From NCBI GenBank assembly GCA_963676835.2, contig CAXXFF010000002.1:1504001-1568000 (forward strand): a stretch of DNA of 64,000 bases, in the 5' to 3' direction. The stretch is from Marispirochaeta sp. Its GTDB lineage: Bacteria > Spirochaetota > Spirochaetia > JC444 > Marispirochaetaceae. The notes under the pieces are model-generated. The model worked only from the letters and a program-made list of their open reading frames with translations. It did no database searches and was not told the DNA's origin. This document shows, piece by piece, positions 1 to 64,000 of the stretch (position 1 is the first letter of the stretch; every line of letters begins with the position of its first letter). The position numbers were made by a program, and so were the translations under genes.

Positions 1-162
1 GGAGAAGATTTTCTTTCCAAAGGAAAAATTACTCCCTTTGAAGGCACCGTTTTCCGGGGCAGGGTGGAAAAGACCCTGGTTCGGGGAAAGGTTGTCTATG
101 ACCGCAGTAAGAACAGTGCTTTACATCAGGGCTGGGGCAGCTTTATCCGGCCCGCGAACTGA
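1..162 (+). CDS. 3' end of a cyclic amidohydrolase (dihydropyrimidinase/dihydroorotase/allantoinase family), truncated by the window edge
   Basis: Frame 1 reads GEDFLSKGKFTPFEGTVFRGRVEKTLVRGKVVYD...RPAN*. SK..TPFEG..GRV..T.VRG.VV is the typical C-terminus of this family; it lies directly upstream of ygfK. Confidence 0.75.
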   Translation, partial: GEDFLSKGKITPFEGTVFRGRVEKTLVRGKVVYDRSKNSALHQGWGSFIRPAN

Positions 163-177
163 ATATAAGGAGATTTT

Positions 178-3100
178 ATGGGCGACAAGATGCGCTTGAT
201 ACCCTTTGCAGAACTTCTGGAACGCATTTTCGAGGAATACCGTACCTCCCGTTCCATCTTTGATATTCCCGAGAGTTCCTGGTACCGCAAAACAGGCGAT
301 CGGAAGATACAGATATTCGGTGAATCATGCGCAACCGCTCTGGGGCCCGCTGCGGGACCTCATACCCAGCTGGCGGGGAATATCTTCAGTTCCTATCTTA
401 CGGGAAGCCGTTTTATAGAGCTCAAGACCGTTCAGATACTGGATTCTCTGGAGATTGAAAAACCCTGTATCGATGCCGCCGATGAGGGATACAACACTGA
501 GTGGAGTACCGAACTTGCTCTGGAAGAGGCCTGGCGGGAGTATGCCAGGGCATGGGTTCTGCTTCATCTGGCGGATTATCTGTTTGATCTTAACGGCTCC
601 TTCAAGGGGCGGTCTTTTATTTTCAACATGAGTGTGGGTTATGATATGGCGGGCATAAAAACCGAACCCATGCAGCGCTATATAGCCCGGATGAAGGATT
701 CTTCCGGGGAGCCGCTTCTTGCAGAGTGGATTCAGGAAGTACGGGATCTGGTCCCGGGACTTATTGCAGGAACTTCACTGGAAGCAAAGGCCGAGGGGCT
801 TGCCGGGTTTACTGTTCCCGGGGAAATCTTCCGCTCTGTTACCCTTTCCACCATGCACGGCTGTCCGCCTGATGAGATTGAAGCCATCTGCGCCTACATG
901 CTTACGGAACAGAAACTGGATACCTATGTTAAACTGAATCCTACCCTGCTGGGGTTTGATACGGTAAAAGAGATACTCTCCGGACTCGGTTACGGTTATG
1001 TTGAACTGAACCGGGAGAGCTTCAGCCATGATCTCCAGTATGACCGTGCCCTGAGTATCCTGAACAGCCTTCGGGATCTTGCACAGAAAGAGGGCAGGCA
1101 GTTCGGCGTTAAGCTCACCAATACCCTGGCCAACCGCAATATCCGCGGGGTGCTGCCCGGGGATGAGATGTACCTCTCCGGCAGAGCCCTTTTCCCGCTT
1201 TCTATTACCCTTGCGGCCAGACTCTCTGAAGAATTTGACGGAACCCTGCCTATTTCCTATTCCGGCGGAATTACCGCTGCCAACGCAGAGGCTGTATTTA
1301 AAACCGGTATCCGGCCGGTGACCCTCGCGACTGATATGCTCAAACCCGGGGGCTATATGCGTCAGGGCCAGATAGCAGACCTGCTGGACGAAATGACCGA
1401 TGCCGACTGGAAACGGGGTGCCATTGATGTTCAGGCACTCTCCTCTCTTGCTGTGGCATCAAAGAAAGACCGGACTCTGCATAAGGATTTCCGGGGCACC
1501 GATGAAGTTTATAACCCGGGGGAACTTCCCCTTACCGACTGCTATGTCGCCCCCTGTGTTACCGCCTGTGCCATAAATCAGCATATCCCCGAGTATATCC
1601 GGCTGGTTGGAGAAGGCCGCTATGGTGAAGCCCTGGAGTGTATCTATGAGCGCAACGCCCTTCCTTCAATAACCGGAAACATCTGTGATCATCAATGTCA
1701 GCTGGTCTGCACTAGGCTGGACTATGAGGGCTGTCTGAATATCCGGGAAATCAAAAAGATTGCTGTGGAAAAAGGATCCGAGGAATTCCGGCGCCGCTGG
1801 ATACGTCCCGAGGTGAAACATAAAGAGCGGATTGCCGTAATCGGAGCAGGTCCTGCCGGTCTTTCCGCCGCCTATTTCCTGGCCAGGGAAGGATTTTCCG
1901 TAACCGTCCTGGAGCGGGAAGCCGACGCCGGCGGGGTTGTCCGCTATGTTGTGCCCTGGTTCCGTATAAGCCGGGAGGCCATAGACCGGGATATCGATTT
2001 TATCCGGGATCACGGGGTTGAGTTCCGCTTCGGCGTTGATGAGAAAATAGATATTCCTTCCCTTGAGGCGGAGGGATTCAGTTATATTGTGCTTGGACTG
2101 GGTACCTACAGAACCAGGAAGCTTCCCATAGAGGGGGATAACCGGAAGGTATATCCTTCCCTCTCCTTTCTTACCCAGTTTAACCGGGACGCCTCAAAGC
2201 TCGATATGGGCCGCAGGGTTGTTGTTATCGGCGCCGGGGATACTGCCATGGACTGTGCCCGGTCTGCTTTGCGCTGCCGGGGCGTGGAAGAGGTCTCTAT
2301 TGTCTACCGCAGAGCCTTTGAGCAGATGCCTGCCAGCCGTGAAGAGTACGAGTATGCCCAGGAAGATCAGGTGGGATTCCGCTGGCTGCGGAATCCTGAA
2401 CGCTTCGATTCAGACGGAACCCTTACATTGAGGGTTATGGAGCTCGGTGAGCCGGATTCATCCGGACGCCGGCGCCCGGTACCGACAGAAAAAACCGAAA
2501 GCCTTGCAGTAGACAGTATTGTCTATGCCATCGGCGATGATCCGGATGCGGAAACACTGAAAAGTGCCGGTCTGGAGCCCGATCCCTCCGGTATGGTTGA
2601 AACCGCAGAGGGAGGAGAAACCGGCCTTAAAGGTGTTTTCCTTATCGGTGACAGCCGTACCGGAGCGTCTACCATTGTAAACTGTATATCCGAAGGTCGG
2701 CGGGCTGCGGATGTAATCTGCCGTAAAGCGGACAGCGAGTGGGAACGCAGAGAAATGATCCCCTTTATGGATCCTGCAGAACGGCAGGAGGATATTCGGG
2801 TCAAGAAGGGCTCTCTTTCGCAGCAACCGGATCCCCGGTCCAGCTATGAGGTCCCCGAGTTTGCCGCCCGGGAGAAATCCCGCTGCCTTGAATGTGATTT
2901 TATCTGCAATAAATGCGTGGATGTCTGTCCTAACCGGGCCAATATTACCGTTGCTACCGAAGATCATCCCCTGTTTGCCGATCCTTTTCAGATTGTCCAT
3001 GTGGATGCCTACTGTAACGAGTGCGGCAACTGCGGGCATTTCTGTCCCTGGGAGGGACGGCCTTACATGGATAAGCCCACTGTGTTCAGCACGGAAGAGG

Positions 3101-3321
3101 ATTTTCGTAACAGTACCAACCCCGGCTGGCTCTGGATAGGTGAAGATCTGCAGGTCCGCTTTGACGGCGAGGAAGAGAAGCTCAGTCTTGAACAGGCTGA
3201 AAAGGAAGCTTCTGCAGATACCGACCGGGGAAGATTCTTCTCACTTTTTACTATTCTGAAAAGCTCAAGGCCCCATCTGTTCGGGCCGGTTGAGCCTGCT
3301 GTACCGGGAGTTCCAAGATGA
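178..3321 (+). CDS. ygfK: YgfK-family Fe-S flavoprotein oxidoreductase ('putative selenate reductase subunit', purine catabolism)
   Basis: GPAAGPHTQLA, TLSTMHGCPPDEIE, VKLNPTLLG, FAD motif VIGAGPAGLSAA, C-terminal CxxCxxxCxxCVDVCPNRAN and CNECGNC; RBS AAGGAG upstream. Confidence 0.93.
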   Translation: MGDKMRLIPFAELLERIFEEYRTSRSIFDIPESSWYRKTGDRKIQIFGESCATALGPAAGPHTQLAGNIFSSYLTGSRFIELKTVQILDSLEIEKPCIDAADEGYNTEWSTELALEEAWREYARAWVLLHLADYLFDLNGSFKGRSFIFNMSVGYDMAGIKTEPMQRYIARMKDSSGEPLLAEWIQEVRDLVPGLIAGTSLEAKAEGLAGFTVPGEIFRSVTLSTMHGCPPDEIEAICAYMLTEQKLDTYVKLNPTLLGFDTVKEILSGLGYGYVELNRESFSHDLQYDRALSILNSLRDLAQKEGRQFGVKLTNTLANRNIRGVLPGDEMYLSGRALFPLSITLAARLSEEFDGTLPISYSGGITAANAEAVFKTGIRPVTLATDMLKPGGYMRQGQIADLLDEMTDADWKRGAIDVQALSSLAVASKKDRTLHKDFRGTDEVYNPGELPLTDCYVAPCVTACAINQHIPEYIRLVGEGRYGEALECIYERNALPSITGNICDHQCQLVCTRLDYEGCLNIREIKKIAVEKGSEEFRRRWIRPEVKHKERIAVIGAGPAGLSAAYFLAREGFSVTVLEREADAGGVVRYVVPWFRISREAIDRDIDFIRDHGVEFRFGVDEKIDIPSLEAEGFSYIVLGLGTYRTRKLPIEGDNRKVYPSLSFLTQFNRDASKLDMGRRVVVIGAGDTAMDCARSALRCRGVEEVSIVYRRAFEQMPASREEYEYAQEDQVGFRWLRNPERFDSDGTLTLRVMELGEPDSSGRRRPVPTEKTESLAVDSIVYAIGDDPDAETLKSAGLEPDPSGMVETAEGGETGLKGVFLIGDSRTGASTIVNCISEGRRAADVICRKADSEWERREMIPFMDPAERQEDIRVKKGSLSQQPDPRSSYEVPEFAAREKSRCLECDFICNKCVDVCPNRANITVATEDHPLFADPFQIVHVDAYCNECGNCGHFCPWEGRPYMDKPTVFSTEEDFRNSTNPGWLWIGEDLQVRFDGEEEKLSLEQAEKEASADTDRGRFFSLFTILKSSRPHLFGPVEPAVPGVPR

Positions 3322-4643
3322 GACTGTTAAAGAATGCCCTGCTGGTGGAGTTTGATCCTCCCCGTATCCGTGAAGGTGAAGATGTGCTGGTTGATGGTGA
3401 CCGGATTGTTAAGGTCGGGCCATCGCTTTCTGAAGACGGGGTTGAAAAAACCGTCGACTGTACCGGCAAGCTGCTGTTTCCGGGGATTGTCTGCAGCCAC
3501 AACCATTTCTATTCCGGCCTTTCCAGGGGCATTATGGCGGATATCGGGCCCACCCCGGATTTCGTCTCTGTCCTGAAGCAGCTCTGGTGGCGTCTCGACC
3601 GGGGCATAGATGAGCCCATCCTTAAAGCATCGGGGATGATCTGTTCTCTTGATGCCATCAGAAACGGAACCACTGCGGTTATCGATCATCATGCCAGTCC
3701 TGATTTTATCTCCGGTTCCCTGTCGGTGCTGAAACGCGCCTTTGAAGAGACAGGCCTGAGGGGAGCAACCTGCTACGAGGTGACTGACAGGCACGGACCT
3801 GATGCAATGCTTGAAGGGATAGAAGAAAACCGCCGCTTTGCTGAACAGATTGATGAAGAAAAAAAAGCAGGAACATGGTCGGGGCTTACAGAGGCTCATG
3901 TCGGTGGTCATGCTCCCTGTACGCTCCCCGATGAGGGGCTGAAAAGGATTGCCGATGTCTGCAGTTCCAGCGGCCGGGGTTTTCATTGCCATGTGGCAGA
4001 GGACCGCTGGGATGTTTCCCATTCACATATAAATTACAGCAAAGATATTGCCTTTCGGCTTGATGATTTCGGACTGCTGACGGATAAGACCCTGCTTGTA
4101 CACGGGGTGTTTCTGAATGATCAGGAAGTTGATTTGATTAACGAAAAAGGAAGCTTTCTTGTTCACAACAGCCGGTCAAATATGAATAACGGTGTGGGCT
4201 ATAACAGCCGCCTGCCGCTGTATAAGAATCTCGCCCTTGGTACCGACGGTATTGGATCGGATATGATCAGCGAGATTCAGACAGCTTATTTCAAGCATAA
4301 GGATGCCGGCGGTGCCTGGTGGCCTGGAGATTTTCTTTCCGCCCTGGCAGCGGGAAACCGGATACTGGAACAGGTCTACCGCAGGCCCTTCGGCCGGCTG
4401 GAGTCCGGCTATGCTGCCGATCTTGTGATTGCGGATTATCAGGCCCCCACACCGCTTGCCCCGGAAAACCTTGCAGGACACATGGTCTTCGGCATGGGAT
4501 CTGGCATGGTGGAATCGGTCATTATCGGAGGCCGCTTTGTCATGGAGAACCGGAAATTTCCCATGTATGTAAGCGGTATTTATGAAGACGCCCGTATTCA
4601 GGCTTCACGGCTTTGGGAACGGATGAACTCAATAGAAGCGTAA
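3318..4643 (+). CDS. ssnA: SsnA-family amidohydrolase
   Basis: CSHNHFYS metal motif, WWRLDR, IDHHASP, HVAED, SNMNNGVG, LGTDG; ATGA overlap with ygfK. Confidence 0.9.
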   Translation: MRLLKNALLVEFDPPRIREGEDVLVDGDRIVKVGPSLSEDGVEKTVDCTGKLLFPGIVCSHNHFYSGLSRGIMADIGPTPDFVSVLKQLWWRLDRGIDEPILKASGMICSLDAIRNGTTAVIDHHASPDFISGSLSVLKRAFEETGLRGATCYEVTDRHGPDAMLEGIEENRRFAEQIDEEKKAGTWSGLTEAHVGGHAPCTLPDEGLKRIADVCSSSGRGFHCHVAEDRWDVSHSHINYSKDIAFRLDDFGLLTDKTLLVHGVFLNDQEVDLINEKGSFLVHNSRSNMNNGVGYNSRLPLYKNLALGTDGIGSDMISEIQTAYFKHKDAGGAWWPGDFLSALAAGNRILEQVYRRPFGRLESGYAADLVIADYQAPTPLAPENLAGHMVFGMGSGMVESVIIGGRFVMENRKFPMYVSGIYEDARIQASRLWERMNSIEA

Positions 4644-4694
4644 ATATAGAAGCCTGAGGGCTTATAAAAAGAGAAAATACAAGAGAAACAGGAG

Positions 4695-5924
4695 TTGGAT
4701 ATGAAGAACGCGGAAAAGATACTTAAACTTGCAGAAACTTACAGAGATGATACAGCAGAGCTCTTGAGCGAACTGATTAAGATAAAATCTTACAGCTCTC
4801 AGGAAGAGGATATCTGCCTGCGACTGCGGGAAATCTGCGGCACCCTCGGCTTCGATGAAGTCAGGATAGACGGTCTGGGAAGTGTACTTGCCAGAATAGG
4901 TTCCGGCCCCCGGGTAATAGCCTTTGACGCTCATATTGATACCGTAGAAGTCGGTAACCCTTCTATCTGGGAAAAGGATCCTTTCTCCGGAGAGATTTCC
5001 GACGGCTATGTTTACGGCCGGGGTGCTTCCGATCAGAAAGGCGGAGCTGCTGCCATGCTTACCGCAGGGCGGATACTCAAGGAACTTGCCTACGATGGTG
5101 ATTTCAGTGTCTGGTTCAGTTTTACCGTTATGGAAGAGGACTGCGACGGTATGTGCTGGAAATACCTCATTGAAGAGGAAAACTTCAAGCCTGAGTTCAT
5201 TGTCTCCACCGAACCCACAAGCTGCCGTATCTACCGGGGACACCGGGGCCGGATGGAAATGGTTGCCCGGATGAAGGGGGTTTCAGCCCATGGTTCTGCT
5301 CCGGAACGGGGAGTAAGTGCTGCTTACAAAGCAAGCCGGGTTGCTCTTGCAATAGAGGAGCTGAATGAGTCGCTTAAACCGGATGACGACAATTTCCTGG
5401 GCAAGGGAACTATTGTTGTGAGCCAGATGGATGTCCGCGGACCCTCCCAGTGTGCGGTACCCGATCAGGCAATGCTGTATATGGACCGCCGCCTTACCTG
5501 GGGAGAGGACAAGGAACTCGCTATCCGTCAGGTGAAAGAGGCGGCTGCAAAGGCTATTGGCGAAGACGAATCAGCCATAGAGGTTACCATGCCGGATTAT
5601 GCCAAGCGGGGCTGGAAGGATATGGATTATTCCCAGGAGCTTTATTTTCCCACCTGGAAAATCGATGAAGATCATCCCCTGGTGCAGGGGGCCCGTAAGG
5701 CATACAAGAAACTCTGGAGTAAAGAGCCGGTCATCGATAAATGGACCTTCAGTACAAACCTGGTTGCTTCCACGGGGCGTCATAAAATTCCCGCCATCGG
5801 CTTTGGCCCGGGGGATGAAAATCAGGCCCATGCTCCCAATGAGAGAACCCGGGTGGCGGATCTTGAGGTCTGCTCTGCATTCTACGCCATGCTGCCCTTT
5901 ATGCTGGAGGAGCAGAAGGGCTGA
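4695..5924 (+). CDS. ygeY: YgeY-family M20 metallohydrolase
   Basis: DAHIDTV, GRGASDQKGG, EEDCDG, YRGHRGRMEM, AHGSAPERG, WTFSTN, GFGPG..QAHAPNE; TTG start after AGGAG. Confidence 0.9.
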   Translation: MDMKNAEKILKLAETYRDDTAELLSELIKIKSYSSQEEDICLRLREICGTLGFDEVRIDGLGSVLARIGSGPRVIAFDAHIDTVEVGNPSIWEKDPFSGEISDGYVYGRGASDQKGGAAAMLTAGRILKELAYDGDFSVWFSFTVMEEDCDGMCWKYLIEEENFKPEFIVSTEPTSCRIYRGHRGRMEMVARMKGVSAHGSAPERGVSAAYKASRVALAIEELNESLKPDDDNFLGKGTIVVSQMDVRGPSQCAVPDQAMLYMDRRLTWGEDKELAIRQVKEAAAKAIGEDESAIEVTMPDYAKRGWKDMDYSQELYFPTWKIDEDHPLVQGARKAYKKLWSKEPVIDKWTFSTNLVASTGRHKIPAIGFGPGDENQAHAPNERTRVADLEVCSAFYAMLPFMLEEQKG

Positions 5925-7084
5925 TGATTACCTTCGGATGCCGCTGCAGTACCTGCGGCCGGGAATACAGCTTCAGTCACGAAACAATGCTCTGTCCGGT
6001 ATGTTCTGCTGAGCAGGAAGCGGACCAGCCCTTAAAGGGAATACTGGAGTTTTCACTTTCCGGCTCCCCGGCTAAGGATTGGGATCCTCTGGATCTGCTG
6101 CCGGTGGAGCGGCGCTGGTTTCCTCCGGCCCCGGTGGGAAACACTCCTCTTTGGGAACCCGCCGGACTGCGGAAGGAGACAGGATTCAATAACCTGTTTA
6201 TCAAGGATGACAGTCTTAACCCCACGGGGTCTCTGAAAGACCGGGCCAGTTACTTGGTGGCAGCCTATGCCCGCAGTGTCGGGATCAAGCGTATTGTGCT
6301 TGCATCCACCGGCAATGCGGGATCATCCATGGCAGGAATCGGCGCAGCTTCCGGCCTGGATATCCGCCTTTTTCTTCCTGCGGCAGCACCTCCTGCCAAG
6401 CTGATACAGGCCCTGCAGTATGGTGCTGATCTGGTCAAGGTCGACGGAACTTACGATAAGGCCTACGACCTCGCTCTTGAAGAAGCCGGTATGGACGGCG
6501 TCATGAGCCGCAATACCGGTCATAACCCCCTGACAATCGAGGGGAAAAAGAGTGTATCCCTTGAAATATTCAGGCAGCTCGGGAACCGGGTGCCGGATTA
6601 TCTGTTTGTCTCCGCCGGTGACGGGGTAATCCTCTCCGGTGTCTACCGGGGATTTGAAGATCTGATGAGCCTGGGCCTTTCCGACAGGATGCCAACCGTG
6701 GTGGCTGTGCAGGCAGAGGGCTCCTCGGCAATTCACCGGGCGCTTAAATCCGGGGGCTTCCGGAAACCCGTACCGTCAACCACCCTGGCGGATTCCATCT
6801 CGGTGGATGTACCCCGGGGCGGCCTCTTTGCTCTGGAAAGGCTTCAGCGGCATGACGGCATTACCGTTACTGTTGCGGATGATGAAATACTTGATGCTCA
6901 GGGGCTGCTGGCTTCCGGAGCAGGACTCTTTGCAGAACCCGCTGCAGCAGCCGCCTGGGCGGGATTTCAGCAGCTTATGAGTGAGATAGATATTGATGCA
7001 AGTGTTGTTGTTCTGGTTACCGGCAGCGGTCTCAAGGATATTGACGGAGCCCGGAAGGGGCTGGAACAGCGGGGGAGAATATAG
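5924..7084 (+). CDS. Threonine-synthase-like PLP enzyme (fold type II)
   Basis: N-terminal CxxC...CxxC, NPTGSLKDR (PLP lysine), ASTGNAG, GDGVI, EPAAAA, TGSGLKD. Confidence 0.85.
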   Translation: MITFGCRCSTCGREYSFSHETMLCPVCSAEQEADQPLKGILEFSLSGSPAKDWDPLDLLPVERRWFPPAPVGNTPLWEPAGLRKETGFNNLFIKDDSLNPTGSLKDRASYLVAAYARSVGIKRIVLASTGNAGSSMAGIGAASGLDIRLFLPAAAPPAKLIQALQYGADLVKVDGTYDKAYDLALEEAGMDGVMSRNTGHNPLTIEGKKSVSLEIFRQLGNRVPDYLFVSAGDGVILSGVYRGFEDLMSLGLSDRMPTVVAVQAEGSSAIHRALKSGGFRKPVPSTTLADSISVDVPRGGLFALERLQRHDGITVTVADDEILDAQGLLASGAGLFAEPAAAAAWAGFQQLMSEIDIDASVVVLVTGSGLKDIDGARKGLEQRGRI

Positions 7085-9231
7085 TGCAGAATGTTCATCC
7101 TATAAGTAAGTCCATACCGCGGCCGGACGGGAAGGAGAAGGCCGGCGGGGCGGCTGCCTATATCGCAGATTTTCCTCATCAGGATTTTCTCACCGCCCGG
7201 TTTTACCGCTCTCCTTTTACCAGAGGTACTATTACTGCTATCCATCTTCCGGAACTGCCGGATGGTTATTTTGCGGTGGATTACCGGGATGTTCCCGGGG
7301 AAAACTACATAGCCCTGATAAAAAACGACTGGCCCGCCTTCGCGGAGACCGAAATCCGCTACAAGGGTCAGATTATCCTGCTCCTGGCGGGACCGGATCC
7401 GGAGGTGGTGGATAAGCTTTTGTCGGGAATCTCCGTGGAGTACACCGAAAAAGAACCGGCGGTTACCCCCGATGACGGCCTTGCCTGCCGCGGCGGTGCC
7501 ATGCATGGTGACAATAACATCTATGCCGACCTTAATCTTGTTAAAGGCGATCCCGACGAGGCATTCCGGCAGGCAAGCCGCATTGTTGAAGGTACATACG
7601 CCACGGGCTTTCAGGAACAGCTCTATATGGAGCCCCAGGGGCTCATGGCCTGGACCGAGAAAAACGGAAAGAAAGTTGTTGTCCAGGGCACCATGCAGTG
7701 TCCCTATTATGTTAAACACTCCGCCGAAGTTGTCCTTGGCGACGGATTTGATGTCCGGGTCATTCAGACCACCACCGGAGGCGGCTTCGGAGGCAAGGAG
7801 GATTACCCCGAGATTATGGCGGGACCTCTGGTTACTGCGGCAGTTAAAATAGGAAAACCCTTAAGGATGATCTTTGACCGCACTGAGGATCTAGCATACA
7901 CCTCCAAGCGGCATCCTTCCCGCACAAGGGTTCGAACCGCCCATGATGAGTCCGGACGGATTACCGCCCTGGATTTTGACATTATCATTGACGGCGGGGC
8001 TTACGAGAGCTACTCCCTTATTGTCCTTCAGCGGGCGGTGTTCACCTCCAACGGCGTCTACAATTTTCCCAGCGCCCGGGTACGGGGCAGGGCCGTGGCT
8101 ACATCCACGGTTCCTTCAGGTGCATTCCGGGGCTTCGGCGCACCCCAGGCTCTGCATGCCCTGGAGATGCACATGACCAAAGCTTCCCGGGAGTTTGGCG
8201 AAGATACGCTGAAATTCCGGCTTCCCTACCTGCTGAAAAAAGGTGACCCTACCATAACCGGGGGAACTATCCGGGAAGAGGTGATCCTTGATCAACTTAT
8301 TGAAAAGGCCATGAATGTTTCGGATTTCCGCCGCAAACGGAAGCAGTACGCGGATGTTCCCGGGAAAGGAATAGGCCTTGCTCTGATGAATCACGGCTGC
8401 GGCTTTACCGGTGACGGCGAGCAGAAGATTATCAAGGCGAAGGTGAAGATCCGCAAGAATGCTGATGATACGGTGGATCTGCTCCTGGCCAATATCGACA
8501 TGGGCCAGGGGCCGAGGACAACCATGCGCAAGGTTGCGTCTGCCGTCCTCGGTATACCCACAGACAGAATTACCTACGATAACCCCGATACCGATCTGGT
8601 TCCCAACTCGGGGCCGACTGTAGCCAGCCGAACCATGATGGTGGTGGGCTACCTTCTTAAGGAAGCGGCGGAGAAGCTGAAAGCAATCTGGCAGCCCGGG
8701 AAGCTTCAGGTGACTGAAGCAGACTACACCATGCCACCTGGAATGGAGTGGGACCAGGAAAAACTTTCCGGTGACGCCTATGCCGCCTACGGCTGGGGGG
8801 TGAATATCGTGGAAGTCGAAACAGATCCGGTAACCTGGGAAGTTAAAGTTAACGGCGTCTGGGCTGTCTACGACGTGGGTGTTCCCATCGATGACCTGGT
8901 GGTGCAGGGACAGATCCAGGGCGGCATGAGCCAGGCCCTGGGCTATGCCAGCTGCGAAAAGCTGGAAGTAGGCGCCGATGGTGCCTTTCGGCAGGCAAGC
9001 ATGGCGGACTATATCGTGCCCACCAGTCTCGATTTTCCCCGTACCAGTGCCTATACGCTGAACAACCCTTACGAATATGGACCCTTTGGAGCCAAAGGGA
9101 TGGGTGAGATGGTCCATGATGCCGGTCACGCCGCCTACTGTGCCGCGGTGGAGCAGGCAACGGGACATGAGTGCCCGGAAATCCCCCTCACCCCGGAAAA
9201 ACTCGCGGAGATTATGCAGCATGAAAATTGA
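7084..9231 (+). CDS. Xanthine-dehydrogenase-family molybdopterin-binding subunit
   Basis: GGGFGGKE, AFRGFGAPQ, MGQG, GQIQGG, GAKGMGE. Confidence 0.9.
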   Translation: MQNVHPISKSIPRPDGKEKAGGAAAYIADFPHQDFLTARFYRSPFTRGTITAIHLPELPDGYFAVDYRDVPGENYIALIKNDWPAFAETEIRYKGQIILLLAGPDPEVVDKLLSGISVEYTEKEPAVTPDDGLACRGGAMHGDNNIYADLNLVKGDPDEAFRQASRIVEGTYATGFQEQLYMEPQGLMAWTEKNGKKVVVQGTMQCPYYVKHSAEVVLGDGFDVRVIQTTTGGGFGGKEDYPEIMAGPLVTAAVKIGKPLRMIFDRTEDLAYTSKRHPSRTRVRTAHDESGRITALDFDIIIDGGAYESYSLIVLQRAVFTSNGVYNFPSARVRGRAVATSTVPSGAFRGFGAPQALHALEMHMTKASREFGEDTLKFRLPYLLKKGDPTITGGTIREEVILDQLIEKAMNVSDFRRKRKQYADVPGKGIGLALMNHGCGFTGDGEQKIIKAKVKIRKNADDTVDLLLANIDMGQGPRTTMRKVASAVLGIPTDRITYDNPDTDLVPNSGPTVASRTMMVVGYLLKEAAEKLKAIWQPGKLQVTEADYTMPPGMEWDQEKLSGDAYAAYGWGVNIVEVETDPVTWEVKVNGVWAVYDVGVPIDDLVVQGQIQGGMSQALGYASCEKLEVGADGAFRQASMADYIVPTSLDFPRTSAYTLNNPYEYGPFGAKGMGEMVHDAGHAAYCAAVEQATGHECPEIPLTPEKLAEIMQHEN

Positions 9232-9700
9232 TTTTACCCTGAACGGAACCCCGGTCTCTCTGGAGTCAAGCCCGGTAAAGCGCCTCCTTGATGTTCTGCG
9301 GGATGACTTTGACATGAAAGGTACCAAAGAGGGCTGCGGCGAAGGGGAGTGCGGAGCCTGCAGTATCTTTATCGACGGACGTCTTGCCAACAGCTGTCTT
9401 ATTCCGGCAGCCCAGGCGGAAGGTGCAGAGATTGTTACCATAGACGGTGTTCGCGATACTGAAGCAGGCATACTGATTACCGAAGCCTATGCGGAAGCCC
9501 ATGCGGTGCAGTGCGGGTTCTGTACCCCCGGTATGGTAATGGCCTCCATTGCCCTTTTAAAGGTAAATCCCGATCCCGACGAGCAGGCAGTGCGGGAGGG
9601 CATCTCCGGCAATATCTGCCGCTGCACCGGCTACGACATGATTATTGATGCCGTTCAGTTAGCGGCAAAGCGTGCAAAAGAGCGGGGTCTTGCATGGTGA
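9221..9700 (+). CDS. (2Fe-2S)-binding small subunit of a Mo hydroxylase
   Basis: GTKEGCGEGECGAC, QCGFCTPG, CRCTGY; start placed at ATG 9221 (MKIDFTLNG), overlapping the previous stop. Confidence 0.92.
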   Translation: MKIDFTLNGTPVSLESSPVKRLLDVLRDDFDMKGTKEGCGEGECGACSIFIDGRLANSCLIPAAQAEGAEIVTIDGVRDTEAGILITEAYAEAHAVQCGFCTPGMVMASIALLKVNPDPDEQAVREGISGNICRCTGYDMIIDAVQLAAKRAKERGLAW

Positions 9701-10569
9701 ACAGCAAGGTAGATGCATTACGCCCCGGATCCCTGGCTGAGGCGATTGATTTTCGCACCCGTACCGGTGCGCTGCCCTTTGCGGGGGGCACGGACCTGAT
9801 GGTTCGCCGCAGGAGATACACCGGCACAGCAGGCCCTGACTTCAGCGGCCCCGTACTTTTTCTCGATGGAGTTCCGGAGCTTAAACAGGTGCAGATCAAA
9901 GGAGGCATTCTTGAGGCAGGTGCTGGTGTAACCCTCAGTGATCTGCTCGCCCGTAAAGAGCTGCCTCTACTGCTTCGCCGGGGTATCGAGCTTATCGCCG
10001 CTCCGGGACTGCGCAACCGGGCAACTCTTGCAGGAAACATCTGTAATGCTTCTCCTGCGGCTGATTCCCTTCCTTCCCTGTATGTACACGGGGCGGAAGT
10101 AGTTCTTACCGGCCCTTCCGGTGAAAGGACTCTCCTTCTCTCTGATTTCATACGCGGGCCGGGTAAAACAGTACTCAAGGATGATGAACTGCTTACTGCA
10201 GTGAAGATTCCCCTGCTGGATAAGGGGCGCATCTACTACCGTAAGGTGGGCACCCGCAAGGCCAATGCCCTTTCAAAGCTGTCCGCTGCAGGATACGTCA
10301 GAACCGTGGATGGTCTTATTGAAGATTTCCGCTTCGCCCTGGGCGCCGTTGCTCCCACAGTCGTTCGTCTGAATGAGGTGGAGCAGGCGGTGCGCGGTAA
10401 AGAGCTATCAGAACTCGATGCAGATACGCTGCTTGAACTTGCTGCACCTGCGGTTTGTCCCATAGATGACCAGCGCTCCACCGCTGACTATCGTCGGCAG
10501 GTGGCATTTAACTGTCTAAAAGAATTTCTTGAACAGATACAGAATAATAACTTTCCGGAGGAAACATGA
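9694..10569 (+). CDS. FAD-binding medium subunit of a Mo hydroxylase
   Basis: AGGTDL, RNRATLAGNICNASPAAD, PIDDQRSTADYR. Confidence 0.92.
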   Translation: MVNSKVDALRPGSLAEAIDFRTRTGALPFAGGTDLMVRRRRYTGTAGPDFSGPVLFLDGVPELKQVQIKGGILEAGAGVTLSDLLARKELPLLLRRGIELIAAPGLRNRATLAGNICNASPAADSLPSLYVHGAEVVLTGPSGERTLLLSDFIRGPGKTVLKDDELLTAVKIPLLDKGRIYYRKVGTRKANALSKLSAAGYVRTVDGLIEDFRFALGAVAPTVVRLNEVEQAVRGKELSELDADTLLELAAPAVCPIDDQRSTADYRRQVAFNCLKEFLEQIQNNNFPEET

Positions 10570-12029
10570 TTGACCTGACCCTGAATCCAAAACAGATAGA
10601 GAAAAACGCAAAACTCTGCGCAAAAAAAGGCATACTGCTGCCCACGTTCAAACAGATGGCCGACTCTTCCCTGATACCGGAAGAGATTAAATCAGAACTG
10701 AAAAAGATAGACCTGAACGAGGTCCATTCCCGCAACCTCTACCGGGTAAGCTGGGAAAATGAGCCCACCGAAAACGGCGGCACCTATGGCGGAGTCAACT
10801 GGATGGAGCTGCCTTCAGCTCTCACCGGTGTTAAAGCCCGGATTGTCGGTCTTGTGGGCAAGTGGTTTCCCACGGGCGCCCACAAAGTAGGAGCAGCCTA
10901 CAGCTGCCTGGCCCCGACCCTGGTTACCGGACAGTTTGACCCGGAGAGCAACATGGCTGTCTGGCCTTCAACCGGAAACTACTGCCGCGGTGGTGCCTAT
11001 ATCTCCCGGCTGTTAGGCTGTAAATCCATAGCCATACTTCCGGAAGAGATGTCGAAAGAGCGCTTCAAGTGGCTGGAAACGATGGCTGACGAGACCATTG
11101 CCACCCCGGGCTGCGAGAGTAACGTAAAGGAGATCTTCGACAAGTGCCATGAACTGGATGCAGAAAGGGGAGAGCATATCTTTATTTTCAACCAGTTTGC
11201 CGAGTTCGGTAATCATCTCTGGCATCACGAAGTAACAGGACGGGCAATGGAGAAGGTGCTGAATCAGGTAATGAAACCCGGCCAGACACTGGCGGGAACC
11301 TGTATCTCTTCCGGCTCCGCCGGGACCACCGCTTCTGGAGAGTACCTGAAAACCCGCTTCCCCGGTGCAAAGCTTGCAGTCAGTGAAGCGGTGCAGTGTC
11401 CCACCCTTCTTTCCAACGGCTTCGGCGGCCACCGCATCGAAGGTATTGGGGACAAGCATGTTCCCTGGATTCACAATGTAAAGAACACCGATATGATTGT
11501 TGCGGTAGACGATGAAGCCACCATGCGGCTCCTGCGTCTTTTCAACGAGAAGGTTGGCCGGGAATATCTGGTACAGAAAGGTCTTGATCCTGCTCTTGTG
11601 TCGGTTCTGGATACTATGGGTATCAGCGGTATCTGCAATATGCTCACCGCTGTCAAGTTTGCCAAATACTACGAACTGGATGAAAACGATGTGGTAATGA
11701 CGGTCTTTACCGACTCCGAAGCCATGTATACCTCCCGCCTTCAGGAGCTTACCGAAGAGCGGGGTCCATACTCCCGGGAAAACGCCGTAGCTGACTACGA
11801 GCTGCTGATGCAGACCGGAATCGATTCACTGCTGGAGCTGCGCTATGAGGACCGCAAACGGGTTCACAACCTGAAATACTACACCTGGGTTGAGCAGCAG
11901 GGTAAAACCTACGAGGAAATCAATGCCCAGTGGTACGACCGAAACTACTGGAAGAGTATTTACGAAACCCGGGACGAACTGGACAAGCTGATTGAAGAGT
12001 TTAATGAGAAGGTGAAGGGGTATATGTGA
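10566..12029 (+). CDS. PLP-dependent enzyme, fold type II (cysteine-synthase/TrpB-like), function unknown
   Basis: FPTGAHKVG (PLP lysine), PSTGNY, SGSAGT, HRIEGIGD. Confidence 0.8.
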   Translation: MIDLTLNPKQIEKNAKLCAKKGILLPTFKQMADSSLIPEEIKSELKKIDLNEVHSRNLYRVSWENEPTENGGTYGGVNWMELPSALTGVKARIVGLVGKWFPTGAHKVGAAYSCLAPTLVTGQFDPESNMAVWPSTGNYCRGGAYISRLLGCKSIAILPEEMSKERFKWLETMADETIATPGCESNVKEIFDKCHELDAERGEHIFIFNQFAEFGNHLWHHEVTGRAMEKVLNQVMKPGQTLAGTCISSGSAGTTASGEYLKTRFPGAKLAVSEAVQCPTLLSNGFGGHRIEGIGDKHVPWIHNVKNTDMIVAVDDEATMRLLRLFNEKVGREYLVQKGLDPALVSVLDTMGISGICNMLTAVKFAKYYELDENDVVMTVFTDSEAMYTSRLQELTEERGPYSRENAVADYELLMQTGIDSLLELRYEDRKRVHNLKYYTWVEQQGKTYEEINAQWYDRNYWKSIYETRDELDKLIEEFNEKVKGYM

Positions 12030-12112
12030 GGATTTTTCTCTCACTGAGTTTACGGAGGAGACAGAGTCGAATCCGGGGAGTGCTCTTTAGATTATAAGGA
12101 ACTTCCTGGTCG

Positions 12113-12219
12113 ACCCTCACCCCGGCCCTCTCCCAGGGGGAGAGGGTGTAGGAAAGCGGGAATGTATCTACGACAGCTCCCCCTCGCCCTCTGGGAGAGG
12201 GGGCTGGGGGGGTGAGGGT
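12113..12219. repeat. Inverted pair of GC-rich REP-like palindromic units
   Basis: ACCCTCACCCCGGCCCTCTCCCAGGGGGAGAGGGTG (12113-12148) and a near reverse complement CCCCCTCGCCCTCTGGGAGAGGGGGCTGGGGGGGTGAGGGT (12179-12219). Confidence 0.85.
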
Positions 12220-12309
12220 TGGTAAAAGCTTCTTGCTGGATGTAACTGGTGCTGAAAAGCCAATATCAGGATAAAGGCTACATGTGAGAGATATTAAAAG
12301 GGGTAGAAC

Positions 12310-13674
12310 ATGCTGTTACTGAAAAACTGTTTTCATCTTGTTCAGCGGGCGGACGAACCCGGGCTTTCCGGAGTGGATCTCCTTATAGACGGAAACCGGA
12401 TTGCTGAAGTTGGGAAAAACCTGAAGGTTTCCGCGGGAGATTGCCGGGTAATAGATGCCTCAAAGCATCTGGTTATTCCCGGGCTTGTAAACACTCATCA
12501 TCATTTTTATCAGACCCTTACCCGCAACCTGCCGGCAGTTCAGAATGCAAAGCTCTTTAACTGGCTGGTCTACCTTTACGAGGTGTGGAAATATGTGGAT
12601 CAGGATGCCATTTACTGGTCTACAGCCCTTGCGACGGCAGAACTTTTAAAGACCGGCTGCACTCTTACCTCGGATCATCATTATCTGTATCCCAACAATG
12701 TTTCTGCCGACATTATGGCTACCCAGTTTGAGGCTGCCGGAGTTACAGGAATCCGTTTTTCACCTACACGAGGCTCCATGAGTCTCTCCAAAAAAGACGG
12801 CGGTCTGCCGCCGGATACGGTTGTGCAGACGGAAGATATAATTATGCAGGATTCGGAGAGGGTTATTAGAGAGTTTCATAACCCGGAGCCTTTGAGCATG
12901 CAGAAGATTGCCCTGGCTCCCTGCAGCCCTTTTTCTGACTCCGAACAGCTTTTAAAGGATACTGCTGCTCTTGCCCGGCAGCATGGTGTATTGCTGCACA
13001 CCCATCTTGCAGAAACGGAAGACGAAAACGCCTACTGCGAACGGGTATTCAAGCGCCGGCCTCTGAAGGTTATGGAAGATTGTGATTTTGTCGGCCCCGA
13101 TGTCTGGTTTGCCCACGGGGTGTTTTTCAATGATGATGAACTGAAGGTGCTGAAAGAGACTGGCTGTTCTATCGGTCACTGTCCTACCTCCAATATGCGT
13201 CTGGGCTCAGGTATCTGTCGGGTTCGGGATATGCTGGATACTGGTATAAATGTAAGCCTTGCAGTGGACGGCAGTGCCTCCAACGACTCTTCAGACATGG
13301 TTGGTGAACTGCGGAATGCCCTGCTGCTGCAACGGGTCGCCAGAGGATCGGATGCTCTGACTGCAGCGGAAGTTTTGAGGATGGGTACGGAGAACGGGGC
13401 GAAGCTGTTGAACTTTCCCGAGTGCGGCACCCTGTATCCCGGACAGGCGGCAGACATTGCCATGTTTGATATGCAGCGCATGGAGTATGCAGGGGCCTTG
13501 AGCGACCCCATGGCGGCGCTGATTTTTTCCGGCTACAATCATGGTACGGACTATACCATAGTCAACGGCAAGGTGGTGGTTGATAAGGGACGGCTAACCG
13601 GAATCACCGAAGAGGAGATCCGGGATAAGGCAAATGCTGCGGCGGAAAGGCTGTACCGTAAGGCGGATATTTGA
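12310..13674 (+). CDS. 8-oxoguanine-deaminase-like amidohydrolase
   Basis: NTHHHFYQTLTR, DHHYLYP, RGSMSL..KDGGLPPD, APCSPFS, HTHLAET, CPTSNMRLGSG, VDGSASND. Confidence 0.85.
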   Translation: MLLLKNCFHLVQRADEPGLSGVDLLIDGNRIAEVGKNLKVSAGDCRVIDASKHLVIPGLVNTHHHFYQTLTRNLPAVQNAKLFNWLVYLYEVWKYVDQDAIYWSTALATAELLKTGCTLTSDHHYLYPNNVSADIMATQFEAAGVTGIRFSPTRGSMSLSKKDGGLPPDTVVQTEDIIMQDSERVIREFHNPEPLSMQKIALAPCSPFSDSEQLLKDTAALARQHGVLLHTHLAETEDENAYCERVFKRRPLKVMEDCDFVGPDVWFAHGVFFNDDELKVLKETGCSIGHCPTSNMRLGSGICRVRDMLDTGINVSLAVDGSASNDSSDMVGELRNALLLQRVARGSDALTAAEVLRMGTENGAKLLNFPECGTLYPGQAADIAMFDMQRMEYAGALSDPMAALIFSGYNHGTDYTIVNGKVVVDKGRLTGITEEEIRDKANAAAERLYRKADI

Positions 13675-13703
13675 AGAAATGAGGGGCTCTCTCAGAGGGA
13701 TCA

Positions 13704-13806
13704 ACCCTCACCCCGGCCCTCTCCCAGGGGGAGAGGGTGACAGGAGCGACCGGCCATCGGAACAGAAGCCCCCTCGCCCTCTGGGAGAGGGATTGGGGGT
13801 GAGGGT
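13704..13806. repeat. Second inverted pair of the REP-like unit
   Basis: 13704-13739 is identical to 12113-12148; the inverted unit is at 13769-13806. Confidence 0.85.
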
Positions 13807-13906
13807 TGGTTAAAATATGGGAGATGCTTTTTAGAAGCACTGATATACAGAGGGATAAAAGGATATCTCATTTGTCCTTCATGAGATCGATATTGAAGAT
13901 TGACAG

Positions 13907-13954
13907 CCCCCTCGCCCTTTGTCTTTTCAAAAAAAGAAGAGGGGGGGTGAGGGT
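13907..13954. repeat. Degenerate single REP-like unit
   Basis: CCCCCTCGCCCT...GAGGGGGGGTGAGGGT followed by TGGTTAAA, as in the 13769-13806 copy. Confidence 0.7.
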
Positions 13955-14004
13955 TGGTTAAATAAATGGCCTGGATTTAACAGGCTTGATACCGGGAGCG
14001 GGTT

Positions 14005-14820
14005 ATGATAATGGAGTTTAAACAGGCTTCATCGGTGGATGAAGCAGTCGGCCTGAAGAAGGACGGCTATATATTTCTGGCCGGGGGTACCCAGGTAAAC
14101 AGCACCCCCTTCAAGATGCGACACGAGAGTCATAGACGGGAGAAGGTTGTCTCTCTTGCCGGCCTCGGACTGGAAGGGATCAGCAGTGAGGGCGGCGATG
14201 TTATTGTAGGGGCTACGACAACCCTGCAGGATATTGCCGACAGCAGTGAAGTTCCTCAGGCTTTAAAAGATGCAGCAGGTTTTATCCCTACCCGTAGTGT
14301 GCGGAACATTGCCACCATCGGCGGTAATGTGGGAGCAAAGAGGCCGGACTCCTATGTGATTCCCGCTCTTATTGCCCTTGGAGCCTTGGCTGAAACAGTA
14401 AATGGCAGTGTCAGTGTGGAAGAGTATGTCTCCACGGATGCGGAAGATCTGATCTTAGGCTTCCGGATACCGGCGGTCGATTCGGGAAAAAAGAGTGTCT
14501 GCCGTGCGGTTAAGGAATCACGTTCTCATGTAGCCCTGCCGGTGGTGAGTGCTGCTGTAAGTGCAGCTTCCGAAGGCGGAAAAGTATCAGAAATTATTAT
14601 TGCCGCCGGCTGTGTTGCTGCAAAAACAATCCGGCTTTCTGCAGTCGAGGAGGGCATCCTTTCCGGTGCTGTATCTCTGGAAGGAGAGTTCCTTGAAACC
14701 GCTATTGCCGGAGCCCTGCATCCGGCAGAAGACATTCTCGGCAGCAGAGCTTTTAAAACCTACCTGAACTCGGTGCTTATTGCGGACCTTGTACGGGGCT
14801 GCATCCGTGAGGTGGTGTAA
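14005..14820 (+). CDS. ygfM: FAD-binding subunit of a molybdopterin oxidoreductase (YgfM-like)
   Basis: FLAGGT, RNIATIGGN, DILGSRAFK; directly upstream of the XdhD-like gene. Confidence 0.75.
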   Translation: MIMEFKQASSVDEAVGLKKDGYIFLAGGTQVNSTPFKMRHESHRREKVVSLAGLGLEGISSEGGDVIVGATTTLQDIADSSEVPQALKDAAGFIPTRSVRNIATIGGNVGAKRPDSYVIPALIALGALAETVNGSVSVEEYVSTDAEDLILGFRIPAVDSGKKSVCRAVKESRSHVALPVVSAAVSAASEGGKVSEIIIAAGCVAAKTIRLSAVEEGILSGAVSLEGEFLETAIAGALHPAEDILGSRAFKTYLNSVLIADLVRGCIREVV

Positions 14821-17690
14821 TGAAGATCAGTTTTACCCTTAACGGAAAGCCCGTTAGTTTTGAAGGCGCTCCCGGCGAGTCTGCCCAGAAGTTTCTGCAG
14901 CGAAACGGTATTGCCTCGGTGCGGAACTCCGACGACGGCTTCGGTTTTGCAGGATCCGACAGTATCCTGCTGGATGGACGTATTGTTGGTTCAAATATCA
15001 TAGTGGCGCCCCAGCTGGAAGGCCGGGATGTTAAAACCATTGAGTTTTACGGTACCAGCCGCACTTTAAGTGTTGTGCAGCAGGCTATGCTAGATTCCGG
15101 CTGTGTTCAGTCGGGCTATAACTCTCCTGCAGCAGCCATGATGATCCACGAGCTTCTGGACCGCAGTTCTGAGCCTTCAAAGGATGAGGTAAAAGACGCG
15201 CTGTCCGGACTGTTCAACCGGGCTACGGGATACGAGCAGTTTTTTCAGGCCGTTGAACTTGCCTCGGCCAGAATGAAAGACCCGGCCTATACAAAGGTTC
15301 AGGCTCCATCCTTCGGCCCCAATTACGATATTGTTGGTAAACCGGAACCGAAAAAGGACTCCGCCCGTATGGTGGCAGGAGACCGGGTTTTTGTAGAAGA
15401 CCGGGTTGAGAAGGGTAGCTGTATCCTCAAGGTTCTCCGAAGTCCCCATGCCCATGCCTGGATTAAAAGTATCGATACATCTGCAGCGGAAGCTGTTCCG
15501 GGAGTGGTGGGTATTTTTACGTATAAGGATGCACCGCAGAAGGTCTACACCCAGGCGGGGCAGAACTTTCCCGAACCCTCTCCCTACGACAGAATGGTTC
15601 TTTCCCGCAAGGTCCGTCATATAGGAGACAGGGTTGCAGCAGTGGTTGCAGAGACCCTGGAAGCGGCGGAAAAGGCCCGTGATCTGATAAAGGTCCAGTA
15701 TGAAGTCCTTCCAACGGTTCTGGACTGGGATGATGCCTACGATGACAGCCTGCCGAGAATCCATAACGGACCAATCGAGTATGTTGAAGGTGCTCCTGAT
15801 GACATTGCACAGCTGAATGCTGATGTGAACAGTGAGGAGGAGCCGGTAATCTATCAATTCCCTATAGGGGGAAATCCGCGGAAGAACATTGCTTCCTCCA
15901 TCTCCGGCGGTATCGGCGATCTTGAGAAGGGCTTTGCCGAGGCCGACGCGGTAATTGAGCGCACCTATACCACCACTCAGATACAGTGTACTCCCCTTGA
16001 GATGCATGTCTGCTATGCGAAGATGGAAGGTGACAGGCTTGTGGTGCATGCATCCACCCAGGTGCCCTACCATGTACGGAGGCTTATCTCCACTCTGCTT
16101 GATCTCCCGGAAAACAAGGTTCGCATTATCAAGGAGCGGGTCGGCGGTGGCTACGGCTCCAAGCAGGATATGACCATTGAAGATCTGGTAGCCTTCTGCG
16201 CCTACAAGACGGGACGAGCGGTTTTTCAGCACTACAGCCGTGAGGAGGAGTTTATTGCCAACTCGTCCCGAAAGCCCATGCGCTGTACAGTGAAGCTTGG
16301 AGCAAAGAAAGACGGCACCATGACTGCCATGTATGTAAAGGTGGAGTCAAACCAGGGAGCCTACGGAGCCCACTGCCTCACGGTTCCCATGAACGGTGTC
16401 TCCAAGAGTCTGCCCCTCTTTCTCTGCGACAATGCGGGATTTGATGTTGTGGCTCTCTATTCCAACCGGCCGCCCACCGGGGCCTATCAGGGCTACGGAG
16501 CGCCCAAGGTGAACTATGCGGTGCAGTTAGCGGTGAAGGAGCTTGCCGCGGAGATTGGTGTTGATCACCTGGAGGTTGTTGAGAAGAACCGGGTTAAAGA
16601 AGGTTCAATGCTTGAGATTCTCCGCTGTCTCGGCGAAGGCCGGGAAGGAGCTCCTGCACCGGCAACCACCTGCGGTCTGGGGCCGGCCCTTGAACAGGGA
16701 GCTGAGATGATTAACTGGTCTCAACGGGAAGAGAGCGGCGACCCGGATATAAAAATCGGTAAAGGGCTGGCCACAGTTCAGCAGGGATCTGGGCTTCCAG
16801 GCCTTGATTCGGCCAATGCCATTATAAAGATGCTTGGAGACGGAACCTTTCTGGTACAGTCCGGCGGTGCCGACCTGGGTACCGGTCTTGATCTGGTAAG
16901 TGCAAAGATAACCGCCGAGGTTTTAAAGTGTGATATGGAGATTGTTACCGTCCAGTCCGGCGATACCGATGCTGCCCCCTTTGATACCGGCGCCTACGCC
17001 TCAAGCGGTACCTACTTTTCCGGCGGGGCCACCCGCAATGCCGCTTTAAAAATGGCAGAGCAGATTAAAACCGAAGCTGCAGCAATTCTCGGCGAGAAGC
17101 CTGAAGATATTGAACTGCTGCGGCCGGGAATTGCCCGGGGAAAAACCGGGGAGCTTACCTACCGGAAACTTGCCTGGCATAGTCAGACAGGATCTGGCTG
17201 CGGTCAGCTGATATCGTCGGCAAGCTTTACCACCGACAAGTTCAGCTTTCCCTATGGCGCCCACTTCTGCCAGGTGGCTGTGAATACCCGCACTGGCAAG
17301 GTAAAGGTACAGAAGTATTATGCCCTGGAAGACTGCGGTACTCCCATAAATCCCGAGTACGCCATGGGACAGGTTTACGGTGCGGTGGTGAAATCCATGG
17401 GACATGCTCTGTATGAGGAGATGATCTTCGACAAGGAGGGCCGCTGCCTGAATACCGACCTGCGCAGCTACGGTGTGCCCATGATCGGGGATATTCCTGA
17501 GGATTTTAAAACAGTGCTGGTAGAGACGGATGATCCCTTCGGCCCATTCGGAGCCAAATCGGTTTCGGAGATCAGTGTAAACGGTGCGGCTCCGGCCATT
17601 GCCGCGGCAATTTATGATGCCGTCGGCGTATGGATGCGGGACTGGCCCTTCAGCCCCGAGAAGATTCTCAAGGCCCTGAAGAAAATATAA
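14820..17690 (+). CDS. xdhD: Molybdopterin-dependent oxidoreductase Mo/Fe-S subunit (XdhD/YgfN-like)
   Basis: SVRNSDDGFGFAGSD, VQSGYN, LFNRATGYEQF, GGGYGSKQD, GAYQGYGAP, DTGAYASSGT, GAKSVSEI. Confidence 0.88.
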   Translation: MKISFTLNGKPVSFEGAPGESAQKFLQRNGIASVRNSDDGFGFAGSDSILLDGRIVGSNIIVAPQLEGRDVKTIEFYGTSRTLSVVQQAMLDSGCVQSGYNSPAAAMMIHELLDRSSEPSKDEVKDALSGLFNRATGYEQFFQAVELASARMKDPAYTKVQAPSFGPNYDIVGKPEPKKDSARMVAGDRVFVEDRVEKGSCILKVLRSPHAHAWIKSIDTSAAEAVPGVVGIFTYKDAPQKVYTQAGQNFPEPSPYDRMVLSRKVRHIGDRVAAVVAETLEAAEKARDLIKVQYEVLPTVLDWDDAYDDSLPRIHNGPIEYVEGAPDDIAQLNADVNSEEEPVIYQFPIGGNPRKNIASSISGGIGDLEKGFAEADAVIERTYTTTQIQCTPLEMHVCYAKMEGDRLVVHASTQVPYHVRRLISTLLDLPENKVRIIKERVGGGYGSKQDMTIEDLVAFCAYKTGRAVFQHYSREEEFIANSSRKPMRCTVKLGAKKDGTMTAMYVKVESNQGAYGAHCLTVPMNGVSKSLPLFLCDNAGFDVVALYSNRPPTGAYQGYGAPKVNYAVQLAVKELAAEIGVDHLEVVEKNRVKEGSMLEILRCLGEGREGAPAPATTCGLGPALEQGAEMINWSQREESGDPDIKIGKGLATVQQGSGLPGLDSANAIIKMLGDGTFLVQSGGADLGTGLDLVSAKITAEVLKCDMEIVTVQSGDTDAAPFDTGAYASSGTYFSGGATRNAALKMAEQIKTEAAAILGEKPEDIELLRPGIARGKTGELTYRKLAWHSQTGSGCGQLISSASFTTDKFSFPYGAHFCQVAVNTRTGKVKVQKYYALEDCGTPINPEYAMGQVYGAVVKSMGHALYEEMIFDKEGRCLNTDLRSYGVPMIGDIPEDFKTVLVETDDPFGPFGAKSVSEISVNGAAPAIAAAIYDAVGVWMRDWPFSPEKILKALKKI

Positions 17691-17719
17691 TACGGAGACG
17701 CGTCAGGGATAGAAGCGAA

Positions 17720-17760
17720 AATCCCGTAGAGGCGTTCTATCAGAACGCCTCTACGGGATT
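17720..17760. repeat. Perfect 19-bp hairpin with GTAG...CTAC core (GTAG-family REP-like)
   Basis: AATCCCGTAGAGGCGTTCT-ATC-AGAACGCCTCTACGGGATT. Confidence 0.75.
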
Positions 17761-17842
17761 GCAGCGGATAGCCCGGCCCGACCGAAAGGGAGGGAGACGC
17801 CCGGATGAAGAAGAAATAGAGAACGAGTAACGAGGAGAGGCT

Positions 17843-19039
17843 GTGAAACAGACGGTTTTAAAGCAGAAGCTGGCGGCGCTTGAGAAGCTTGCCACGCAGA
17901 AGATGGTGAACAATGATTTTCTGTTGACCTGGGAAAAAAGTGATGACGAGATTGCGGCGACCTTTCTGGTGGCCGAGGCGCTGAAGCTTATGCGGGAAGA
18001 GAATATTTCCACCCGGGCCTATGATTCGGGGCTCGGAATCAGCCTGTTCCGGGATAATTCCACCCGGACCCGCTTCAGTTATGCATCGGCCTGTAATCTG
18101 CTGGGCCTGGAAGTGCAGGACCTGGATGAGGGAAAGAGCCAGATTGCCCACGGAGAAACTGTCCGGGAGACGGCGGTAATGATCAGCTTTATGGCAGACG
18201 TTATCGGTATTCGGGACGATATGTACATCGGCAAGGGGAACACCTATATGCGTCAGGTGGCAAAGGCGGTGCAGGAGGGCTTTGACGACGGTGTGCTCGA
18301 GCAGCGTCCCAGCCTGGTGAATCTGCAGTGTGATATTGATCACCCCACCCAGAGCATGGCGGATACCCTGCATCTGATTAACCATTTCGGCGGCGTTGAG
18401 AATCTTAAAGGCAAGAAGGTCGCCATGACCTGGGCCTACAGCCCCTCCTACGGCAAGCCCCTGTCGGTACCCCAGGGGGTGATCGGTCTGATGACCCGCT
18501 TCGGTATGGATGTGGTGCTGGCTCATCCGGAAGGCTACGAGGTTATGCCCGAGGTTATGGATGTGGCGGCGAAGAATGCCGAGGCTTCCGGCGGCGGATT
18601 CAGCCTCACTAGCGATATGGGGGCGGCTTTTGATGGAGCGGATATTGTCTATCCCAAAAGCTGGGCGCCTTTTGCGGCCATGGAGAAGCGGACAGATCTT
18701 TACGGCAATGGTGATCATGACGGGATTAAGGCTCTTGAGAAGGAGCTCCTGGCACAGAATGCCGGACATAAAGACTGGGAGTGTACCGAGGATCTGATGA
18801 AGAAGACCAAAGACGGCAAAGGTCTTTACCTGCACTGTCTGCCCGCGGATATAAGCGGCGTCAGCTGTAAAGAGGGTGAGGTTGCGGCGTCGGTGTTTGA
18901 CCGCTACCGGGTGCCTCTGTATGCCCAGGCGGGATTCAAGCCTTATGTAATTGCCGCGATGATTTTCTTAAGCAAATTCGGTGATCCCGCGGGCAAGTTG
19001 GGCGAGATGCTGAAGGCCGGACGGAAGCGGATTTTTTAG
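17843..19039 (+). CDS. ygeW: Knotted carbamoyltransferase YgeW
   Basis: FRDNSTRTR, NLQCDIDHPTQ, WAYSPSYGKPLSVPQG, YPKSWAP, HCLPADI. Confidence 0.95.
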   Translation: MKQTVLKQKLAALEKLATQKMVNNDFLLTWEKSDDEIAATFLVAEALKLMREENISTRAYDSGLGISLFRDNSTRTRFSYASACNLLGLEVQDLDEGKSQIAHGETVRETAVMISFMADVIGIRDDMYIGKGNTYMRQVAKAVQEGFDDGVLEQRPSLVNLQCDIDHPTQSMADTLHLINHFGGVENLKGKKVAMTWAYSPSYGKPLSVPQGVIGLMTRFGMDVVLAHPEGYEVMPEVMDVAAKNAEASGGGFSLTSDMGAAFDGADIVYPKSWAPFAAMEKRTDLYGNGDHDGIKALEKELLAQNAGHKDWECTEDLMKKTKDGKGLYLHCLPADISGVSCKEGEVAASVFDRYRVPLYAQAGFKPYVIAAMIFLSKFGDPAGKLGEMLKAGRKRIF

Positions 19040-19053
19040 ATTAGCTCTTACCT

Positions 19054-19094
19054 CCCCCTCGCCTGTTTGGGAGAGGGGGCAGGGGGGTGAGGGT
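19054..19094. repeat. Single REP-like unit
   Basis: CCCCCTCGCCTGTTTGGGAGAGGGGGCAGGGGGGTGAGGGT, same family as 12179-12219. Confidence 0.8.
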
Positions 19095-19116
19095 AGGACT
19101 TAACGTTCTATAAAGC

Positions 19117-19152
19117 AGGGGATTATGCGCAATGCGGGTAATCCCCTTTTTT
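19117..19152 (+). terminator. Intrinsic terminator closing the purine cluster
   Basis: AGGGGATTA...TAATCCCCT stem followed by a T-tract. Confidence 0.75.
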
Positions 19153-19229
19153 AATTGTAATTAGACTTGATTTGTTATTATATTGGAGTATAATCAAGAA
19201 ATATATGTGATATATTTGAGTATAATCCA

Positions 19230-20441
19230 ATGATTAGAAATTTCATCACCACGTATAAAAGGCTGATACAGCAGACACGCTATCCTCATCATAGATACAT
19301 TTTCAGCGACTTTAATATTGATAATCGCCTGACCGGTTTAATAGGTCCCCGGGGGACAGGAAAAACAACCCTTCTTCTGCAGTACATTCAGGAAAAAATA
19401 CCTGACCTGGATGAATGTATTTATGCGTCAATTGATAATATCTATTTCTCTCAGAACAATCTGATTGATTTTGTGAATGTTCTGTATGAGGAGTACGGGA
19501 TCAGATACTTTTTTCTGGATGAAATCCATAAGTATCCCCGATGGAACCAGGAGTTGAAGAATCTCTATGATTCCTACCCGGATATAAAGATTGTATTTTC
19601 CGGCAGTTCGAGTATTGATCTGGTAAAAGGTACCTTCGATCTATCCAGAAGAGGTGTTATTTTCAGAATTGGGGGGATGTCCTTTCGTGAATATCTCTTA
19701 TTTAACAATATTGCTGACACCGGGACAATTTCTTACGAAATTCTGCTTCAGAACAGATCGGAGTTCGAAAACCTGATTGCCGGAATTCCCAAACTGAAAG
19801 GCTATTTCAAAACCTATCTTGGATTCGGATATTACCCCTTTGTGCTTGAAGGAACCGAATCGTACAGTCAAAAAATACAGAGAATAATAGCCAAAACCAT
19901 ATTTGAAGACATTTCCAACCACTACAAGCTGAAGACAGAGAACCTGTCAAGCTTTAAGCGGATACTTGCCTACATGGCAACCATCCCTCCGGGAGAACTC
20001 AACAGGAATAGTATTTCCAGGAATATCGGCCTTGATAACAGGACTGTACAGAATTATCTCGAAATCCTGCAGGAGACCGGCTTGATTACATTAGTTTCCA
20101 CCAACAGGGCGGGAAGTCAGATTTTGAAGCAGACAGAAAAGATCTATCTGGATAATCCCGACTTGTATGCATCTATTGCAAATGAAATAGGTTTTGAAAC
20201 TAAAACAGGCACCATTCGGGAAATATTTTTAATAAATATGGCTAAAAACGCCGGTCTCAATATTCACATGGGCAGGATTGGCGATTTTGAAATTGACGGA
20301 TCTTTGTTTGAGGTTGGCGGCAGAAAAAAGGATAGAAGGCAACTTAAAGAGAATTTGAATACTGGGTATATCGTGAAGGATGATGTTCTTTACGGATCAA
20401 GGAAAGAGATCCCATTGCATTTGTTTGGTTTTTTGTATTAG
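19230..20441 (+). CDS. AAA-family ATPase (AAA_14/DUF4143 type)
   Basis: Walker A GPRGTGKTT, Walker B FFLDEIH, FSGSS, LSRR, GYYPF, KIYLDNP, C-terminal DF..FEVGG. Confidence 0.85.
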   Translation: MIRNFITTYKRLIQQTRYPHHRYIFSDFNIDNRLTGLIGPRGTGKTTLLLQYIQEKIPDLDECIYASIDNIYFSQNNLIDFVNVLYEEYGIRYFFLDEIHKYPRWNQELKNLYDSYPDIKIVFSGSSSIDLVKGTFDLSRRGVIFRIGGMSFREYLLFNNIADTGTISYEILLQNRSEFENLIAGIPKLKGYFKTYLGFGYYPFVLEGTESYSQKIQRIIAKTIFEDISNHYKLKTENLSSFKRILAYMATIPPGELNRNSISRNIGLDNRTVQNYLEILQETGLITLVSTNRAGSQILKQTEKIYLDNPDLYASIANEIGFETKTGTIREIFLINMAKNAGLNIHMGRIGDFEIDGSLFEVGGRKKDRRQLKENLNTGYIVKDDVLYGSRKEIPLHLFGFLY

Positions 20442-20496
20442 TTGAGAAACTCCCTCATAAATACACTGTTCACCGGCTTAATTGAAATTTATTTTC

Positions 20497-20525
20497 TTGC
20501 AAAGTATGCATAATATGCATATAGT
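20497..20525 (+). promoter_or_regulatory. Sigma70-like promoter with tandem TATGCATA boxes
   Basis: TTGCAA (20497-20502), 17-bp spacer, TATAGT (20520-20525); TATGCATA at 20505 and 20514. Confidence 0.6.
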
Positions 20526-20532
20526 ATGAGCT

Positions 20533-20769
20533 GTGCCTATAATTCTGATAACAAAAAATTTGAAAATATGTATCTACCCTAAGGATCATGAACCTCCTCA
20601 TGTCCATGTTATTGGTCCTGATTGTGAGGCGAAGATCAATATCCATACCTTGGAGTGTTTTTCCAATTATGGATTCAGTGTGAAGGATATTAAGAGGATT
20701 TCTGCATTTGTTGAAGAAAATCTTGACCTTATTATAGAAGCGTGGGAGGAGTATCATGGAGAAGAATAA
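20533..20769 (+). CDS. DUF4160-like small protein (putative toxin)
   Basis: IYPKDHEPPHVHV motif and C-terminal ...WEEYHG. Confidence 0.75.
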   Translation: MPIILITKNLKICIYPKDHEPPHVHVIGPDCEAKINIHTLECFSNYGFSVKDIKRISAFVEENLDLIIEAWEEYHGEE

Positions 20770-21028
20770 GATTGATTTTTCTGAAACGGATAAATTATCT
20801 GATGATGAATTTGCCCCTGAGAATATTAAAGTACGTATAACCACATATATCGATAAGGACATTCTGGATAAGCTTCGGGAAGAAGCGGCTGAGTCGGGAA
20901 AAAAATATCAGTCTTTGCTGAATGAAAAACTGCGGGAGACAGTATTTGAAGAAAAATCGATAAAAGCTTCTATAAAAGATCTGAAGACACGGCTTGAGAT
21001 TGTTGAGAGTAAAATTGAGGCAAGTTGA
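20756..21028 (+). CDS. BrnA/CopG-like ribbon-helix-helix antitoxin
   Basis: KVRITTYIDKDILDKLRE...KKYQSLLNEKLR; overlaps the upstream gene. Confidence 0.7.
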   Translation: MEKNKIDFSETDKLSDDEFAPENIKVRITTYIDKDILDKLREEAAESGKKYQSLLNEKLRETVFEEKSIKASIKDLKTRLEIVESKIEAS

Positions 21029-21033
21029 TTTAT

Positions 21034-21060
21034 ACGTAACTATGTTGTAATTTGTTACGT
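21034..21060. promoter_or_regulatory. Palindromic operator of the downstream TA pair
   Basis: ACGTAAC-N13-GTTACGT inverted repeat just upstream of the RBS. Confidence 0.5.
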
Positions 21061-21070
21061 GGAGTCTATG

Positions 21071-21313
21071 ATGAATAAAAAACTCACCCTGAATGTAGAC
21101 GAGTCTCTTATCGATTTTGCAAAAAGCTATTCAAAGGCAAGCAATCAGTCCATATCGAGTATCTTTGAAAAGTATCTTATCCGCCTGAAAGAAGGAAAAG
21201 AGAACATTGAAGTTTCTGAAGATGCCCGGGAACTGTATGGAATAATAGGCAATGAAAAGCTGCCGGATAAGAAAAAGATGAGGGCAGGCTTTTATGAAAA
21301 AAGTACTGATTGA
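21071..21313 (+). CDS. RHH antitoxin (DUF6364-like)
   Basis: KKLTLNVDESLIDFAKSYS...SISSIFEKYL; GGAG RBS at 21061; start uncertain (21059/21068/21071). Confidence 0.72.
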   Translation: MNKKLTLNVDESLIDFAKSYSKASNQSISSIFEKYLIRLKEGKENIEVSEDARELYGIIGNEKLPDKKKMRAGFYEKSTD

Positions 21314-21710
21314 TTTGAATGTCATAATCGATTTTCTGAATAAAAGAAACGATCATGAAGCTGCCCTTGCAGTTTATGACAAGTGTGTAAAAAGGGAACT
21401 GAAGGGCTATGTCGGCTCCCATGAAATAACAACTTTAAGCTGCTTTCTGGAAAGAGAAAAATACGAGAGAAAAAAGAGGAATAGGATAATAAGTAACCTG
21501 CTGGACAACTTGAGTGTTCTTACGGCTCATGAGGAAATATTGCGCAAATCCCTCGTCTCTGAAATTAATGATTATGAGGATGCTGTAATTGACGCGTTAG
21601 CTTCACATGAAGGTGTAGATTATATTGTGACTGGAAATTTAAAAGATTTCAGGAAATCCGGGAACAGGGTATATACGGCCAGGGAAATTCTGGATGTAGT
21701 AAACAATTGA
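21294..21710 (+). CDS. PIN-domain toxin
   Basis: VLIDLNVIID, DYEDA, IVTGNLKDF. Confidence 0.85.
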   Translation: MKKVLIDLNVIIDFLNKRNDHEAALAVYDKCVKRELKGYVGSHEITTLSCFLEREKYERKKRNRIISNLLDNLSVLTAHEEILRKSLVSEINDYEDAVIDALASHEGVDYIVTGNLKDFRKSGNRVYTAREILDVVNN

Positions 21711-21826
21711 ATTAAGGTTGAATTTCTCATTGCTCTTTCTTTCAGCTTGATGGCACAAAGTCAGGCATGGTAGATTGCGTTTAACCATGTAGACATGTGT
21801 TTGAATTATTATAAAGAGTAGGTAGT

Positions 21827-22654
21827 ATGAAAAAAAGAGTTACCAGCGTTATGTTTTTCCTTTTTGCTTCTGTCAGTTTTTTCGGATATGACCTTCCCGA
21901 GCTGATTAACACTTTCTACGCTAACCCGGAAATGGAGTGGCGATTCTTCACTAGTGGAATTTTACGAGCTGATGTTTATGATGCGAAAAGCCATGATATT
22001 GTCAGGACAAATTTAGATTACTTAATAGAGATGAAAAGCAGGGTTCCGTTTCTGCATATAGAGAGTCTGGAGTATCCACTGTATTGCGGCGAGACTGTTC
22101 TTGCTCTGCCGGTACACGGGCATAACATCCTCTTTCTGCTTTATGTAGATAAATATGGAAATGTTAAGAGTGACTCTTTCAAGGGCCGGGCTGTGTATGA
22201 TTTTTCAATTGAAGAGGATACCCTCTCGGTAAGTTCCGAATACCGTGATGATTCCGATTCGTTTCCGTCGGGTAATTTATTATCAACCGATGATTTCAAG
22301 CCCTGGGTAGAAGGCGTTCCGGGGGACGGCATCGGGGAAGAAATTGTTGTGCAAGATAAAGATGCTGCTTCCCCCCGGTACACCGGATTTATTATTTCCA
22401 ACGGCTTTGTCTCGTATGAAAAGCCCCACCTGTTTTTATATAACAACCGGGTAAAGAAAATCCTCATCTCTGATCTCGACGGCAGCAGAGTGTTTGAAGT
22501 GGATCTGCCGGATTCACCGGTTCCCCAGTTTATACAATTTAAAGAAAAGTATACCGGAATAAAATTGAGAATACTCGAAGTCTATAAAGGTGAAAAATGG
22601 GATGATACCTGTATAAACTTTATTCTTCCGGAAAAAAGCACCTTTGGATGGTGA
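21827..22654 (+). CDS. Exported protein with C-terminal discoidin/glycan-binding-like domain
   Basis: Signal peptide; PWVEGVPGDGIGE, ISNGF, NNRVKKI, ILEVYKGEKWDDTCI. Confidence 0.65.
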   Translation: MKKRVTSVMFFLFASVSFFGYDLPELINTFYANPEMEWRFFTSGILRADVYDAKSHDIVRTNLDYLIEMKSRVPFLHIESLEYPLYCGETVLALPVHGHNILFLLYVDKYGNVKSDSFKGRAVYDFSIEEDTLSVSSEYRDDSDSFPSGNLLSTDDFKPWVEGVPGDGIGEEIVVQDKDAASPRYTGFIISNGFVSYEKPHLFLYNNRVKKILISDLDGSRVFEVDLPDSPVPQFIQFKEKYTGIKLRILEVYKGEKWDDTCINFILPEKSTFGW

Positions 22655-22667
22655 TGGAATCTAATGC

Positions 22668-23105
22668 ATGATTGAATACACACTTATAACCTTGTTTTTC
22701 ATCCTGTGGTTCGGAGTTTTTTTCCTCCTTATCTACTCAATGTTCTACCACCGCTACCTGTACCGGAAGTATCTGCAGAACAGCAATATTGCGTATATCA
22801 ATTCTCCCGAGAAGGATATAGAGGCAGTCTTTAAAACCCGCATCTACATACATGGCGGTATTTATGCCAAGCGTATTCAGCTGAATGTCGGTGAAGGGTG
22901 TATCGAAATCAGGCATAAACTGAGTAACCTGTATCTGGTGATTAATAACACCGATATGTTATCCGTGGAGTTTATAAAAGGCTTTTTTCCTGTTAATGGC
23001 CATCATGTGTATATCCGCTTTATGCAGAATGGAGATGAAAAGGCCCTGCTGTTTTCTTCAGTTAAAGCACGGAAAGTGTATGATTTAATTCTGTCGACTA
23101 ATTAA
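22668..23105 (+). CDS. Hypothetical membrane-anchored protein
   Basis: N-terminal hydrophobic helix; a homologous decayed 3' copy at about 24410-24598 supports coding status. Confidence 0.6.
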   Translation: MIEYTLITLFFILWFGVFFLLIYSMFYHRYLYRKYLQNSNIAYINSPEKDIEAVFKTRIYIHGGIYAKRIQLNVGEGCIEIRHKLSNLYLVINNTDMLSVEFIKGFFPVNGHHVYIRFMQNGDEKALLFSSVKARKVYDLILSTN

Positions 23106-24346
23106 TGCCGGAACCAGGGTACTCCCAGCTTAAAATAATAGCGAACTACCATTGACGGAAGTTCATCGCTGAAACGGATGCCCATGTCTACACCGGCATG
23201 CATGGTAAGCCCAAAGGGAAATTTAAAAGGACTGTGGGTGTCATTTCCACGCTGCATTTCTTCCCGGGCATTCGGGCTGTAGGGGCGCCTGTCGATACCG
23301 AGAATATAGGTGTCCAGCTGCAAGATTATTTCATGATAGGGATCCATATTTTCCAGGCTGACATAAGGGTCGTATTGTCCGTACTCATAGCCAAGAATTA
23401 GTCGGAAGGATCCGTTTTGGTAAAAATCTTCCCGATTGGCAGATACTATATTAGCAGATAGCCAGTCTTCCATGAATTCCTTATCCCGAGCGCTTACATC
23501 ATACATGTGGTTCATAAAATAGAACCAATCGGTTCCAACACTGAAACTGATTAATCGGGAGTTGTTAATTTCCCATTTAGGTGTGGCAAATATCATGAAG
23601 GGGCCTTTTGTTATGCGTAATGTAGGTGACACAAAGGACAGGTTATCTTCAGGAAATACATCATAGGAGAAAGAGTTCAACAAAGGAAATCCCAGATAAG
23701 AAAAACTTGAATAAGCCGGAATATTTCTGTTTTCCATGGTGAGAATATTGAACGTTCGGATTCGGCTCAGCTTGAAAACCTGAGTTTCTCCAAGGTAAAA
23801 GGATTTATCTCCGAATAATTTCGAAAGATCAAGAACATTTGCCTCATAGCTGGTGTAATCAATGTCATCAACTTGCGTTTGCATGGCTCCAAATTCCAGG
23901 GCATCCAGAAGAACAAGGGAACCATTTAAAGAGTAACTGTCTTCGTTAGTCAGAACCAGCTGGGGGTATGCTGCACGGAAGGCACTTTTCACAGCATCTT
24001 CATCCTCATCATAGCCGGTAAAGAAATCTTCATATCGAAGCAAGGCTTGTCTGTATTCAGCTGATAGAGAAACCGGTCCGATGCCAACCCTGTTCATCCT
24101 GTAATGCATATCCACATCCCAGGAGTAGCGGTCATATTCAATATAATATCTGTTACTGAAATCCGGGCCGACCATTAAAAATGACTGGGTTTCCAGATCG
24201 ACCATCATATTTGAGAGTTTTCCACCCTCGGTAAGGTTAAATAAGCTGAAATAGTCTACGGCTTTTTCGCTGAGAGAGATCTGGGAGAAAACGAGGGTAT
24301 TTGACAAGCACAGAAGGAACAGAAGAAAAAGGCCTCTTTTTTTCAT
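23102..24346 (-). CDS. Hypothetical exported protein, possibly outer-membrane
   Basis: 414 aa, signal peptide MKKRGLFLLFLL..., AGGAG RBS, aromatic-rich C-terminus YYFKLGVPWF. Confidence 0.7.
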   Translation of the reverse strand: MKKRGLFLLFLLCLSNTLVFSQISLSEKAVDYFSLFNLTEGGKLSNMMVDLETQSFLMVGPDFSNRYYIEYDRYSWDVDMHYRMNRVGIGPVSLSAEYRQALLRYEDFFTGYDEDEDAVKSAFRAAYPQLVLTNEDSYSLNGSLVLLDALEFGAMQTQVDDIDYTSYEANVLDLSKLFGDKSFYLGETQVFKLSRIRTFNILTMENRNIPAYSSFSYLGFPLLNSFSYDVFPEDNLSFVSPTLRITKGPFMIFATPKWEINNSRLISFSVGTDWFYFMNHMYDVSARDKEFMEDWLSANIVSANREDFYQNGSFRLILGYEYGQYDPYVSLENMDPYHEIILQLDTYILGIDRRPYSPNAREEMQRGNDTHSPFKFPFGLTMHAGVDMGIRFSDELPSMVVRYYFKLGVPWFRH

Positions 24347-24409
24347 ATTAAACTCCTGTTTGTACTAATGGTAGAATGGTCTATATCTGCTGTCAATGAA
24401 AAAACCGCT

Positions 24410-24598
24410 ATGGGCAATTTTTGTCTGGTACTTATAATTAGTATAGACATACTTTGCCAGGGGATTTGTACTAAGATTTTTCCCTGTGAAGGATTGCACA
24501 GTTTTTATCCGGTTTATGCAGAACGGAACCGAAAAAGCCCTGCTGTTCTCTTCTGTTAAAGCACGGAAGGTGTATGAACTTTTTTCGTGAACAACTGA
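24410..24598 (+). pseudogene. Decayed copy of the 3' part of gene 22668..23105
   Basis: FFPVKDCTVFIRFMQNGTEKALLFSSVKARKVYELFS* versus FFPVNGHHVYIRFMQNGDEKALLFSSVKARKVYDLILSTN*; the upstream portion aligns in another frame. Confidence 0.8.
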
Positions 24599-24634
24599 TC
24601 CTGTGTCAACAGAACTCGGGATATAATGTAGAGC

Positions 24635-24886
24635 ATGGAAATACTTCCCGGTACAGTACATGACCTCCCGGATGATATCAGAAGCCTGCTAACTGAAGAT
24701 ACTGATCTTCTGGAAAAATGGAACAGCCTGACTCCTCTTGCACGTAATGAATGGATCTGCTGGGTTATAAGCGTAAAGAAACAGGAAACCAGGGAAAAGC
24801 ATCTCCTCAGATTGCAGGAAGATCTCCTTGGAGGAAAGATAAGACCATGCTGCTGGCCCGGGTGTTCTCACCGCTTAAGCTTGTAA
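24635..24886 (+). CDS. YdeI/OmpD-associated family small protein
   Basis: GTVHDLP, WNSLTPLARNEWICWV, RPCCWPGC. Confidence 0.85.
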   Translation: MEILPGTVHDLPDDIRSLLTEDTDLLEKWNSLTPLARNEWICWVISVKKQETREKHLLRLQEDLLGGKIRPCCWPGCSHRLSL

Positions 24887-25374
24887 TCAGAAATAACTTT
24901 TCCCAGAAAAGGGCCTTTCCCCTGAAGAAAATCAAGTACCCGGATAATATTCTTTTCTCTGCTCTCTTCGGTTTTTAACCTGTCTATGTAGCCTGATATC
25001 TCCTTTCTTGCAGACGGATTCATCCTGTAAAAGATTCTTTCTGCTTCCGGATTATTATGAAGGCTCTTCGTCAGAAATGCATTTGTCGGAATGGTCCTGT
25101 CCCGGGGATCAAACCCTACAGATACCGTAATTTGCTCTTCAACCCTCTTTGGGGAATCCTTGAGCATTTTGGTATTGATGTAGAGCCGCCATTCACCTTT
25201 GTACTTTATAAGGGTCTGCAAAAATGGGGTTCCATTGATCATGCCCGAGACGGGTATAGGGCTTTTTTCACATGCTGCTTCCGAGAAAATCCGGGCAAGT
25301 ATTTCATCCGGTATGAATACAAAAGGGTTGATGCCGATTTTATTCAGTTTTGCTGTAAAGATTTTCTGATGCAT
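24868..25374 (-). CDS. DUF1905 + YdeI/OmpD-associated domain protein
   Basis: IGINPFVFIP, PIPVSG.ING, WRLYIN..ML, YI..LKTEESR. Confidence 0.8.
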   Translation of the reverse strand: MHQKIFTAKLNKIGINPFVFIPDEILARIFSEAACEKSPIPVSGMINGTPFLQTLIKYKGEWRLYINTKMLKDSPKRVEEQITVSVGFDPRDRTIPTNAFLTKSLHNNPEAERIFYRMNPSARKEISGYIDRLKTEESREKNIIRVLDFLQGKGPFLGKVISDYKLKR

Positions 25375-25439
25375 ACTGCCCCCTTATGCATGTAACGGCA
25401 CTCCGCTACCGGAGTGCTGTTACTTTTCTGTAAACACAC

Positions 25440-26564
25440 TCAATGTTTATGCTCAATTATACCTGCAAATTTATGGATATCATTAACATACACTTCCGGA
25501 ACTGTAACGGCGGCAAAATGGCCGCCTGTGTCGTATTCGTTCCATGATACAATATTTTTATGATCCCTTTCTGCAAAGGATCGGATTGACTGAAAGTCTC
25601 CCTTAAAACCTGCAAAGCCGAGGGGTACGGTACTGGCGGTTGTTGAAAGGTTCGGGCTGTGGGAATCTTCAAAATATAGCCTGGCGGCTGACGCAGCTGT
25701 ATTGGTAAGCCAGTAGATCATGACGTTGGTAAGGATAAACTCTTTTTCCAGCTCCTCTCCAAAAAGTTGTAGATTCCAGGCGAGCTGTCCCACCGGAGAG
25801 TCCGCAAGGGCATGGGCAAGGGTTTGAGGTTGTGTTGACTGGAGCATGCTGAAAGCGCCCATGTTATTCTGCCACCACTGCAGGTATTCCAGTCGGGAAA
25901 ACTCATCTGGTGTCAGTCCTGCCATCTCTTCTGGATCGCCACTTGGAAATGAGAATATCTGGGTAACATGGATACCCGCTGCATGCTCAGGATCAACCTG
26001 ACCCAGTTCAGGTGAAACAAAGGATCCTACATCGTTACCTGCAGCAATATAGCGGGAATACCCCAGACGCGCCATGAGTGCGGCCCATGCCTTTGCTATC
26101 CGCACTCTGTCCCAGCCGCGTTCTTTGGTAGGGCCTGAAAACCCGAATCCCGGCAGGGAAGGAATAATCACATCAAAAGGCAGTGCATCTGAATTCCCGA
26201 ATCGTTCAGGATGTACCAGTCTGTCGATTACCGGCAGAAACTCAATAAAAGACCCCGGCCAGCCATGGGTAAAGATAATGGGTGTAGAATTACTTTTTCC
26301 GCACTTTGCATGCAAAAAATGAATATTCTGCCCGTCTATGGTGGTGGAAAACTGGGGATAAGAATTGAGCTTTTCCTGATTGCTGAACCAGTCGTACGTG
26401 TTCAGCCAGTACTCTGTAAGTTCCTTTACCCGGGATAGTTCAACGCCATACTCGTTTTTCACTCCAGGCAGTTCGTTGGTGAAACGGGTTCTGGAAAGTC
26501 GTTCTTTCAGGTAATTAATCTCATTCTCCGGAATATTGATGGTAAATGGTTTAACGGTGTTCAT
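25440..26564 (-). CDS. Epoxide hydrolase (EHN + alpha/beta hydrolase)
   Basis: PFTINIP, HGWPGSF, PSLPGFGFS, GNDVGS nucleophile elbow, GGHFAA; start placed at ATG 26564. Confidence 0.88.
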   Translation of the reverse strand: MNTVKPFTINIPENEINYLKERLSRTRFTNELPGVKNEYGVELSRVKELTEYWLNTYDWFSNQEKLNSYPQFSTTIDGQNIHFLHAKCGKSNSTPIIFTHGWPGSFIEFLPVIDRLVHPERFGNSDALPFDVIIPSLPGFGFSGPTKERGWDRVRIAKAWAALMARLGYSRYIAAGNDVGSFVSPELGQVDPEHAAGIHVTQIFSFPSGDPEEMAGLTPDEFSRLEYLQWWQNNMGAFSMLQSTQPQTLAHALADSPVGQLAWNLQLFGEELEKEFILTNVMIYWLTNTAASAARLYFEDSHSPNLSTTASTVPLGFAGFKGDFQSIRSFAERDHKNIVSWNEYDTGGHFAAVTVPEVYVNDIHKFAGIIEHKH

Positions 26565-26621
26565 CCTGCTTCTCCTTGTGCTTCCGGTTGTTCTTGACAA
26601 CCTGTTAAGAGAAAGATAAGG

Positions 26622-26652
26622 TTTAAATAGGACATAATTAGACCTATTTAAA
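26622..26652. promoter_or_regulatory. Palindromic operator between the epoxide hydrolase and the WYL regulator
   Basis: TTTAAATAGG-N11-CCTATTTAAA perfect 10-bp arms in the divergent intergenic region. Confidence 0.65.
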
Positions 26653-26677
26653 TTTTTTTGGGAAATAGAAGGTTTTA

Positions 26678-27631
26678 ATGTATCACCCCACCGGCAGAGT
26701 TCTGGCAGTTCTTGAACTCCTGCAAATTCATCCTGGTATTAGTGCTTCCGACCTTGCGGAACGTCTGGAGGTGGATACAAGAACTATTCGCAGGTACATT
26801 GTGAAGCTTGAGGATTGCGGCATCCCCGTTGAAACAATCCATGGCCGACATGGCGGCTATAAACTGCAGCCGGGCTATAAACTGCCGCCTCTGAACTTCA
26901 CCGGGGAAGAGGCGGCGGCTATTATGCTGGGGCTTGCAGGATTTTCCATCCTGCAGCAGGGGCAGTCAACTGAGGCTGCCGATAGCGCCCTGGCAAAAAT
27001 AGGCAGGGTTCTTCCTCTGGAAATCCGGGAAAAATTAAATGCAGTTTCATCCATGGCAGTTATCGGCCCGTCAATACGGGATCAGGCACCGCCGCTGAAG
27101 CAGTTTATTCTTTTATCAACTGCCATAAGTGAACGGCAGGTAGTGGAAATTGAGTATTCCAGTGCTAAAAATTCAGCAGAAAAACGACAGATTGAGCCTC
27201 TGTATCTTGGCGGCAAGGATGGACTCTGGTATATCCTTGCTTTCTGCCGCCTGCGCAACGATTACAGGATTTTCCGCCTGGACAGGGTCAGTAAATTGCG
27301 TGAGACAAGCCTTGTATATAGACCCCATGGTTCATTAAATCCAGCGGAGTATTTCAGGAAACATATTACCGCCTATCCGGGGGAGTGGACCCTTGAAATT
27401 GAGTTTGCCATTGAATATGACTACCTTAAAAAGCGGATTCCTGAGCGCTACGGAAAGCTGGAAAAGATTACCGATCAAAAAACACTTTTCAGGGGACCGG
27501 CTTCCGACCTGGCTGCTGCGGGTAAGTATATAATTTCCTTGAATATACCCTTTCGTGTCCTGGCGCCGGTGGAGTTAAAAAGGGAGTTAAAGAAGATCGC
27601 GAAAGAAGTGTCAGAAATTGCGGAGCTGTAG
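26678..27631 (+). CDS. HTH-WYL (YafY-family) transcriptional regulator
   Basis: LAERLEVDTRTIRRYI, GRHGGY.L, WYI.AFCRLR.DYRIFRLDR. Confidence 0.9.
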   Translation: MYHPTGRVLAVLELLQIHPGISASDLAERLEVDTRTIRRYIVKLEDCGIPVETIHGRHGGYKLQPGYKLPPLNFTGEEAAAIMLGLAGFSILQQGQSTEAADSALAKIGRVLPLEIREKLNAVSSMAVIGPSIRDQAPPLKQFILLSTAISERQVVEIEYSSAKNSAEKRQIEPLYLGGKDGLWYILAFCRLRNDYRIFRLDRVSKLRETSLVYRPHGSLNPAEYFRKHITAYPGEWTLEIEFAIEYDYLKKRIPERYGKLEKITDQKTLFRGPASDLAAAGKYIISLNIPFRVLAPVELKRELKKIAKEVSEIAEL

Positions 27632-27734
27632 GAAACAGGAAACCATGGAAAAGCATCTCCTCAGATTGCAGGAAGACATTCTTGGAGGAAAAAGGCGACC
27701 ATGCTGCTGGCCAGGGTGTTCACATAGAAAATAA
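27632..27734 (+). pseudogene. Orphan 3' fragment of a YdeI-family gene (diverged duplicate of 24778-24875)
   Basis: KQETMEKHLLRLQEDILGGKRRPCCWPGCSHRK* with strong nucleotide similarity to the 3' end of 24635..24886. Confidence 0.85.
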
Positions 27735-27920
27735 TTGCAGATAGTGCCATCTCGGGCTCCACATCCATGTTCCGGTGATAGTTTATCCTATTCACATAAG
27801 TACAGTGTATTTGAAATCTCGTTCATCATTTAAGATAATTATCGTAGATGAAGCACCCGTCTCTGTAAGGCGGCGGGCTCTGAATAATCCGGGAGTGGTT
27901 GAGAGAACAGCGGGCTTACA

Positions 27921-29075
27921 ATGAGGAATAGAATATCTATAGGCATTATCAACATTTATGTACTCATCTTCTCTCTTCTTCCATTCTTTATCGGAATTGG
28001 TTATTCAATTTACACCAGTCAGAATAAACGATACCTGAGTACGGTTATAAATATTTCCGGTTCTCAGAGAATGAGAACCATGCTGCTCTCGAATTACAGC
28101 CAACAGCTCCATCATGCAGCAGTTGTTGGGGATGGCAGGGATAACATAGATCCTGTTTCTCTGATTATCGAAAATGAGATGAGGAATTACGGTCAGATTA
28201 CCGCTGCTTTACGCTATGGTAACGCTGAACTGAATATTGGCCAAAACCATTTTCTTGAAACAATTCAGGTAATTGATGATTTGGAATTCGCTGTAAGAAA
28301 GTATATCGAAAGCTGCGAGCTGCTTCTTGAGGCCCCGGAAATAAATGAAAATCTTCAGCCCATTACTTCAATGGCGGTATTTTTACGCGATAGATTTGAT
28401 CTCCTTACCTCCCTTTTTCAGCGGGCTAATGACAGGCTTATTCGCAGGCAGTGGATAATAGATATCTCAATGATTATTTTTGCCTTTTTGGTAACGGTTT
28501 ACGGCCTGATCATGACCAGGTCTATTTTCAGACAGGAGTCAGAGCTCAAACAAGCTAAAAAAGAGGCTGAAAGACTTGCAACCCACGATGCATTAACGGG
28601 GCTGCCGAACAGAAGGCTGCTGCAGGACCGGGTGGATACCAGTATTCTCCTTGCAAAAAGAAATAAGATGAAAATTGCTGTCTGCATGATGGATATGGAT
28701 GCGTTTAAAAGCGTCAACGACACCTATGGCCATTTAACCGGAGATGAGTTGTTAAAAGAGACTGCACGCAGGTTCAGGGAAGTTCTTCGGGAACATGATT
28801 CTATTTACAGGTTAGGCGGGGATGAGTTTGTGTGTCTCCTGGTCAATCTGCCGGCAAAAGAGGAGTGCGGGCATATTGTACAGCGGATGCTCAACCGGGT
28901 TCGACAGCCTTTTATTTTGCCTGAAACTGTGCTGAAACCGGCTTTCAGTATGGGTGTTGCCTTCTACCCTGATGACGGTGAAACTTTCGGGGATTTGATA
29001 CGGAATGCAGATCTTGCACTTTACCGGGCAAAGGTAAAAGGGAAAGGCCGGTTCAGCTATTTTGGTGAAGAGTAG
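27921..29075 (+). CDS. Membrane diguanylate cyclase with a PilJ/NarX-like periplasmic domain
   Basis: Two TM segments, INISGSQRM, HDALTGLPNR, REHD I-site, GGDEF intact. Confidence 0.88.
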   Translation: MRNRISIGIINIYVLIFSLLPFFIGIGYSIYTSQNKRYLSTVINISGSQRMRTMLLSNYSQQLHHAAVVGDGRDNIDPVSLIIENEMRNYGQITAALRYGNAELNIGQNHFLETIQVIDDLEFAVRKYIESCELLLEAPEINENLQPITSMAVFLRDRFDLLTSLFQRANDRLIRRQWIIDISMIIFAFLVTVYGLIMTRSIFRQESELKQAKKEAERLATHDALTGLPNRRLLQDRVDTSILLAKRNKMKIAVCMMDMDAFKSVNDTYGHLTGDELLKETARRFREVLREHDSIYRLGGDEFVCLLVNLPAKEECGHIVQRMLNRVRQPFILPETVLKPAFSMGVAFYPDDGETFGDLIRNADLALYRAKVKGKGRFSYFGEE

Positions 29076-29172
29076 TCTCAATAGAGATATATCCGTTTTC
29101 TTGTGCAAATTGCATTTCTGTAGCATGATACCATCATTGAAAATTTCTCATTAGAAAAGAAAAGAATACGGT

Positions 29173-29553
29173 ATGGAAGAGCAGACTAAAATTCTAAACT
29201 ACCAGGTTAACCTTCCCGTCCTCGGATTTCGCCGGGTTGCCGATAAATTTCGCTATGTCCCAAAAATCTGTATGCTGACTTTTGCCGGGCTCTTTTTTCT
29301 TGTTATCCTGTATGCATTTTTTAAGAGTAAACTGTATATTCCGCGGTTCGAAGTTTATTGTCTGGTTTTAATGTTTGTCAGTCTGGCGGTCGGATTTTCT
29401 TCAGTCAATATTCCCCGCAGCTGCCCGGAATGCAAGCGGGGTATGCACAAGCTGTTCCCTGACAATGAAGACGCCATCTATTCTTATAAGTATTACTGCG
29501 GTTATTGTAAAGTTTATATAGATACAGAGGTGTACAACAGTGATGGAGATTGA
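29173..29553 (+). CDS. Hypothetical membrane protein with C-terminal zinc-ribbon-like motif
   Basis: Two hydrophobic segments, CPEC...CGYC. Confidence 0.6.
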   Translation: MEEQTKILNYQVNLPVLGFRRVADKFRYVPKICMLTFAGLFFLVILYAFFKSKLYIPRFEVYCLVLMFVSLAVGFSSVNIPRSCPECKRGMHKLFPDNEDAIYSYKYYCGYCKVYIDTEVYNSDGD

Positions 29554-29586
29554 TGTACCAGGACCAATGTACTTTCTGAAACAAGG

Positions 29587-30180
29587 ATGACTAAAATGTA
29601 TAACACTGCAATTCTGCTGTTTAACGGGGTAGAGGTCCTGGACTTTGCCGGCCCCTTTGAAGTGTTTTCGGTAACCTCGGAGCTGAATGATTATAAACTC
29701 TTCAATGTATTTACCATTACCAGAGACGGGCTTGGTGTTAAAACGATAAATAACCTTAAGGTCCTGCCTGACTACAGCATAAAAGATCACCCGCCCATTG
29801 ATATTCTGATAATCCCCGGCGGGGCGGGTACTCGGGTTCTGATACAAGACCAGGCTGTTTTAAACTGGGTTGAGGATATGCATGCAGATACAACAATCAC
29901 TCTCTCTGTCTGTTCCGGTGCGCTTGTGCTGGGGAAGTTAGGGTTGCTGGATAATCTGGAATGCATTACTCACCATGAGGTTATTCCGGTTCTTGAAGAG
30001 ATTGCACCTGCCGCAGTTGTTAAACCGGAGAAACGGTTTATTGATAACGGGAAGATTATGACCTCCGCGGGGATTTCCGCAGGTATTGATTTGTCCCTGT
30101 ATCTGGTTGAGAAGCTTTATGGGGCAGATGTTAAACGAAAAACAGTTGAGTATATGGAGTACGGTAACTGGCGGGAGTAA
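29587..30180 (+). CDS. DJ-1/PfpI family protein
   Basis: EVLDFAGPFEVF, IPGGAG, SVCSGA, TSAGISAGID. Confidence 0.9.
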   Translation: MTKMYNTAILLFNGVEVLDFAGPFEVFSVTSELNDYKLFNVFTITRDGLGVKTINNLKVLPDYSIKDHPPIDILIIPGGAGTRVLIQDQAVLNWVEDMHADTTITLSVCSGALVLGKLGLLDNLECITHHEVIPVLEEIAPAAVVKPEKRFIDNGKIMTSAGISAGIDLSLYLVEKLYGADVKRKTVEYMEYGNWRE

Positions 30181-30284
30181 GTAAGCTTCACAATTCCCGC
30201 GCTTATTCGTAGCGGGTTCTATTCCGGCACCAGGGGACAGATGATAATCAGTATGCTCCCCTGATCCCGCTGTTACCGGAGATC

Positions 30285-31367
30285 CTACTGATTTTTACCA
30301 AGGCGTATGCCGAAGCTGTAAAATGCATTATCCGGGGCAGTGTGACTAACGTTGGAAACACGCAAATACAGCGGCTGGTTCATGTAGGACCCCCCACGCA
30401 TATTCATTTTCAATTCGCCGTCTATATATCCATATGCGCCAAAGCAGAACTCCGATACATTTCCGTTCATATCGTAGAGGCCAAGTGCATTGGCACTCCT
30501 GCTGCCCACCTGACATGTTTCATTGTTTGAATTATTGTAGCCGATGGTAACGTCGTTTGTGTATTCTGTATCTCCATCACCATCATAGTCAACGGCACCT
30601 GATGTAACACTGTAGGGGGCATCGGCTCCGCTGGAATAGTCGTTGGGATAATACTCACCGCTTTCGCAGATAGTGCTGTCACCATCCGCATCGTTGATGT
30701 AGCGGGCGGCAAATTCCCATTCGGAGACGCTTAACAGTCTGAAACCGGTTGCAGCAGAAGCGGCTTCAGCATCATCGCAGGTCTCCGAGTTGGAATCACG
30801 CAGGACATTGCCTCCATAACGGTAAACACATTCGTCTGTACTGCCTGTTGCCGCGTTGTACCACTCGGTTAGTGCATTACACCAGACAATGGCATCCCTG
30901 TATGAAATGTTGGTCGCAGGTTCGTCGCAGTCTGCGGAGGGTACGGCGTTATCGATGCCGAGGCTTCCTTCACGTCCTGTATTTGCGAAACTGTACTCTC
31001 CTTCACCGGTACTGCCGCCGGTTCCGGCGGTTGCCCAAGTGCATACGGTATACCAGAGTTCATAGGTTACTTCTGTTTCTCCGACGAAACAGGGCTTATC
31101 AAGAGAGACTATGGTGGTATCGGTATATCCTGTGGGAAATGTTACATCTGCCGGAAGATAGACCATGGTGAAATTGACTTCGGTAGTTTCAACATTTACA
31201 TACTGTCCCGCAGCGTCTGCAGAATCAAAGGTTTCCTCGGTTTTGATCATCTTGAACCCGTTTTCAAGGGGGGCAGCGTTTGAGCATGAAGTGATAATCA
31301 AAAGCAATGAAATTGCAGACCATACTGCAGGACTGATTTTCTTTTTCACATCTTCCTCCGAAAACAT
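30285..31367 (-). CDS. FGE-sulfatase (SUMF1) domain lipoprotein
   Basis: Lipobox-like IITSC, ETEVTYELW, AIVWCNAL, FRL...EWEFAAR, NALGLYDMNGNVSE, RGGS, GIRL; start may be slightly downstream. Confidence 0.85.
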   Translation of the reverse strand: MFSEEDVKKKISPAVWSAISLLLIITSCSNAAPLENGFKMIKTEETFDSADAAGQYVNVETTEVNFTMVYLPADVTFPTGYTDTTIVSLDKPCFVGETEVTYELWYTVCTWATAGTGGSTGEGEYSFANTGREGSLGIDNAVPSADCDEPATNISYRDAIVWCNALTEWYNAATGSTDECVYRYGGNVLRDSNSETCDDAEAASAATGFRLLSVSEWEFAARYINDADGDSTICESGEYYPNDYSSGADAPYSVTSGAVDYDGDGDTEYTNDVTIGYNNSNNETCQVGSRSANALGLYDMNGNVSEFCFGAYGYIDGELKMNMRGGSYMNQPLYLRVSNVSHTAPDNAFYSFGIRLGKNQ

Positions 31368-31422
31368 GTTTATTCGGATAGAATATGTCAGAGAATTAAA
31401 TCAGTCGTCCGGGTTTTGAAAA

Positions 31423-32514
31423 TCAGGACGTTTTGACTGTGGTTTTCCTGTAGTTTGAAGGGGTCTCCCCGGTCTCTTTTACGAAGGCCGAGTTAAAGGC
31501 TGATTTCGAGTTGAACCCGACTGTGTAGGCAACATCGAGTATTGTCAACTCCGGTTCTTCTGCCAAAAGCCGTTGTGCTTCAGTCAGGCGAAGCCTGTTT
31601 ATATAGCTGCGGAAATTACAGCCGAGATAGTCCTTGAGAATTCGGGACAGCTGGTGGTTCTGTATGCCTAATAATGTACTGAGGGACTGAACGGAGATCC
31701 GGGGATCCCGGAATCCCTGGTCCGAGGACATTATATTTTCCAGCCTGGCGAGTAGGGATGGGACATTTAGTGAGTTCAGAACCGCTGCCTTCTTTTTCGG
31801 AGTCAACCGAACCAGAACAGTTTGCTGGGTGTACTCGGGATAACGGTAACTCATAAAAAAGAAGTAAATTGCATTGATCCCATTGGCCAGGACCGCCAGC
31901 CCCAGCAGTGAGTCGCTTTTTAAAACATGGCCTGCAAAGAAGACAGCAAAAAGTGCAAAGCCGAATCCGTAGAATATAAGTGTTGTCCGGAACCGGCCTT
32001 TCTGGCCGGCAGGTGCCTGTTTGCGTTCCCGGATTAACATAATAATGCTGATAAGCCCGTAAATAAAAAACTGCAGATCTCCCAGGGTATTGATTACCCG
32101 AATCCCGGGAATCTGAAAATGATCCGGGTTGAGCCCGGTTAGGGCTGCTGCAGAAACCTGACCGGTTGCATGAATGAATATCAGATAAACAAGAGACAGA
32201 AGGGCCGGAAGGTAGGGGAGAGTGTTATAACTGTGTACAGGCCTTTTTCTTCCCATAAGGCAGCGGGTATAGTTAAAAAAAAGTGGGCCTATCAGATAGG
32301 TTACCGGAACGTCCGCGTAGAGCAGCCATGGAAAAGGCTGAAGCCGATTATAACGATACAGGCCGTAATAGAGCCAGACAAACCCGAAGGCTGCAAAAAG
32401 GCCGCAGAGAGCCAGGTTTACTTCGGTCCGCCTGCGGGCAGTCATCTGCAGGCCTGCGAAGATAAACATGGTAATGCCTATGAACAAAAAAAGGTTGGTT
32501 GCCAGCTGTTCCAT
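31423..32514 (-). CDS. Membrane-bound AraC-family regulator
   Basis: Multiple N-terminal TM helices; NFRSYINRLR, VGFNSKSAFNSAF.K.TG.TP..YR. Confidence 0.9.
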   Translation of the reverse strand: MEQLATNLFLFIGITMFIFAGLQMTARRRTEVNLALCGLFAAFGFVWLYYGLYRYNRLQPFPWLLYADVPVTYLIGPLFFNYTRCLMGRKRPVHSYNTLPYLPALLSLVYLIFIHATGQVSAAALTGLNPDHFQIPGIRVINTLGDLQFFIYGLISIIMLIRERKQAPAGQKGRFRTTLIFYGFGFALFAVFFAGHVLKSDSLLGLAVLANGINAIYFFFMSYRYPEYTQQTVLVRLTPKKKAAVLNSLNVPSLLARLENIMSSDQGFRDPRISVQSLSTLLGIQNHQLSRILKDYLGCNFRSYINRLRLTEAQRLLAEEPELTILDVAYTVGFNSKSAFNSAFVKETGETPSNYRKTTVKTS

Positions 32515-32753
32515 ACTTTCCGTTGAAATAAACAGTAGTTTTTGCGTCTACAACAACTGAATCGTTGTATGCAAAAGAATTATACCTTATTGAAAGAGGA
32601 GAGGACAAGCTTATTAGAGCTTTCCCGCAGTACCTGCAGCAGGAGTTCCGGTTTTTATGATCTATCCTTTTCAAAAAGAATCAGCCCTCCGTAAAGCATT
32701 GCGTAATTTCATCCACTGCTTTATTCTTTTTTTTCAGTTGCGGGGAGTAGGAA

Positions 32754-34199
32754 ATGAAAAAATCTGTATTGTTTATTGGTATAATTCTATCTTTAAGTGC
32801 TTTTCTATACGCCGGCGGCCAGGCTGAAACCGGGCGCAACCAGGCTTCTTCAGAAGTGGGGGAAGGACAGCTTCTGCCAATCGGCGCAGTTGATCCGGCT
32901 AATTACCTTCAGGATTTCATCTTTGAAAAATCATATTCTCCATCAGCACCAATCACATTTGATATTGATCTGCTCCGGGACAGGGTCTGGGAAAAAGGTG
33001 ATGATATAAGTGTACGGATAGCCTTGATGTCCAACGGGGAAGATTATTTCAAGACTGTCTCCGGCAGTTTTATTCTCTATATTCAGAATCCGGAGCTGTT
33101 CAGTGATCCGGTGGTGAAAAAGTATCTTGAAAGCAGTCTGCTCCGCATCCCCGGTTTGTCATTCTTCTTTTTTGACCCCCTTACTGCAGCACTTATTGAA
33201 GCTGCAGATGCGAATGGGCTGAACTCCGCCATCAACCGGCTGAAGCGGCAGAGAAAACAGTATGCAAACAATGTTCAGCTGCAGGGGCTTTTAAGTGCAG
33301 TTGAATCAAAGTTTAACGGCGACCGGGTTCATGTGCTCTGGATTACCGATGAGAATATTATAGAGAAATCAACGGACGCAAGCTTTTTCAATTTCTCCAT
33401 GAATGTTCTCAGTACGGGTAACACCACGTTCTCATATCTGGGGTATGGCGAGGTGCCAAACTGGATCACCCTCAATGCCGGCTTAATGAAGCATAACGGT
33501 AATTCATATTTCGCCTCTAACGGTGAGGAGTTGTGTCAAAAAATCGAAAAGGATATCGCGTTCTTTTCAAAGCCTGCGATTGAAGATATTACCGTGGAAA
33601 TTGTCTGGTCCAAATATGTTTCTGAACAGGCAAATTTTTATCCCAAAGAGTTTTATCCCGAAATTAGCGGATTTTTTCCCACATCAAATAATTCACGTCC
33701 CTCGGTTTATCACCGCATCGGCGGCATGAACTATTCCGAAAATAAACGGTTTATTCACTATGTTAAAATCCCCGCCCTGCAGACACTCCTGGATACCAGC
33801 GAGTATCGGGAGCCGAAGGATGAATCGGGTTTTAAAATCGGGACCGTGTATGTCCGGTACTTTATTCCCATGTACAACAAGTATTTCTATGAGCAGAAGG
33901 ATATGCGGATTACCTATAGCCCGGCGGAAGATATCACCGCTGATATGGATGGGTCTGTATTTTGTGACACCATAATTCAGAATACACCTCTGGTAATCCA
34001 GGAGATAGCCAATCTGGTAAACAGGAACGTAAACCGCAACTATCTTGCGGCCATACAGCTGGTACAGATACAGAAGAATCTTTTACTTAAAACCAGTCTT
34101 ATCCGCAAAGACGATGCGGTTGGCGAGGATGTTGAACTATTGGATAAGTACTATCAGATTCTGTTTGAACAGGCGAAAACCATGAATCTGCTCCAGTAA
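32754..34199 (+). CDS. Exported hypothetical protein with a degenerate vWA-like region
   Basis: Signal peptide ending AGGQAE; VLWITDE, SYLGYG and GNSYF resemble vWA segments. Confidence 0.6.
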   Translation: MKKSVLFIGIILSLSAFLYAGGQAETGRNQASSEVGEGQLLPIGAVDPANYLQDFIFEKSYSPSAPITFDIDLLRDRVWEKGDDISVRIALMSNGEDYFKTVSGSFILYIQNPELFSDPVVKKYLESSLLRIPGLSFFFFDPLTAALIEAADANGLNSAINRLKRQRKQYANNVQLQGLLSAVESKFNGDRVHVLWITDENIIEKSTDASFFNFSMNVLSTGNTTFSYLGYGEVPNWITLNAGLMKHNGNSYFASNGEELCQKIEKDIAFFSKPAIEDITVEIVWSKYVSEQANFYPKEFYPEISGFFPTSNNSRPSVYHRIGGMNYSENKRFIHYVKIPALQTLLDTSEYREPKDESGFKIGTVYVRYFIPMYNKYFYEQKDMRITYSPAEDITADMDGSVFCDTIIQNTPLVIQEIANLVNRNVNRNYLAAIQLVQIQKNLLLKTSLIRKDDAVGEDVELLDKYYQILFEQAKTMNLLQ

Positions 34200-34280
34200 G
34201 GAGAGATTTTTTTACACTATACAGCACGAGAAAAAAGCAGATAGCAGGGAACATCTCTCACTCTGTGGAAAGAGGTCTAC

Positions 34281-35147
34281 ATGAAACGACTTATAATTTT
34301 ATTTGCAGCAGCGGTACTTTCAATATCCGCCTACTCCCAGGCTACGGTTTTCAAGGTGAGCAAGGGAGATAACTTCTGCTATATCGGCGGAACGGTACAC
34401 ATCCTTTCCGAGGATAATTATCCGCTGCCGGCTCAGTATGACGAGGCCTATGCCGATTCTGATGTGCTTGTAACAGAAACGGATACTGAATCGCTGACGG
34501 AGCCTGAAAATATGCAGACCCTTATGCAGATGGCAGTCTACCCCGGGGATGAAACCATTGAGCAGCATCTGGAACCCCGGGTGTACAAGAAGTTGGCTAA
34601 AACCCTGGCGGCCTATTCCATCCCGGCCGCGGGAGTTGCCAAGCTTAAGCCGGGGCTGCTTTCCAGTGTAATTACCGCAATTCAGTTTCAGCAGATGGGC
34701 TATACCGCGGAGGGGGTGGACAGCTTTTATTATAAAAAGGCAGTTGAAGACAACAAGGATGTGCTTTTTCTTGAGGCTCTGGATGCCCAGATTGATTTTA
34801 TCTGCAGTATGGGCGAGGGAAATGAAGATGAGTTTGTCCTTTCCATGCTGGAAGACCTGGATAAAACACAGGAGTACATGGATGCCATGGTAGCCTCCTG
34901 GGAAAAGGGAGAGCGGGACGTGATCGAGGCATCCGCAGAGGAAATGAGAACCGCTTTTCCGGAAATTTATAAAACCCTGTTATCCGACAGGAATGCCGCC
35001 TGGATTGAGCTGTTTAAGACCTATCTGGATGATAAGCCGGTTGAATTTGTTCTGTTCGGGGCCATGCATTTGTATGGGAACGACGGGGTGCTGGAGCTGC
35101 TGAAGGCTGAGGGGTGTACGATAGAGCAGCTTGATGCATATGAATAA
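34281..35147 (+). CDS. TraB/GumN family protein
   Basis: YIGGTVH, EGVD, LE...QI, DRNAAW, GAMHLYG.DGVL..L...G. Confidence 0.88.
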   Translation: MKRLIILFAAAVLSISAYSQATVFKVSKGDNFCYIGGTVHILSEDNYPLPAQYDEAYADSDVLVTETDTESLTEPENMQTLMQMAVYPGDETIEQHLEPRVYKKLAKTLAAYSIPAAGVAKLKPGLLSSVITAIQFQQMGYTAEGVDSFYYKKAVEDNKDVLFLEALDAQIDFICSMGEGNEDEFVLSMLEDLDKTQEYMDAMVASWEKGERDVIEASAEEMRTAFPEIYKTLLSDRNAAWIELFKTYLDDKPVEFVLFGAMHLYGNDGVLELLKAEGCTIEQLDAYE

Positions 35148-35149
35148 TG

Positions 35150-35185
35150 TTGACTATGCATATGGTTGGCAGTAGTATATGCATA
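35150..35185 (+). promoter_or_regulatory. Promoter and operator of the vapBC pair
   Basis: TTGACT (35150-35155), 17-bp spacer, TAGTAT (35173-35178); TATGCATA at 35155 and 35178. Confidence 0.55.
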
Positions 35186-35199
35186 CGAGGAGTATGAGT

Positions 35200-35391
35200 A
35201 TGCGTACAACCTTGGATCTGCCTGATTCTTTGATTAAGGAAGCCATGGACTTAACTCACAGCAGAACCAAAACTGAACTCATTAAAACCGCGTTATTGAA
35301 CCTTATTCAGAAAGAAAAAATAAGCGGGCTAAAAAAATACTATGGAAAGGTAGACCTTGATATTGATTTAGATGCCTTGCGAGACAGATGA
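35200..35391 (+). CDS. vapB: VapB-family antitoxin
   Basis: MRTTLDLPDSLIKEAM...TKTELI..AL; GAGGAG RBS. Confidence 0.85.
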   Translation: MRTTLDLPDSLIKEAMDLTHSRTKTELIKTALLNLIQKEKISGLKKYYGKVDLDIDLDALRDR

Positions 35392-35774
35392 GCCTTGTCC
35401 TTGTAGATTCTTCTGTCTGGATTTCTTTCTTTAAAGGTGAGGCTAATGCTCTTCCTATGATGGATCTGATAGATTCCAACCGGGTATGTACAAACGATCT
35501 TCTTTTATCAGAACTTGTTCCGTCACTGAACCATAAAAAAGAACAAGGTATTTCAGACCTTCTTTATTCCGTTATCAATTTGGATCTCAAAATAAACTGG
35601 GAAGATATCATTCAAATGCAGACCATTAATTTAATGAATGGTATCAATCGTGTTGGGATTCCCGATTTGATTATTCTTCAGAATTCGGTTCAAAATGGTG
35701 TTCCGCTTTTTTCATTTGATAAGCATTTCGGTTTGATGAAAGATCTGCATCGCCTTGAGCTGTACCAGAACTGA
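35388..35774 (+). CDS. vapC: VapC PIN-domain toxin
   Basis: LVDSSVWI, SEL, IPDLII, SFDKHF; ATGA overlap with vapB. Confidence 0.87.
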   Translation: MSLVLVDSSVWISFFKGEANALPMMDLIDSNRVCTNDLLLSELVPSLNHKKEQGISDLLYSVINLDLKINWEDIIQMQTINLMNGINRVGIPDLIILQNSVQNGVPLFSFDKHFGLMKDLHRLELYQN

Positions 35775-35859
35775 TTCGCTCCCGATCCCGCTGGATTTTC
35801 TCCGGATGCTGTCGTAGATATTCTCCGATGTGTTTTCTGTCTATATTCAGATACCCGGA

Positions 35860-36174
35860 TCAGCTCATTTTAACAACAAGCACACGAGCATTCTCTTCAC
35901 CGGTATTTTTCATCCCTTTGGATATTCCCCCGGGGCATTCAGCAAGACTCTGGGGAGCAGCACTCACACTTTCTCCGTTGATAGTCAAAAGCACACTGCC
36001 CTGAAGCACCATAAAGAAGACATCTTCTTCTGTGGTATGCTCAGGGACTTCTCCGCCGGGCTTTATTTCTATTACCACCGCAACCGTCGAGGCGGAAGCG
36101 AAGAGTCTTCGTCCTTCTGTTAATTCTGTGGAGAGTACCGACGGTGCGGAATCAAAATCTATGGTATTTATCAT
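35860..36174 (-). CDS. Cupin domain protein
   Basis: PGGEVPEHT...FMVLQG...NTGEENARVLVV. Confidence 0.8.
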   Translation of the reverse strand: MINTIDFDSAPSVLSTELTEGRRLFASASTVAVVIEIKPGGEVPEHTTEEDVFFMVLQGSVLLTINGESVSAAPQSLAECPGGISKGMKNTGEENARVLVVKMS

Positions 36175-36193
36175 GTTTACTCATACTCCTGTA

Positions 36194-36943
36194 TTATTTC
36201 GAAAGAACTATTATATGAAAAAAATCTGAAACTTCAGCCTCTTTCCGGTCATATCCTCCGTAGATGCTGGTTCCGGTAAACCCTGCTTCTTTAGCTTTTT
36301 TTACGATACTGCTGCTTAAAAACGGATAATGCCGGTGAACATCTGTCATTGTTTCTCCGGTGGATTTATCCCTGATGGAAGTTTTAAACCTTAGTTTCTC
36401 TGAATCATCCAATGCGGCATATTCTCTGTGGAACTCAATGTTGGACGTTTCAAGCTTTGGAAAAGTAAATCCCGGTCCAAGGCTTGGGTTAGTATAGTTC
36501 AGTATCTGTATTAACATGGTTCCGTTTTTCTTCAGGCTGGAAAAAGAGGTTCGGAGGAAATCCTTTAATGCTTGCTCCCCATCAAGATATACAATGGTAT
36601 TCCCGAAGCAGCAGATAAGATCATAGGTTTCTGGTTCTGACGCTTTGAGGAAGCTGAGCATATCTGCTGCATGGAATTGCACCTTGGTTTTCGCGGCAGA
36701 TGTCAACTGAGCTTTGGCTGTTTCAATCATACGGGAATCGAGGTCTATGCCGGTTACTGTTCTTGCTTGGGATGAGCTGGATGGAGAGGCTATCTGATAG
36801 ACAAACTCTCCGCTGGCACATCCGATATCAAGTATTTCCGGGGAAGTTTCCTCCTTAAGATATGTTTCTACAAAGTCCGCTTTTTCCCGGGAGGAGGGGA
36901 AAATATCTTTGTATTCTGCTGCCAGCACTTCGTATAGGCCCAT
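36194..36943 (-). CDS. Class I SAM-dependent methyltransferase
   Basis: ILDIGCASG, GIDLD, ICCFGNT; start placed at ATG 36943. Confidence 0.85.
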   Translation of the reverse strand: MGLYEVLAAEYKDIFPSSREKADFVETYLKEETSPEILDIGCASGEFVYQIASPSSSSQARTVTGIDLDSRMIETAKAQLTSAAKTKVQFHAADMLSFLKASEPETYDLICCFGNTIVYLDGEQALKDFLRTSFSSLKKNGTMLIQILNYTNPSLGPGFTFPKLETSNIEFHREYAALDDSEKLRFKTSIRDKSTGETMTDVHRHYPFLSSSIVKKAKEAGFTGTSIYGGYDRKEAEVSDFFHIIVLSK

Positions 36944-37120
36944 GGTACAAGTATATTCGATGTAATCAATTATTTCTGTACCATATGGTACGGGGCGGCA
37001 TGAGTAGGGTTGTTCTGTAGTGAATGGCTTGAATCTGCTTCCGGGCAGATCCAAACCATGTATTTCTGAAAAGTTATGTAGCGTATATGAACAGCTGATT
37101 CTCAGCTGCAGTATAGGAAT

Positions 37121-37156
37121 AAAAAGGGCGCTGGAGATTATTCAGTGCCCTTTTTT
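37121..37156. terminator. Bidirectional-type intrinsic terminator
   Basis: AAAAAGGGCGCTG...CAGTGCCCTTTTTT. Confidence 0.7.
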
Positions 37157-37197
37157 AGAAATTACAGCTATTACAACTGCCCTTGGTGTAGAAGCTC

Positions 37198-37857
37198 TCA
37201 GATATTGAAGCCGTATCCTATCAAAAGCTGTAAAGCATTTACGTCAAACTGATAAAGCTTACTGTCAGAGGCATAGGTAAGATTCCGGCAATAGCGACCT
37301 TCCAGTTTCAGAACTCCGCCTTTTGCAAAGGGCAGATCATAGCCTAAGCCGCCAAGAACGTTGTAGACCATGGTATTGTCAGTTACTATAGATTCCTCAG
37401 AAGAAGTTCCCCCAACGCTGTGTTTTATCTCAAGATCACTCTGCGGAAGCTGCAACGAAGCGCCAATCAGTGCATATGCGCCATTAAAGGGAGAGTAGGC
37501 AATCTTCAGCATCAACGGTATTTCGACAACTTCCTGTCTGAATTCACTGTTAACGGTATACCCCATATAGGGATATTCAATGTCTTGTCCATACCTTGTA
37601 TAATTCACCTCAGCAATAATCCCGATATGTCGGCTGAGCATGGTTTCAAGGTAGAGGCCGATCAGGATATTCGCAGCGGGTATTTCATCAACGGTGGTTG
37701 TATTATCGGTTTCAGTAGTATCAACCAGATAATCCCAGTTTGAACCGCTGTACCAGCTGCCATTTACACCACCCTTGACGCCGATGAGTGTGTTCTGGGC
37801 GAAAATCAGGGAAGGAAGAAACAACACAATCAGAACAATCACAATACATCTTTTCAC
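37198..37857 (-). CDS. Outer-membrane beta-barrel (porin-family) protein
   Basis: Signal peptide, IGVKGGVN, EIPLMLK, LEGRY, terminal IGYGFNI; GTG start at 37857 inferred from the RBS. Confidence 0.75.
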   Translation of the reverse strand: MKRCIVIVLIVLFLPSLIFAQNTLIGVKGGVNGSWYSGSNWDYLVDTTETDNTTTVDEIPAANILIGLYLETMLSRHIGIIAEVNYTRYGQDIEYPYMGYTVNSEFRQEVVEIPLMLKIAYSPFNGAYALIGASLQLPQSDLEIKHSVGGTSSEESIVTDNTMVYNVLGGLGYDLPFAKGGVLKLEGRYCRNLTYASDSKLYQFDVNALQLLIGYGFNI

Positions 37858-38011
37858 ATGAAACCTCTTTAGATTCTTTTTATGCACAGTATACTGAACC
37901 ATCTCTATAATCAACTGAAAGGTATTAATAAAACAGGCCTCCCTCCCGTTATGGAAGGATCGCTACTGATTTTATTGGGCAGATCTAAACCATGAATTCC
38001 CGAAAAGTCGT

Positions 38012-38041
38012 GACTATTCGGGAAACGGCTCCCGAATAGTC
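38012..38041. other. Perfect 12-bp intergenic hairpin
   Basis: GACTATTCGGGA-AACGGC-TCCCGAATAGTC. Confidence 0.6.
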
Positions 38042-38223
38042 GGCTGTTTTGTAATTTGGATACTGTTTTTATTGTACAGAGTTATCTCTCTTATCTCATC
38101 AGGCAGAAGTTCCAATCTGTGCTTCAAAATTTTTTTCCTTGACTTTGGCAATTTCGTCCCCTATCCTTAAACGCTAACTTTAATTTTTTGAGTTTCATTG
38201 TTTAAAGCATTGAGGAATATTGT

Positions 38224-40371
38224 ATGCGGCGGCCGTGGTTCTGGGCCTTACTGGCGTTTATTGTTGTTATACTCCTTGCAGGTGTCGCAAGTTCTCTCCT
38301 GACGTATCAGCGGGTAGCCCGTCTCTCTGACCTGAAGTCTCAGATGGACGAGACTCTTACAAAGATGTCCCAGCTGGTTACTGAAACCTACTACATGCTT
38401 TATGACTCTGATGATATACGGACTTCCCGGGAACGCTGGAACGGCTCTTTATCGAGCGCAATTATGGACCTCGGGCGTCTTGCCCGGCATCCCGGTCTTG
38501 AGTTTCTGGATACCTCCATTGCCGGTGAAGTAGATCAGATCCGCAATGCATGGAACGGCGCCACCCAGAACTATTTTTCCAGTGATGAGTTTTTAATCAG
38601 CTTCCTGGACTCCGATATTGAAATTTCCACCTACGACAATATCAGCAGTATGCTGTCTCAAATTGCCGAGATTTCTCCCGGGGCAGAGTTCAGCTCCGAT
38701 GATCAGATGGATATCTACCAGCTGAACCTTGCTTCAAGCCGTCTCAAGACAGGTAATGTTCAGCTTCGGGTGTTTATTACTTCCGGAGTGGAAGCCCTGC
38801 GGCAGAATGTTCAGGATGAATCAAACAAGGCGCTTAATCATACCCTGATTGTTTCCGGGGTTGTGCTTGTTTCCCTTATCCTGCTCATTATTCTGGTTCT
38901 TGTTTTCAGTCTGCGGATCCTGCGCCGGGCCAATATCAACCTGGAGGAACAGGTTGCCGGGCGGACCAGGTCTATTCAGAATCTGCTGGACTTCTCCGGT
39001 GTCGGCTATATTACCTTTGGTCCGGACATGACGGTAAACCCGGAAATATCCCGGGAGTGTGAGACTATCTTCGGCCGGTCCATTGCCGGTGATAATATAG
39101 CTCAGCTGCTTTTTTCGGAACCACAGGCTCAGCAGGATTTCGCCGATGCCATGGATCTGGTTTTTACGGGTACATCCCAGCCAGATGTAGTCTTTGATGT
39201 TCTGGAACCTAAAACTGTAATCGGCGAAAAGACCATTGCCATGAGTTTCAGGCTGGTAGATGGGGCCACTATTATGGGACAGCTTCAGGATATTTCTGAA
39301 AACGAGGCTCTTCAGCGGACCATTGCAAAAGAAAACACCCAGCGGGAAATGGTTCTCAAAGCAGTTACTGCCAAACGGTATTTTTTGAGTATCCTGGATG
39401 AGGCAAAAGACCTTTTTGCCGCTCTTGAAGCCTGTATTGTAGATGGTAATTTTCATGCCGATGAAGAGACCAACCACCGCATTGTCCGTGAGGTACACAC
39501 CTTTAAAGCCAATGCATCTTTTTTACGAATGAGCCGTACCTCAAAGCTTGCGCATGCCCTGGAAGAGGTGCTGATTGCCCAGGGCATTCTCGGAGATGAC
39601 GAGCCTCTTGGTAATGAAATAGCAGAGATGAAAAGCGCCTTTTCCGATGAGGTTGCCAGTGTGGTTGATATTCTCGGCCGGGAATGGCTTGAGGGTGCTG
39701 ATAAAATCGAAGTGAGTCTTGATCTGCTGGAAAACACCAGTACGCTCATAAAAAATCGCTATCCCGATGATGAAGAACTGATTCATGCGGTAGATCAGCT
39801 TTCCTATCTGCCTCTTTCCAACCTTTTTATCCGCCTTGGCGATATGAGCCGTGATCTGGCGGCAACAAACGGTAAAAAGGTCAATGTTCATATTGAAGAT
39901 AACAGTATCTCCGTTACCCCCCATCAGTATCATCATCTTTCAAATTCGGTAAACCATATTCTACGGAACATGATTACCCATGGAGTTGAATTCCCCCGGC
40001 ACCGCGAGAAAGCCGGGAAGAGTCCCGAAGGCAGTATCAGAATTCACTCCACCCTGGCGGACGGTGGTATCCGCATTGTAATTTCCGACGACGGTGCGGG
40101 GCTTTCTCTCCAGAAGATCAGCGAGCGGGCCAAGTCTCTCGGCTGGCTTAAGGATGGAGCATCTCTTTCCACCAAAGATATTGTAAAAATGATTTTCCAG
40201 CCGGGATTCTCAACCGCCGACATGGTAACCGCTGTAGCCGGCCGGGGATTCGGGCTTTCTGCTGTAAAAGAGTCGATCTATGAGATCGGCGGGAAAATAA
40301 AGGTATCCACCGCCAGAGGCCGGGGAACTTCATTTATTATTGTTATTCCAGAAAAAAGGATGAGTAACTGA
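38224..40371 (+). CDS. Membrane-bound CheA-like histidine kinase (sensor, PAS-like, Hpt, HATPase; no CheW domain)
   Basis: Two TM helices; Hpt REVHTFKANA...AHALE; HILRNMITHGVE, DDGAG, IFQPGFST, GRGFGL, GRGTSF; protein ends right after the ATPase domain. Confidence 0.85.
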   Translation: MRRPWFWALLAFIVVILLAGVASSLLTYQRVARLSDLKSQMDETLTKMSQLVTETYYMLYDSDDIRTSRERWNGSLSSAIMDLGRLARHPGLEFLDTSIAGEVDQIRNAWNGATQNYFSSDEFLISFLDSDIEISTYDNISSMLSQIAEISPGAEFSSDDQMDIYQLNLASSRLKTGNVQLRVFITSGVEALRQNVQDESNKALNHTLIVSGVVLVSLILLIILVLVFSLRILRRANINLEEQVAGRTRSIQNLLDFSGVGYITFGPDMTVNPEISRECETIFGRSIAGDNIAQLLFSEPQAQQDFADAMDLVFTGTSQPDVVFDVLEPKTVIGEKTIAMSFRLVDGATIMGQLQDISENEALQRTIAKENTQREMVLKAVTAKRYFLSILDEAKDLFAALEACIVDGNFHADEETNHRIVREVHTFKANASFLRMSRTSKLAHALEEVLIAQGILGDDEPLGNEIAEMKSAFSDEVASVVDILGREWLEGADKIEVSLDLLENTSTLIKNRYPDDEELIHAVDQLSYLPLSNLFIRLGDMSRDLAATNGKKVNVHIEDNSISVTPHQYHHLSNSVNHILRNMITHGVEFPRHREKAGKSPEGSIRIHSTLADGGIRIVISDDGAGLSLQKISERAKSLGWLKDGASLSTKDIVKMIFQPGFSTADMVTAVAGRGFGLSAVKESIYEIGGKIKVSTARGRGTSFIIVIPEKRMSN

Positions 40372-40844
40372 TGAAAGCGGAGTACGCAAACGTTTTTATT
40401 CGCAGTGCGGTACATGTATTCAAAAAGGAACTGAATATAAACATGTCCCGCCAGTCTCTGGTAAAAAAGAAAGCACCTTTGCCGGGACTTCCGGTCTGCA
40501 TAATTCTCGGCATAACCGGGCATGTCCGCGGACAGGTCGTCTATTCCATAGACCGCAGTTTTGCCCAGGATATTACCCATGCCATGCTGCCCAACAAGCT
40601 GCCCAACGAGCTGAAGAAGTATATAAACTCTGCAGTGGGCGAAATCGGTAATATGATTACCGGACGGGCCAGTATTGATCTGGCGGGGCAGGATGAGGTG
40701 ATTAACCTTACTCCTCCTGCTGTCTTTTCCGGAACTCAGATTGAGTTTGACTTTCTGGAAATGCCTACTGTTGCTCTGCGTCTGCTGTCTGAAATGGGGA
40801 CGCTGGAAATTAATATAGCCTTGATGGAGGAGGTTCAGGAATGA
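40371..40844 (+). CDS. cheX: CheX chemotaxis phosphatase
   Basis: YANVFI, LGITGHVRG, SAVGEIGNMITG (ExxN), LTPP. Confidence 0.9.
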   Translation: MKAEYANVFIRSAVHVFKKELNINMSRQSLVKKKAPLPGLPVCIILGITGHVRGQVVYSIDRSFAQDITHAMLPNKLPNELKKYINSAVGEIGNMITGRASIDLAGQDEVINLTPPAVFSGTQIEFDFLEMPTVALRLLSEMGTLEINIALMEEVQE

Positions 40845-41215
40845 TACGTGGATTAATCGTGGATGATGCCGCAATAATGCGGCTGCGGCTTCGGGAGATT
40901 CTGGAACCTGAGTACGATATAGTGGGTGAAGCCGGGGACGGCGATGAGGCTATTGAGATGTACGATAAGTACAAGCCGGATTTTATAACCCTCGATATCT
41001 CCATGCCCAATACCAATGGTATGGAAGCCCTTGAAATTCTTATGAAGCGGAATCCTCCCCCCAGGGTGGTTATTGTCAGCGCAGTCGGGCAGCAGCGGCT
41101 GGTTATTCAGGCGCTAAAAAGCGGGGCAAAAGACTTCGTAATAAAACCCTTCGAACCGCCCCGGGTGCTCAAGGCGGTGGAAAGGGTTCTGGCGGCAGCT
41201 GAAGTTCCCGGGTGA
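40841..41215 (+). CDS. CheY-like single-domain response regulator
   Basis: IVDD, TLDISMP, VSAVGQ, FVIKPF. Confidence 0.9.
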   Translation: MIRGLIVDDAAIMRLRLREILEPEYDIVGEAGDGDEAIEMYDKYKPDFITLDISMPNTNGMEALEILMKRNPPPRVVIVSAVGQQRLVIQALKSGAKDFVIKPFEPPRVLKAVERVLAAAEVPG

Positions 41216-41243
41216 AACTTTCGATACTTATTTTTTGCCGCCT

Positions 41244-42005
41244 TTAATTCAGCAGCGAAAAAGACTGGAACACTGCAGAAATATCGGCTGCAGACTTGGC
41301 AGTCCCGGATAGACGGGCTTCTGCAATGTCACCGTAGAAGGAGGTGTTCGAGCTTCGTCCACCAATCCATATGGCTTCAACATTGCCAATTGTCCAGGTT
41401 TGATCACTCCTTGATGCAGCCAGCGTTCCGTCAATGTAGATTTTCATTGTAGATCCTGCGTATGTACAAGCTATATAATGCCATTCTCCATCCCAGCTGC
41501 TATCATCCGAAACAACTAAATCTCCGCTCCAGCTGGTCATGTTTCCCACATTAAACTGAAGGTGTGAATCCCAGTCGTATTTTATCGAGCATTGCATAAA
41601 TCCCAACCAGAAAAAGTCACAATATGTTGAGTTTGCGGTATCTCCTCGCAGGATAAACTCGGCAGTAAAGCTTCCGGTTGGTATGGGCGAGACTGCTGAA
41701 TAGCAATAATCAAGATCTGTATCGAAATTCATGATTCCACCCCACTGGGAATCGGAAAACCAGTTGGGGTCTGCTGTTTCTGCAGCTGATGTAGAGCCGC
41801 GGTAGAGTGCGTATCCGTTTCCCGAATCATCACTTACTGTTTGTCCCGACAGGTCATTAAAATGCCATAACCCAATGGTTGAGGCCTCAAGGTCGAATTC
41901 CGTTTTTGGAGGTGTGTTTGTTCCGGAGTCGCCATTGGAGCAGTTGTTAAGCAGTAGTGCTGTTAACAATAGCAGACTTGTTTTTAGTAAAAAATCTTTT
42001 TTCAT
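41244..42005 (-). CDS. LamG/concanavalin-like domain lipoprotein
   Basis: Lipoprotein-type signal ending LNNC; GLWHFND, DDSGNG, WHYIACTY, IYIDG, IGG, FYGDIAE. Confidence 0.8.
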   Translation of the reverse strand: MKKDFLLKTSLLLLTALLLNNCSNGDSGTNTPPKTEFDLEASTIGLWHFNDLSGQTVSDDSGNGYALYRGSTSAAETADPNWFSDSQWGGIMNFDTDLDYCYSAVSPIPTGSFTAEFILRGDTANSTYCDFFWLGFMQCSIKYDWDSHLQFNVGNMTSWSGDLVVSDDSSWDGEWHYIACTYAGSTMKIYIDGTLAASRSDQTWTIGNVEAIWIGGRSSNTSFYGDIAEARLSGTAKSAADISAVFQSFSLLN

Positions 42006-42253
42006 AGTCTTTCTCCTGAAATTGTTTTGAAATCAGGTAAATCCCCTTCCAAACCGTATTTGAATTAAAAAGGTATGTATGAATCGTTGAAAGGTTTGTG
42101 CAGTATTATTACATTGTTCATTAACTTTACCTTATACTGTGATAGTATTTTACAGTAATTTGCCTGTCAAGATAAACATTAGCACAGTATGTAAAATCTC
42201 AATATGTCTTCTGTAATAGTAATATATCACTATGTCATGCTATATTCCTGCAT

Positions 42254-43300
42254 ATGGCAAACTCTTGTAAAACAGTAGCATTTCCTGCAGAATGGGCAGA
42301 GCAGGACTCAATACAGATCGCATGGCCCCATGGGGACAGTGATTGGGAACCCTATCTTGAAGAGGCGGAAGCCTGTTTTCTCCGTATTGCAGAGGCTGTT
42401 GCCTCCCGCCAACGGCTCATTATTATTACACCCGATACAGACCATGCGCGGGAATGCATTTCCTCTTTTACAAACGAAACACAATCACGCATCTCTTTTA
42501 TGGAACTCCCCACAAATGACACCTGGAGCAGGGATTTCGGCGGCATAACTGTCTTCAAGCAAGGCAATCCCGAAATATGTGATTTTACCTTCAACGGCTG
42601 GGGCCTGAAATTCCCGGCCGACCGGGACAATCTTATAACCCGGCAGATGTTTGACGGTCAGGTATTTTCTCCAAATACCAAGTATGCTAACTGCAGGGAT
42701 TTTGTTCTCGAAGGCGGGTCTGTCGAGAGTGACGGGATGGGAACCATTCTCACCACCAGTACTTGTCTGCTTTCTCCCAACCGGAATGCCCACCTTAATA
42801 AAAGTGCGATTGAGGAAAAGCTGTGTTCGGTACTTGGAGCTGACAGAATACTCTGGCTGGATCATGGATATCTTGCCGGTGATGACACCGACAGCCATAT
42901 CGATACTCTTGCGCGCTTCTGTAATGAAGAGACAATCTGTTTTGTGGAATGTACTGACAGAAGCGATGAGCATTTTACGGAACTGCAGGCAATGAAACAG
43001 CAGCTTGAAAGTTTCCGTACCCCCGAGGGCCGTCCCTACCGGCTTGTTCCCCTGCCCATGGCGGAGCCTGTGTTTTATGAAGGGGAACGTCTGCCTGCAA
43101 CCTATGCTAATTTTCTGATTATAAACGGCGCTGTTCTCTGTCCAACCTATGGAACTGATACGGATCTTCAGGCACTGAAAATCCTTGGAGAGATTTTTTC
43201 GGATCGGGAGATTATCGGAATTGACTGTTCGGTACTGATTAAACAGCATGGTTCCCTCCACTGTGTGACCATGCAGTATCCAAAGGGGACAATAAAATGA
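42254..43300 (+). CDS. aguA: Agmatine deiminase family protein
   Basis: FPAEW, DTWSRD, FNGWG, LEGGS, DDTDSHID, ATYANF, GSLHCVT. Confidence 0.88.
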   Translation: MANSCKTVAFPAEWAEQDSIQIAWPHGDSDWEPYLEEAEACFLRIAEAVASRQRLIIITPDTDHARECISSFTNETQSRISFMELPTNDTWSRDFGGITVFKQGNPEICDFTFNGWGLKFPADRDNLITRQMFDGQVFSPNTKYANCRDFVLEGGSVESDGMGTILTTSTCLLSPNRNAHLNKSAIEEKLCSVLGADRILWLDHGYLAGDDTDSHIDTLARFCNEETICFVECTDRSDEHFTELQAMKQQLESFRTPEGRPYRLVPLPMAEPVFYEGERLPATYANFLIINGAVLCPTYGTDTDLQALKILGEIFSDREIIGIDCSVLIKQHGSLHCVTMQYPKGTIK

Positions 43301-44187
43301 AACGAGAATCGGTACAGGTCGGATTTGTGCAGCAGCACAACACCGGGGATATTAAAGACAATATGAACCGCCTGTCTGCGGGGATCAAATCTGCTGCGGC
43401 ACAGGGTGCCGAACTTGTAGTCCTTCAGGAACTGCATAACAGTCTCTATTTCTGTCAGGTTGAAACTCCCGATAACTTTGATCTTGCAGAGCCCATTCCC
43501 GGCCCGTCTACTGAGTATTACTGCAGTCTTGCCGCAGAGCATGGAATAGTTCTGGTTACATCCCTCTTTGAAAAACGGGCGGCCGGACTTTACCACAATA
43601 CGGCAGTTGTATTTGATACGGACGGAAGCATGGCCGGCCGCTACCGTAAAATGCACATTCCCGATGATCCCGCCTATTACGAAAAATTCTATTTTACCCC
43701 CGGGGATCTCGGCTTTACTCCAATTGATACCTCTCTCGGTCGTCTTGGCATCCTGGTCTGCTGGGATCAGTGGTACCCCGAAGCGGCACGGCTGATGGCA
43801 CTCGCCGGAGCTGAGATGCTCATCTATCCCACAGCCATCGGTTTTGAAAGCAGCGACAGCGAAGAAGAAAAGGAACGCCAGCGGCAGAGCTGGATTACCG
43901 TACAGCGGGGTCATGCGGTTGCAAACGGTCTGCCGGTAATTGCTGTCAACCGGGTGGGCTTTGAAGCTGATCCCAGCGGTGTCACCGGCGGCATTCAGTT
44001 CTGGGGCAGCTCCTTTGTGGCGGGTCCCCAGGGGGAACTGCTGTATCAGAGCTCAACAGATTCTGAGGATCGCGCGGTTGTGTCGGTTAATTTAAAACGG
44101 TCGGAAGAGGTCCGCAGGATGTGGCCATTTCTGCGGGATCGCCGTATAGACAGCTTCACCGATCTCACGAAGAGATTTATCGATTAA
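43297..44187 (+). CDS. aguB: N-carbamoylputrescine amidase (carbon-nitrogen hydrolase)
   Basis: LQELH, YRKMHIPDDP.YYEKFYF.PGD, VCWDQWYPE, YPTAIG, WPFLRDRR; coupled to the agmatine deiminase. Confidence 0.88.
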   Translation: MKRESVQVGFVQQHNTGDIKDNMNRLSAGIKSAAAQGAELVVLQELHNSLYFCQVETPDNFDLAEPIPGPSTEYYCSLAAEHGIVLVTSLFEKRAAGLYHNTAVVFDTDGSMAGRYRKMHIPDDPAYYEKFYFTPGDLGFTPIDTSLGRLGILVCWDQWYPEAARLMALAGAEMLIYPTAIGFESSDSEEEKERQRQSWITVQRGHAVANGLPVIAVNRVGFEADPSGVTGGIQFWGSSFVAGPQGELLYQSSTDSEDRAVVSVNLKRSEEVRRMWPFLRDRRIDSFTDLTKRFID

Positions 44188-44202
44188 TACCCGCTCCGGC
44201 AA

Positions 44203-44856
44203 TTACAGTTTCAGCCCGGATAGTGTAAGCAGAGCAGGCTTGAAAATTTCAATTCTCTTTTTGTCCATCTCACCGGTCCAGGAAAGAACAATATGCTTTT
44301 TCAGTAAGAACAACGCTCCTCCCGGGGGAAGAACCTCTTTAAGAACATGGTTTACCTCATCTGTCCAGGCTGAACTTTCCACCAATTCAGGGTTCGGACT
44401 CAGCAGCCAGTTCCATTCTTCACCAGTTACAACCTTCAGGGCGCTGCCTGCTGCAGCCTCTGCCGCTCTTCCCATAAGACCTTCCTGTCTTCGCACCACC
44501 CAGAAACTGTCACCGGCGGCTTTGCGGGGGCAGATGCCCAGGGTGTAGCGGTTTCCCCGGTTACGGGCAACCCCGGGGATAAAATATCTGTACTCGCAAA
44601 TTGTCAGTCCGTCTCCGGAATCGAGCAGGTTGTAAATATTGTGTTTTCCGCGGCGCAGGGAAAACAGCTCCTCCTCCAGGACCGGCAGTATTGGGTGCTG
44701 ATCAGCTGATTTGGAAAAACTCCATCCCATCTCCGCCGCAATTGAGGCGAAAACAGCCCCCGACCGGAGTTTCCGGATCAGGATACGTATAAGAAGAACG
44801 GTCATGACTATAGGAATGCCGAAAAAGAGTGTTAAGAAAATAATCGATTCTATCAT
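44203..44856 (-). CDS. Hypothetical membrane-anchored protein
   Basis: N-terminal TM helix; 217-aa ORF filling the gap between neighbours. Confidence 0.6.
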   Translation of the reverse strand: MIESIIFLTLFFGIPIVMTVLLIRILIRKLRSGAVFASIAAEMGWSFSKSADQHPILPVLEEELFSLRRGKHNIYNLLDSGDGLTICEYRYFIPGVARNRGNRYTLGICPRKAAGDSFWVVRRQEGLMGRAAEAAAGSALKVVTGEEWNWLLSPNPELVESSAWTDEVNHVLKEVLPPGGALFLLKKHIVLSWTGEMDKKRIEIFKPALLTLSGLKL

Positions 44857-44919
44857 GCTTTTATTCTATCATCATCAGTGGGATAAGAGGATGGTTTTTC
44901 CTGTTTGCCTATAAGGTAA

Positions 44920-46260
44920 ATGGGGAGTACATTGGGAATATCCCTGGGAGCTGCAAAAGATATGACACGCGGAAATAAAAAAATCGGATTAACTGAATTG
45001 GTGGCCATCGGAATCGGCGGTATGGTTGGGGGCGGTATATTTGCTGTTCTCGGCCTTGCAGTTTCTCTTGCCGGTGGGGGAACTCCTGCTGCATTTCTGA
45101 TTGCGGGGAGTCTTGCATTGATAACCGCAAAGAGTTATTCCAGGCTCTCCCTTTCGTTTCCCGACCGCGGAGGTACGGTCAGGTTTATCAATCAGGGGTT
45201 CGGCCGTTCTGTATTCAGCGGAGGGATTAATAATCTTCTCTGGTTAAGCTATGTAATCATGCTCTCTCTGTATGCTTCCGCTTTTGCTTCCTATGCCGCC
45301 AACCTTCTGCCATTCTTCGGAAACGGAAGGGGTGCTTTTCACCTGTTTGCAACAGGAATTATTATTACAGCAACCATCATCAACTATGCCAGTGTAAAGG
45401 TTGTGGGGATTATTGAAGATTATGCAGTTGTAATAAAGCTTCTTATTCTTCTGGTTTTTACGGTTTTCGGACTCTATGGTCTTTTCTCCAGTTCGCATTT
45501 ATCACAGCTTGCTCCGGCAAACTGGAAGAGCCCCCTGAGCCTGCTGACCGGAGGTATGGTAATTTTTGTTGCCTACGAAGGATTTGAACTGATCGCCAAT
45601 GCCGCACCGGATGTTGTGAATCCGGAAAAGAATATACCCCTGGCCTACTCTGTGTCGGTAATTTTTGTTATATGCCTCTATCTGGTTATTGCCGTTATTA
45701 CAGTCGGGTCTCTCTCTTTTGACACGATTGCCTCCGCCGAAGACTATGCTCTCGCGGAAGCGGCACGGCCAGTACTGGGACAGTCGGGATTTGTTCTCAT
45801 TGGTGTTGCCGCATTGATTTCAACCTTTTCTGCAATAAATGCCTCCCTCTATGGCGGCAGCCGGGTAAGTTATGAAATAGCCGAGGATGATGAACTGCCC
45901 CATGAATTTTCCGGAAAATTATGGAACCATCCTGTAGGGTTACTGATTACGTCCGGCATAACCCTGGTGGTGGTTAATCTTATTAATCTTGAAAGTATCT
46001 CCACCGCGGGAAGCGCTGGATTTATCCTGGTGTTCTCCCTGGTGAATTTTACAGCTTTCAAGTACAGCCGGCAGTCCGGCAGGCCTGATTATCTGGCGGC
46101 TCTTGGTTTTTTTCTTGGACTTGTTTCGCTGATGAGCCTGATGGTTCAGCAGTTTATATCAAATTTTTTCGGAGCAGTGTTTTCGGTGGCAATTATAATC
46201 TTTTCTCTTGCAGTTGAATGGGGTTATAAATGGCTGGAGCGTATGCCTGAAGTAAAATGA
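44920..46260 (+). CDS. APC-family amino acid/polyamine permease
   Basis: GIGGMVGGGIF, FVAYEGFELI, many TM segments. Confidence 0.88.
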   Translation: MGSTLGISLGAAKDMTRGNKKIGLTELVAIGIGGMVGGGIFAVLGLAVSLAGGGTPAAFLIAGSLALITAKSYSRLSLSFPDRGGTVRFINQGFGRSVFSGGINNLLWLSYVIMLSLYASAFASYAANLLPFFGNGRGAFHLFATGIIITATIINYASVKVVGIIEDYAVVIKLLILLVFTVFGLYGLFSSSHLSQLAPANWKSPLSLLTGGMVIFVAYEGFELIANAAPDVVNPEKNIPLAYSVSVIFVICLYLVIAVITVGSLSFDTIASAEDYALAEAARPVLGQSGFVLIGVAALISTFSAINASLYGGSRVSYEIAEDDELPHEFSGKLWNHPVGLLITSGITLVVVNLINLESISTAGSAGFILVFSLVNFTAFKYSRQSGRPDYLAALGFFLGLVSLMSLMVQQFISNFFGAVFSVAIIIFSLAVEWGYKWLERMPEVK

Positions 46261-46272
46261 TGAGGTTATGTA

Positions 46273-46704
46273 ATGAAAAGAATTCTTGTGCTTGTATTTG
46301 TGCTGCTTTCCTTTTCTCTTGCGGCCGAGGGGCTTAAGACTGCTGAGCAAACAGAAAGGTTTGCAGAAAAGCTTATAACCATGTTTTACGCCAAAGACTT
46401 TAAAGGCGGCATTGATGCTGCCCGTCCCTACTGGCCGCTGCCTCAGGGAGAACTCGATAGTCTGACAACCACCATTATCAGTCAGTGGGTTGTTGTGGAA
46501 AACAGATTCGGTAATGCTACCGGATATGAGCTGATCAAAAAAGAGAAGATTGGCAGCTCTTTTATTCGCTACTACTATCTGCACAAGTTTGAGCGTCATG
46601 CCATCTACTGGAATTTTACTTTTTATAAACCCGAAGATGTGTGGGTGATCAACACCATTTCCTTTATGGATGATCTTGAGATTCTGTTCGAAGCTGCAGA
46701 TTAG
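46273..46704 (+). CDS. Exported hypothetical protein
   Basis: Signal peptide, GAGG RBS, C-terminal FTFYKP..VW.IN. Confidence 0.7.
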   Translation: MKRILVLVFVLLSFSLAAEGLKTAEQTERFAEKLITMFYAKDFKGGIDAARPYWPLPQGELDSLTTTIISQWVVVENRFGNATGYELIKKEKIGSSFIRYYYLHKFERHAIYWNFTFYKPEDVWVINTISFMDDLEILFEAAD

Positions 46705-46716
46705 AAGGATCGCCGC

Positions 46717-47724
46717 ATGAATGCCGAATCTGAGAAACTGGTAGGGTGGGGGATTATCGGAGCGGGAATCATTGCCCGTAAGTTTGCCGATGCGGTCGTG
46801 TCAGCTAAAGAGAGCCGGGTTCTTGCTGTGGCTTCAAAGGATGCAAAACGGGCAGCCGATTTTGCAGCTGAGTTTGCCATTCCCCGGGCCTGTACCTACA
46901 GCCAGTTGGTAAACGATCCGGAGATCGATATTGTCTACGTGGCAACTACCCACAATTTCCATTATGAGTGCGCCCGGCTTGCCCTCGAAGCAGGCAAGCC
47001 GGTTCTTCTGGAAAAGCCCTTTACCGTGAATGCCCGTCAGGCGGAAGAACTGGCAGCTCTTGCCCGAAGCCGGGAGCTGCTCCTCATGGAAGCCGTCTGG
47101 GTGCGCTATCTTCCTGCACTTATAACCATGAAGCGGATGATCGCAGAAGGTGTAATCGGTGAGGTGAAGCAGGCTTCAGCAACGTTCGGTAATTTTGTAT
47201 TGCCCCGTTTTGAGAACCGTCTGCAGGATCCTGCCCTTGCCGGAGGAGCAACCCTCGACATGGGGATCTACCCCATCAGCGTAGTCAGTTATATCCTCGG
47301 TGAAGTTCCCTCGGAAGTCAGTTCCATGTGCCGCTTTTCCGAAAGCGGGGTAGATGAGGTTGCAGACTATCTTTTTCGGTATCCATCCGGATGTCTGGCC
47401 CATATTTCCGCCAGTTATAAACTGAAAATGGAAAAGCGTGCCTGCTTTTACGGAAGCAAAGGGTATATCGAGTTTAATGATTTTCCATCCGGCTCCGGCT
47501 TTACTCTAAACCTGCATAATGGAACGAATGATATTGTTCAAACCGAGCGGATAGAACTGGAACAGAGCGATAACGGTTTTGTATATCAGGTGGCGGAAGC
47601 TGTCCGCTGTCTGCGTGAGGGGCTTACAGAAACCCCGGTAATTCCCCTGGATGAAACAATAGCCCTGATGTGGGTTATGGACCGGATGCGCAGGGAATGG
47701 GGACTTCAGTATGATTGTGAGTAA
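46717..47724 (+). CDS. Gfo/Idh/MocA oxidoreductase
   Basis: WGIIGAG.IA, VYVAT, LEKP, GGATLDMGIY. Confidence 0.9.
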   Translation: MNAESEKLVGWGIIGAGIIARKFADAVVSAKESRVLAVASKDAKRAADFAAEFAIPRACTYSQLVNDPEIDIVYVATTHNFHYECARLALEAGKPVLLEKPFTVNARQAEELAALARSRELLLMEAVWVRYLPALITMKRMIAEGVIGEVKQASATFGNFVLPRFENRLQDPALAGGATLDMGIYPISVVSYILGEVPSEVSSMCRFSESGVDEVADYLFRYPSGCLAHISASYKLKMEKRACFYGSKGYIEFNDFPSGSGFTLNLHNGTNDIVQTERIELEQSDNGFVYQVAEAVRCLREGLTETPVIPLDETIALMWVMDRMRREWGLQYDCE

Positions 47725-47735
47725 GGCAGGAGTCG

Positions 47736-48224
47736 ATGATGAAAGCTTTTCTAAGGCCGCAGTATGAAAACGTACTCAAGATGCTGGAGGAGTGTATAGC
47801 GAAGTATCCGGATGATCTCTGGGCGGACACCGGATACCAGAACCCTGCCTGGCATGTGGCGTATCATGCGCTGTACTATACGAATATCTATCTTGCCCCG
47901 ACGGAGGATGAAATCCGTCACTGGCCGGAAGAGCAGGCGGAACTGCATTACCTTGCCAGTAGTGCACATCCGGAGTATAGCGGGGTTTTCAAAAAAGCAG
48001 TTCCCTACAGTAGGGACGAGATGATCTCTTTTCTCGGTTTAATCAGACAGTACCTTTCCCAATACCTGCAGAACCTGGATCCCCATGCCCCCGCATGGCC
48101 GTCCTGGTACGATCAGCCCCGCGGTGAGTTTCATATCAATAATCTGCGCCATCTGCAGCATCATACAGGGGAGTTGCAGGAACGGATTAACAGCCGGAGA
48201 ACTACAACCAATGAGTGGTTTTGA
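47736..48224 (+). CDS. DinB-family protein
   Basis: WHVAYH.LY, NLRHLQHH.GE. Confidence 0.8.
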   Translation: MMKAFLRPQYENVLKMLEECIAKYPDDLWADTGYQNPAWHVAYHALYYTNIYLAPTEDEIRHWPEEQAELHYLASSAHPEYSGVFKKAVPYSRDEMISFLGLIRQYLSQYLQNLDPHAPAWPSWYDQPRGEFHINNLRHLQHHTGELQERINSRRTTTNEWF

Positions 48225-48307
48225 ATTATTAGTAATATAGTCAAATAAGTTGAGCTCCTGCGCTGAAATGAGTATCTTCATTTATATACAAGGCAAGGAG
48301 ATGTTCA

Positions 48308-49003
48308 ATGATTAATGTTAAATTGTCCGCCCGGATAGCGGGAATCCTCTATCTGATTATTACCGTTGCCGCGGTAATAGCCCATTTCAAGGTTCCCGGA
48401 GCGCTGTTTGTTGACGGTGACCCTGCGGCAACCTTTGGAAATATTGAGGCCTCACCGTCAATGCTGAATATGGCAGTCGGGGCAGAGCTTGTGGTGCTTC
48501 TCAGCGAGGTTATTCTGTCGGTGCTGCTCTATTTTCTGTTTAAACCGGTAAGCCCCTTGCTGTCGGGTATCTCCGCTGTTTCCAGACTGACCATGACGGG
48601 GATTCATGGTATTAATCTGCTCAATTACTATTTCATATTTCAACTCGCAGGAAATCCCGAGTATGGAACTGTTTTCACCATTCCCCAACTGCAGCAGCTG
48701 ACAAGTCTGTTTATCGATGCCCACGGATATGGATTTACCCTCGGGGTTGTTTTTCTTTCTCTCCATGCTGTGCTTTTAGGCTATCTTATTTTTCGTTCCG
48801 GCTATTTTCCTAAAGTACTGGGAATCCTCTTCCTCATTGCCTCTGCCGGTTACCTTATTGACAGTCTCTCTCTGCTCTTTGTCCCGAGCTATGCCGTTAC
48901 ATCGGGATTTATTGCAGCACCTATTGTAATTGCAGAACTGGCATTTCCTTTATGGCTTCTGATAAGGGGCTTGAATATGCAAAAATGGCAGGAGCTGCAA
49001 TGA
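48308..49003 (+). CDS. DUF4386-like membrane protein
   Basis: ARIAGILYL, LFKPVS, RSGYFPKVLG, E..FPLWLLIRG. Confidence 0.8.
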   Translation: MINVKLSARIAGILYLIITVAAVIAHFKVPGALFVDGDPAATFGNIEASPSMLNMAVGAELVVLLSEVILSVLLYFLFKPVSPLLSGISAVSRLTMTGIHGINLLNYYFIFQLAGNPEYGTVFTIPQLQQLTSLFIDAHGYGFTLGVVFLSLHAVLLGYLIFRSGYFPKVLGILFLIASAGYLIDSLSLLFVPSYAVTSGFIAAPIVIAELAFPLWLLIRGLNMQKWQELQ

Positions 49004-49524
49004 AATATGCGGTTCTTTTACGGGGAATAAACGTGGGCAGCAGCAGCCCCAGGGTTGTAATGAAGGATCTTCGCGAAAGACTTGAGCAGGAGGGCTTTTC
49101 TGAGGTCTCTACCTATATAAACTCTGGAAATATTCTCCTCGATTCTTCTTTAAGCCGGGAAGAGGCTGCGGAGAATATCCGCCGTATTTTATATGACCTT
49201 TCCGGAGCGGAAATCCCTCTGCTGATAAAAACCGTGGATGATATGCGGGCTATTGCCGGAGCACTCCCGGAAAGCTGGCAGAACGACAAAGAGCAGAAAA
49301 GCGACGTGGCCTATCTGTTCCCGGAGATTGATTCGGAGGATACCATAGAGGAGCTTCCTCTAATTCTGGATTACCTTGATATCCGCTATGTTCCGGGAGC
49401 AATTATCTGGAATGTCAGCCGGGAAAATCAGAACAAAAGCCGTTTAAGTAAACTGGCTGGACATAAACTCTACAAGTTAATGACCATACGTAATGTAAAT
49501 ACCGCCCGTTTTCTGGCAGAATAG
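49000..49524 (+). CDS. DUF1697 family protein
   Basis: YAVLLRGINVG, TYINSGN, TIRNVNT; start at ATG 49000. Confidence 0.85.
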   Translation: MKYAVLLRGINVGSSSPRVVMKDLRERLEQEGFSEVSTYINSGNILLDSSLSREEAAENIRRILYDLSGAEIPLLIKTVDDMRAIAGALPESWQNDKEQKSDVAYLFPEIDSEDTIEELPLILDYLDIRYVPGAIIWNVSRENQNKSRLSKLAGHKLYKLMTIRNVNTARFLAE

Positions 49525-49529
49525 AACAT

Positions 49530-50309
49530 GTGAAGGCAATCAGCGACAAAGAACTCCTCTCCTGCTGGAATATGGTTTATAACATATCTCTCAATATGCT
49601 GCATAATCCTGCAGATGCAGAAGATGCTGTTCAGGAGATTTTTGAAAAAGCGGCAGAAGGGTTCTCATCTTTTAAAGGGCACTCAAAACTTTCCACCTGG
49701 ATCTACAGTATTGCCAGAAATCATCTGCTTGATATCAGGCGAAAAGGCTTCCGGGACCAAATTTCCTTTGAACTGTTTGAACACGATGTAACTCATTTTA
49801 AACCCTATGAGAATGAGCTCGGTTTCAATGAAGCTGAAGAGAAGATCTATATTGAACAGATAAAAAACGGTTGTACCCTTGCAATGCTGCAGTGTCTTGA
49901 TCCCGAAAGCAGGCTGATCTATATACTCTCCAACATTTTTGCTTTTTCCGGAAAAGATGCGGCGGAAATATGCGGGCTTCAGGAAGCTGCCTACAGAAAA
50001 AAACTCTCCCGGGCGAGAGCTGCTGTTTCAGGTTTTATGCAGAAAAACTGCGGTCTGCAGAACCCTGAAGCCTTCTGTTCCTGCGGTAAACGGATTCTCA
50101 TTGCCCAAGAAAGGGGGCGGGTGCAAAAGCATTTTCCGCCTCCTTCTTTCAAGCTGATCCGGGAGTGTACCGCAGAATTAAACGATCTCGATGCCTCCTC
50201 TGTGATATTCAGAAACAACTGGTTTTATGAACATTCGACGGATTTTGCAGAAAAGCTAACCTCCCGGTTCAAAATACTTTCCAGAAACCCTGCCGGTTTA
50301 TCCGATTAA
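49530..50309 (+). CDS. ECF sigma factor with Cys-containing C-terminal extension
   Basis: DAEDAVQE, STWIYSIARN, RKKLSRAR, CGLQNPEAFCSC. Confidence 0.82.
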   Translation: MKAISDKELLSCWNMVYNISLNMLHNPADAEDAVQEIFEKAAEGFSSFKGHSKLSTWIYSIARNHLLDIRRKGFRDQISFELFEHDVTHFKPYENELGFNEAEEKIYIEQIKNGCTLAMLQCLDPESRLIYILSNIFAFSGKDAAEICGLQEAAYRKKLSRARAAVSGFMQKNCGLQNPEAFCSCGKRILIAQERGRVQKHFPPPSFKLIRECTAELNDLDASSVIFRNNWFYEHSTDFAEKLTSRFKILSRNPAGLSD

Positions 50310-50615
50310 CAGCCCTTCAATCATTCCCAGTAAGCCTCCTAAAATAATAGTTGTCACGATTATCTGTGGGAGTGCTCTCTTGTCCAGTCTGAAAATCAGA
50401 AAACTTAAGGGAAGGAGAATCATAACGGCCAGGCATATTCCGTTCAGCCAGGGGATAGGAAAAATCACTGCCTTGTAAACAAGGATGCCGCTGACAAGCC
50501 ACATGCAGAACGCGGAAAGGATAAACAGGGGGTCAAGTTTTTTTATAAGCATGGGAATACAATCAAGAATTCCAGCGGCTGCTCCTGCAGCGATGGCTAT
50601 AACAAATTGGTTCAT
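50298..50615 (-). CDS. Small hypothetical membrane protein
   Basis: Four hydrophobic segments, AGILDCIPM; AGGAG RBS. Confidence 0.7.
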   Translation of the reverse strand: MNQFVIAIAAGAAAGILDCIPMLIKKLDPLFILSAFCMWLVSGILVYKAVIFPIPWLNGICLAVMILLPLSFLIFRLDKRALPQIIVTTIILGGLLGMIEGLLIG

Positions 50616-50715
50616 GAAGAACTCCTTGTGATGGTTGTACTATATTAGACGTTGTCTGGATGAAATTGTGACAAGAAAACTGTTTATTCAGGGAATTATC
50701 TGCTTTAATGAAAAG

Positions 50716-51852
50716 ATGGAAAATTGGGATCATCTTTTAAGTCTTATCCTGTTTGTAATAATGGTTTTGTTTATCGTATATTGTAGAGCTGGATTGACCT
50801 CTTCAGAAGAAGCATCTCTGCAACTGCCGTCCATCCGGCAGCTGCGAAGTCTGACCTCTAGGGCGGTTAAAGGTCATTACATCATCTTTTTCATAATTCC
50901 TGTTTTGTTTTTTCTGCTGGGATTATCTGTTTTTGTCTTTCAGATACATCAATACAGCAAATATGGCCTTCTTGAAGAGACTTCAGGGTTCATATTTTCA
51001 AATCCTTTTTCCGGTAAGACTTTACAGGATATTTTTCTCCAGCTTTATTCTGACCTTCCCGGAGCCTGTAGTTTTTTCAGATTCTTTTCCTATTTTAATC
51101 CCCTGTTTGTTTTTATATTTCCACTTTTTGTATTGAAAAAGACTGGAATCCGGAGGGGGAGAAATTATCTTACAGCCTTTATTGTTACCGGTCTGATAAT
51201 CGCCGGAGTTTTGATTTCAATCTATTTTAGTGACAGCCTGTTCGGGACTGTTCTAAAGATTCTTCATGTATGTCTGGATATAATGCAGCATTATTTTACT
51301 GCCTACCTTTATGGTTATCTCATGGCCATGCTTTTTACATTGCTTGAGGGACGGGATCCGGATATGGAGGCATGTCATTTCCGGGCGGATCGGGCCTTAA
51401 CTTCGGTTTTTACTGTTATGCTTCTGTTTACTTGTGCAACTTCTTTCGAAACATATGTACGGCGCTTTATACCGTCTTTCAGCCCTGGATTCGCTATGAG
51501 CAGAACTCTTTTTACTTTTATTTTACAACTCTGGTATCTCATTCTTATCCCTAGGCTTATTCTTACAGGAAATTCAATCCGGCGGGAGATGTTTGAGACG
51601 GCAGTACTGGTAAAAAATAAAGGGATGGTTCTTGTTAAACCTTTTATTATTATGGTCATAATAAATATTCTGCTCACATATCTGTTCAGGGCATTTACGG
51701 TTACCTTCGCTGTTCCCGGGATTTTTCTGCTTATGCGTAAAGTTCTCTATTTTGTATTCTACTTTCCTTTGTCGATGTTCATGGTTAATTATCTTGTATC
51801 CTGTATACACGCTGTGAGTAAGGATGAAGGGACTGTAATAGCTGCGGATTAA
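50716..51852 (+). CDS. Hypothetical polytopic membrane protein
   Basis: Long hydrophobic ORF; start at 50716 preferred (TG-C-TTTAAT element 6 nt upstream). Confidence 0.6.
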   Translation: MENWDHLLSLILFVIMVLFIVYCRAGLTSSEEASLQLPSIRQLRSLTSRAVKGHYIIFFIIPVLFFLLGLSVFVFQIHQYSKYGLLEETSGFIFSNPFSGKTLQDIFLQLYSDLPGACSFFRFFSYFNPLFVFIFPLFVLKKTGIRRGRNYLTAFIVTGLIIAGVLISIYFSDSLFGTVLKILHVCLDIMQHYFTAYLYGYLMAMLFTLLEGRDPDMEACHFRADRALTSVFTVMLLFTCATSFETYVRRFIPSFSPGFAMSRTLFTFILQLWYLILIPRLILTGNSIRREMFETAVLVKNKGMVLVKPFIIMVIINILLTYLFRAFTVTFAVPGIFLLMRKVLYFVFYFPLSMFMVNYLVSCIHAVSKDEGTVIAAD

Positions 51853-51875
51853 CATATTTCTCACAGATTCTGCCG

Positions 51876-52160
51876 GTGACAATCATCCTTCAGCAGTTTA
51901 CAGTAATACATCACTTCCTACTCGCATTCGCCCTGATAATGGAAGTTCCCATGATGATGATTCTTCTCTCCCGAACCCTCAAGTACCGGCTAAACAGACT
52001 CCTTAATATGGTTTTCGGATTGGTTCTGATTCTAATCCAGGCAGGTTCACTGGGCGTTGGAGGGGTTACACTTCACTATGTTTTTTTCAGCGAAATTGAG
52101 ATTTTTATCTGTCTGGTTATTGTTATAACCGCCGCAAGATGGAGACCGGAGCATGTGTAA
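51876..52160 (+). pseudogene. Probable 5'-truncated DUF6326-like membrane protein
   Basis: FLLAFALIMEVPMMMILLSRTL.Y..NR..N and HYVFFS.IE match the C-terminal half of the family; the N-terminal half is not seen. Confidence 0.5.
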
Positions 52161-52319
52161 AGACCTTATTTATCCATAAAATCTATAATCTCCAGTAAGT
52201 GTGCCGTGAGATCCATTCATTTTTTCTGCTGTTTTATTAATTACAGTATTCATTATTGATAGTTAACTCATTACACTCAAATTATTTAGTACCATGTCAA
52301 CTAAATTTTCTCAAAAAAT

Positions 52320-52370
52320 TTGACAAAGCATATCCCGTTACAAATAATTCTTAGTACGGATTCGTACTAA
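52320..52370 (+). promoter_or_regulatory. Sigma70 promoter and palindromic operator of the three-paralog operon
   Basis: TTGACA (52320-52325), 17-bp spacer, AATAAT (52343-52348); TTAGTACG-GATT-CGTACTAA at 52351-52370. Confidence 0.7.
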
Positions 52371-52401
52371 AAATCTATTTCTGTAGATCAGGAGGATTTG
52401 C

Positions 52402-53097
52402 ATGGACAAAGAACAAGAAAAGGTTATCGAGGAAGCTTGGAGCAAAGAGTCGATAATGGATGTAGAGATAAACATCATTGAACGGATGATTGGTTGTAGA
52501 ACCATTGAAGCCGTTGAAGCAGCAATAAGCTATGCACGCTTTCTGCGCTTGTCTGGACTGAACAATGATAATTATCCACTATTTTTACGCCTGCTTGAGG
52601 TGGAAAATCACTGGGTTATTGACTCCCTTATCGGAGACAAGGATCCCTTCCTGCTCCTCAGCTCAATTCACCCTAATAACTATGTGATTTTGAGCGCATT
52701 TAAACTGCTTACCAACTGGCACCCCGGGGGAATCTATCCGAAGACCCTGGCGATTATTCTGGGCGTTCTGCAGGCGAGCTACAGCTCTCCGAAAGACGGT
52801 TACAGGATCTACAACACCAGTATCAACGACGTTAACAACCTGGGAAAACACCTGAACAAGGAACTTGGACAGGATGATCCCAATAACCGTTGTATCCTGG
52901 ATATCCTCGACCGTCTTGGCTCTCTGGCCGGAACCACTGAGAATTCCAGTATCGAGCAGATGGCCCGTCAGTCTAACAGTATCAGAACCTTCTTCTTCGA
53001 CAAGAGGAAAAAGATGGAAGATATTATTCCTCAGGTACTGTTGGTCAAGTCTGACTACATCGCAAAAGAGATCGCCCCGGACAAGGTCTTCGCATAA
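52402..53097 (+). CDS. Unknown-family protein, paralog 1 of 5
   Basis: AGGAGG RBS; aligns end to end with 53116, 53972, 58760 and 61433. Confidence 0.9.
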   Translation: MDKEQEKVIEEAWSKESIMDVEINIIERMIGCRTIEAVEAAISYARFLRLSGLNNDNYPLFLRLLEVENHWVIDSLIGDKDPFLLLSSIHPNNYVILSAFKLLTNWHPGGIYPKTLAIILGVLQASYSSPKDGYRIYNTSINDVNNLGKHLNKELGQDDPNNRCILDILDRLGSLAGTTENSSIEQMARQSNSIRTFFFDKRKKMEDIIPQVLLVKSDYIAKEIAPDKVFA

Positions 53098-53115
53098 GGG
53101 CAAGGAGAGCTTAAT

Positions 53116-53907
53116 ATGAAAGAACTTTTCGAAAAGAAACAAACATGGACACAGACCGACATTGCAAGCATTGAATACAGCCTCTTAAAAGGACTTATGG
53201 GCTGTAGAACCATGGAAGCCGTAGAGTCAGCATTGACCTATGCAAACTATCTTAACAGCATTGGAATTACCAGCAGCAATTATCCCATATTTCTGAAGGT
53301 CCTCGGAGTGCGTAATCACTTTGTTATAGATGCCCTTCTGGGAACCCGGGATCCCTTCCTGTTTATGAGTTCCATTCAGCCCAACTACTTTATTGTGGCT
53401 ACCTGTTTCAGTTTTCTGGCGAAATATCATCCCGCAGAAATCTATTCAAAGACTCTTGGAATTATTCTGGGCGTTTTTCAGGCTGCCTTCAGCAATCCTC
53501 TGGATGGATACAACATTTATCCCCCTACAATTGCGGATGTTAACAGTCTTGGTAAGCACCTCATCGAAGAAAAAGGTCAGGATGACCTCTTAAACAGAAG
53601 TATCCTCGATATCCTGGATAAGATTTCCGAACTGGAAGGACAGGGTAAGGACGAAGAGATGGAAGATCTGGCAGTTCATGCTCATAACATCCGCAACAAC
53701 TTCTTCGATTCCACAAAACATCTTGTACAGGTTATACCCGATGTGCTGCTTAAATCCGAAGTAAACCTTGATCCCGAGGTTGAACCCCGTAAACAGCAGC
53801 CCCTCGCAGATGTGGAAAAGAGTGCTCCTAAGAAGGCGGCGGCAGCAGCGGCTCCCAAGGAAGCGGCCAAGGCAGCTCCTAAAGAAGACGAAAAGGCTGA
53901 AAAATAA
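53116..53907 (+). CDS. Unknown-family protein, paralog 2 of 5, with Ala/Lys/Pro-rich tail
   Basis: AAGGAG RBS; shares GCRT.EAVE, NYP.FL, DPFL, GKHL and IP.VLL with paralog 1; tail KSAPKKAAAAAAPKEAAKAAPKE. Confidence 0.9.
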   Translation: MKELFEKKQTWTQTDIASIEYSLLKGLMGCRTMEAVESALTYANYLNSIGITSSNYPIFLKVLGVRNHFVIDALLGTRDPFLFMSSIQPNYFIVATCFSFLAKYHPAEIYSKTLGIILGVFQAAFSNPLDGYNIYPPTIADVNSLGKHLIEEKGQDDLLNRSILDILDKISELEGQGKDEEMEDLAVHAHNIRNNFFDSTKHLVQVIPDVLLKSEVNLDPEVEPRKQQPLADVEKSAPKKAAAAAAPKEAAKAAPKEDEKAEK

Positions 53908-53918
53908 TCACACGTCAG

Positions 53919-53953
53919 CAGCAGGACTGGAGGCTACGCTGCCAGTCCTGTTG
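53919..53953 (+). promoter_or_regulatory. Intercistronic hairpin (mRNA-stabilising or attenuating)
   Basis: CAGCAGGACTGG-N11-CCAGTCCTGTTG with no strong U-tract, between paralogs 2 and 3. Confidence 0.55.
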
Positions 53954-53971
53954 TAGGTAAGGAGAGTACCA

Positions 53972-54652
53972 ATGATGCGATGGGAAGAATCTGGTTGGGA
54001 TCAGGAAGATCTTGATAAACTGGAGCTGTCCTTTCTCAACAGAATTTTCAAACTGGAAGAATCTCAGGGTGTTGCAGCTACTGTCACCTTTGCTCGGTAC
54101 TTGAATATGGTTGGAGTGAATCCGGATAATTATCCGATCTTCTTCAGGCTGATTGCCATGAGGAATCACTGGATTGTGGATGCTATTCTCGGAAAAACAG
54201 ATCCGGAAGAGTATTTTATCAATATCCAGCCAAATTTTTATATAATCCGGGAGTGTTTTCGGGGAATAACCGAAGTAAAACGCGGCGGTATCTATCCAAA
54301 GAGTCTGCAGATATACCTCGGTATTCTCAGGAGAACCTACAGTAATCCTCTTGAAGGATACCGTGTATTTCCTCTTGATACCGTTAACTGTAATAATCTG
54401 GGAAAACATCTTAATGAAGAAAAAGACCAGAAAGATCCTTTAAACCTGGATATTCTGACAATTCTTGACAAGGTTGCCTCCCTCATAAGTCCGGGTAAAC
54501 CCGAAAGCGATGAGGCGATTATCAGTGTGGCAACGCAGGCGAATAATATTCGCGGCAAATTCCTTGATATGACCAAGTCTCTCAATGAGGCTATCCCTGA
54601 TCTTTTGCTGGAAGTGGAAGATTATACGAAGCTGGAAATCAGTCCCGAATAA
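53972..54652 (+). CDS. Unknown-family protein, paralog 3 of 5
   Basis: AAGGAG RBS; FARYL, NYPIF, NHWIVD, GGIYPK, NPLEGY, NNLGKHL, IPDLLL. Confidence 0.9.
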   Translation: MMRWEESGWDQEDLDKLELSFLNRIFKLEESQGVAATVTFARYLNMVGVNPDNYPIFFRLIAMRNHWIVDAILGKTDPEEYFINIQPNFYIIRECFRGITEVKRGGIYPKSLQIYLGILRRTYSNPLEGYRVFPLDTVNCNNLGKHLNEEKDQKDPLNLDILTILDKVASLISPGKPESDEAIISVATQANNIRGKFLDMTKSLNEAIPDLLLEVEDYTKLEISPE

Positions 54653-54687
54653 TAACAAGACACTGCTGTACCAGCAGCACAACATTG

Positions 54688-54723
54688 AAAGCCCGGAGTG
54701 TAGTAGATGCTCCGGGTTTTTTT
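54688..54723 (+). terminator. Intrinsic terminator of the paralog operon
   Basis: AAAGCCCGGAGTGT-AGTAG-ATGCTCCGGGTTTTTTT. Confidence 0.8.
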
Positions 54724-54833
54724 ATGTCCATGTATTTTTGTTGCTGCGTCTGTTTCTTTAACTGTCGGGAGGAGAAGAGCAGCGCAGGTGTTAAATAGCA
54801 AGTTGAAATAAAGCTGAAGTTTTCGTGGGGTTC

Positions 54834-56906
54834 TTATTTTCTGAAGGGGCTGGTTACCCTGCGGATAACCTTTTTTACAAAATGTCTTAACCGGGCGAAA
54901 AAGCCCTGCTTTTCTGATATATCGGCGCTTGGCCGCGGTTGATCAACCGTCGGGGGCAATATGGAATCCTTATCTGCAAGCTCTTTTTCGGTGGTACTGC
55001 CTTGTTCAGTTATGTTTTCCGACAGATCCGGATTGGAGCCGCTGCCGGATACTGATTCAAGTCTACCCTGTCGCGTTGTTCCGGAATCTGAAGATTCCAT
55101 GCCCTTATCGGAGGCATCTGAAACACCTCCGGGAACTGTATCCAAATTCCGGTCTTCCCGCTTTTTTCCTGCCCGGTTATGCAGGTCTCCTGTAATTAAC
55201 TGATCTTCATCGGCAGTATGTTCTTCGGGATTCGTACGCTCTGTATTGATTTCGCCATTTTTATACGCGCTTCCCTCGCCTAATCCGCCTTCTCCTTCAA
55301 GGTCGAGAAACTCCCCGGTCAGATCCGGCGTTCCTTCGCCGAACAGATACTCAGCACCGGCTTCAGCTTTACGCTGGGCAAAGCCCGGGTGGCGGTAAGT
55401 CTCTCTGTCCTGCTCTCTGTATTCTTTATCAGGATTCTCTGCGGTGTTGCGCTTGGTATTTTCTTTCGGTTCTTCAGCCTTTTTGCCCGGTCTGTTTTGT
55501 GCCAGGGGTTTCGGCTGACCATTGTCTTGTGCACGTCGGTTCTTATCGATAGGCAGCATGGGAGCTGACCGCTTTTCTCTCTTCTGTTGAGTATTTTCGT
55601 TGCCCACCAGCCTGCCGGTAAGACCGCTGAAATGGTCCTGAAGCCGGCGAAGAACCTCTGCCACTCTGTTGCGGCGGGCTTCCTTATCGGTATCAGGTTC
55701 ATGGAGGCTTCCTGTTATTCCCGGAGTACTGCCTGAGTCTGCTGGTGTTTTCCCTGCAGTGTTTGGCGGAAGAGGTTCCAGTTCATCCTCCAGGGGCATA
55801 AGCAGTTCCGGTTCATCGGAGGTACTGTAGCCGGGCTTATTCTTTCTGGTTTTTCCGGGTAGCTTTTTTCCACGTATAAGCCGCTGAAATGCGGAAACTA
55901 CACGGCTGATAAAGCCTTCACGCTCCGGCGGAGGGGAGACCCCCTCGGGATAAAAGTTCCCGTCCGGTGATGGGGTATGCTGAACTCGTTCAACAGCAGG
56001 GCGGAGAAGGGGTACCGGCGTCTCCGGCGGTGTAAAGTCCTCTTCGCTGGAGATTGTTTCTCCACTGCGTATCCGTTTAAGAATATCAGAGAAGTCCCGT
56101 GCTTCCAGCCTTGCCTTGGCATGCTCATTAAGGTGGTCAATCAGCTCCTTCTCCGGGTGGATTTTTACTATGGTGTTAAGTGCTTCCTCTATGGATGCCA
56201 CTGATTTCGGATTCCTGGCTGTTTTTTGGGCTATTTCAAGAATAGTTGCCTTCTGTTCAGGATCGCCGTCACTTTCCGGTACCAGCTGGAGGAGTTCCAG
56301 GGTAATTACGGATACCGCATAGAGATCCCGCCAGGGCCCTTCAGGGTATTTTTCCGCAGAAAGATAATAGGGTTTTATTTTCTGCACATACCGGCCTTCC
56401 GGAAAAGCATCCACAAAGAGGGATACCCCGATGTTGCGCAGTTTTATACGTCCATATTCAATGTTCGCGTCGGGAACAACTATTGCCCGGGGAGAGAGAC
56501 TGTTGTGATGAATCCCCGCCTGTTCGAGGCTATAGAGTCCTCTCAGCAGAAAAATAATAATATTCATTACCTGGTCAAAGCTGACAATCAGTCCCTTATC
56601 CATCACCTGCCGCAGGGAGTATCCTTCTATCCAGTTAGAAGCCATAAACCGGGTATTTTCGTAGCTGCTGTATTCAAAAGGGGCAAGAATATAGGAGTTG
56701 TCAAAGTTATAAATACGGAAAAACAGATCCTCAAAACTCTGTAGAACCTTTGCCGGTGGGTCATTCTTGAGAAAGTTAAAAAATGAGATGGAAAAATTAT
56801 TGGGAGAATACATGGCCTTAGCCCGCCATGTAGAGAAAATTTCATTCTCTCCCAGATTTTCCTGCAGCAGATAACAGTTATTAATCGGTTTTCCAATAAA
56901 TTCCAT
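54834..56906 (-). CDS. Hanks-type pseudokinase with a long disordered tail and amphipathic helices
   Basis: Kinase-like segments YLLQENLG, WIEGYSL, GIHHNSLSPRAI, IKLRNIG, RDLYAV with catalytic residues replaced; C-terminus KQGFFARLRHFVKKVIRR; start placed at ATG 56906. Confidence 0.78.
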   Translation of the reverse strand: MEFIGKPINNCYLLQENLGENEIFSTWRAKAMYSPNNFSISFFNFLKNDPPAKVLQSFEDLFFRIYNFDNSYILAPFEYSSYENTRFMASNWIEGYSLRQVMDKGLIVSFDQVMNIIIFLLRGLYSLEQAGIHHNSLSPRAIVVPDANIEYGRIKLRNIGVSLFVDAFPEGRYVQKIKPYYLSAEKYPEGPWRDLYAVSVITLELLQLVPESDGDPEQKATILEIAQKTARNPKSVASIEEALNTIVKIHPEKELIDHLNEHAKARLEARDFSDILKRIRSGETISSEEDFTPPETPVPLLRPAVERVQHTPSPDGNFYPEGVSPPPEREGFISRVVSAFQRLIRGKKLPGKTRKNKPGYSTSDEPELLMPLEDELEPLPPNTAGKTPADSGSTPGITGSLHEPDTDKEARRNRVAEVLRRLQDHFSGLTGRLVGNENTQQKREKRSAPMLPIDKNRRAQDNGQPKPLAQNRPGKKAEEPKENTKRNTAENPDKEYREQDRETYRHPGFAQRKAEAGAEYLFGEGTPDLTGEFLDLEGEGGLGEGSAYKNGEINTERTNPEEHTADEDQLITGDLHNRAGKKREDRNLDTVPGGVSDASDKGMESSDSGTTRQGRLESVSGSGSNPDLSENITEQGSTTEKELADKDSILPPTVDQPRPSADISEKQGFFARLRHFVKKVIRRVTSPFRK

Positions 56907-56919
56907 AGTATCCGCTGCT

Positions 56920-57849
56920 TCAGGTTTTCTTTTTATAATAGTCCAGGAAAGACTGACCCATGCCGGAATATCTGTCGTCAACTTCCTGCTGCTTTGCAGT
57001 ATCCCGCGGGGTAAACCACTTGCGAAAATACTCCACCAGGTATTCCATGCGGTACATCACATTGGCGGTAATTTTTTCCGCCACTTTTTTTTCATCATCA
57101 AATATGCTGCAGGAAAATACCTGAAGACAGATATCGTATATTTTCTCCCGGGATATGCTGGACATAAGGGTGAGTCTCTGGTCGAAGTCTTCGATGGAGA
57201 GGGCATTGAAATTGTCCGGTTTCAGCAGGGTCAGGAATCTGGTTTTCTCTTCACGGTGCCAGCCGAACTTGTCTTCCAGACCGAATATCTTCATGCCCTC
57301 TGTTTCAAGGTCTGCTTTGTTGTAATCTATTACCACGATAAAGGGTTCGCCGTCGGTATCGTGTTTGATCAGATAATTGTTGGGGTTGCGGTCCTCATCA
57401 AAGAAAAGCCAGCGGTTAAGCAGATCATTGGCCAGCATCTTAATGTAGGGCTCCTGAAGGTAGTTATAGCTTCCAATCTGCATGGCGCTTGGAATCTGTT
57501 TCGTGGCACGGTAGAGGGTCTCTCCGTGACGATAGACAACAGTTGGAGCAGCGGGAGTCTTCAGAAGAAAATCAATATAAAAGGCTATTTCCTGTATTTT
57601 ATGTTCCGGCCCTTCTGCTGCTGATATTTCCTTGAGCAGCCAGGAGGCGCCGTCATCATCCAGTGCGCCGGTATATCCCCGTACCTTTGCAAAGAAGGGA
57701 ACCAGTTCATCATCACCGATATCGGAAAGCTGAAGACTGCACATACTGGTAATAAGCTCTTCAATGGAAAGATCCAGATAGAGGGTCTCCCTGAAACCGG
57801 GATCCTTAACTGTGTCGGCAATCAGCATGTTGGTGTTTTTCTCAGACAT
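56920..57849 (-). CDS. Atypical kinase (HipA/PI3K-like catalytic motifs)
   Basis: WLLKE, FDEDRNPNNYLI, VVIDYN; overlaps the phosphatase stop codon. Confidence 0.7.
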   Translation of the reverse strand: MSEKNTNMLIADTVKDPGFRETLYLDLSIEELITSMCSLQLSDIGDDELVPFFAKVRGYTGALDDDGASWLLKEISAAEGPEHKIQEIAFYIDFLLKTPAAPTVVYRHGETLYRATKQIPSAMQIGSYNYLQEPYIKMLANDLLNRWLFFDEDRNPNNYLIKHDTDGEPFIVVIDYNKADLETEGMKIFGLEDKFGWHREEKTRFLTLLKPDNFNALSIEDFDQRLTLMSSISREKIYDICLQVFSCSIFDDEKKVAEKITANVMYRMEYLVEYFRKWFTPRDTAKQQEVDDRYSGMGQSFLDYYKKKT

Positions 57850-58744
57850 AGTACTTCTCCGTCTTGGCTGTTACTGCATATTTCTCGCTAATGTTTCCGT
57901 TTTCAATCAGCAGGTATGGTCCCCGGGTCTGAAGATTGGTGTAGATAATTATGTGATTCTTTATGCCGATAATATCCCGCCAGATACCGGTAAGGTTGCC
58001 GGTATTCCACATGGGGTTGTGTCCCACAATAAAAGGTGTATCTTCGGGGAGATCCAGCTTGCTCAGCATCTTCCTGATATCATGCTCACCGTACTCTTTC
58101 AGATTCGGATTCCCCCGGAATTCATGGAGACGGTTCCACATAAGCTGACGATAGTAGTCTTCGTTGTCCTTGATATTAACCAGTTCATGGCGTGAACAGC
58201 CGTTCCTGATTGGCCCTGCATGGGTTATTGCATAGCCGTTACCGATTATAAACATGGGCAGGGCTTCAAAAAATTCCGAAACTGCCTCGACATATTCATC
58301 TCCCCTGTGCTCCTCCAGGTGAAGACGAAACTCAAGGCCCTGTTTTATGGCACTTTTTGCCAGCCGTTCTTCGAAGGTGTCATGATTCCCGCGGATATAG
58401 ATTAGGTTGTGTTTGTACTGCAGGATCAGGTTGAAAACCTCTTCAAGTACCTGCAGGGACGACGCCATCTCCCGCATTTCACCGGTCTGGTCATTATGAA
58501 CACCGTCGCCGATTATGATTATCCGTAATTTACCTGCATCAAGTTGTTTGCGGTTATCTTCATGCTCAATAATAGCTTTCAGGTTATCCAGTGCACCATG
58601 GAGGTCTCCGATTACTATAACCGGCCGTTTATCCTTTGAAAAATCGAGGAGTCCCCCCGGTCGGCCCTGGTCATCTTTGGCTCTGTCCGGGTTGCTCTCG
58701 ACAATTTTTATCACTTTGCGAATCTCAACGGGGCTGATACTCAT
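57842..58744 (-). CDS. Calcineurin-like metallophosphoesterase (PPP-type phosphatase)
   Basis: VIGDLHG, IGDGVH, RGNHD, THAG, VGHNP; AGGAG RBS. Confidence 0.85.
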   Translation of the reverse strand: MSISPVEIRKVIKIVESNPDRAKDDQGRPGGLLDFSKDKRPVIVIGDLHGALDNLKAIIEHEDNRKQLDAGKLRIIIIGDGVHNDQTGEMREMASSLQVLEEVFNLILQYKHNLIYIRGNHDTFEERLAKSAIKQGLEFRLHLEEHRGDEYVEAVSEFFEALPMFIIGNGYAITHAGPIRNGCSRHELVNIKDNEDYYRQLMWNRLHEFRGNPNLKEYGEHDIRKMLSKLDLPEDTPFIVGHNPMWNTGNLTGIWRDIIGIKNHIIIYTNLQTRGPYLLIENGNISEKYAVTAKTEKYYV

Positions 58745-58759
58745 GGTTAATCTCCTGGA

Positions 58760-59482
58760 TTAATTATTAGAGATTTTTCCGGCGAAATCAAAAAAATCTT
58801 CCGCCGGCCGTACCTCCCTGGATTCACGGTTCAATCTTACCAGGAGAACTTCTGGAATAGTGTCTTTCAGTGACTTTGTGTTATCGAAGAATGCATCCCG
58901 CATATTGAAGGCCAGACGGGAAATACCCGCTTTATGAGGTGTGTAATCCATCTGGCCCAGCTTTGTCATCCTGTCGAAAATCTCAAGTATAAGCGAGTTG
59001 GTTGCATCTAACTGATCTTTATCTTCATCCAGGAATTTTCCTATATTCTGCAGGTCTGCTACTTCAATCGGGTAGATGTCATAGCCTGTATCCGGTTTGT
59101 GGTAGGTATATTCAACGGTGCCGAGAACCGCCAGCAGTACTTTTTCATAGATCTGTCCCGGATGCCAGGATGAGATGAGCTCCAGGGCATGGCGGATAAG
59201 GTATGCATTCGGGCGTATGGATGAAAACAGGAGCCTAGGGTCCCGGTCTTCAAGCAGTTCATCGACAACCCATTTGTTGTTGGTCTCAATAATTTTTAAA
59301 AAGAGTAGATAGTTCCTTGATGTTATTCCCACATGGCCAAGATATTTGGCGAATGCCATGCTGGAACCCACCTGTATGGGAGAGGATACACCAAAGATTC
59401 CTTCCAGTATGATCTGTCGATTCTGCATGATAATTTCGTCGAAATCAAACGACAGGTAATCACCGCCCATTAATATCCCCAA
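58760..59482 (-). CDS. Unknown-family protein, paralog 4 of 5
   Basis: FAKYL, NYLLFL, NKWVVD, DRDP, WHPGQIYEK, NIGKFL, FFDNTKSL, IPEVLL; start is TTG 59482 or ATG 59470. Confidence 0.88.
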   Translation of the reverse strand: MGILMGGDYLSFDFDEIIMQNRQIILEGIFGVSSPIQVGSSMAFAKYLGHVGITSRNYLLFLKIIETNNKWVVDELLEDRDPRLLFSSIRPNAYLIRHALELISSWHPGQIYEKVLLAVLGTVEYTYHKPDTGYDIYPIEVADLQNIGKFLDEDKDQLDATNSLILEIFDRMTKLGQMDYTPHKAGISRLAFNMRDAFFDNTKSLKDTIPEVLLVRLNRESREVRPAEDFFDFAGKISNN

Positions 59483-59604
59483 AAAATCCTTCTGTTCCCT
59501 ATCATATCCAAATAGGAGTATATAAAATAAGTATCATGGATATCATTCCTGATAGCAAGATATGGAATTCACTATTTTTCCGGGCTTTCCGGTAAGGTAT
59601 ATCA

Positions 59605-61440
59605 GTGAATAACAGCCCTTCCTGGGAGCAGCAGCTCGAAGACATCTACCAGTTTGCCCGGCTTCACCACTGGGTAAGCCAGCTGAATGAGCTGATTGAG
59701 CAGTTTGTCGGTGAGTTCTCACAAAATTATAATGAAATCTCCCGCAAGATACATGCCAGTCATCTGTCAGGGCAGCAGAACCCGGCGGACAGTCTTGTTT
59801 CTCTTGTTTTGCTGCATAAATTTCAGACACCGGTCCTCGAAATTACCGAGAAGCTGTTTCATCTGCTTTATGGAAAGCTTGACAGTAAGGATCAGCAGTT
59901 TCTTATTCTCCATTTTTTCAAAGGAATGCTCCCTCTTTCCACTGATGACAGTCATGAGATAATAATCCGCTCATTTATCTCCTATAAAAGGGCAATATTT
60001 CGTGGAATGCAGATTGAAAATCTTGTTTCCAACGTGAATCCCGCAGAAACAGCTCTGTTTTTTACGGTGCTGATCTGCAGAGTAGATGTCCACACCCAGA
60101 ACCGTGCTTTAATAAACCTGCTTCTCTACAGAATTGAGGCGAGGCTCCCGGAAAATGTCCTTCAGGGGGTATTGGTGTACCTCAAGAAGCTCAGACAGGT
60201 TATATACGAGGTCTATACCCGGGGAGAGAAGGTTCTCTCCGATGAGTTGAATATTTCCGAAGAGCCTGATCTGCTTCAGATCGAAGATGATGCCCTCATG
60301 GATACCGCCGGTGTGTATGAGGCGGAAGAAGAGCCCCCTCATGATCTGTCTTTACCGGAAAAAGCGGCTGGATCGACGGCATCCGGTAAATCCGGCAGTT
60401 CAAGTCTTGAGCCTTCGAATGATGATTCAGGTGGACGGACTGCCGGGGAGAAGCCCGGAGGCATGGATAACCCCCGGGAAACAAGTGTCAGATCGCCGGA
60501 AAGTGACATGGCTGCTGATCGTGGGCGGGGAGAACCCACGAGGGGGCAGGAACATGTCCGCCAGGGGGAAGGCTTTGCGGCGGCTGCTTTTGCACAGGAT
60601 ACGACAAACCTGCAGACCCATGGGTCTGCGGATAATACGGGTTCTTCGGGAGATTTTGATGGATTAACCGCATCCGTAAATGGTCCAGCCTCCGGAGCAC
60701 TGGACGGAGCGGTTCTCCAGGAACCGGAAACCGGTGACAACAATATATTTCAGGTGGCGTTTAACCGGAGCATCGAAAAGCTCCTTGATCTTCTCGGGGA
60801 TGCTGGAGAGCTTCCAGTCGGGGAAGAGGCCCTTCTTAACGATGAAACAGACATGAAGTCAGAGGGTGGAACCGGGGAAAGTAACATGGAAAAGCCCCAT
60901 GCCCACAGAGCTGAGCAGAAGGGGGCTCCTGCAGCTTCGGGTCCTGCACGGTCAGGACAGAAAAAGCGTTTCGGCATTGGAATCCTTATTTCCCTGGGCG
61001 CTATCGTACTGCTGTCTGTTGTTCTTTTTGTTGCCCTCGGACAAGGGCACAGTTCCGAGCCTGTCGCGGCCGCTCCGGCGCCGGCGGTAACTGCCCCTGC
61101 TGCAGAGCCGAAACCTGTTCTTCCGGAGATTGTCAGTGAACTGCGGCAGTTGCCTGATGAGCAGACTTCATCTGTAGCATCGGAAGGTATCGGGGGAAAC
61201 AGTATCAATCCCGATATCAAGGTGGAAGATGGTAACTTTCTCTGGCGTGTGCAGGAGGGGGAGTCGGTCTGGAAGATGTATATCTTTGCCAGAGGGGGCT
61301 CTGGAATCTTTAAACTGTCCGTCGATGTAAGCTGGGGAGATTTTCTTGAAATGTTCAGAAATCTTAATCCCATGCTGCGCAATCCGGATGTAATTTATCC
61401 CGACAATCTGCTGCGGCTCCCTGGAAACGATGCTATATAA
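59605..61440 (+). CDS. Bitopic membrane protein with C-terminal LysM-like domain
   Basis: Helical N-terminal domain, acidic disordered linker, KKR followed by a TM helix, Pro/Ala linker, WRVQEGESVWK...NLNPMLRNPDVIYPDNLLRLP. Confidence 0.75.
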   Translation: MNNSPSWEQQLEDIYQFARLHHWVSQLNELIEQFVGEFSQNYNEISRKIHASHLSGQQNPADSLVSLVLLHKFQTPVLEITEKLFHLLYGKLDSKDQQFLILHFFKGMLPLSTDDSHEIIIRSFISYKRAIFRGMQIENLVSNVNPAETALFFTVLICRVDVHTQNRALINLLLYRIEARLPENVLQGVLVYLKKLRQVIYEVYTRGEKVLSDELNISEEPDLLQIEDDALMDTAGVYEAEEEPPHDLSLPEKAAGSTASGKSGSSSLEPSNDDSGGRTAGEKPGGMDNPRETSVRSPESDMAADRGRGEPTRGQEHVRQGEGFAAAAFAQDTTNLQTHGSADNTGSSGDFDGLTASVNGPASGALDGAVLQEPETGDNNIFQVAFNRSIEKLLDLLGDAGELPVGEEALLNDETDMKSEGGTGESNMEKPHAHRAEQKGAPAASGPARSGQKKRFGIGILISLGAIVLLSVVLFVALGQGHSSEPVAAAPAPAVTAPAAEPKPVLPEIVSELRQLPDEQTSSVASEGIGGNSINPDIKVEDGNFLWRVQEGESVWKMYIFARGGSGIFKLSVDVSWGDFLEMFRNLNPMLRNPDVIYPDNLLRLPGNDAI

Positions 61441-62002
61441 GCAGTCCGTGAGGAATAACCGACTCCAGTCCTTTGGTGGTATCCAGGGCGGCATCCCTGA
61501 TTTTCGCCGCAACCAGAGAAACTCCGCCATATTCACGTGAGGGAAGGGCTGTAACAGCTTCCATTATCCCGGTGATAAACCGCTCCGCCGTCTCATCCTG
61601 CAAAAGCAGATATTTTGCTGTGTGGTAAAGCTCCTGGGCTGTCAGGGGATGTATTTTCATGCCGTTTGCAGGATGTGTGTAAACAGATGCCAGAGTACCG
61701 GTACAGGCATAAACAACCCTCCGGTCTGTTTCTCCGGCTCTCCGGCTGCTGAGCAGATCAAGAATCGATGCCACCAGCCTTCTGTCAGGTGTTACAGGCG
61801 AAAAGAGTGACTCCGGTGTTCTTTTTTTAAAAACAGCATCCAGAACTTCTTTATCGTTCAGGGACAATACCTTGAGGTACATGTGCAGGGTTTCAGCATT
61901 TACGGGCAGATTGGACAGGTATGCTGCAAAGCCTCTGGCGCCTTCTATGGCTGCCTGTGTTCCCGATTCAAGCATCTGATTAAGCAGGTCCGACTGATTC
62001 AT
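61433..62002 (-). CDS. Unknown-family protein, divergent paralog 5 of 5
   Basis: FAAYL, YLKVL..NDKEVLD, YTHPANG, AKYL, IRDAALDTTKGL..VIPHGLL; GAAGGAG RBS favours ATG 62002. Confidence 0.8.
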   Translation of the reverse strand: MNQSDLLNQMLESGTQAAIEGARGFAAYLSNLPVNAETLHMYLKVLSLNDKEVLDAVFKKRTPESLFSPVTPDRRLVASILDLLSSRRAGETDRRVVYACTGTLASVYTHPANGMKIHPLTAQELYHTAKYLLLQDETAERFITGIMEAVTALPSREYGGVSLVAAKIRDAALDTTKGLESVIPHGLLI

Positions 62003-62190
62003 ATATGCTCCTTCCGGCCCAATCATAGTCTATCCCCGGAGATATTGCAAAAAAACTCTAATTCATACTATTCCGGATCTGTAAAGAAAAAAGTTTAAAA
62101 AAACGAAGAAAGTACTTGATAATTTTTTATCGATAAATTATTATCGTATTATCAATTCTGATTAGGGATTTATTCCCGGGAGCGAGAGCG

Positions 62191-62604
62191 ATGAATAAAT
62201 TATCGTATCTGGTTATTACAGTAGTTTTAGTTCTGGCGGCTGCAGGATGCAGCACCCGGCCCTTTACACCTGGCAGTTACATTGGAACAGCACCGGGTAT
62301 GCTCGGCAATGATGTTGTTGTCGATGTTTTGGTAGATGCGTGGAGTATCAAATCCATCAAGATTATTCGATATAACGAGCCCTTGAAGGCATCGAGTGTA
62401 GCTTTTGAGAGTATTCCGAAAGCAATTATTGAGGGACAGAGCCTTGATGTAGCTCCGGTTCCTGGTGCACTTGGATCAAGCAGGGCAATTATCAATGCAG
62501 TAGCAAATGCACTGCATAGCGCAAGTTCTGATTATGGACTTGCAGGTTCAGAAAGGTTTTTTCCGGCAGCTTCTGCCGATGGGACAGTGGCTGTTCTGGA
62601 ATAA
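62191..62604 (+). CDS. FMN-binding-domain lipoprotein
   Basis: Lipobox AAGC, PGSYIGTAPG, IPKAIIEGQSLDV..VPGALGSSRAI..AV..AL; the usual SGAT flavinylation Thr is not present (PGAL). Confidence 0.72.
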   Translation: MNKLSYLVITVVLVLAAAGCSTRPFTPGSYIGTAPGMLGNDVVVDVLVDAWSIKSIKIIRYNEPLKASSVAFESIPKAIIEGQSLDVAPVPGALGSSRAIINAVANALHSASSDYGLAGSERFFPAASADGTVAVLE

Positions 62605-62623
62605 CAGGCCGTGTAGAATATCA

Positions 62624-62663
62624 GGCCCGGAGATGCGTTGCATTTCCGGGCCCTCTTTTTTTT
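62624..62663 (+). terminator. Intrinsic terminator
   Basis: GGCCCGGAGATGC-GTT-GCATTTCCGGGCC followed by a T-tract. Confidence 0.75.
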
Positions 62664-62697
62664 GTTTTCTTTGTTTTTTCAGTTTAACTTTACTTTC

Positions 62698-63231
62698 TCA
62701 GACATCAGCCATAATATCTTTATTCATTCCAACAAAGGTTTCCACCATAATTGTTGTTGCCTCATCAATCAGCTCGGACTGCTCTTCGGCAGAGAGGCTT
62801 TCGGGGCAGGCGACAATGGTGAACACAGGTGATGTTTTGCTGATTGGACTTTTACTGAAGCTGAGACATTTGTCCGTTTCAGCATTCTCGGCCATTACGC
62901 AGCCTTCCCGGGTAATGGACGCAGGAACATCATTACGGAAACCGATACTGGTGTAATCAATCTTACGCTTCCCATCCACAAGGGGGCCGATGGATACAAG
63001 TGATCCTGAATAGGTCAGAGCCAGGGCTCCGCGCTCGTCGTCAGCGGCAAAGCTTCCGACTTCATCCATACCCATCTCGATCATTGATTCATCAAAGGCC
63101 TCTTTTTTCTCGATCCATCCGGCACCCAGCCGTGCAATGGTATCCTCGTCCGCTTCCAGGCCGAAAGACTCGGCAACTTCGTTAAGGTGTTTGTTGATAA
63201 TTTCAGGCAGTTCAGTCATGGTAACGTCCAT
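62698..63231 (-). CDS. Acidic hypothetical protein
   Basis: GGAGG RBS before ATG 63231; LTYSGSL, YTSIGFR.DVP. Confidence 0.75.
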   Translation of the reverse strand: MDVTMTELPEIINKHLNEVAESFGLEADEDTIARLGAGWIEKKEAFDESMIEMGMDEVGSFAADDERGALALTYSGSLVSIGPLVDGKRKIDYTSIGFRNDVPASITREGCVMAENAETDKCLSFSKSPISKTSPVFTIVACPESLSAEEQSELIDEATTIMVETFVGMNKDIMADV

Positions 63232-63344
63232 GGTATCCTCCGTTATTTCTTGAAATAAGTTACCTAATAGATATATCCTTTGATCCGTTTGCGGTATGTG
63301 CCGTTTGGTATGTTTTTTCAGATAAGCGGTGGTATAAAATAAGT

Positions 63345-63920
63345 ATGTCAGTTTCAAGCAGCAGATCCGGTTCCCGCTGGTTCCTGAAAGGACGCCTTGC
63401 CGACGGGTCTCCCTGGACAATTCCCATCCGGGATCCCCGTTTTCTCATAGGACGCTCTGCGGAATGCAGTCTGATCCTCGATTCCATGGAAGTTTCCCGG
63501 CGTCATGCCTCGATCAACACGGCAGAAGGCAGTCTATATATCAACGATCTCGGCAGTCAGAATGGAACTTTCCTGAATGGTGCAGCCCTTGATTCCACCC
63601 GTCCGCTGGAAAACCGGGATATTCTGAAAATAGGCAATCATGAGTTTATGGTATGCGAAACTGAGAAAAAACGGGTGGAAGCGGTTCAAACCATTGTTGA
63701 GGAAGCGTGCAGTAACAGCTTTGCCGCACGGTTCGGCCTGTCTGCCCGGGAAGAAGAGATTCTATACCTGCTTATTCATGGCGACTCAATGCAGGAGATT
63801 GCACGGAAGCTTTATATTTCTCCGGGGACAGCCAAGAATCATGTCCTGAAGATCTATAAAAAGACAGACTGTCATTCAAAGATAGAAATTGCAAATGCCT
63901 ACCGGGAATATACGGGATAG
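63345..63920 (+). CDS. FHA-domain + LuxR-type HTH transcriptional regulator
   Basis: FHA motifs IGR, VSRRHA, DLGSQNGTFLNG; HTH LSAREEEIL...IARKLYIS.GTAKNHV..IYKK. Confidence 0.9.
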   Translation: MSVSSSRSGSRWFLKGRLADGSPWTIPIRDPRFLIGRSAECSLILDSMEVSRRHASINTAEGSLYINDLGSQNGTFLNGAALDSTRPLENRDILKIGNHEFMVCETEKKRVEAVQTIVEEACSNSFAARFGLSAREEEILYLLIHGDSMQEIARKLYISPGTAKNHVLKIYKKTDCHSKIEIANAYREYTG

Positions 63921-64000
63921 TCTCCGGGATTTATTCGTTGCCGCAGTGGTCAAACTCCATGCCGGTAAGCTCGCTTATGGTATGCATACTGGTCTGAGAA

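Follow-up and report, generated by a model that had tools for sequence, protein, structure and literature searches.

The window that we analysed is a 64,000-nt stretch of a Marispirochaeta sp. contig, and it contains five homologous open reading frames whose products are 23-47% identical in pairwise comparison (E values from 1e-15 to 1e-77). A preliminary description of this DNA had placed five homologous proteins in three transcription units, and this arrangement was confirmed. On the forward strand, paralog 1 (p1; 52402-53097, 231 amino acids), paralog 2 (p2; 53116-53907, 263 amino acids with an Ala/Lys-rich tail) and paralog 3 (p3; 53972-54652, 226 amino acids) follow one another. Paralog 4 (p4; 58760-59482, about 236-240 amino acids) and paralog 5 (p5; 61433-62026, about 189-197 amino acids) are encoded on the reverse strand. 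No additional family copies were found elsewhere in the same genome. In a phylogenetic tree, p1, p2, p3 and p4 formed separate orthologous clades and p5 formed a long-branch clade. The mean column identities were 84% for p1 and 86% for p2 (62 orthologs each), 68% for p3 and 61% for p4. The conservation of p1 and p2 extends from end to end, and the paralogs do not carry variable sensor domains. K149 is nearly invariant among 103 family sequences, and R195 is invariant among the five paralogs of the window. The fifth paralog is fast-evolving, truncated and optional: it adjoins the conserved gene set described below (the module) in 3 of 75 loci, it is unlinked to the module in one genome (G175), and a search with its profile returned only five proteins, without taxa.

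The AF2 model of p1 (pLDDT 93) is all-helical and contains no strands. Its structural neighbours are armadillo-like proteins (best Z 8.3, rmsd 4.7, 161 residues aligned), with many tied rows at the background level. Armadillo/HEAT proteins such as MEILB2, importin-alpha and beta-catenin share the right-handed helix stack (Z 7-8.3), but their identities to the paralogs are only 10-15% and the scores are at the background of helical proteins. The paralog fold is modelled as a generic armadillo-like alpha-solenoid; such folds usually act as adaptors. Pfam gave no family match for the paralogs (the best was DUF1824, E 0.09, for p2 only), and there was no match in NCBIfam, PADLOC, PHROGs or a PDB sequence profile search. 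Foldseek against the PDB and viral libraries gave no paralog match at E <= 0.001. An ESM Atlas search reached a top score of 0.87, which is a lead only and assigned no family. The libraries searched therefore contain no family that matches the paralogs, in agreement with the earlier view that the locus is not a recognised system. A search of the open literature, including the WP accession of a p1 ortholog, found no description of the family, which ortholog-group tables of spirochaetes may list.

The gene for p4 lies at the head of a tightly coupled operon on the reverse strand, as had been proposed: a 16-nt gap separates it from a phosphatase gene, which overlaps a kinase gene by 8 nt, and about 13 nt precede the ATG of a pseudokinase gene. 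The phosphatase (57842-58744) is a PPP-family metallophosphatase (Metallophos, E 4e-12). The PPP motifs are present as GDLHG, a variant GDGxHND, GNHD and the C-terminal metal-binding histidines H175 and H242, and D47, H49, D80, N120, H121, H175 and H242 are invariant in 28 sequences. Its best PDB profile matches are BSU1 and PP5, and its profile is nearest to protein Ser/Thr phosphatases. The kinase (56920-57849) had no Pfam match. By fold and catalytic motifs, it belongs to the structural group of PI4KII, CtkA, Fam20 and HipA, and its structure matched PI4KIIa (Z 15.1, rmsd 4.0, 232 residues aligned), CtkA (Z 14.1, rmsd 3.7, 213 aligned) and Fam20 (Z 13.7, rmsd 3.8, 232 aligned). Thus, both lipid kinases and protein kinases are among the matches, and the best is a lipid kinase. 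The fold, the Lys/Glu pair, the catalytic DxxxxN loop and the metal-binding Asp are those of the PI3K-like atypical group. In an alignment of 41 sequences, K73 and E79 are nearly invariant, and DEDRNPNN and ID175 are invariant; judged from its sequence, the kinase looks intact, and its catalytic Asp is Asp153. The fold and the DRNxxN / ID catalytic motif are common to PI4KIIa, CtkA, Fam20, MavQ, actin-fragmin kinase, CotH and HipA, but the module kinase is only about 10-12% identical to them and lacks both a cognate antitoxin and a secretion signal. The third product of the enzyme genes (54834-56906, with an inferred ATG; the longest open reading frame begins at 56981) gave a Pfam Pkinase match of E 2e-4. 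None of the beta3 Lys, HRD and DFG positions is conserved in 19 orthologs; therefore, we regard this gene as encoding a Hanks-type pseudokinase. A disordered linker leads to a C-terminal basic amphipathic helix (moment 0.9), which bears out the earlier reading of this helix. The pseudokinase is present in 51 of 82 loci, and the amphipathic tail is limited to one pseudokinase lineage.

Divergently from this operon, a gene on the forward strand (59605-61440) encodes a bitopic protein with a helical N-domain of unknown type, a disordered linker, one transmembrane segment (KD 3.0 at residue 460) and a degenerate LysM-like C-domain. The divergent orientation and the single transmembrane segment had been described correctly. 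The LysM assignment proved weaker: none of 15 orthologs gave a LysM match in Pfam, and the C-domain matched the LysM of SafA only in part (E 0.0036 with a single sequence; 26 residues, E 0.0022 with a profile). Homology of the N-domain to the paralogs was ruled out (hhalign probability 0.1%), and the N-domain had no ESM Atlas match. A LysM-type protein occurs in only 21 of 82 loci and, when well-flanked loci alone are counted, in 6 of 29; other lineages have TM-GGDEF-like genes (12 of 82 loci) or TM-Zn-ribbon genes instead. The TM-LysM-like protein is thus a lineage-variable accessory, which corrects the earlier description of a cell-wall anchor belonging to the system. To the right, positions 62191-63920 hold an FMN-binding lipoprotein gene, an open reading frame of unknown type (62698-63420) and a gene for an FHA-LuxR regulator (63345-63920, forward strand). 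The last is a real gene. Among 171 family-bearing loci (some of them refetched stretches), however, these genes adjoin the family only in a sister genome, and therefore we place the FHA-LuxR gene outside the module; the other two were likewise rejected on neighbourhood comparison. Moreover, an FHA-LuxR ortholog is present in a genome without the module (G403) and was not found in a module carrier (G405). The proposals that the whole 11.6-kb block is one system and that the FHA protein is its phosphorylation reader were accordingly abandoned.

Among 401 Spirochaetia genomes, the family was found in 44, the kinase in 42 and both in 40, so that the two occur together in 40 of the 46 genomes having either. 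In a phylum sample, all 12 kinase-bearing genomes have the family, and all 27 well-flanked kinase loci have both the family and the PPP gene. In the two kinase-only genomes, the kinase is an orphan, and its catalytic loop, invariant elsewhere, is altered. A core of paralogs, writer and eraser had been postulated, with the provision that paralogs mostly lacking their partners would speak against it; the kinase and phosphatase stood this comparison and the LysM gene was variable. Four genomes (G587, G597, G602 and G478) have a p1/p2 pair without this kinase, and a two-paralog, kinase-free form was seen in three genomes; the kinase-free pair has a partner of 80 amino acids. A phospho-switch is therefore not obligatory. 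The core genes remain linked through several gene orders and orientations in many families. Carriage is patchy within one genus (3 of 6), and a single clade of the same-genus copies was rejected (p-AU 0.003). In one GTDB-wide scan, which covered hosts outside Spirochaetota with p1 peptides only, 72 of 75 loci were titled as spirochaetes, two only as 'bacterium' and one as 'metagenome'. A p1 ortholog with 86% identity is present in a cultured type strain, Sediminispirochaeta smaragdinae DSM 11293. These results show that the module, composed of four or five paralogs, a kinase and a phosphatase, is real and conserved in some free-living spirochaetes.

Several features set p1 and p2 apart. A sigma-70-like promoter upstream of p1 (52320-52348, forward strand) matches the consensus at 11 of 12 positions, the best match within 52000-64000. 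Among 69 p1 orthologs, 52 have a TTGAC/TTGATA hexamer upstream and 67 have a GGAGG ribosome-binding site (raw counts, without a shuffled background). A palindrome at 52351-52370 was rejected as an operator because it is not conserved upstream of the orthologs. In the p2-p3 gap, a strong RNA hairpin (53918-53954, forward strand; -29.5 kcal/mol, z -4.0) is likely an expression step-down or a stabiliser; z <= -2 was observed in 47 of 65 loci, as compared with 0 of 65 in two control windows. Codon bias, measured against only six reference genes, placed p1 at the 90th and p2 at the 91st percentile, and p3, p4 and p5 do not have such a bias. Because the promoter and ribosome-binding site are strong, p1 and p2 are codon-biased and the hairpin downstream of p2 is conserved, we propose that the subunits are made in unequal amounts. 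Between this genome (G000) and three distant genomes, p1 and p2 are 74-76% identical, as compared with 80-86% for MreB, 56-64% for FtsZ and 39-53% for the module kinase and PPP, a comparison that is confounded by horizontal transfer. At five distinct loci, the cassette that carries p1 and p2 is duplicated, with 98.9-100% identity over 2.2-2.4 kb. One in-frame p1-p2 fusion of 442 amino acids exists (L019), and G478, in which the kinase was not found, also has a 442-amino-acid frame; two other candidates (P0001 and P0002) appear to be frameshift artefacts. We do not count these fusions as evidence. Structure prediction of the p1+p2 complex gave a score of 0.60 (best control, 0.00), with individual runs at 0.60, 0.83 and 0.00, a contact agreement of 0% and a partner pLDDT down to 37. 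Of 157 solved pairs, 116 attained the score mark used, as did 2 of 215 mismatched pairs; those at 0.60 or below comprised just 18 of the solved pairs and the two mismatches. Thus, binding of p1 to p2 is weakly predicted by modelling, and p1 and p2 look like the abundant core.

From these features, we infer the binding, polymerisation, substrate and cellular role of the module as follows. We think there is an about even chance that the products form a cytoplasmic hetero-oligomeric scaffold, a lattice or a filament, at the inner membrane, and that it is switched by phosphorylation. In this assembly, p1 and p2 would be the abundant core, probably at 1:1, and p3, p4 and p5 would be minor subunits (caps, nucleators or adaptors); p4, made together with the enzymes, is probably their recruiter. 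The atypical kinase would phosphorylate the subunits and the PPP phosphatase would reset them; the invariant p1 residues T104, T115, S129, S140 and S217 are candidate sites. Attachment to the inner membrane may come from the amphipathic helix of the dead kinase, supplemented in some lineages by a bitopic protein of the LysM-like, GGDEF-like or Zn-ribbon kind.

Conserved adjacent paralog pairs with a patchy distribution and a membrane or cell-wall tether are known from BtubA/B, CrvA/B and bactofilins with bitopic anchors. The module has no sequence or fold match to these systems, and to our knowledge they do not have a dedicated kinase-phosphatase operon. Tubulin-like fibres have reportedly been seen in Spirochaeta bajacaliforniensis; we located no such report and do not use it here. 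Ter clusters and the TerY-P triad also place a multi-paralog family of unknown mechanism beside a kinase and a phosphatase. TerD is a beta-sandwich, whereas the paralog model is all-alpha; TerD, TerB and vWA had no Pfam match in the module, and the Ter/TerY-P families had no NCBIfam match. Concerning two further publications, kinase and phosphatase do not occur in the accessible part of 10.1101/2025.07.04.663154, and the accessible part of PMC7159879 concerns different systems.

Stressosome subunits are STAS proteins that carry variable sensor domains, and they are served by a GHKL-type kinase and a resetting phosphatase of the PP2C type. The organisation of RsbR paralogs, RsbS and the RsbT kinase, with several paralogous subunits thought to co-assemble and a dedicated Ser/Thr kinase, resembles that of the module. 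The module might then be a non-structural hub, in which a finite paralog complex holds the kinase until a signal frees it, with an output to transcription or a second messenger. The TM-GGDEF-like genes are consistent with this, as is a module that abuts an FHA/vWA/Hanks-kinase/PPP cluster (G422). In three related genomes, the kinase-free pair lies directly downstream of an RsbW-like HATPase_c_2 gene, with STAS and SpoIIE genes nearby; because these genomes all belong to one family, they are not independent. However, the subunits of the module are all-alpha solenoids without a STAS match in Pfam, conserved along their whole length and lacking sensor domains, the kinase is PI3K/PI4K-like and not of the GHKL type of RsbT, and the phosphatase is PPP. 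Furthermore, when neighbourhoods were compared, neither a transcription factor nor a sigma factor proved to be conserved near the module. We therefore regard this hub as a rather unlikely, although serious, explanation.

Two further readings are improbable to a similar degree. If the kinase marked a lipid or a small molecule, the metallophosphatase would erase the mark and the paralogs would read it like ENTH or VHS domains. The top kinase matches (PI4KII, Vps34 and MavQ), the ENTH and VHS domains among the fold neighbours of p1 (Z 6.9-7.6) and the retained basic residues K149 and R195 fit this idea, but CtkA, Fam20, actin-fragmin kinase, CotH and HipA score nearly as well (Z 12-14), the ENTH/VHS scores are at the background level and the phosphatase resembles protein phosphatases. 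Because inositol-1-phosphate synthase was not found in five of five module genomes (control, 6 of 14), a protein substrate is favoured over a phosphoinositide. The patchy carriage within a genus, the rejected single clade and the presence of kinases would fit a mobile conflict or defence system with a kinase that responds to phage or stress and paralogs that serve as sensor or effector. However, the module shows extreme conservation instead of diversification, nucleases, toxins and mobile elements did not recur as neighbours when the 75 loci were clustered, and searches of plasmids, phages and viral contigs did not recover p1. Among the anti-phage components of PADLOC 2.0, only generic kinase and HTH matches were obtained: the paralogs and the atypical kinase had none, and the pseudokinase had generic kinase-domain matches only. 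The idea that unrelated genes have come together by chance in an accessory region holds for the right-hand 2 kb; for the core, it is refuted by the linkage conserved across gene orders, orientations and many families, and is hardly credible for the locus.

Very few bacterial families are conserved like MreB or FtsZ and yet unnamed and optional. For the scaffold reading, its fullest form is possible but doubtful: a bacterial cytoskeleton or envelope scaffold of a new class. It would be an armadillo-like heteropolymer, with a p1/p2 body and p3-p5 as minor subunits, anchored to both membrane and peptidoglycan; a dedicated PI3K-like protein kinase and a PPP phosphatase would switch its assembly, and the system would have spread horizontally among free-living spirochaetes. 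The module is testable, because its small proteins are predicted to be soluble and cultured S. smaragdinae has a p1 ortholog. If p1 and p2 polymerise, they would represent a new structural system, with a fold of the eukaryotic-scaffold type and a dedicated, eukaryote-like kinase/phosphatase switch. If the module is instead a signalling hub, the design of the stressosome would have been invented independently.

The open reading frames of the preliminary description are present in the region. Five of them (p1-p5, located within 52402-62026) are mutually paralogous (23-47% identical), and we found no further copy of this family in the rest of the 4.4-Mb genome. A copy of p1 on a Marispirochaeta sp. 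chromosome is 99% identical. Searches of p1-p5 against NCBIfam, PADLOC, PHROGs and PDB sequences gave no match, and the search against Pfam gave only a sub-threshold DUF1824 match (E 0.09). The AlphaFold model of p1 is confident (pLDDT 93) and all-helical; its closest structures, armadillo/HEAT solenoids, score no higher than background (Z 8.3, rmsd 4.7, 161 aligned). Because none of the five paralogs contains a hydrophobic segment, they are probably cytoplasmic.

Several features of p1 and p2 are signs of an abundant core. In mean column identity, compared over differing row sets, p1 (84%) and p2 (86%) exceed p3 (68%), p4 (61%), the kinase (55%) and the PPP phosphatase (48%). Between this genome and three distant genomes, p1 and p2 are 74-76% identical; the values for MreB and full-length FtsZ are 80-86% and 56-64%, respectively. 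The region's best sigma-70 match and a strong RBS lie upstream of p1. Among 3279 ORFs, p1 and p2 are at the 90th-91st percentile of highly-expressed codon use, and p3, p4 and p5 are at percentiles 43, 22 and 18. A strong hairpin (z -4.0) is located 3' of p2, and a hairpin with z of -2 or below follows p2 in 47 of 65 loci, versus none of the 65 for either of two control windows. In five distinct loci (L050, L051, L054, L058 and L077), three of which sit on multi-megabase chromosome records, near-identical cassettes that include p1-p2 (2.2-2.4-kb direct repeats, 98.9-100% identical) flank the rest of the module; this arrangement suggests dosage amplification or gene conversion. Prediction of a p1+p2 complex gave a weak pass (0.60 versus 0.00 for the best control; runs 0.60, 0.83 and 0.00; contact agreement 0%; partner pLDDT as low as 37), and, by the calibration of the tool, a pass of this kind is frequently an error when binding was not already likely.

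The 309-aa kinase (56920-57849) matches the structures of PI4KIIa (Z 15.1), CtkA (14.1) and Fam20 (13.7), as well as the folds of MavQ, actin-fragmin kinase, CotH and HipA. Because K73, E79, DEDRNPNN and D175 are retained across 41 sequences, this atypical kinase is probably active. The 300-aa protein (57842-58744) is a PPP phosphatase, in which every metal ligand is invariant in 28 sequences; its top PDB matches are BSU1 and PP5. The long protein (54834-56906) is a Hanks-fold pseudokinase: Lys, HRD and DFG are absent from 19 orthologs, and the C-terminus is a basic amphipathic helix in one lineage and a different domain in the other. The 611-aa protein had been described as a TM-LysM protein. 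It consists of a conserved helical N-domain, to which no family was assigned, a disordered linker, one TM segment and a C-terminal end; the single TM segment was confirmed, and the end is degenerate and only LysM-like. Two other membrane proteins were observed. A GGDEF-like protein that is anchored in the membrane and has variant motifs (SGDEF, NGDEF and EGDEF) lies inside the module in one lineage (L051 14338-15099 and 11 other loci). A small protein with a TM segment, an acidic linker and a Zn-ribbon, which has no Pfam match, recurs adjoining the module (L006 9246-9779 and 10 other loci).

The preliminary description had treated the family, kinase and phosphatase as one system, and their neighbourhood across genomes bears this out. 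Of 401 genomes sampled across the phylum, 16 contained the family, and the kinase was found in 12 genomes, every one of which also has the family. In a class sample (401 genomes, each with a completeness of 90% or more), 44 genomes had the family, 42 had the kinase and 40 had the two together; the two kinase-only genomes, in which paralogs were not found, encode orphan kinases with altered catalytic loops (L178 9391-10242; L179 9067-9927). Among 82 family loci, from which the HMMs for these counts were themselves built and of which related ones are not independent, the kinase was present in 63, the PPP phosphatase in 63, the pseudokinase in 51, the LysM-type protein in 21, the TM-GGDEF-like gene in 12 and the TM-Zn-ribbon gene in 11. 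For the 29 loci with 4 kb or more of flanking sequence on each side, the corresponding numbers were 26, 27, 21, 6, 7 and 4. Reciprocally, 73 of 80 kinase-anchored metagenome loci contained the family, and the remaining seven were contigs shorter than 2.5 kb; all 27 well-flanked loci contained the family and the PPP phosphatase. The core genes remain together although their order and orientation differ between loci.

The FHA-LuxR gene (63345-63920) had been included in the system, a placement that was not sustained: an ortholog is present in a genome without the module (G403) and was not found in a module carrier (G405). This gene, the FMN lipoprotein gene and the ORF at 62698-63420 adjoin the family in the sister genome only, and were rejected as parts of the module. 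Therefore, the conserved system ends at about 62,030. The ORF at 62698-63420 (minus strand) probably starts near 63231 (about 177 aa). Its two homologs on contig C1 of this genome, one of which is fused to an HU-like domain, sit in a second cluster (L002 2940-9709) with a PPP phosphatase, a Hanks kinase, a membrane FHA-like protein and a vWA-FHA protein. In G422, this type of cluster adjoins the paralog module. The second cluster is possibly a further undescribed phospho-signalling module.

In a quick tree of 166 rows, drawn from a selected subset of loci, p1, p3 and p4 formed starred clades, p2 formed a starred clade plus a separate deep group, and p5 formed a long-branch group. The paralog duplications are older than the spread of the module. 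Within the genus, the module is patchy (3 of 6), and a single clade of same-genus copies, a group picked after seeing the paralog tree, was rejected in a quick tree (p-AU 0.003). These results are indicative of horizontal transfer. Searches of plasmids, phages and viral contigs for p1 gave no match. A form with two paralogs only occurs in three genomes that belong to a single family (G597, G602 and G587; L168 4844-8902, L169 and L170). The atypical kinase is absent from this form; an 80-aa protein is encoded upstream of the paralogs, and the neighbouring genes encode an RsbW-like HATPase, a 361-aa protein without known family, STAS and SpoIIE. A lone in-frame p1-p2 fusion was observed at L019 10001-11329, in a locus that has neither p3 and p4 nor the enzymes; it could reflect decay or misassembly.

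Elsewhere in the window, a purine/xanthine degradation-type cluster (178-19039) encodes a large flavin oxidoreductase, amidohydrolases, two molybdopterin dehydrogenase sets and a carbamoyltransferase. The GC content is about 0.53 over this cluster and falls to 0.37-0.48 past 20 kb. The Rfam Flavo-1 match at 17697-17782, unexpected in a spirochaete, is barely at the gathering score (42.9 versus 42 bits) and may be a simple hairpin. An agmatine/peptidyl-arginine deiminase followed by a carbon-nitrogen hydrolase-like ORF (42254-44187) is likely a polyamine pathway pair. The DUF6326 ORF at 51876-52160 matches only profile positions 51-133 of 135, and is possibly truncated.

As for function, the features above are consistent with a stoichiometric hetero-oligomer, a reading that we put at about even chances and in which p1 and p2 would form the major body and p3-p5 the minor subunits. 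The co-inherited kinase and phosphatase would switch this assembly, and interchangeable anchors would keep it at the membrane. We tentatively suggest that the assembly may be an open polymer that serves a structural purpose. Almost as probably, it might instead be a closed signalling particle like a stressosome. A lipid kinase system is improbable, because the type of phosphatase speaks against it and inositol-1-phosphate synthase was not found in five of five module genomes. We regard a role in defence as similarly remote because the conservation is extreme and the neighbourhoods are neutral. The components that define the stressosome, Ter and known defence systems were looked for in the module and not found. 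By analogy, the module may resemble BtubAB, CrvAB, bactofilins and Ter. No published description of it was found in the full-text literature searched, whose coverage is limited. The switched, membrane-held hetero-oligomer is our proposal for its function.
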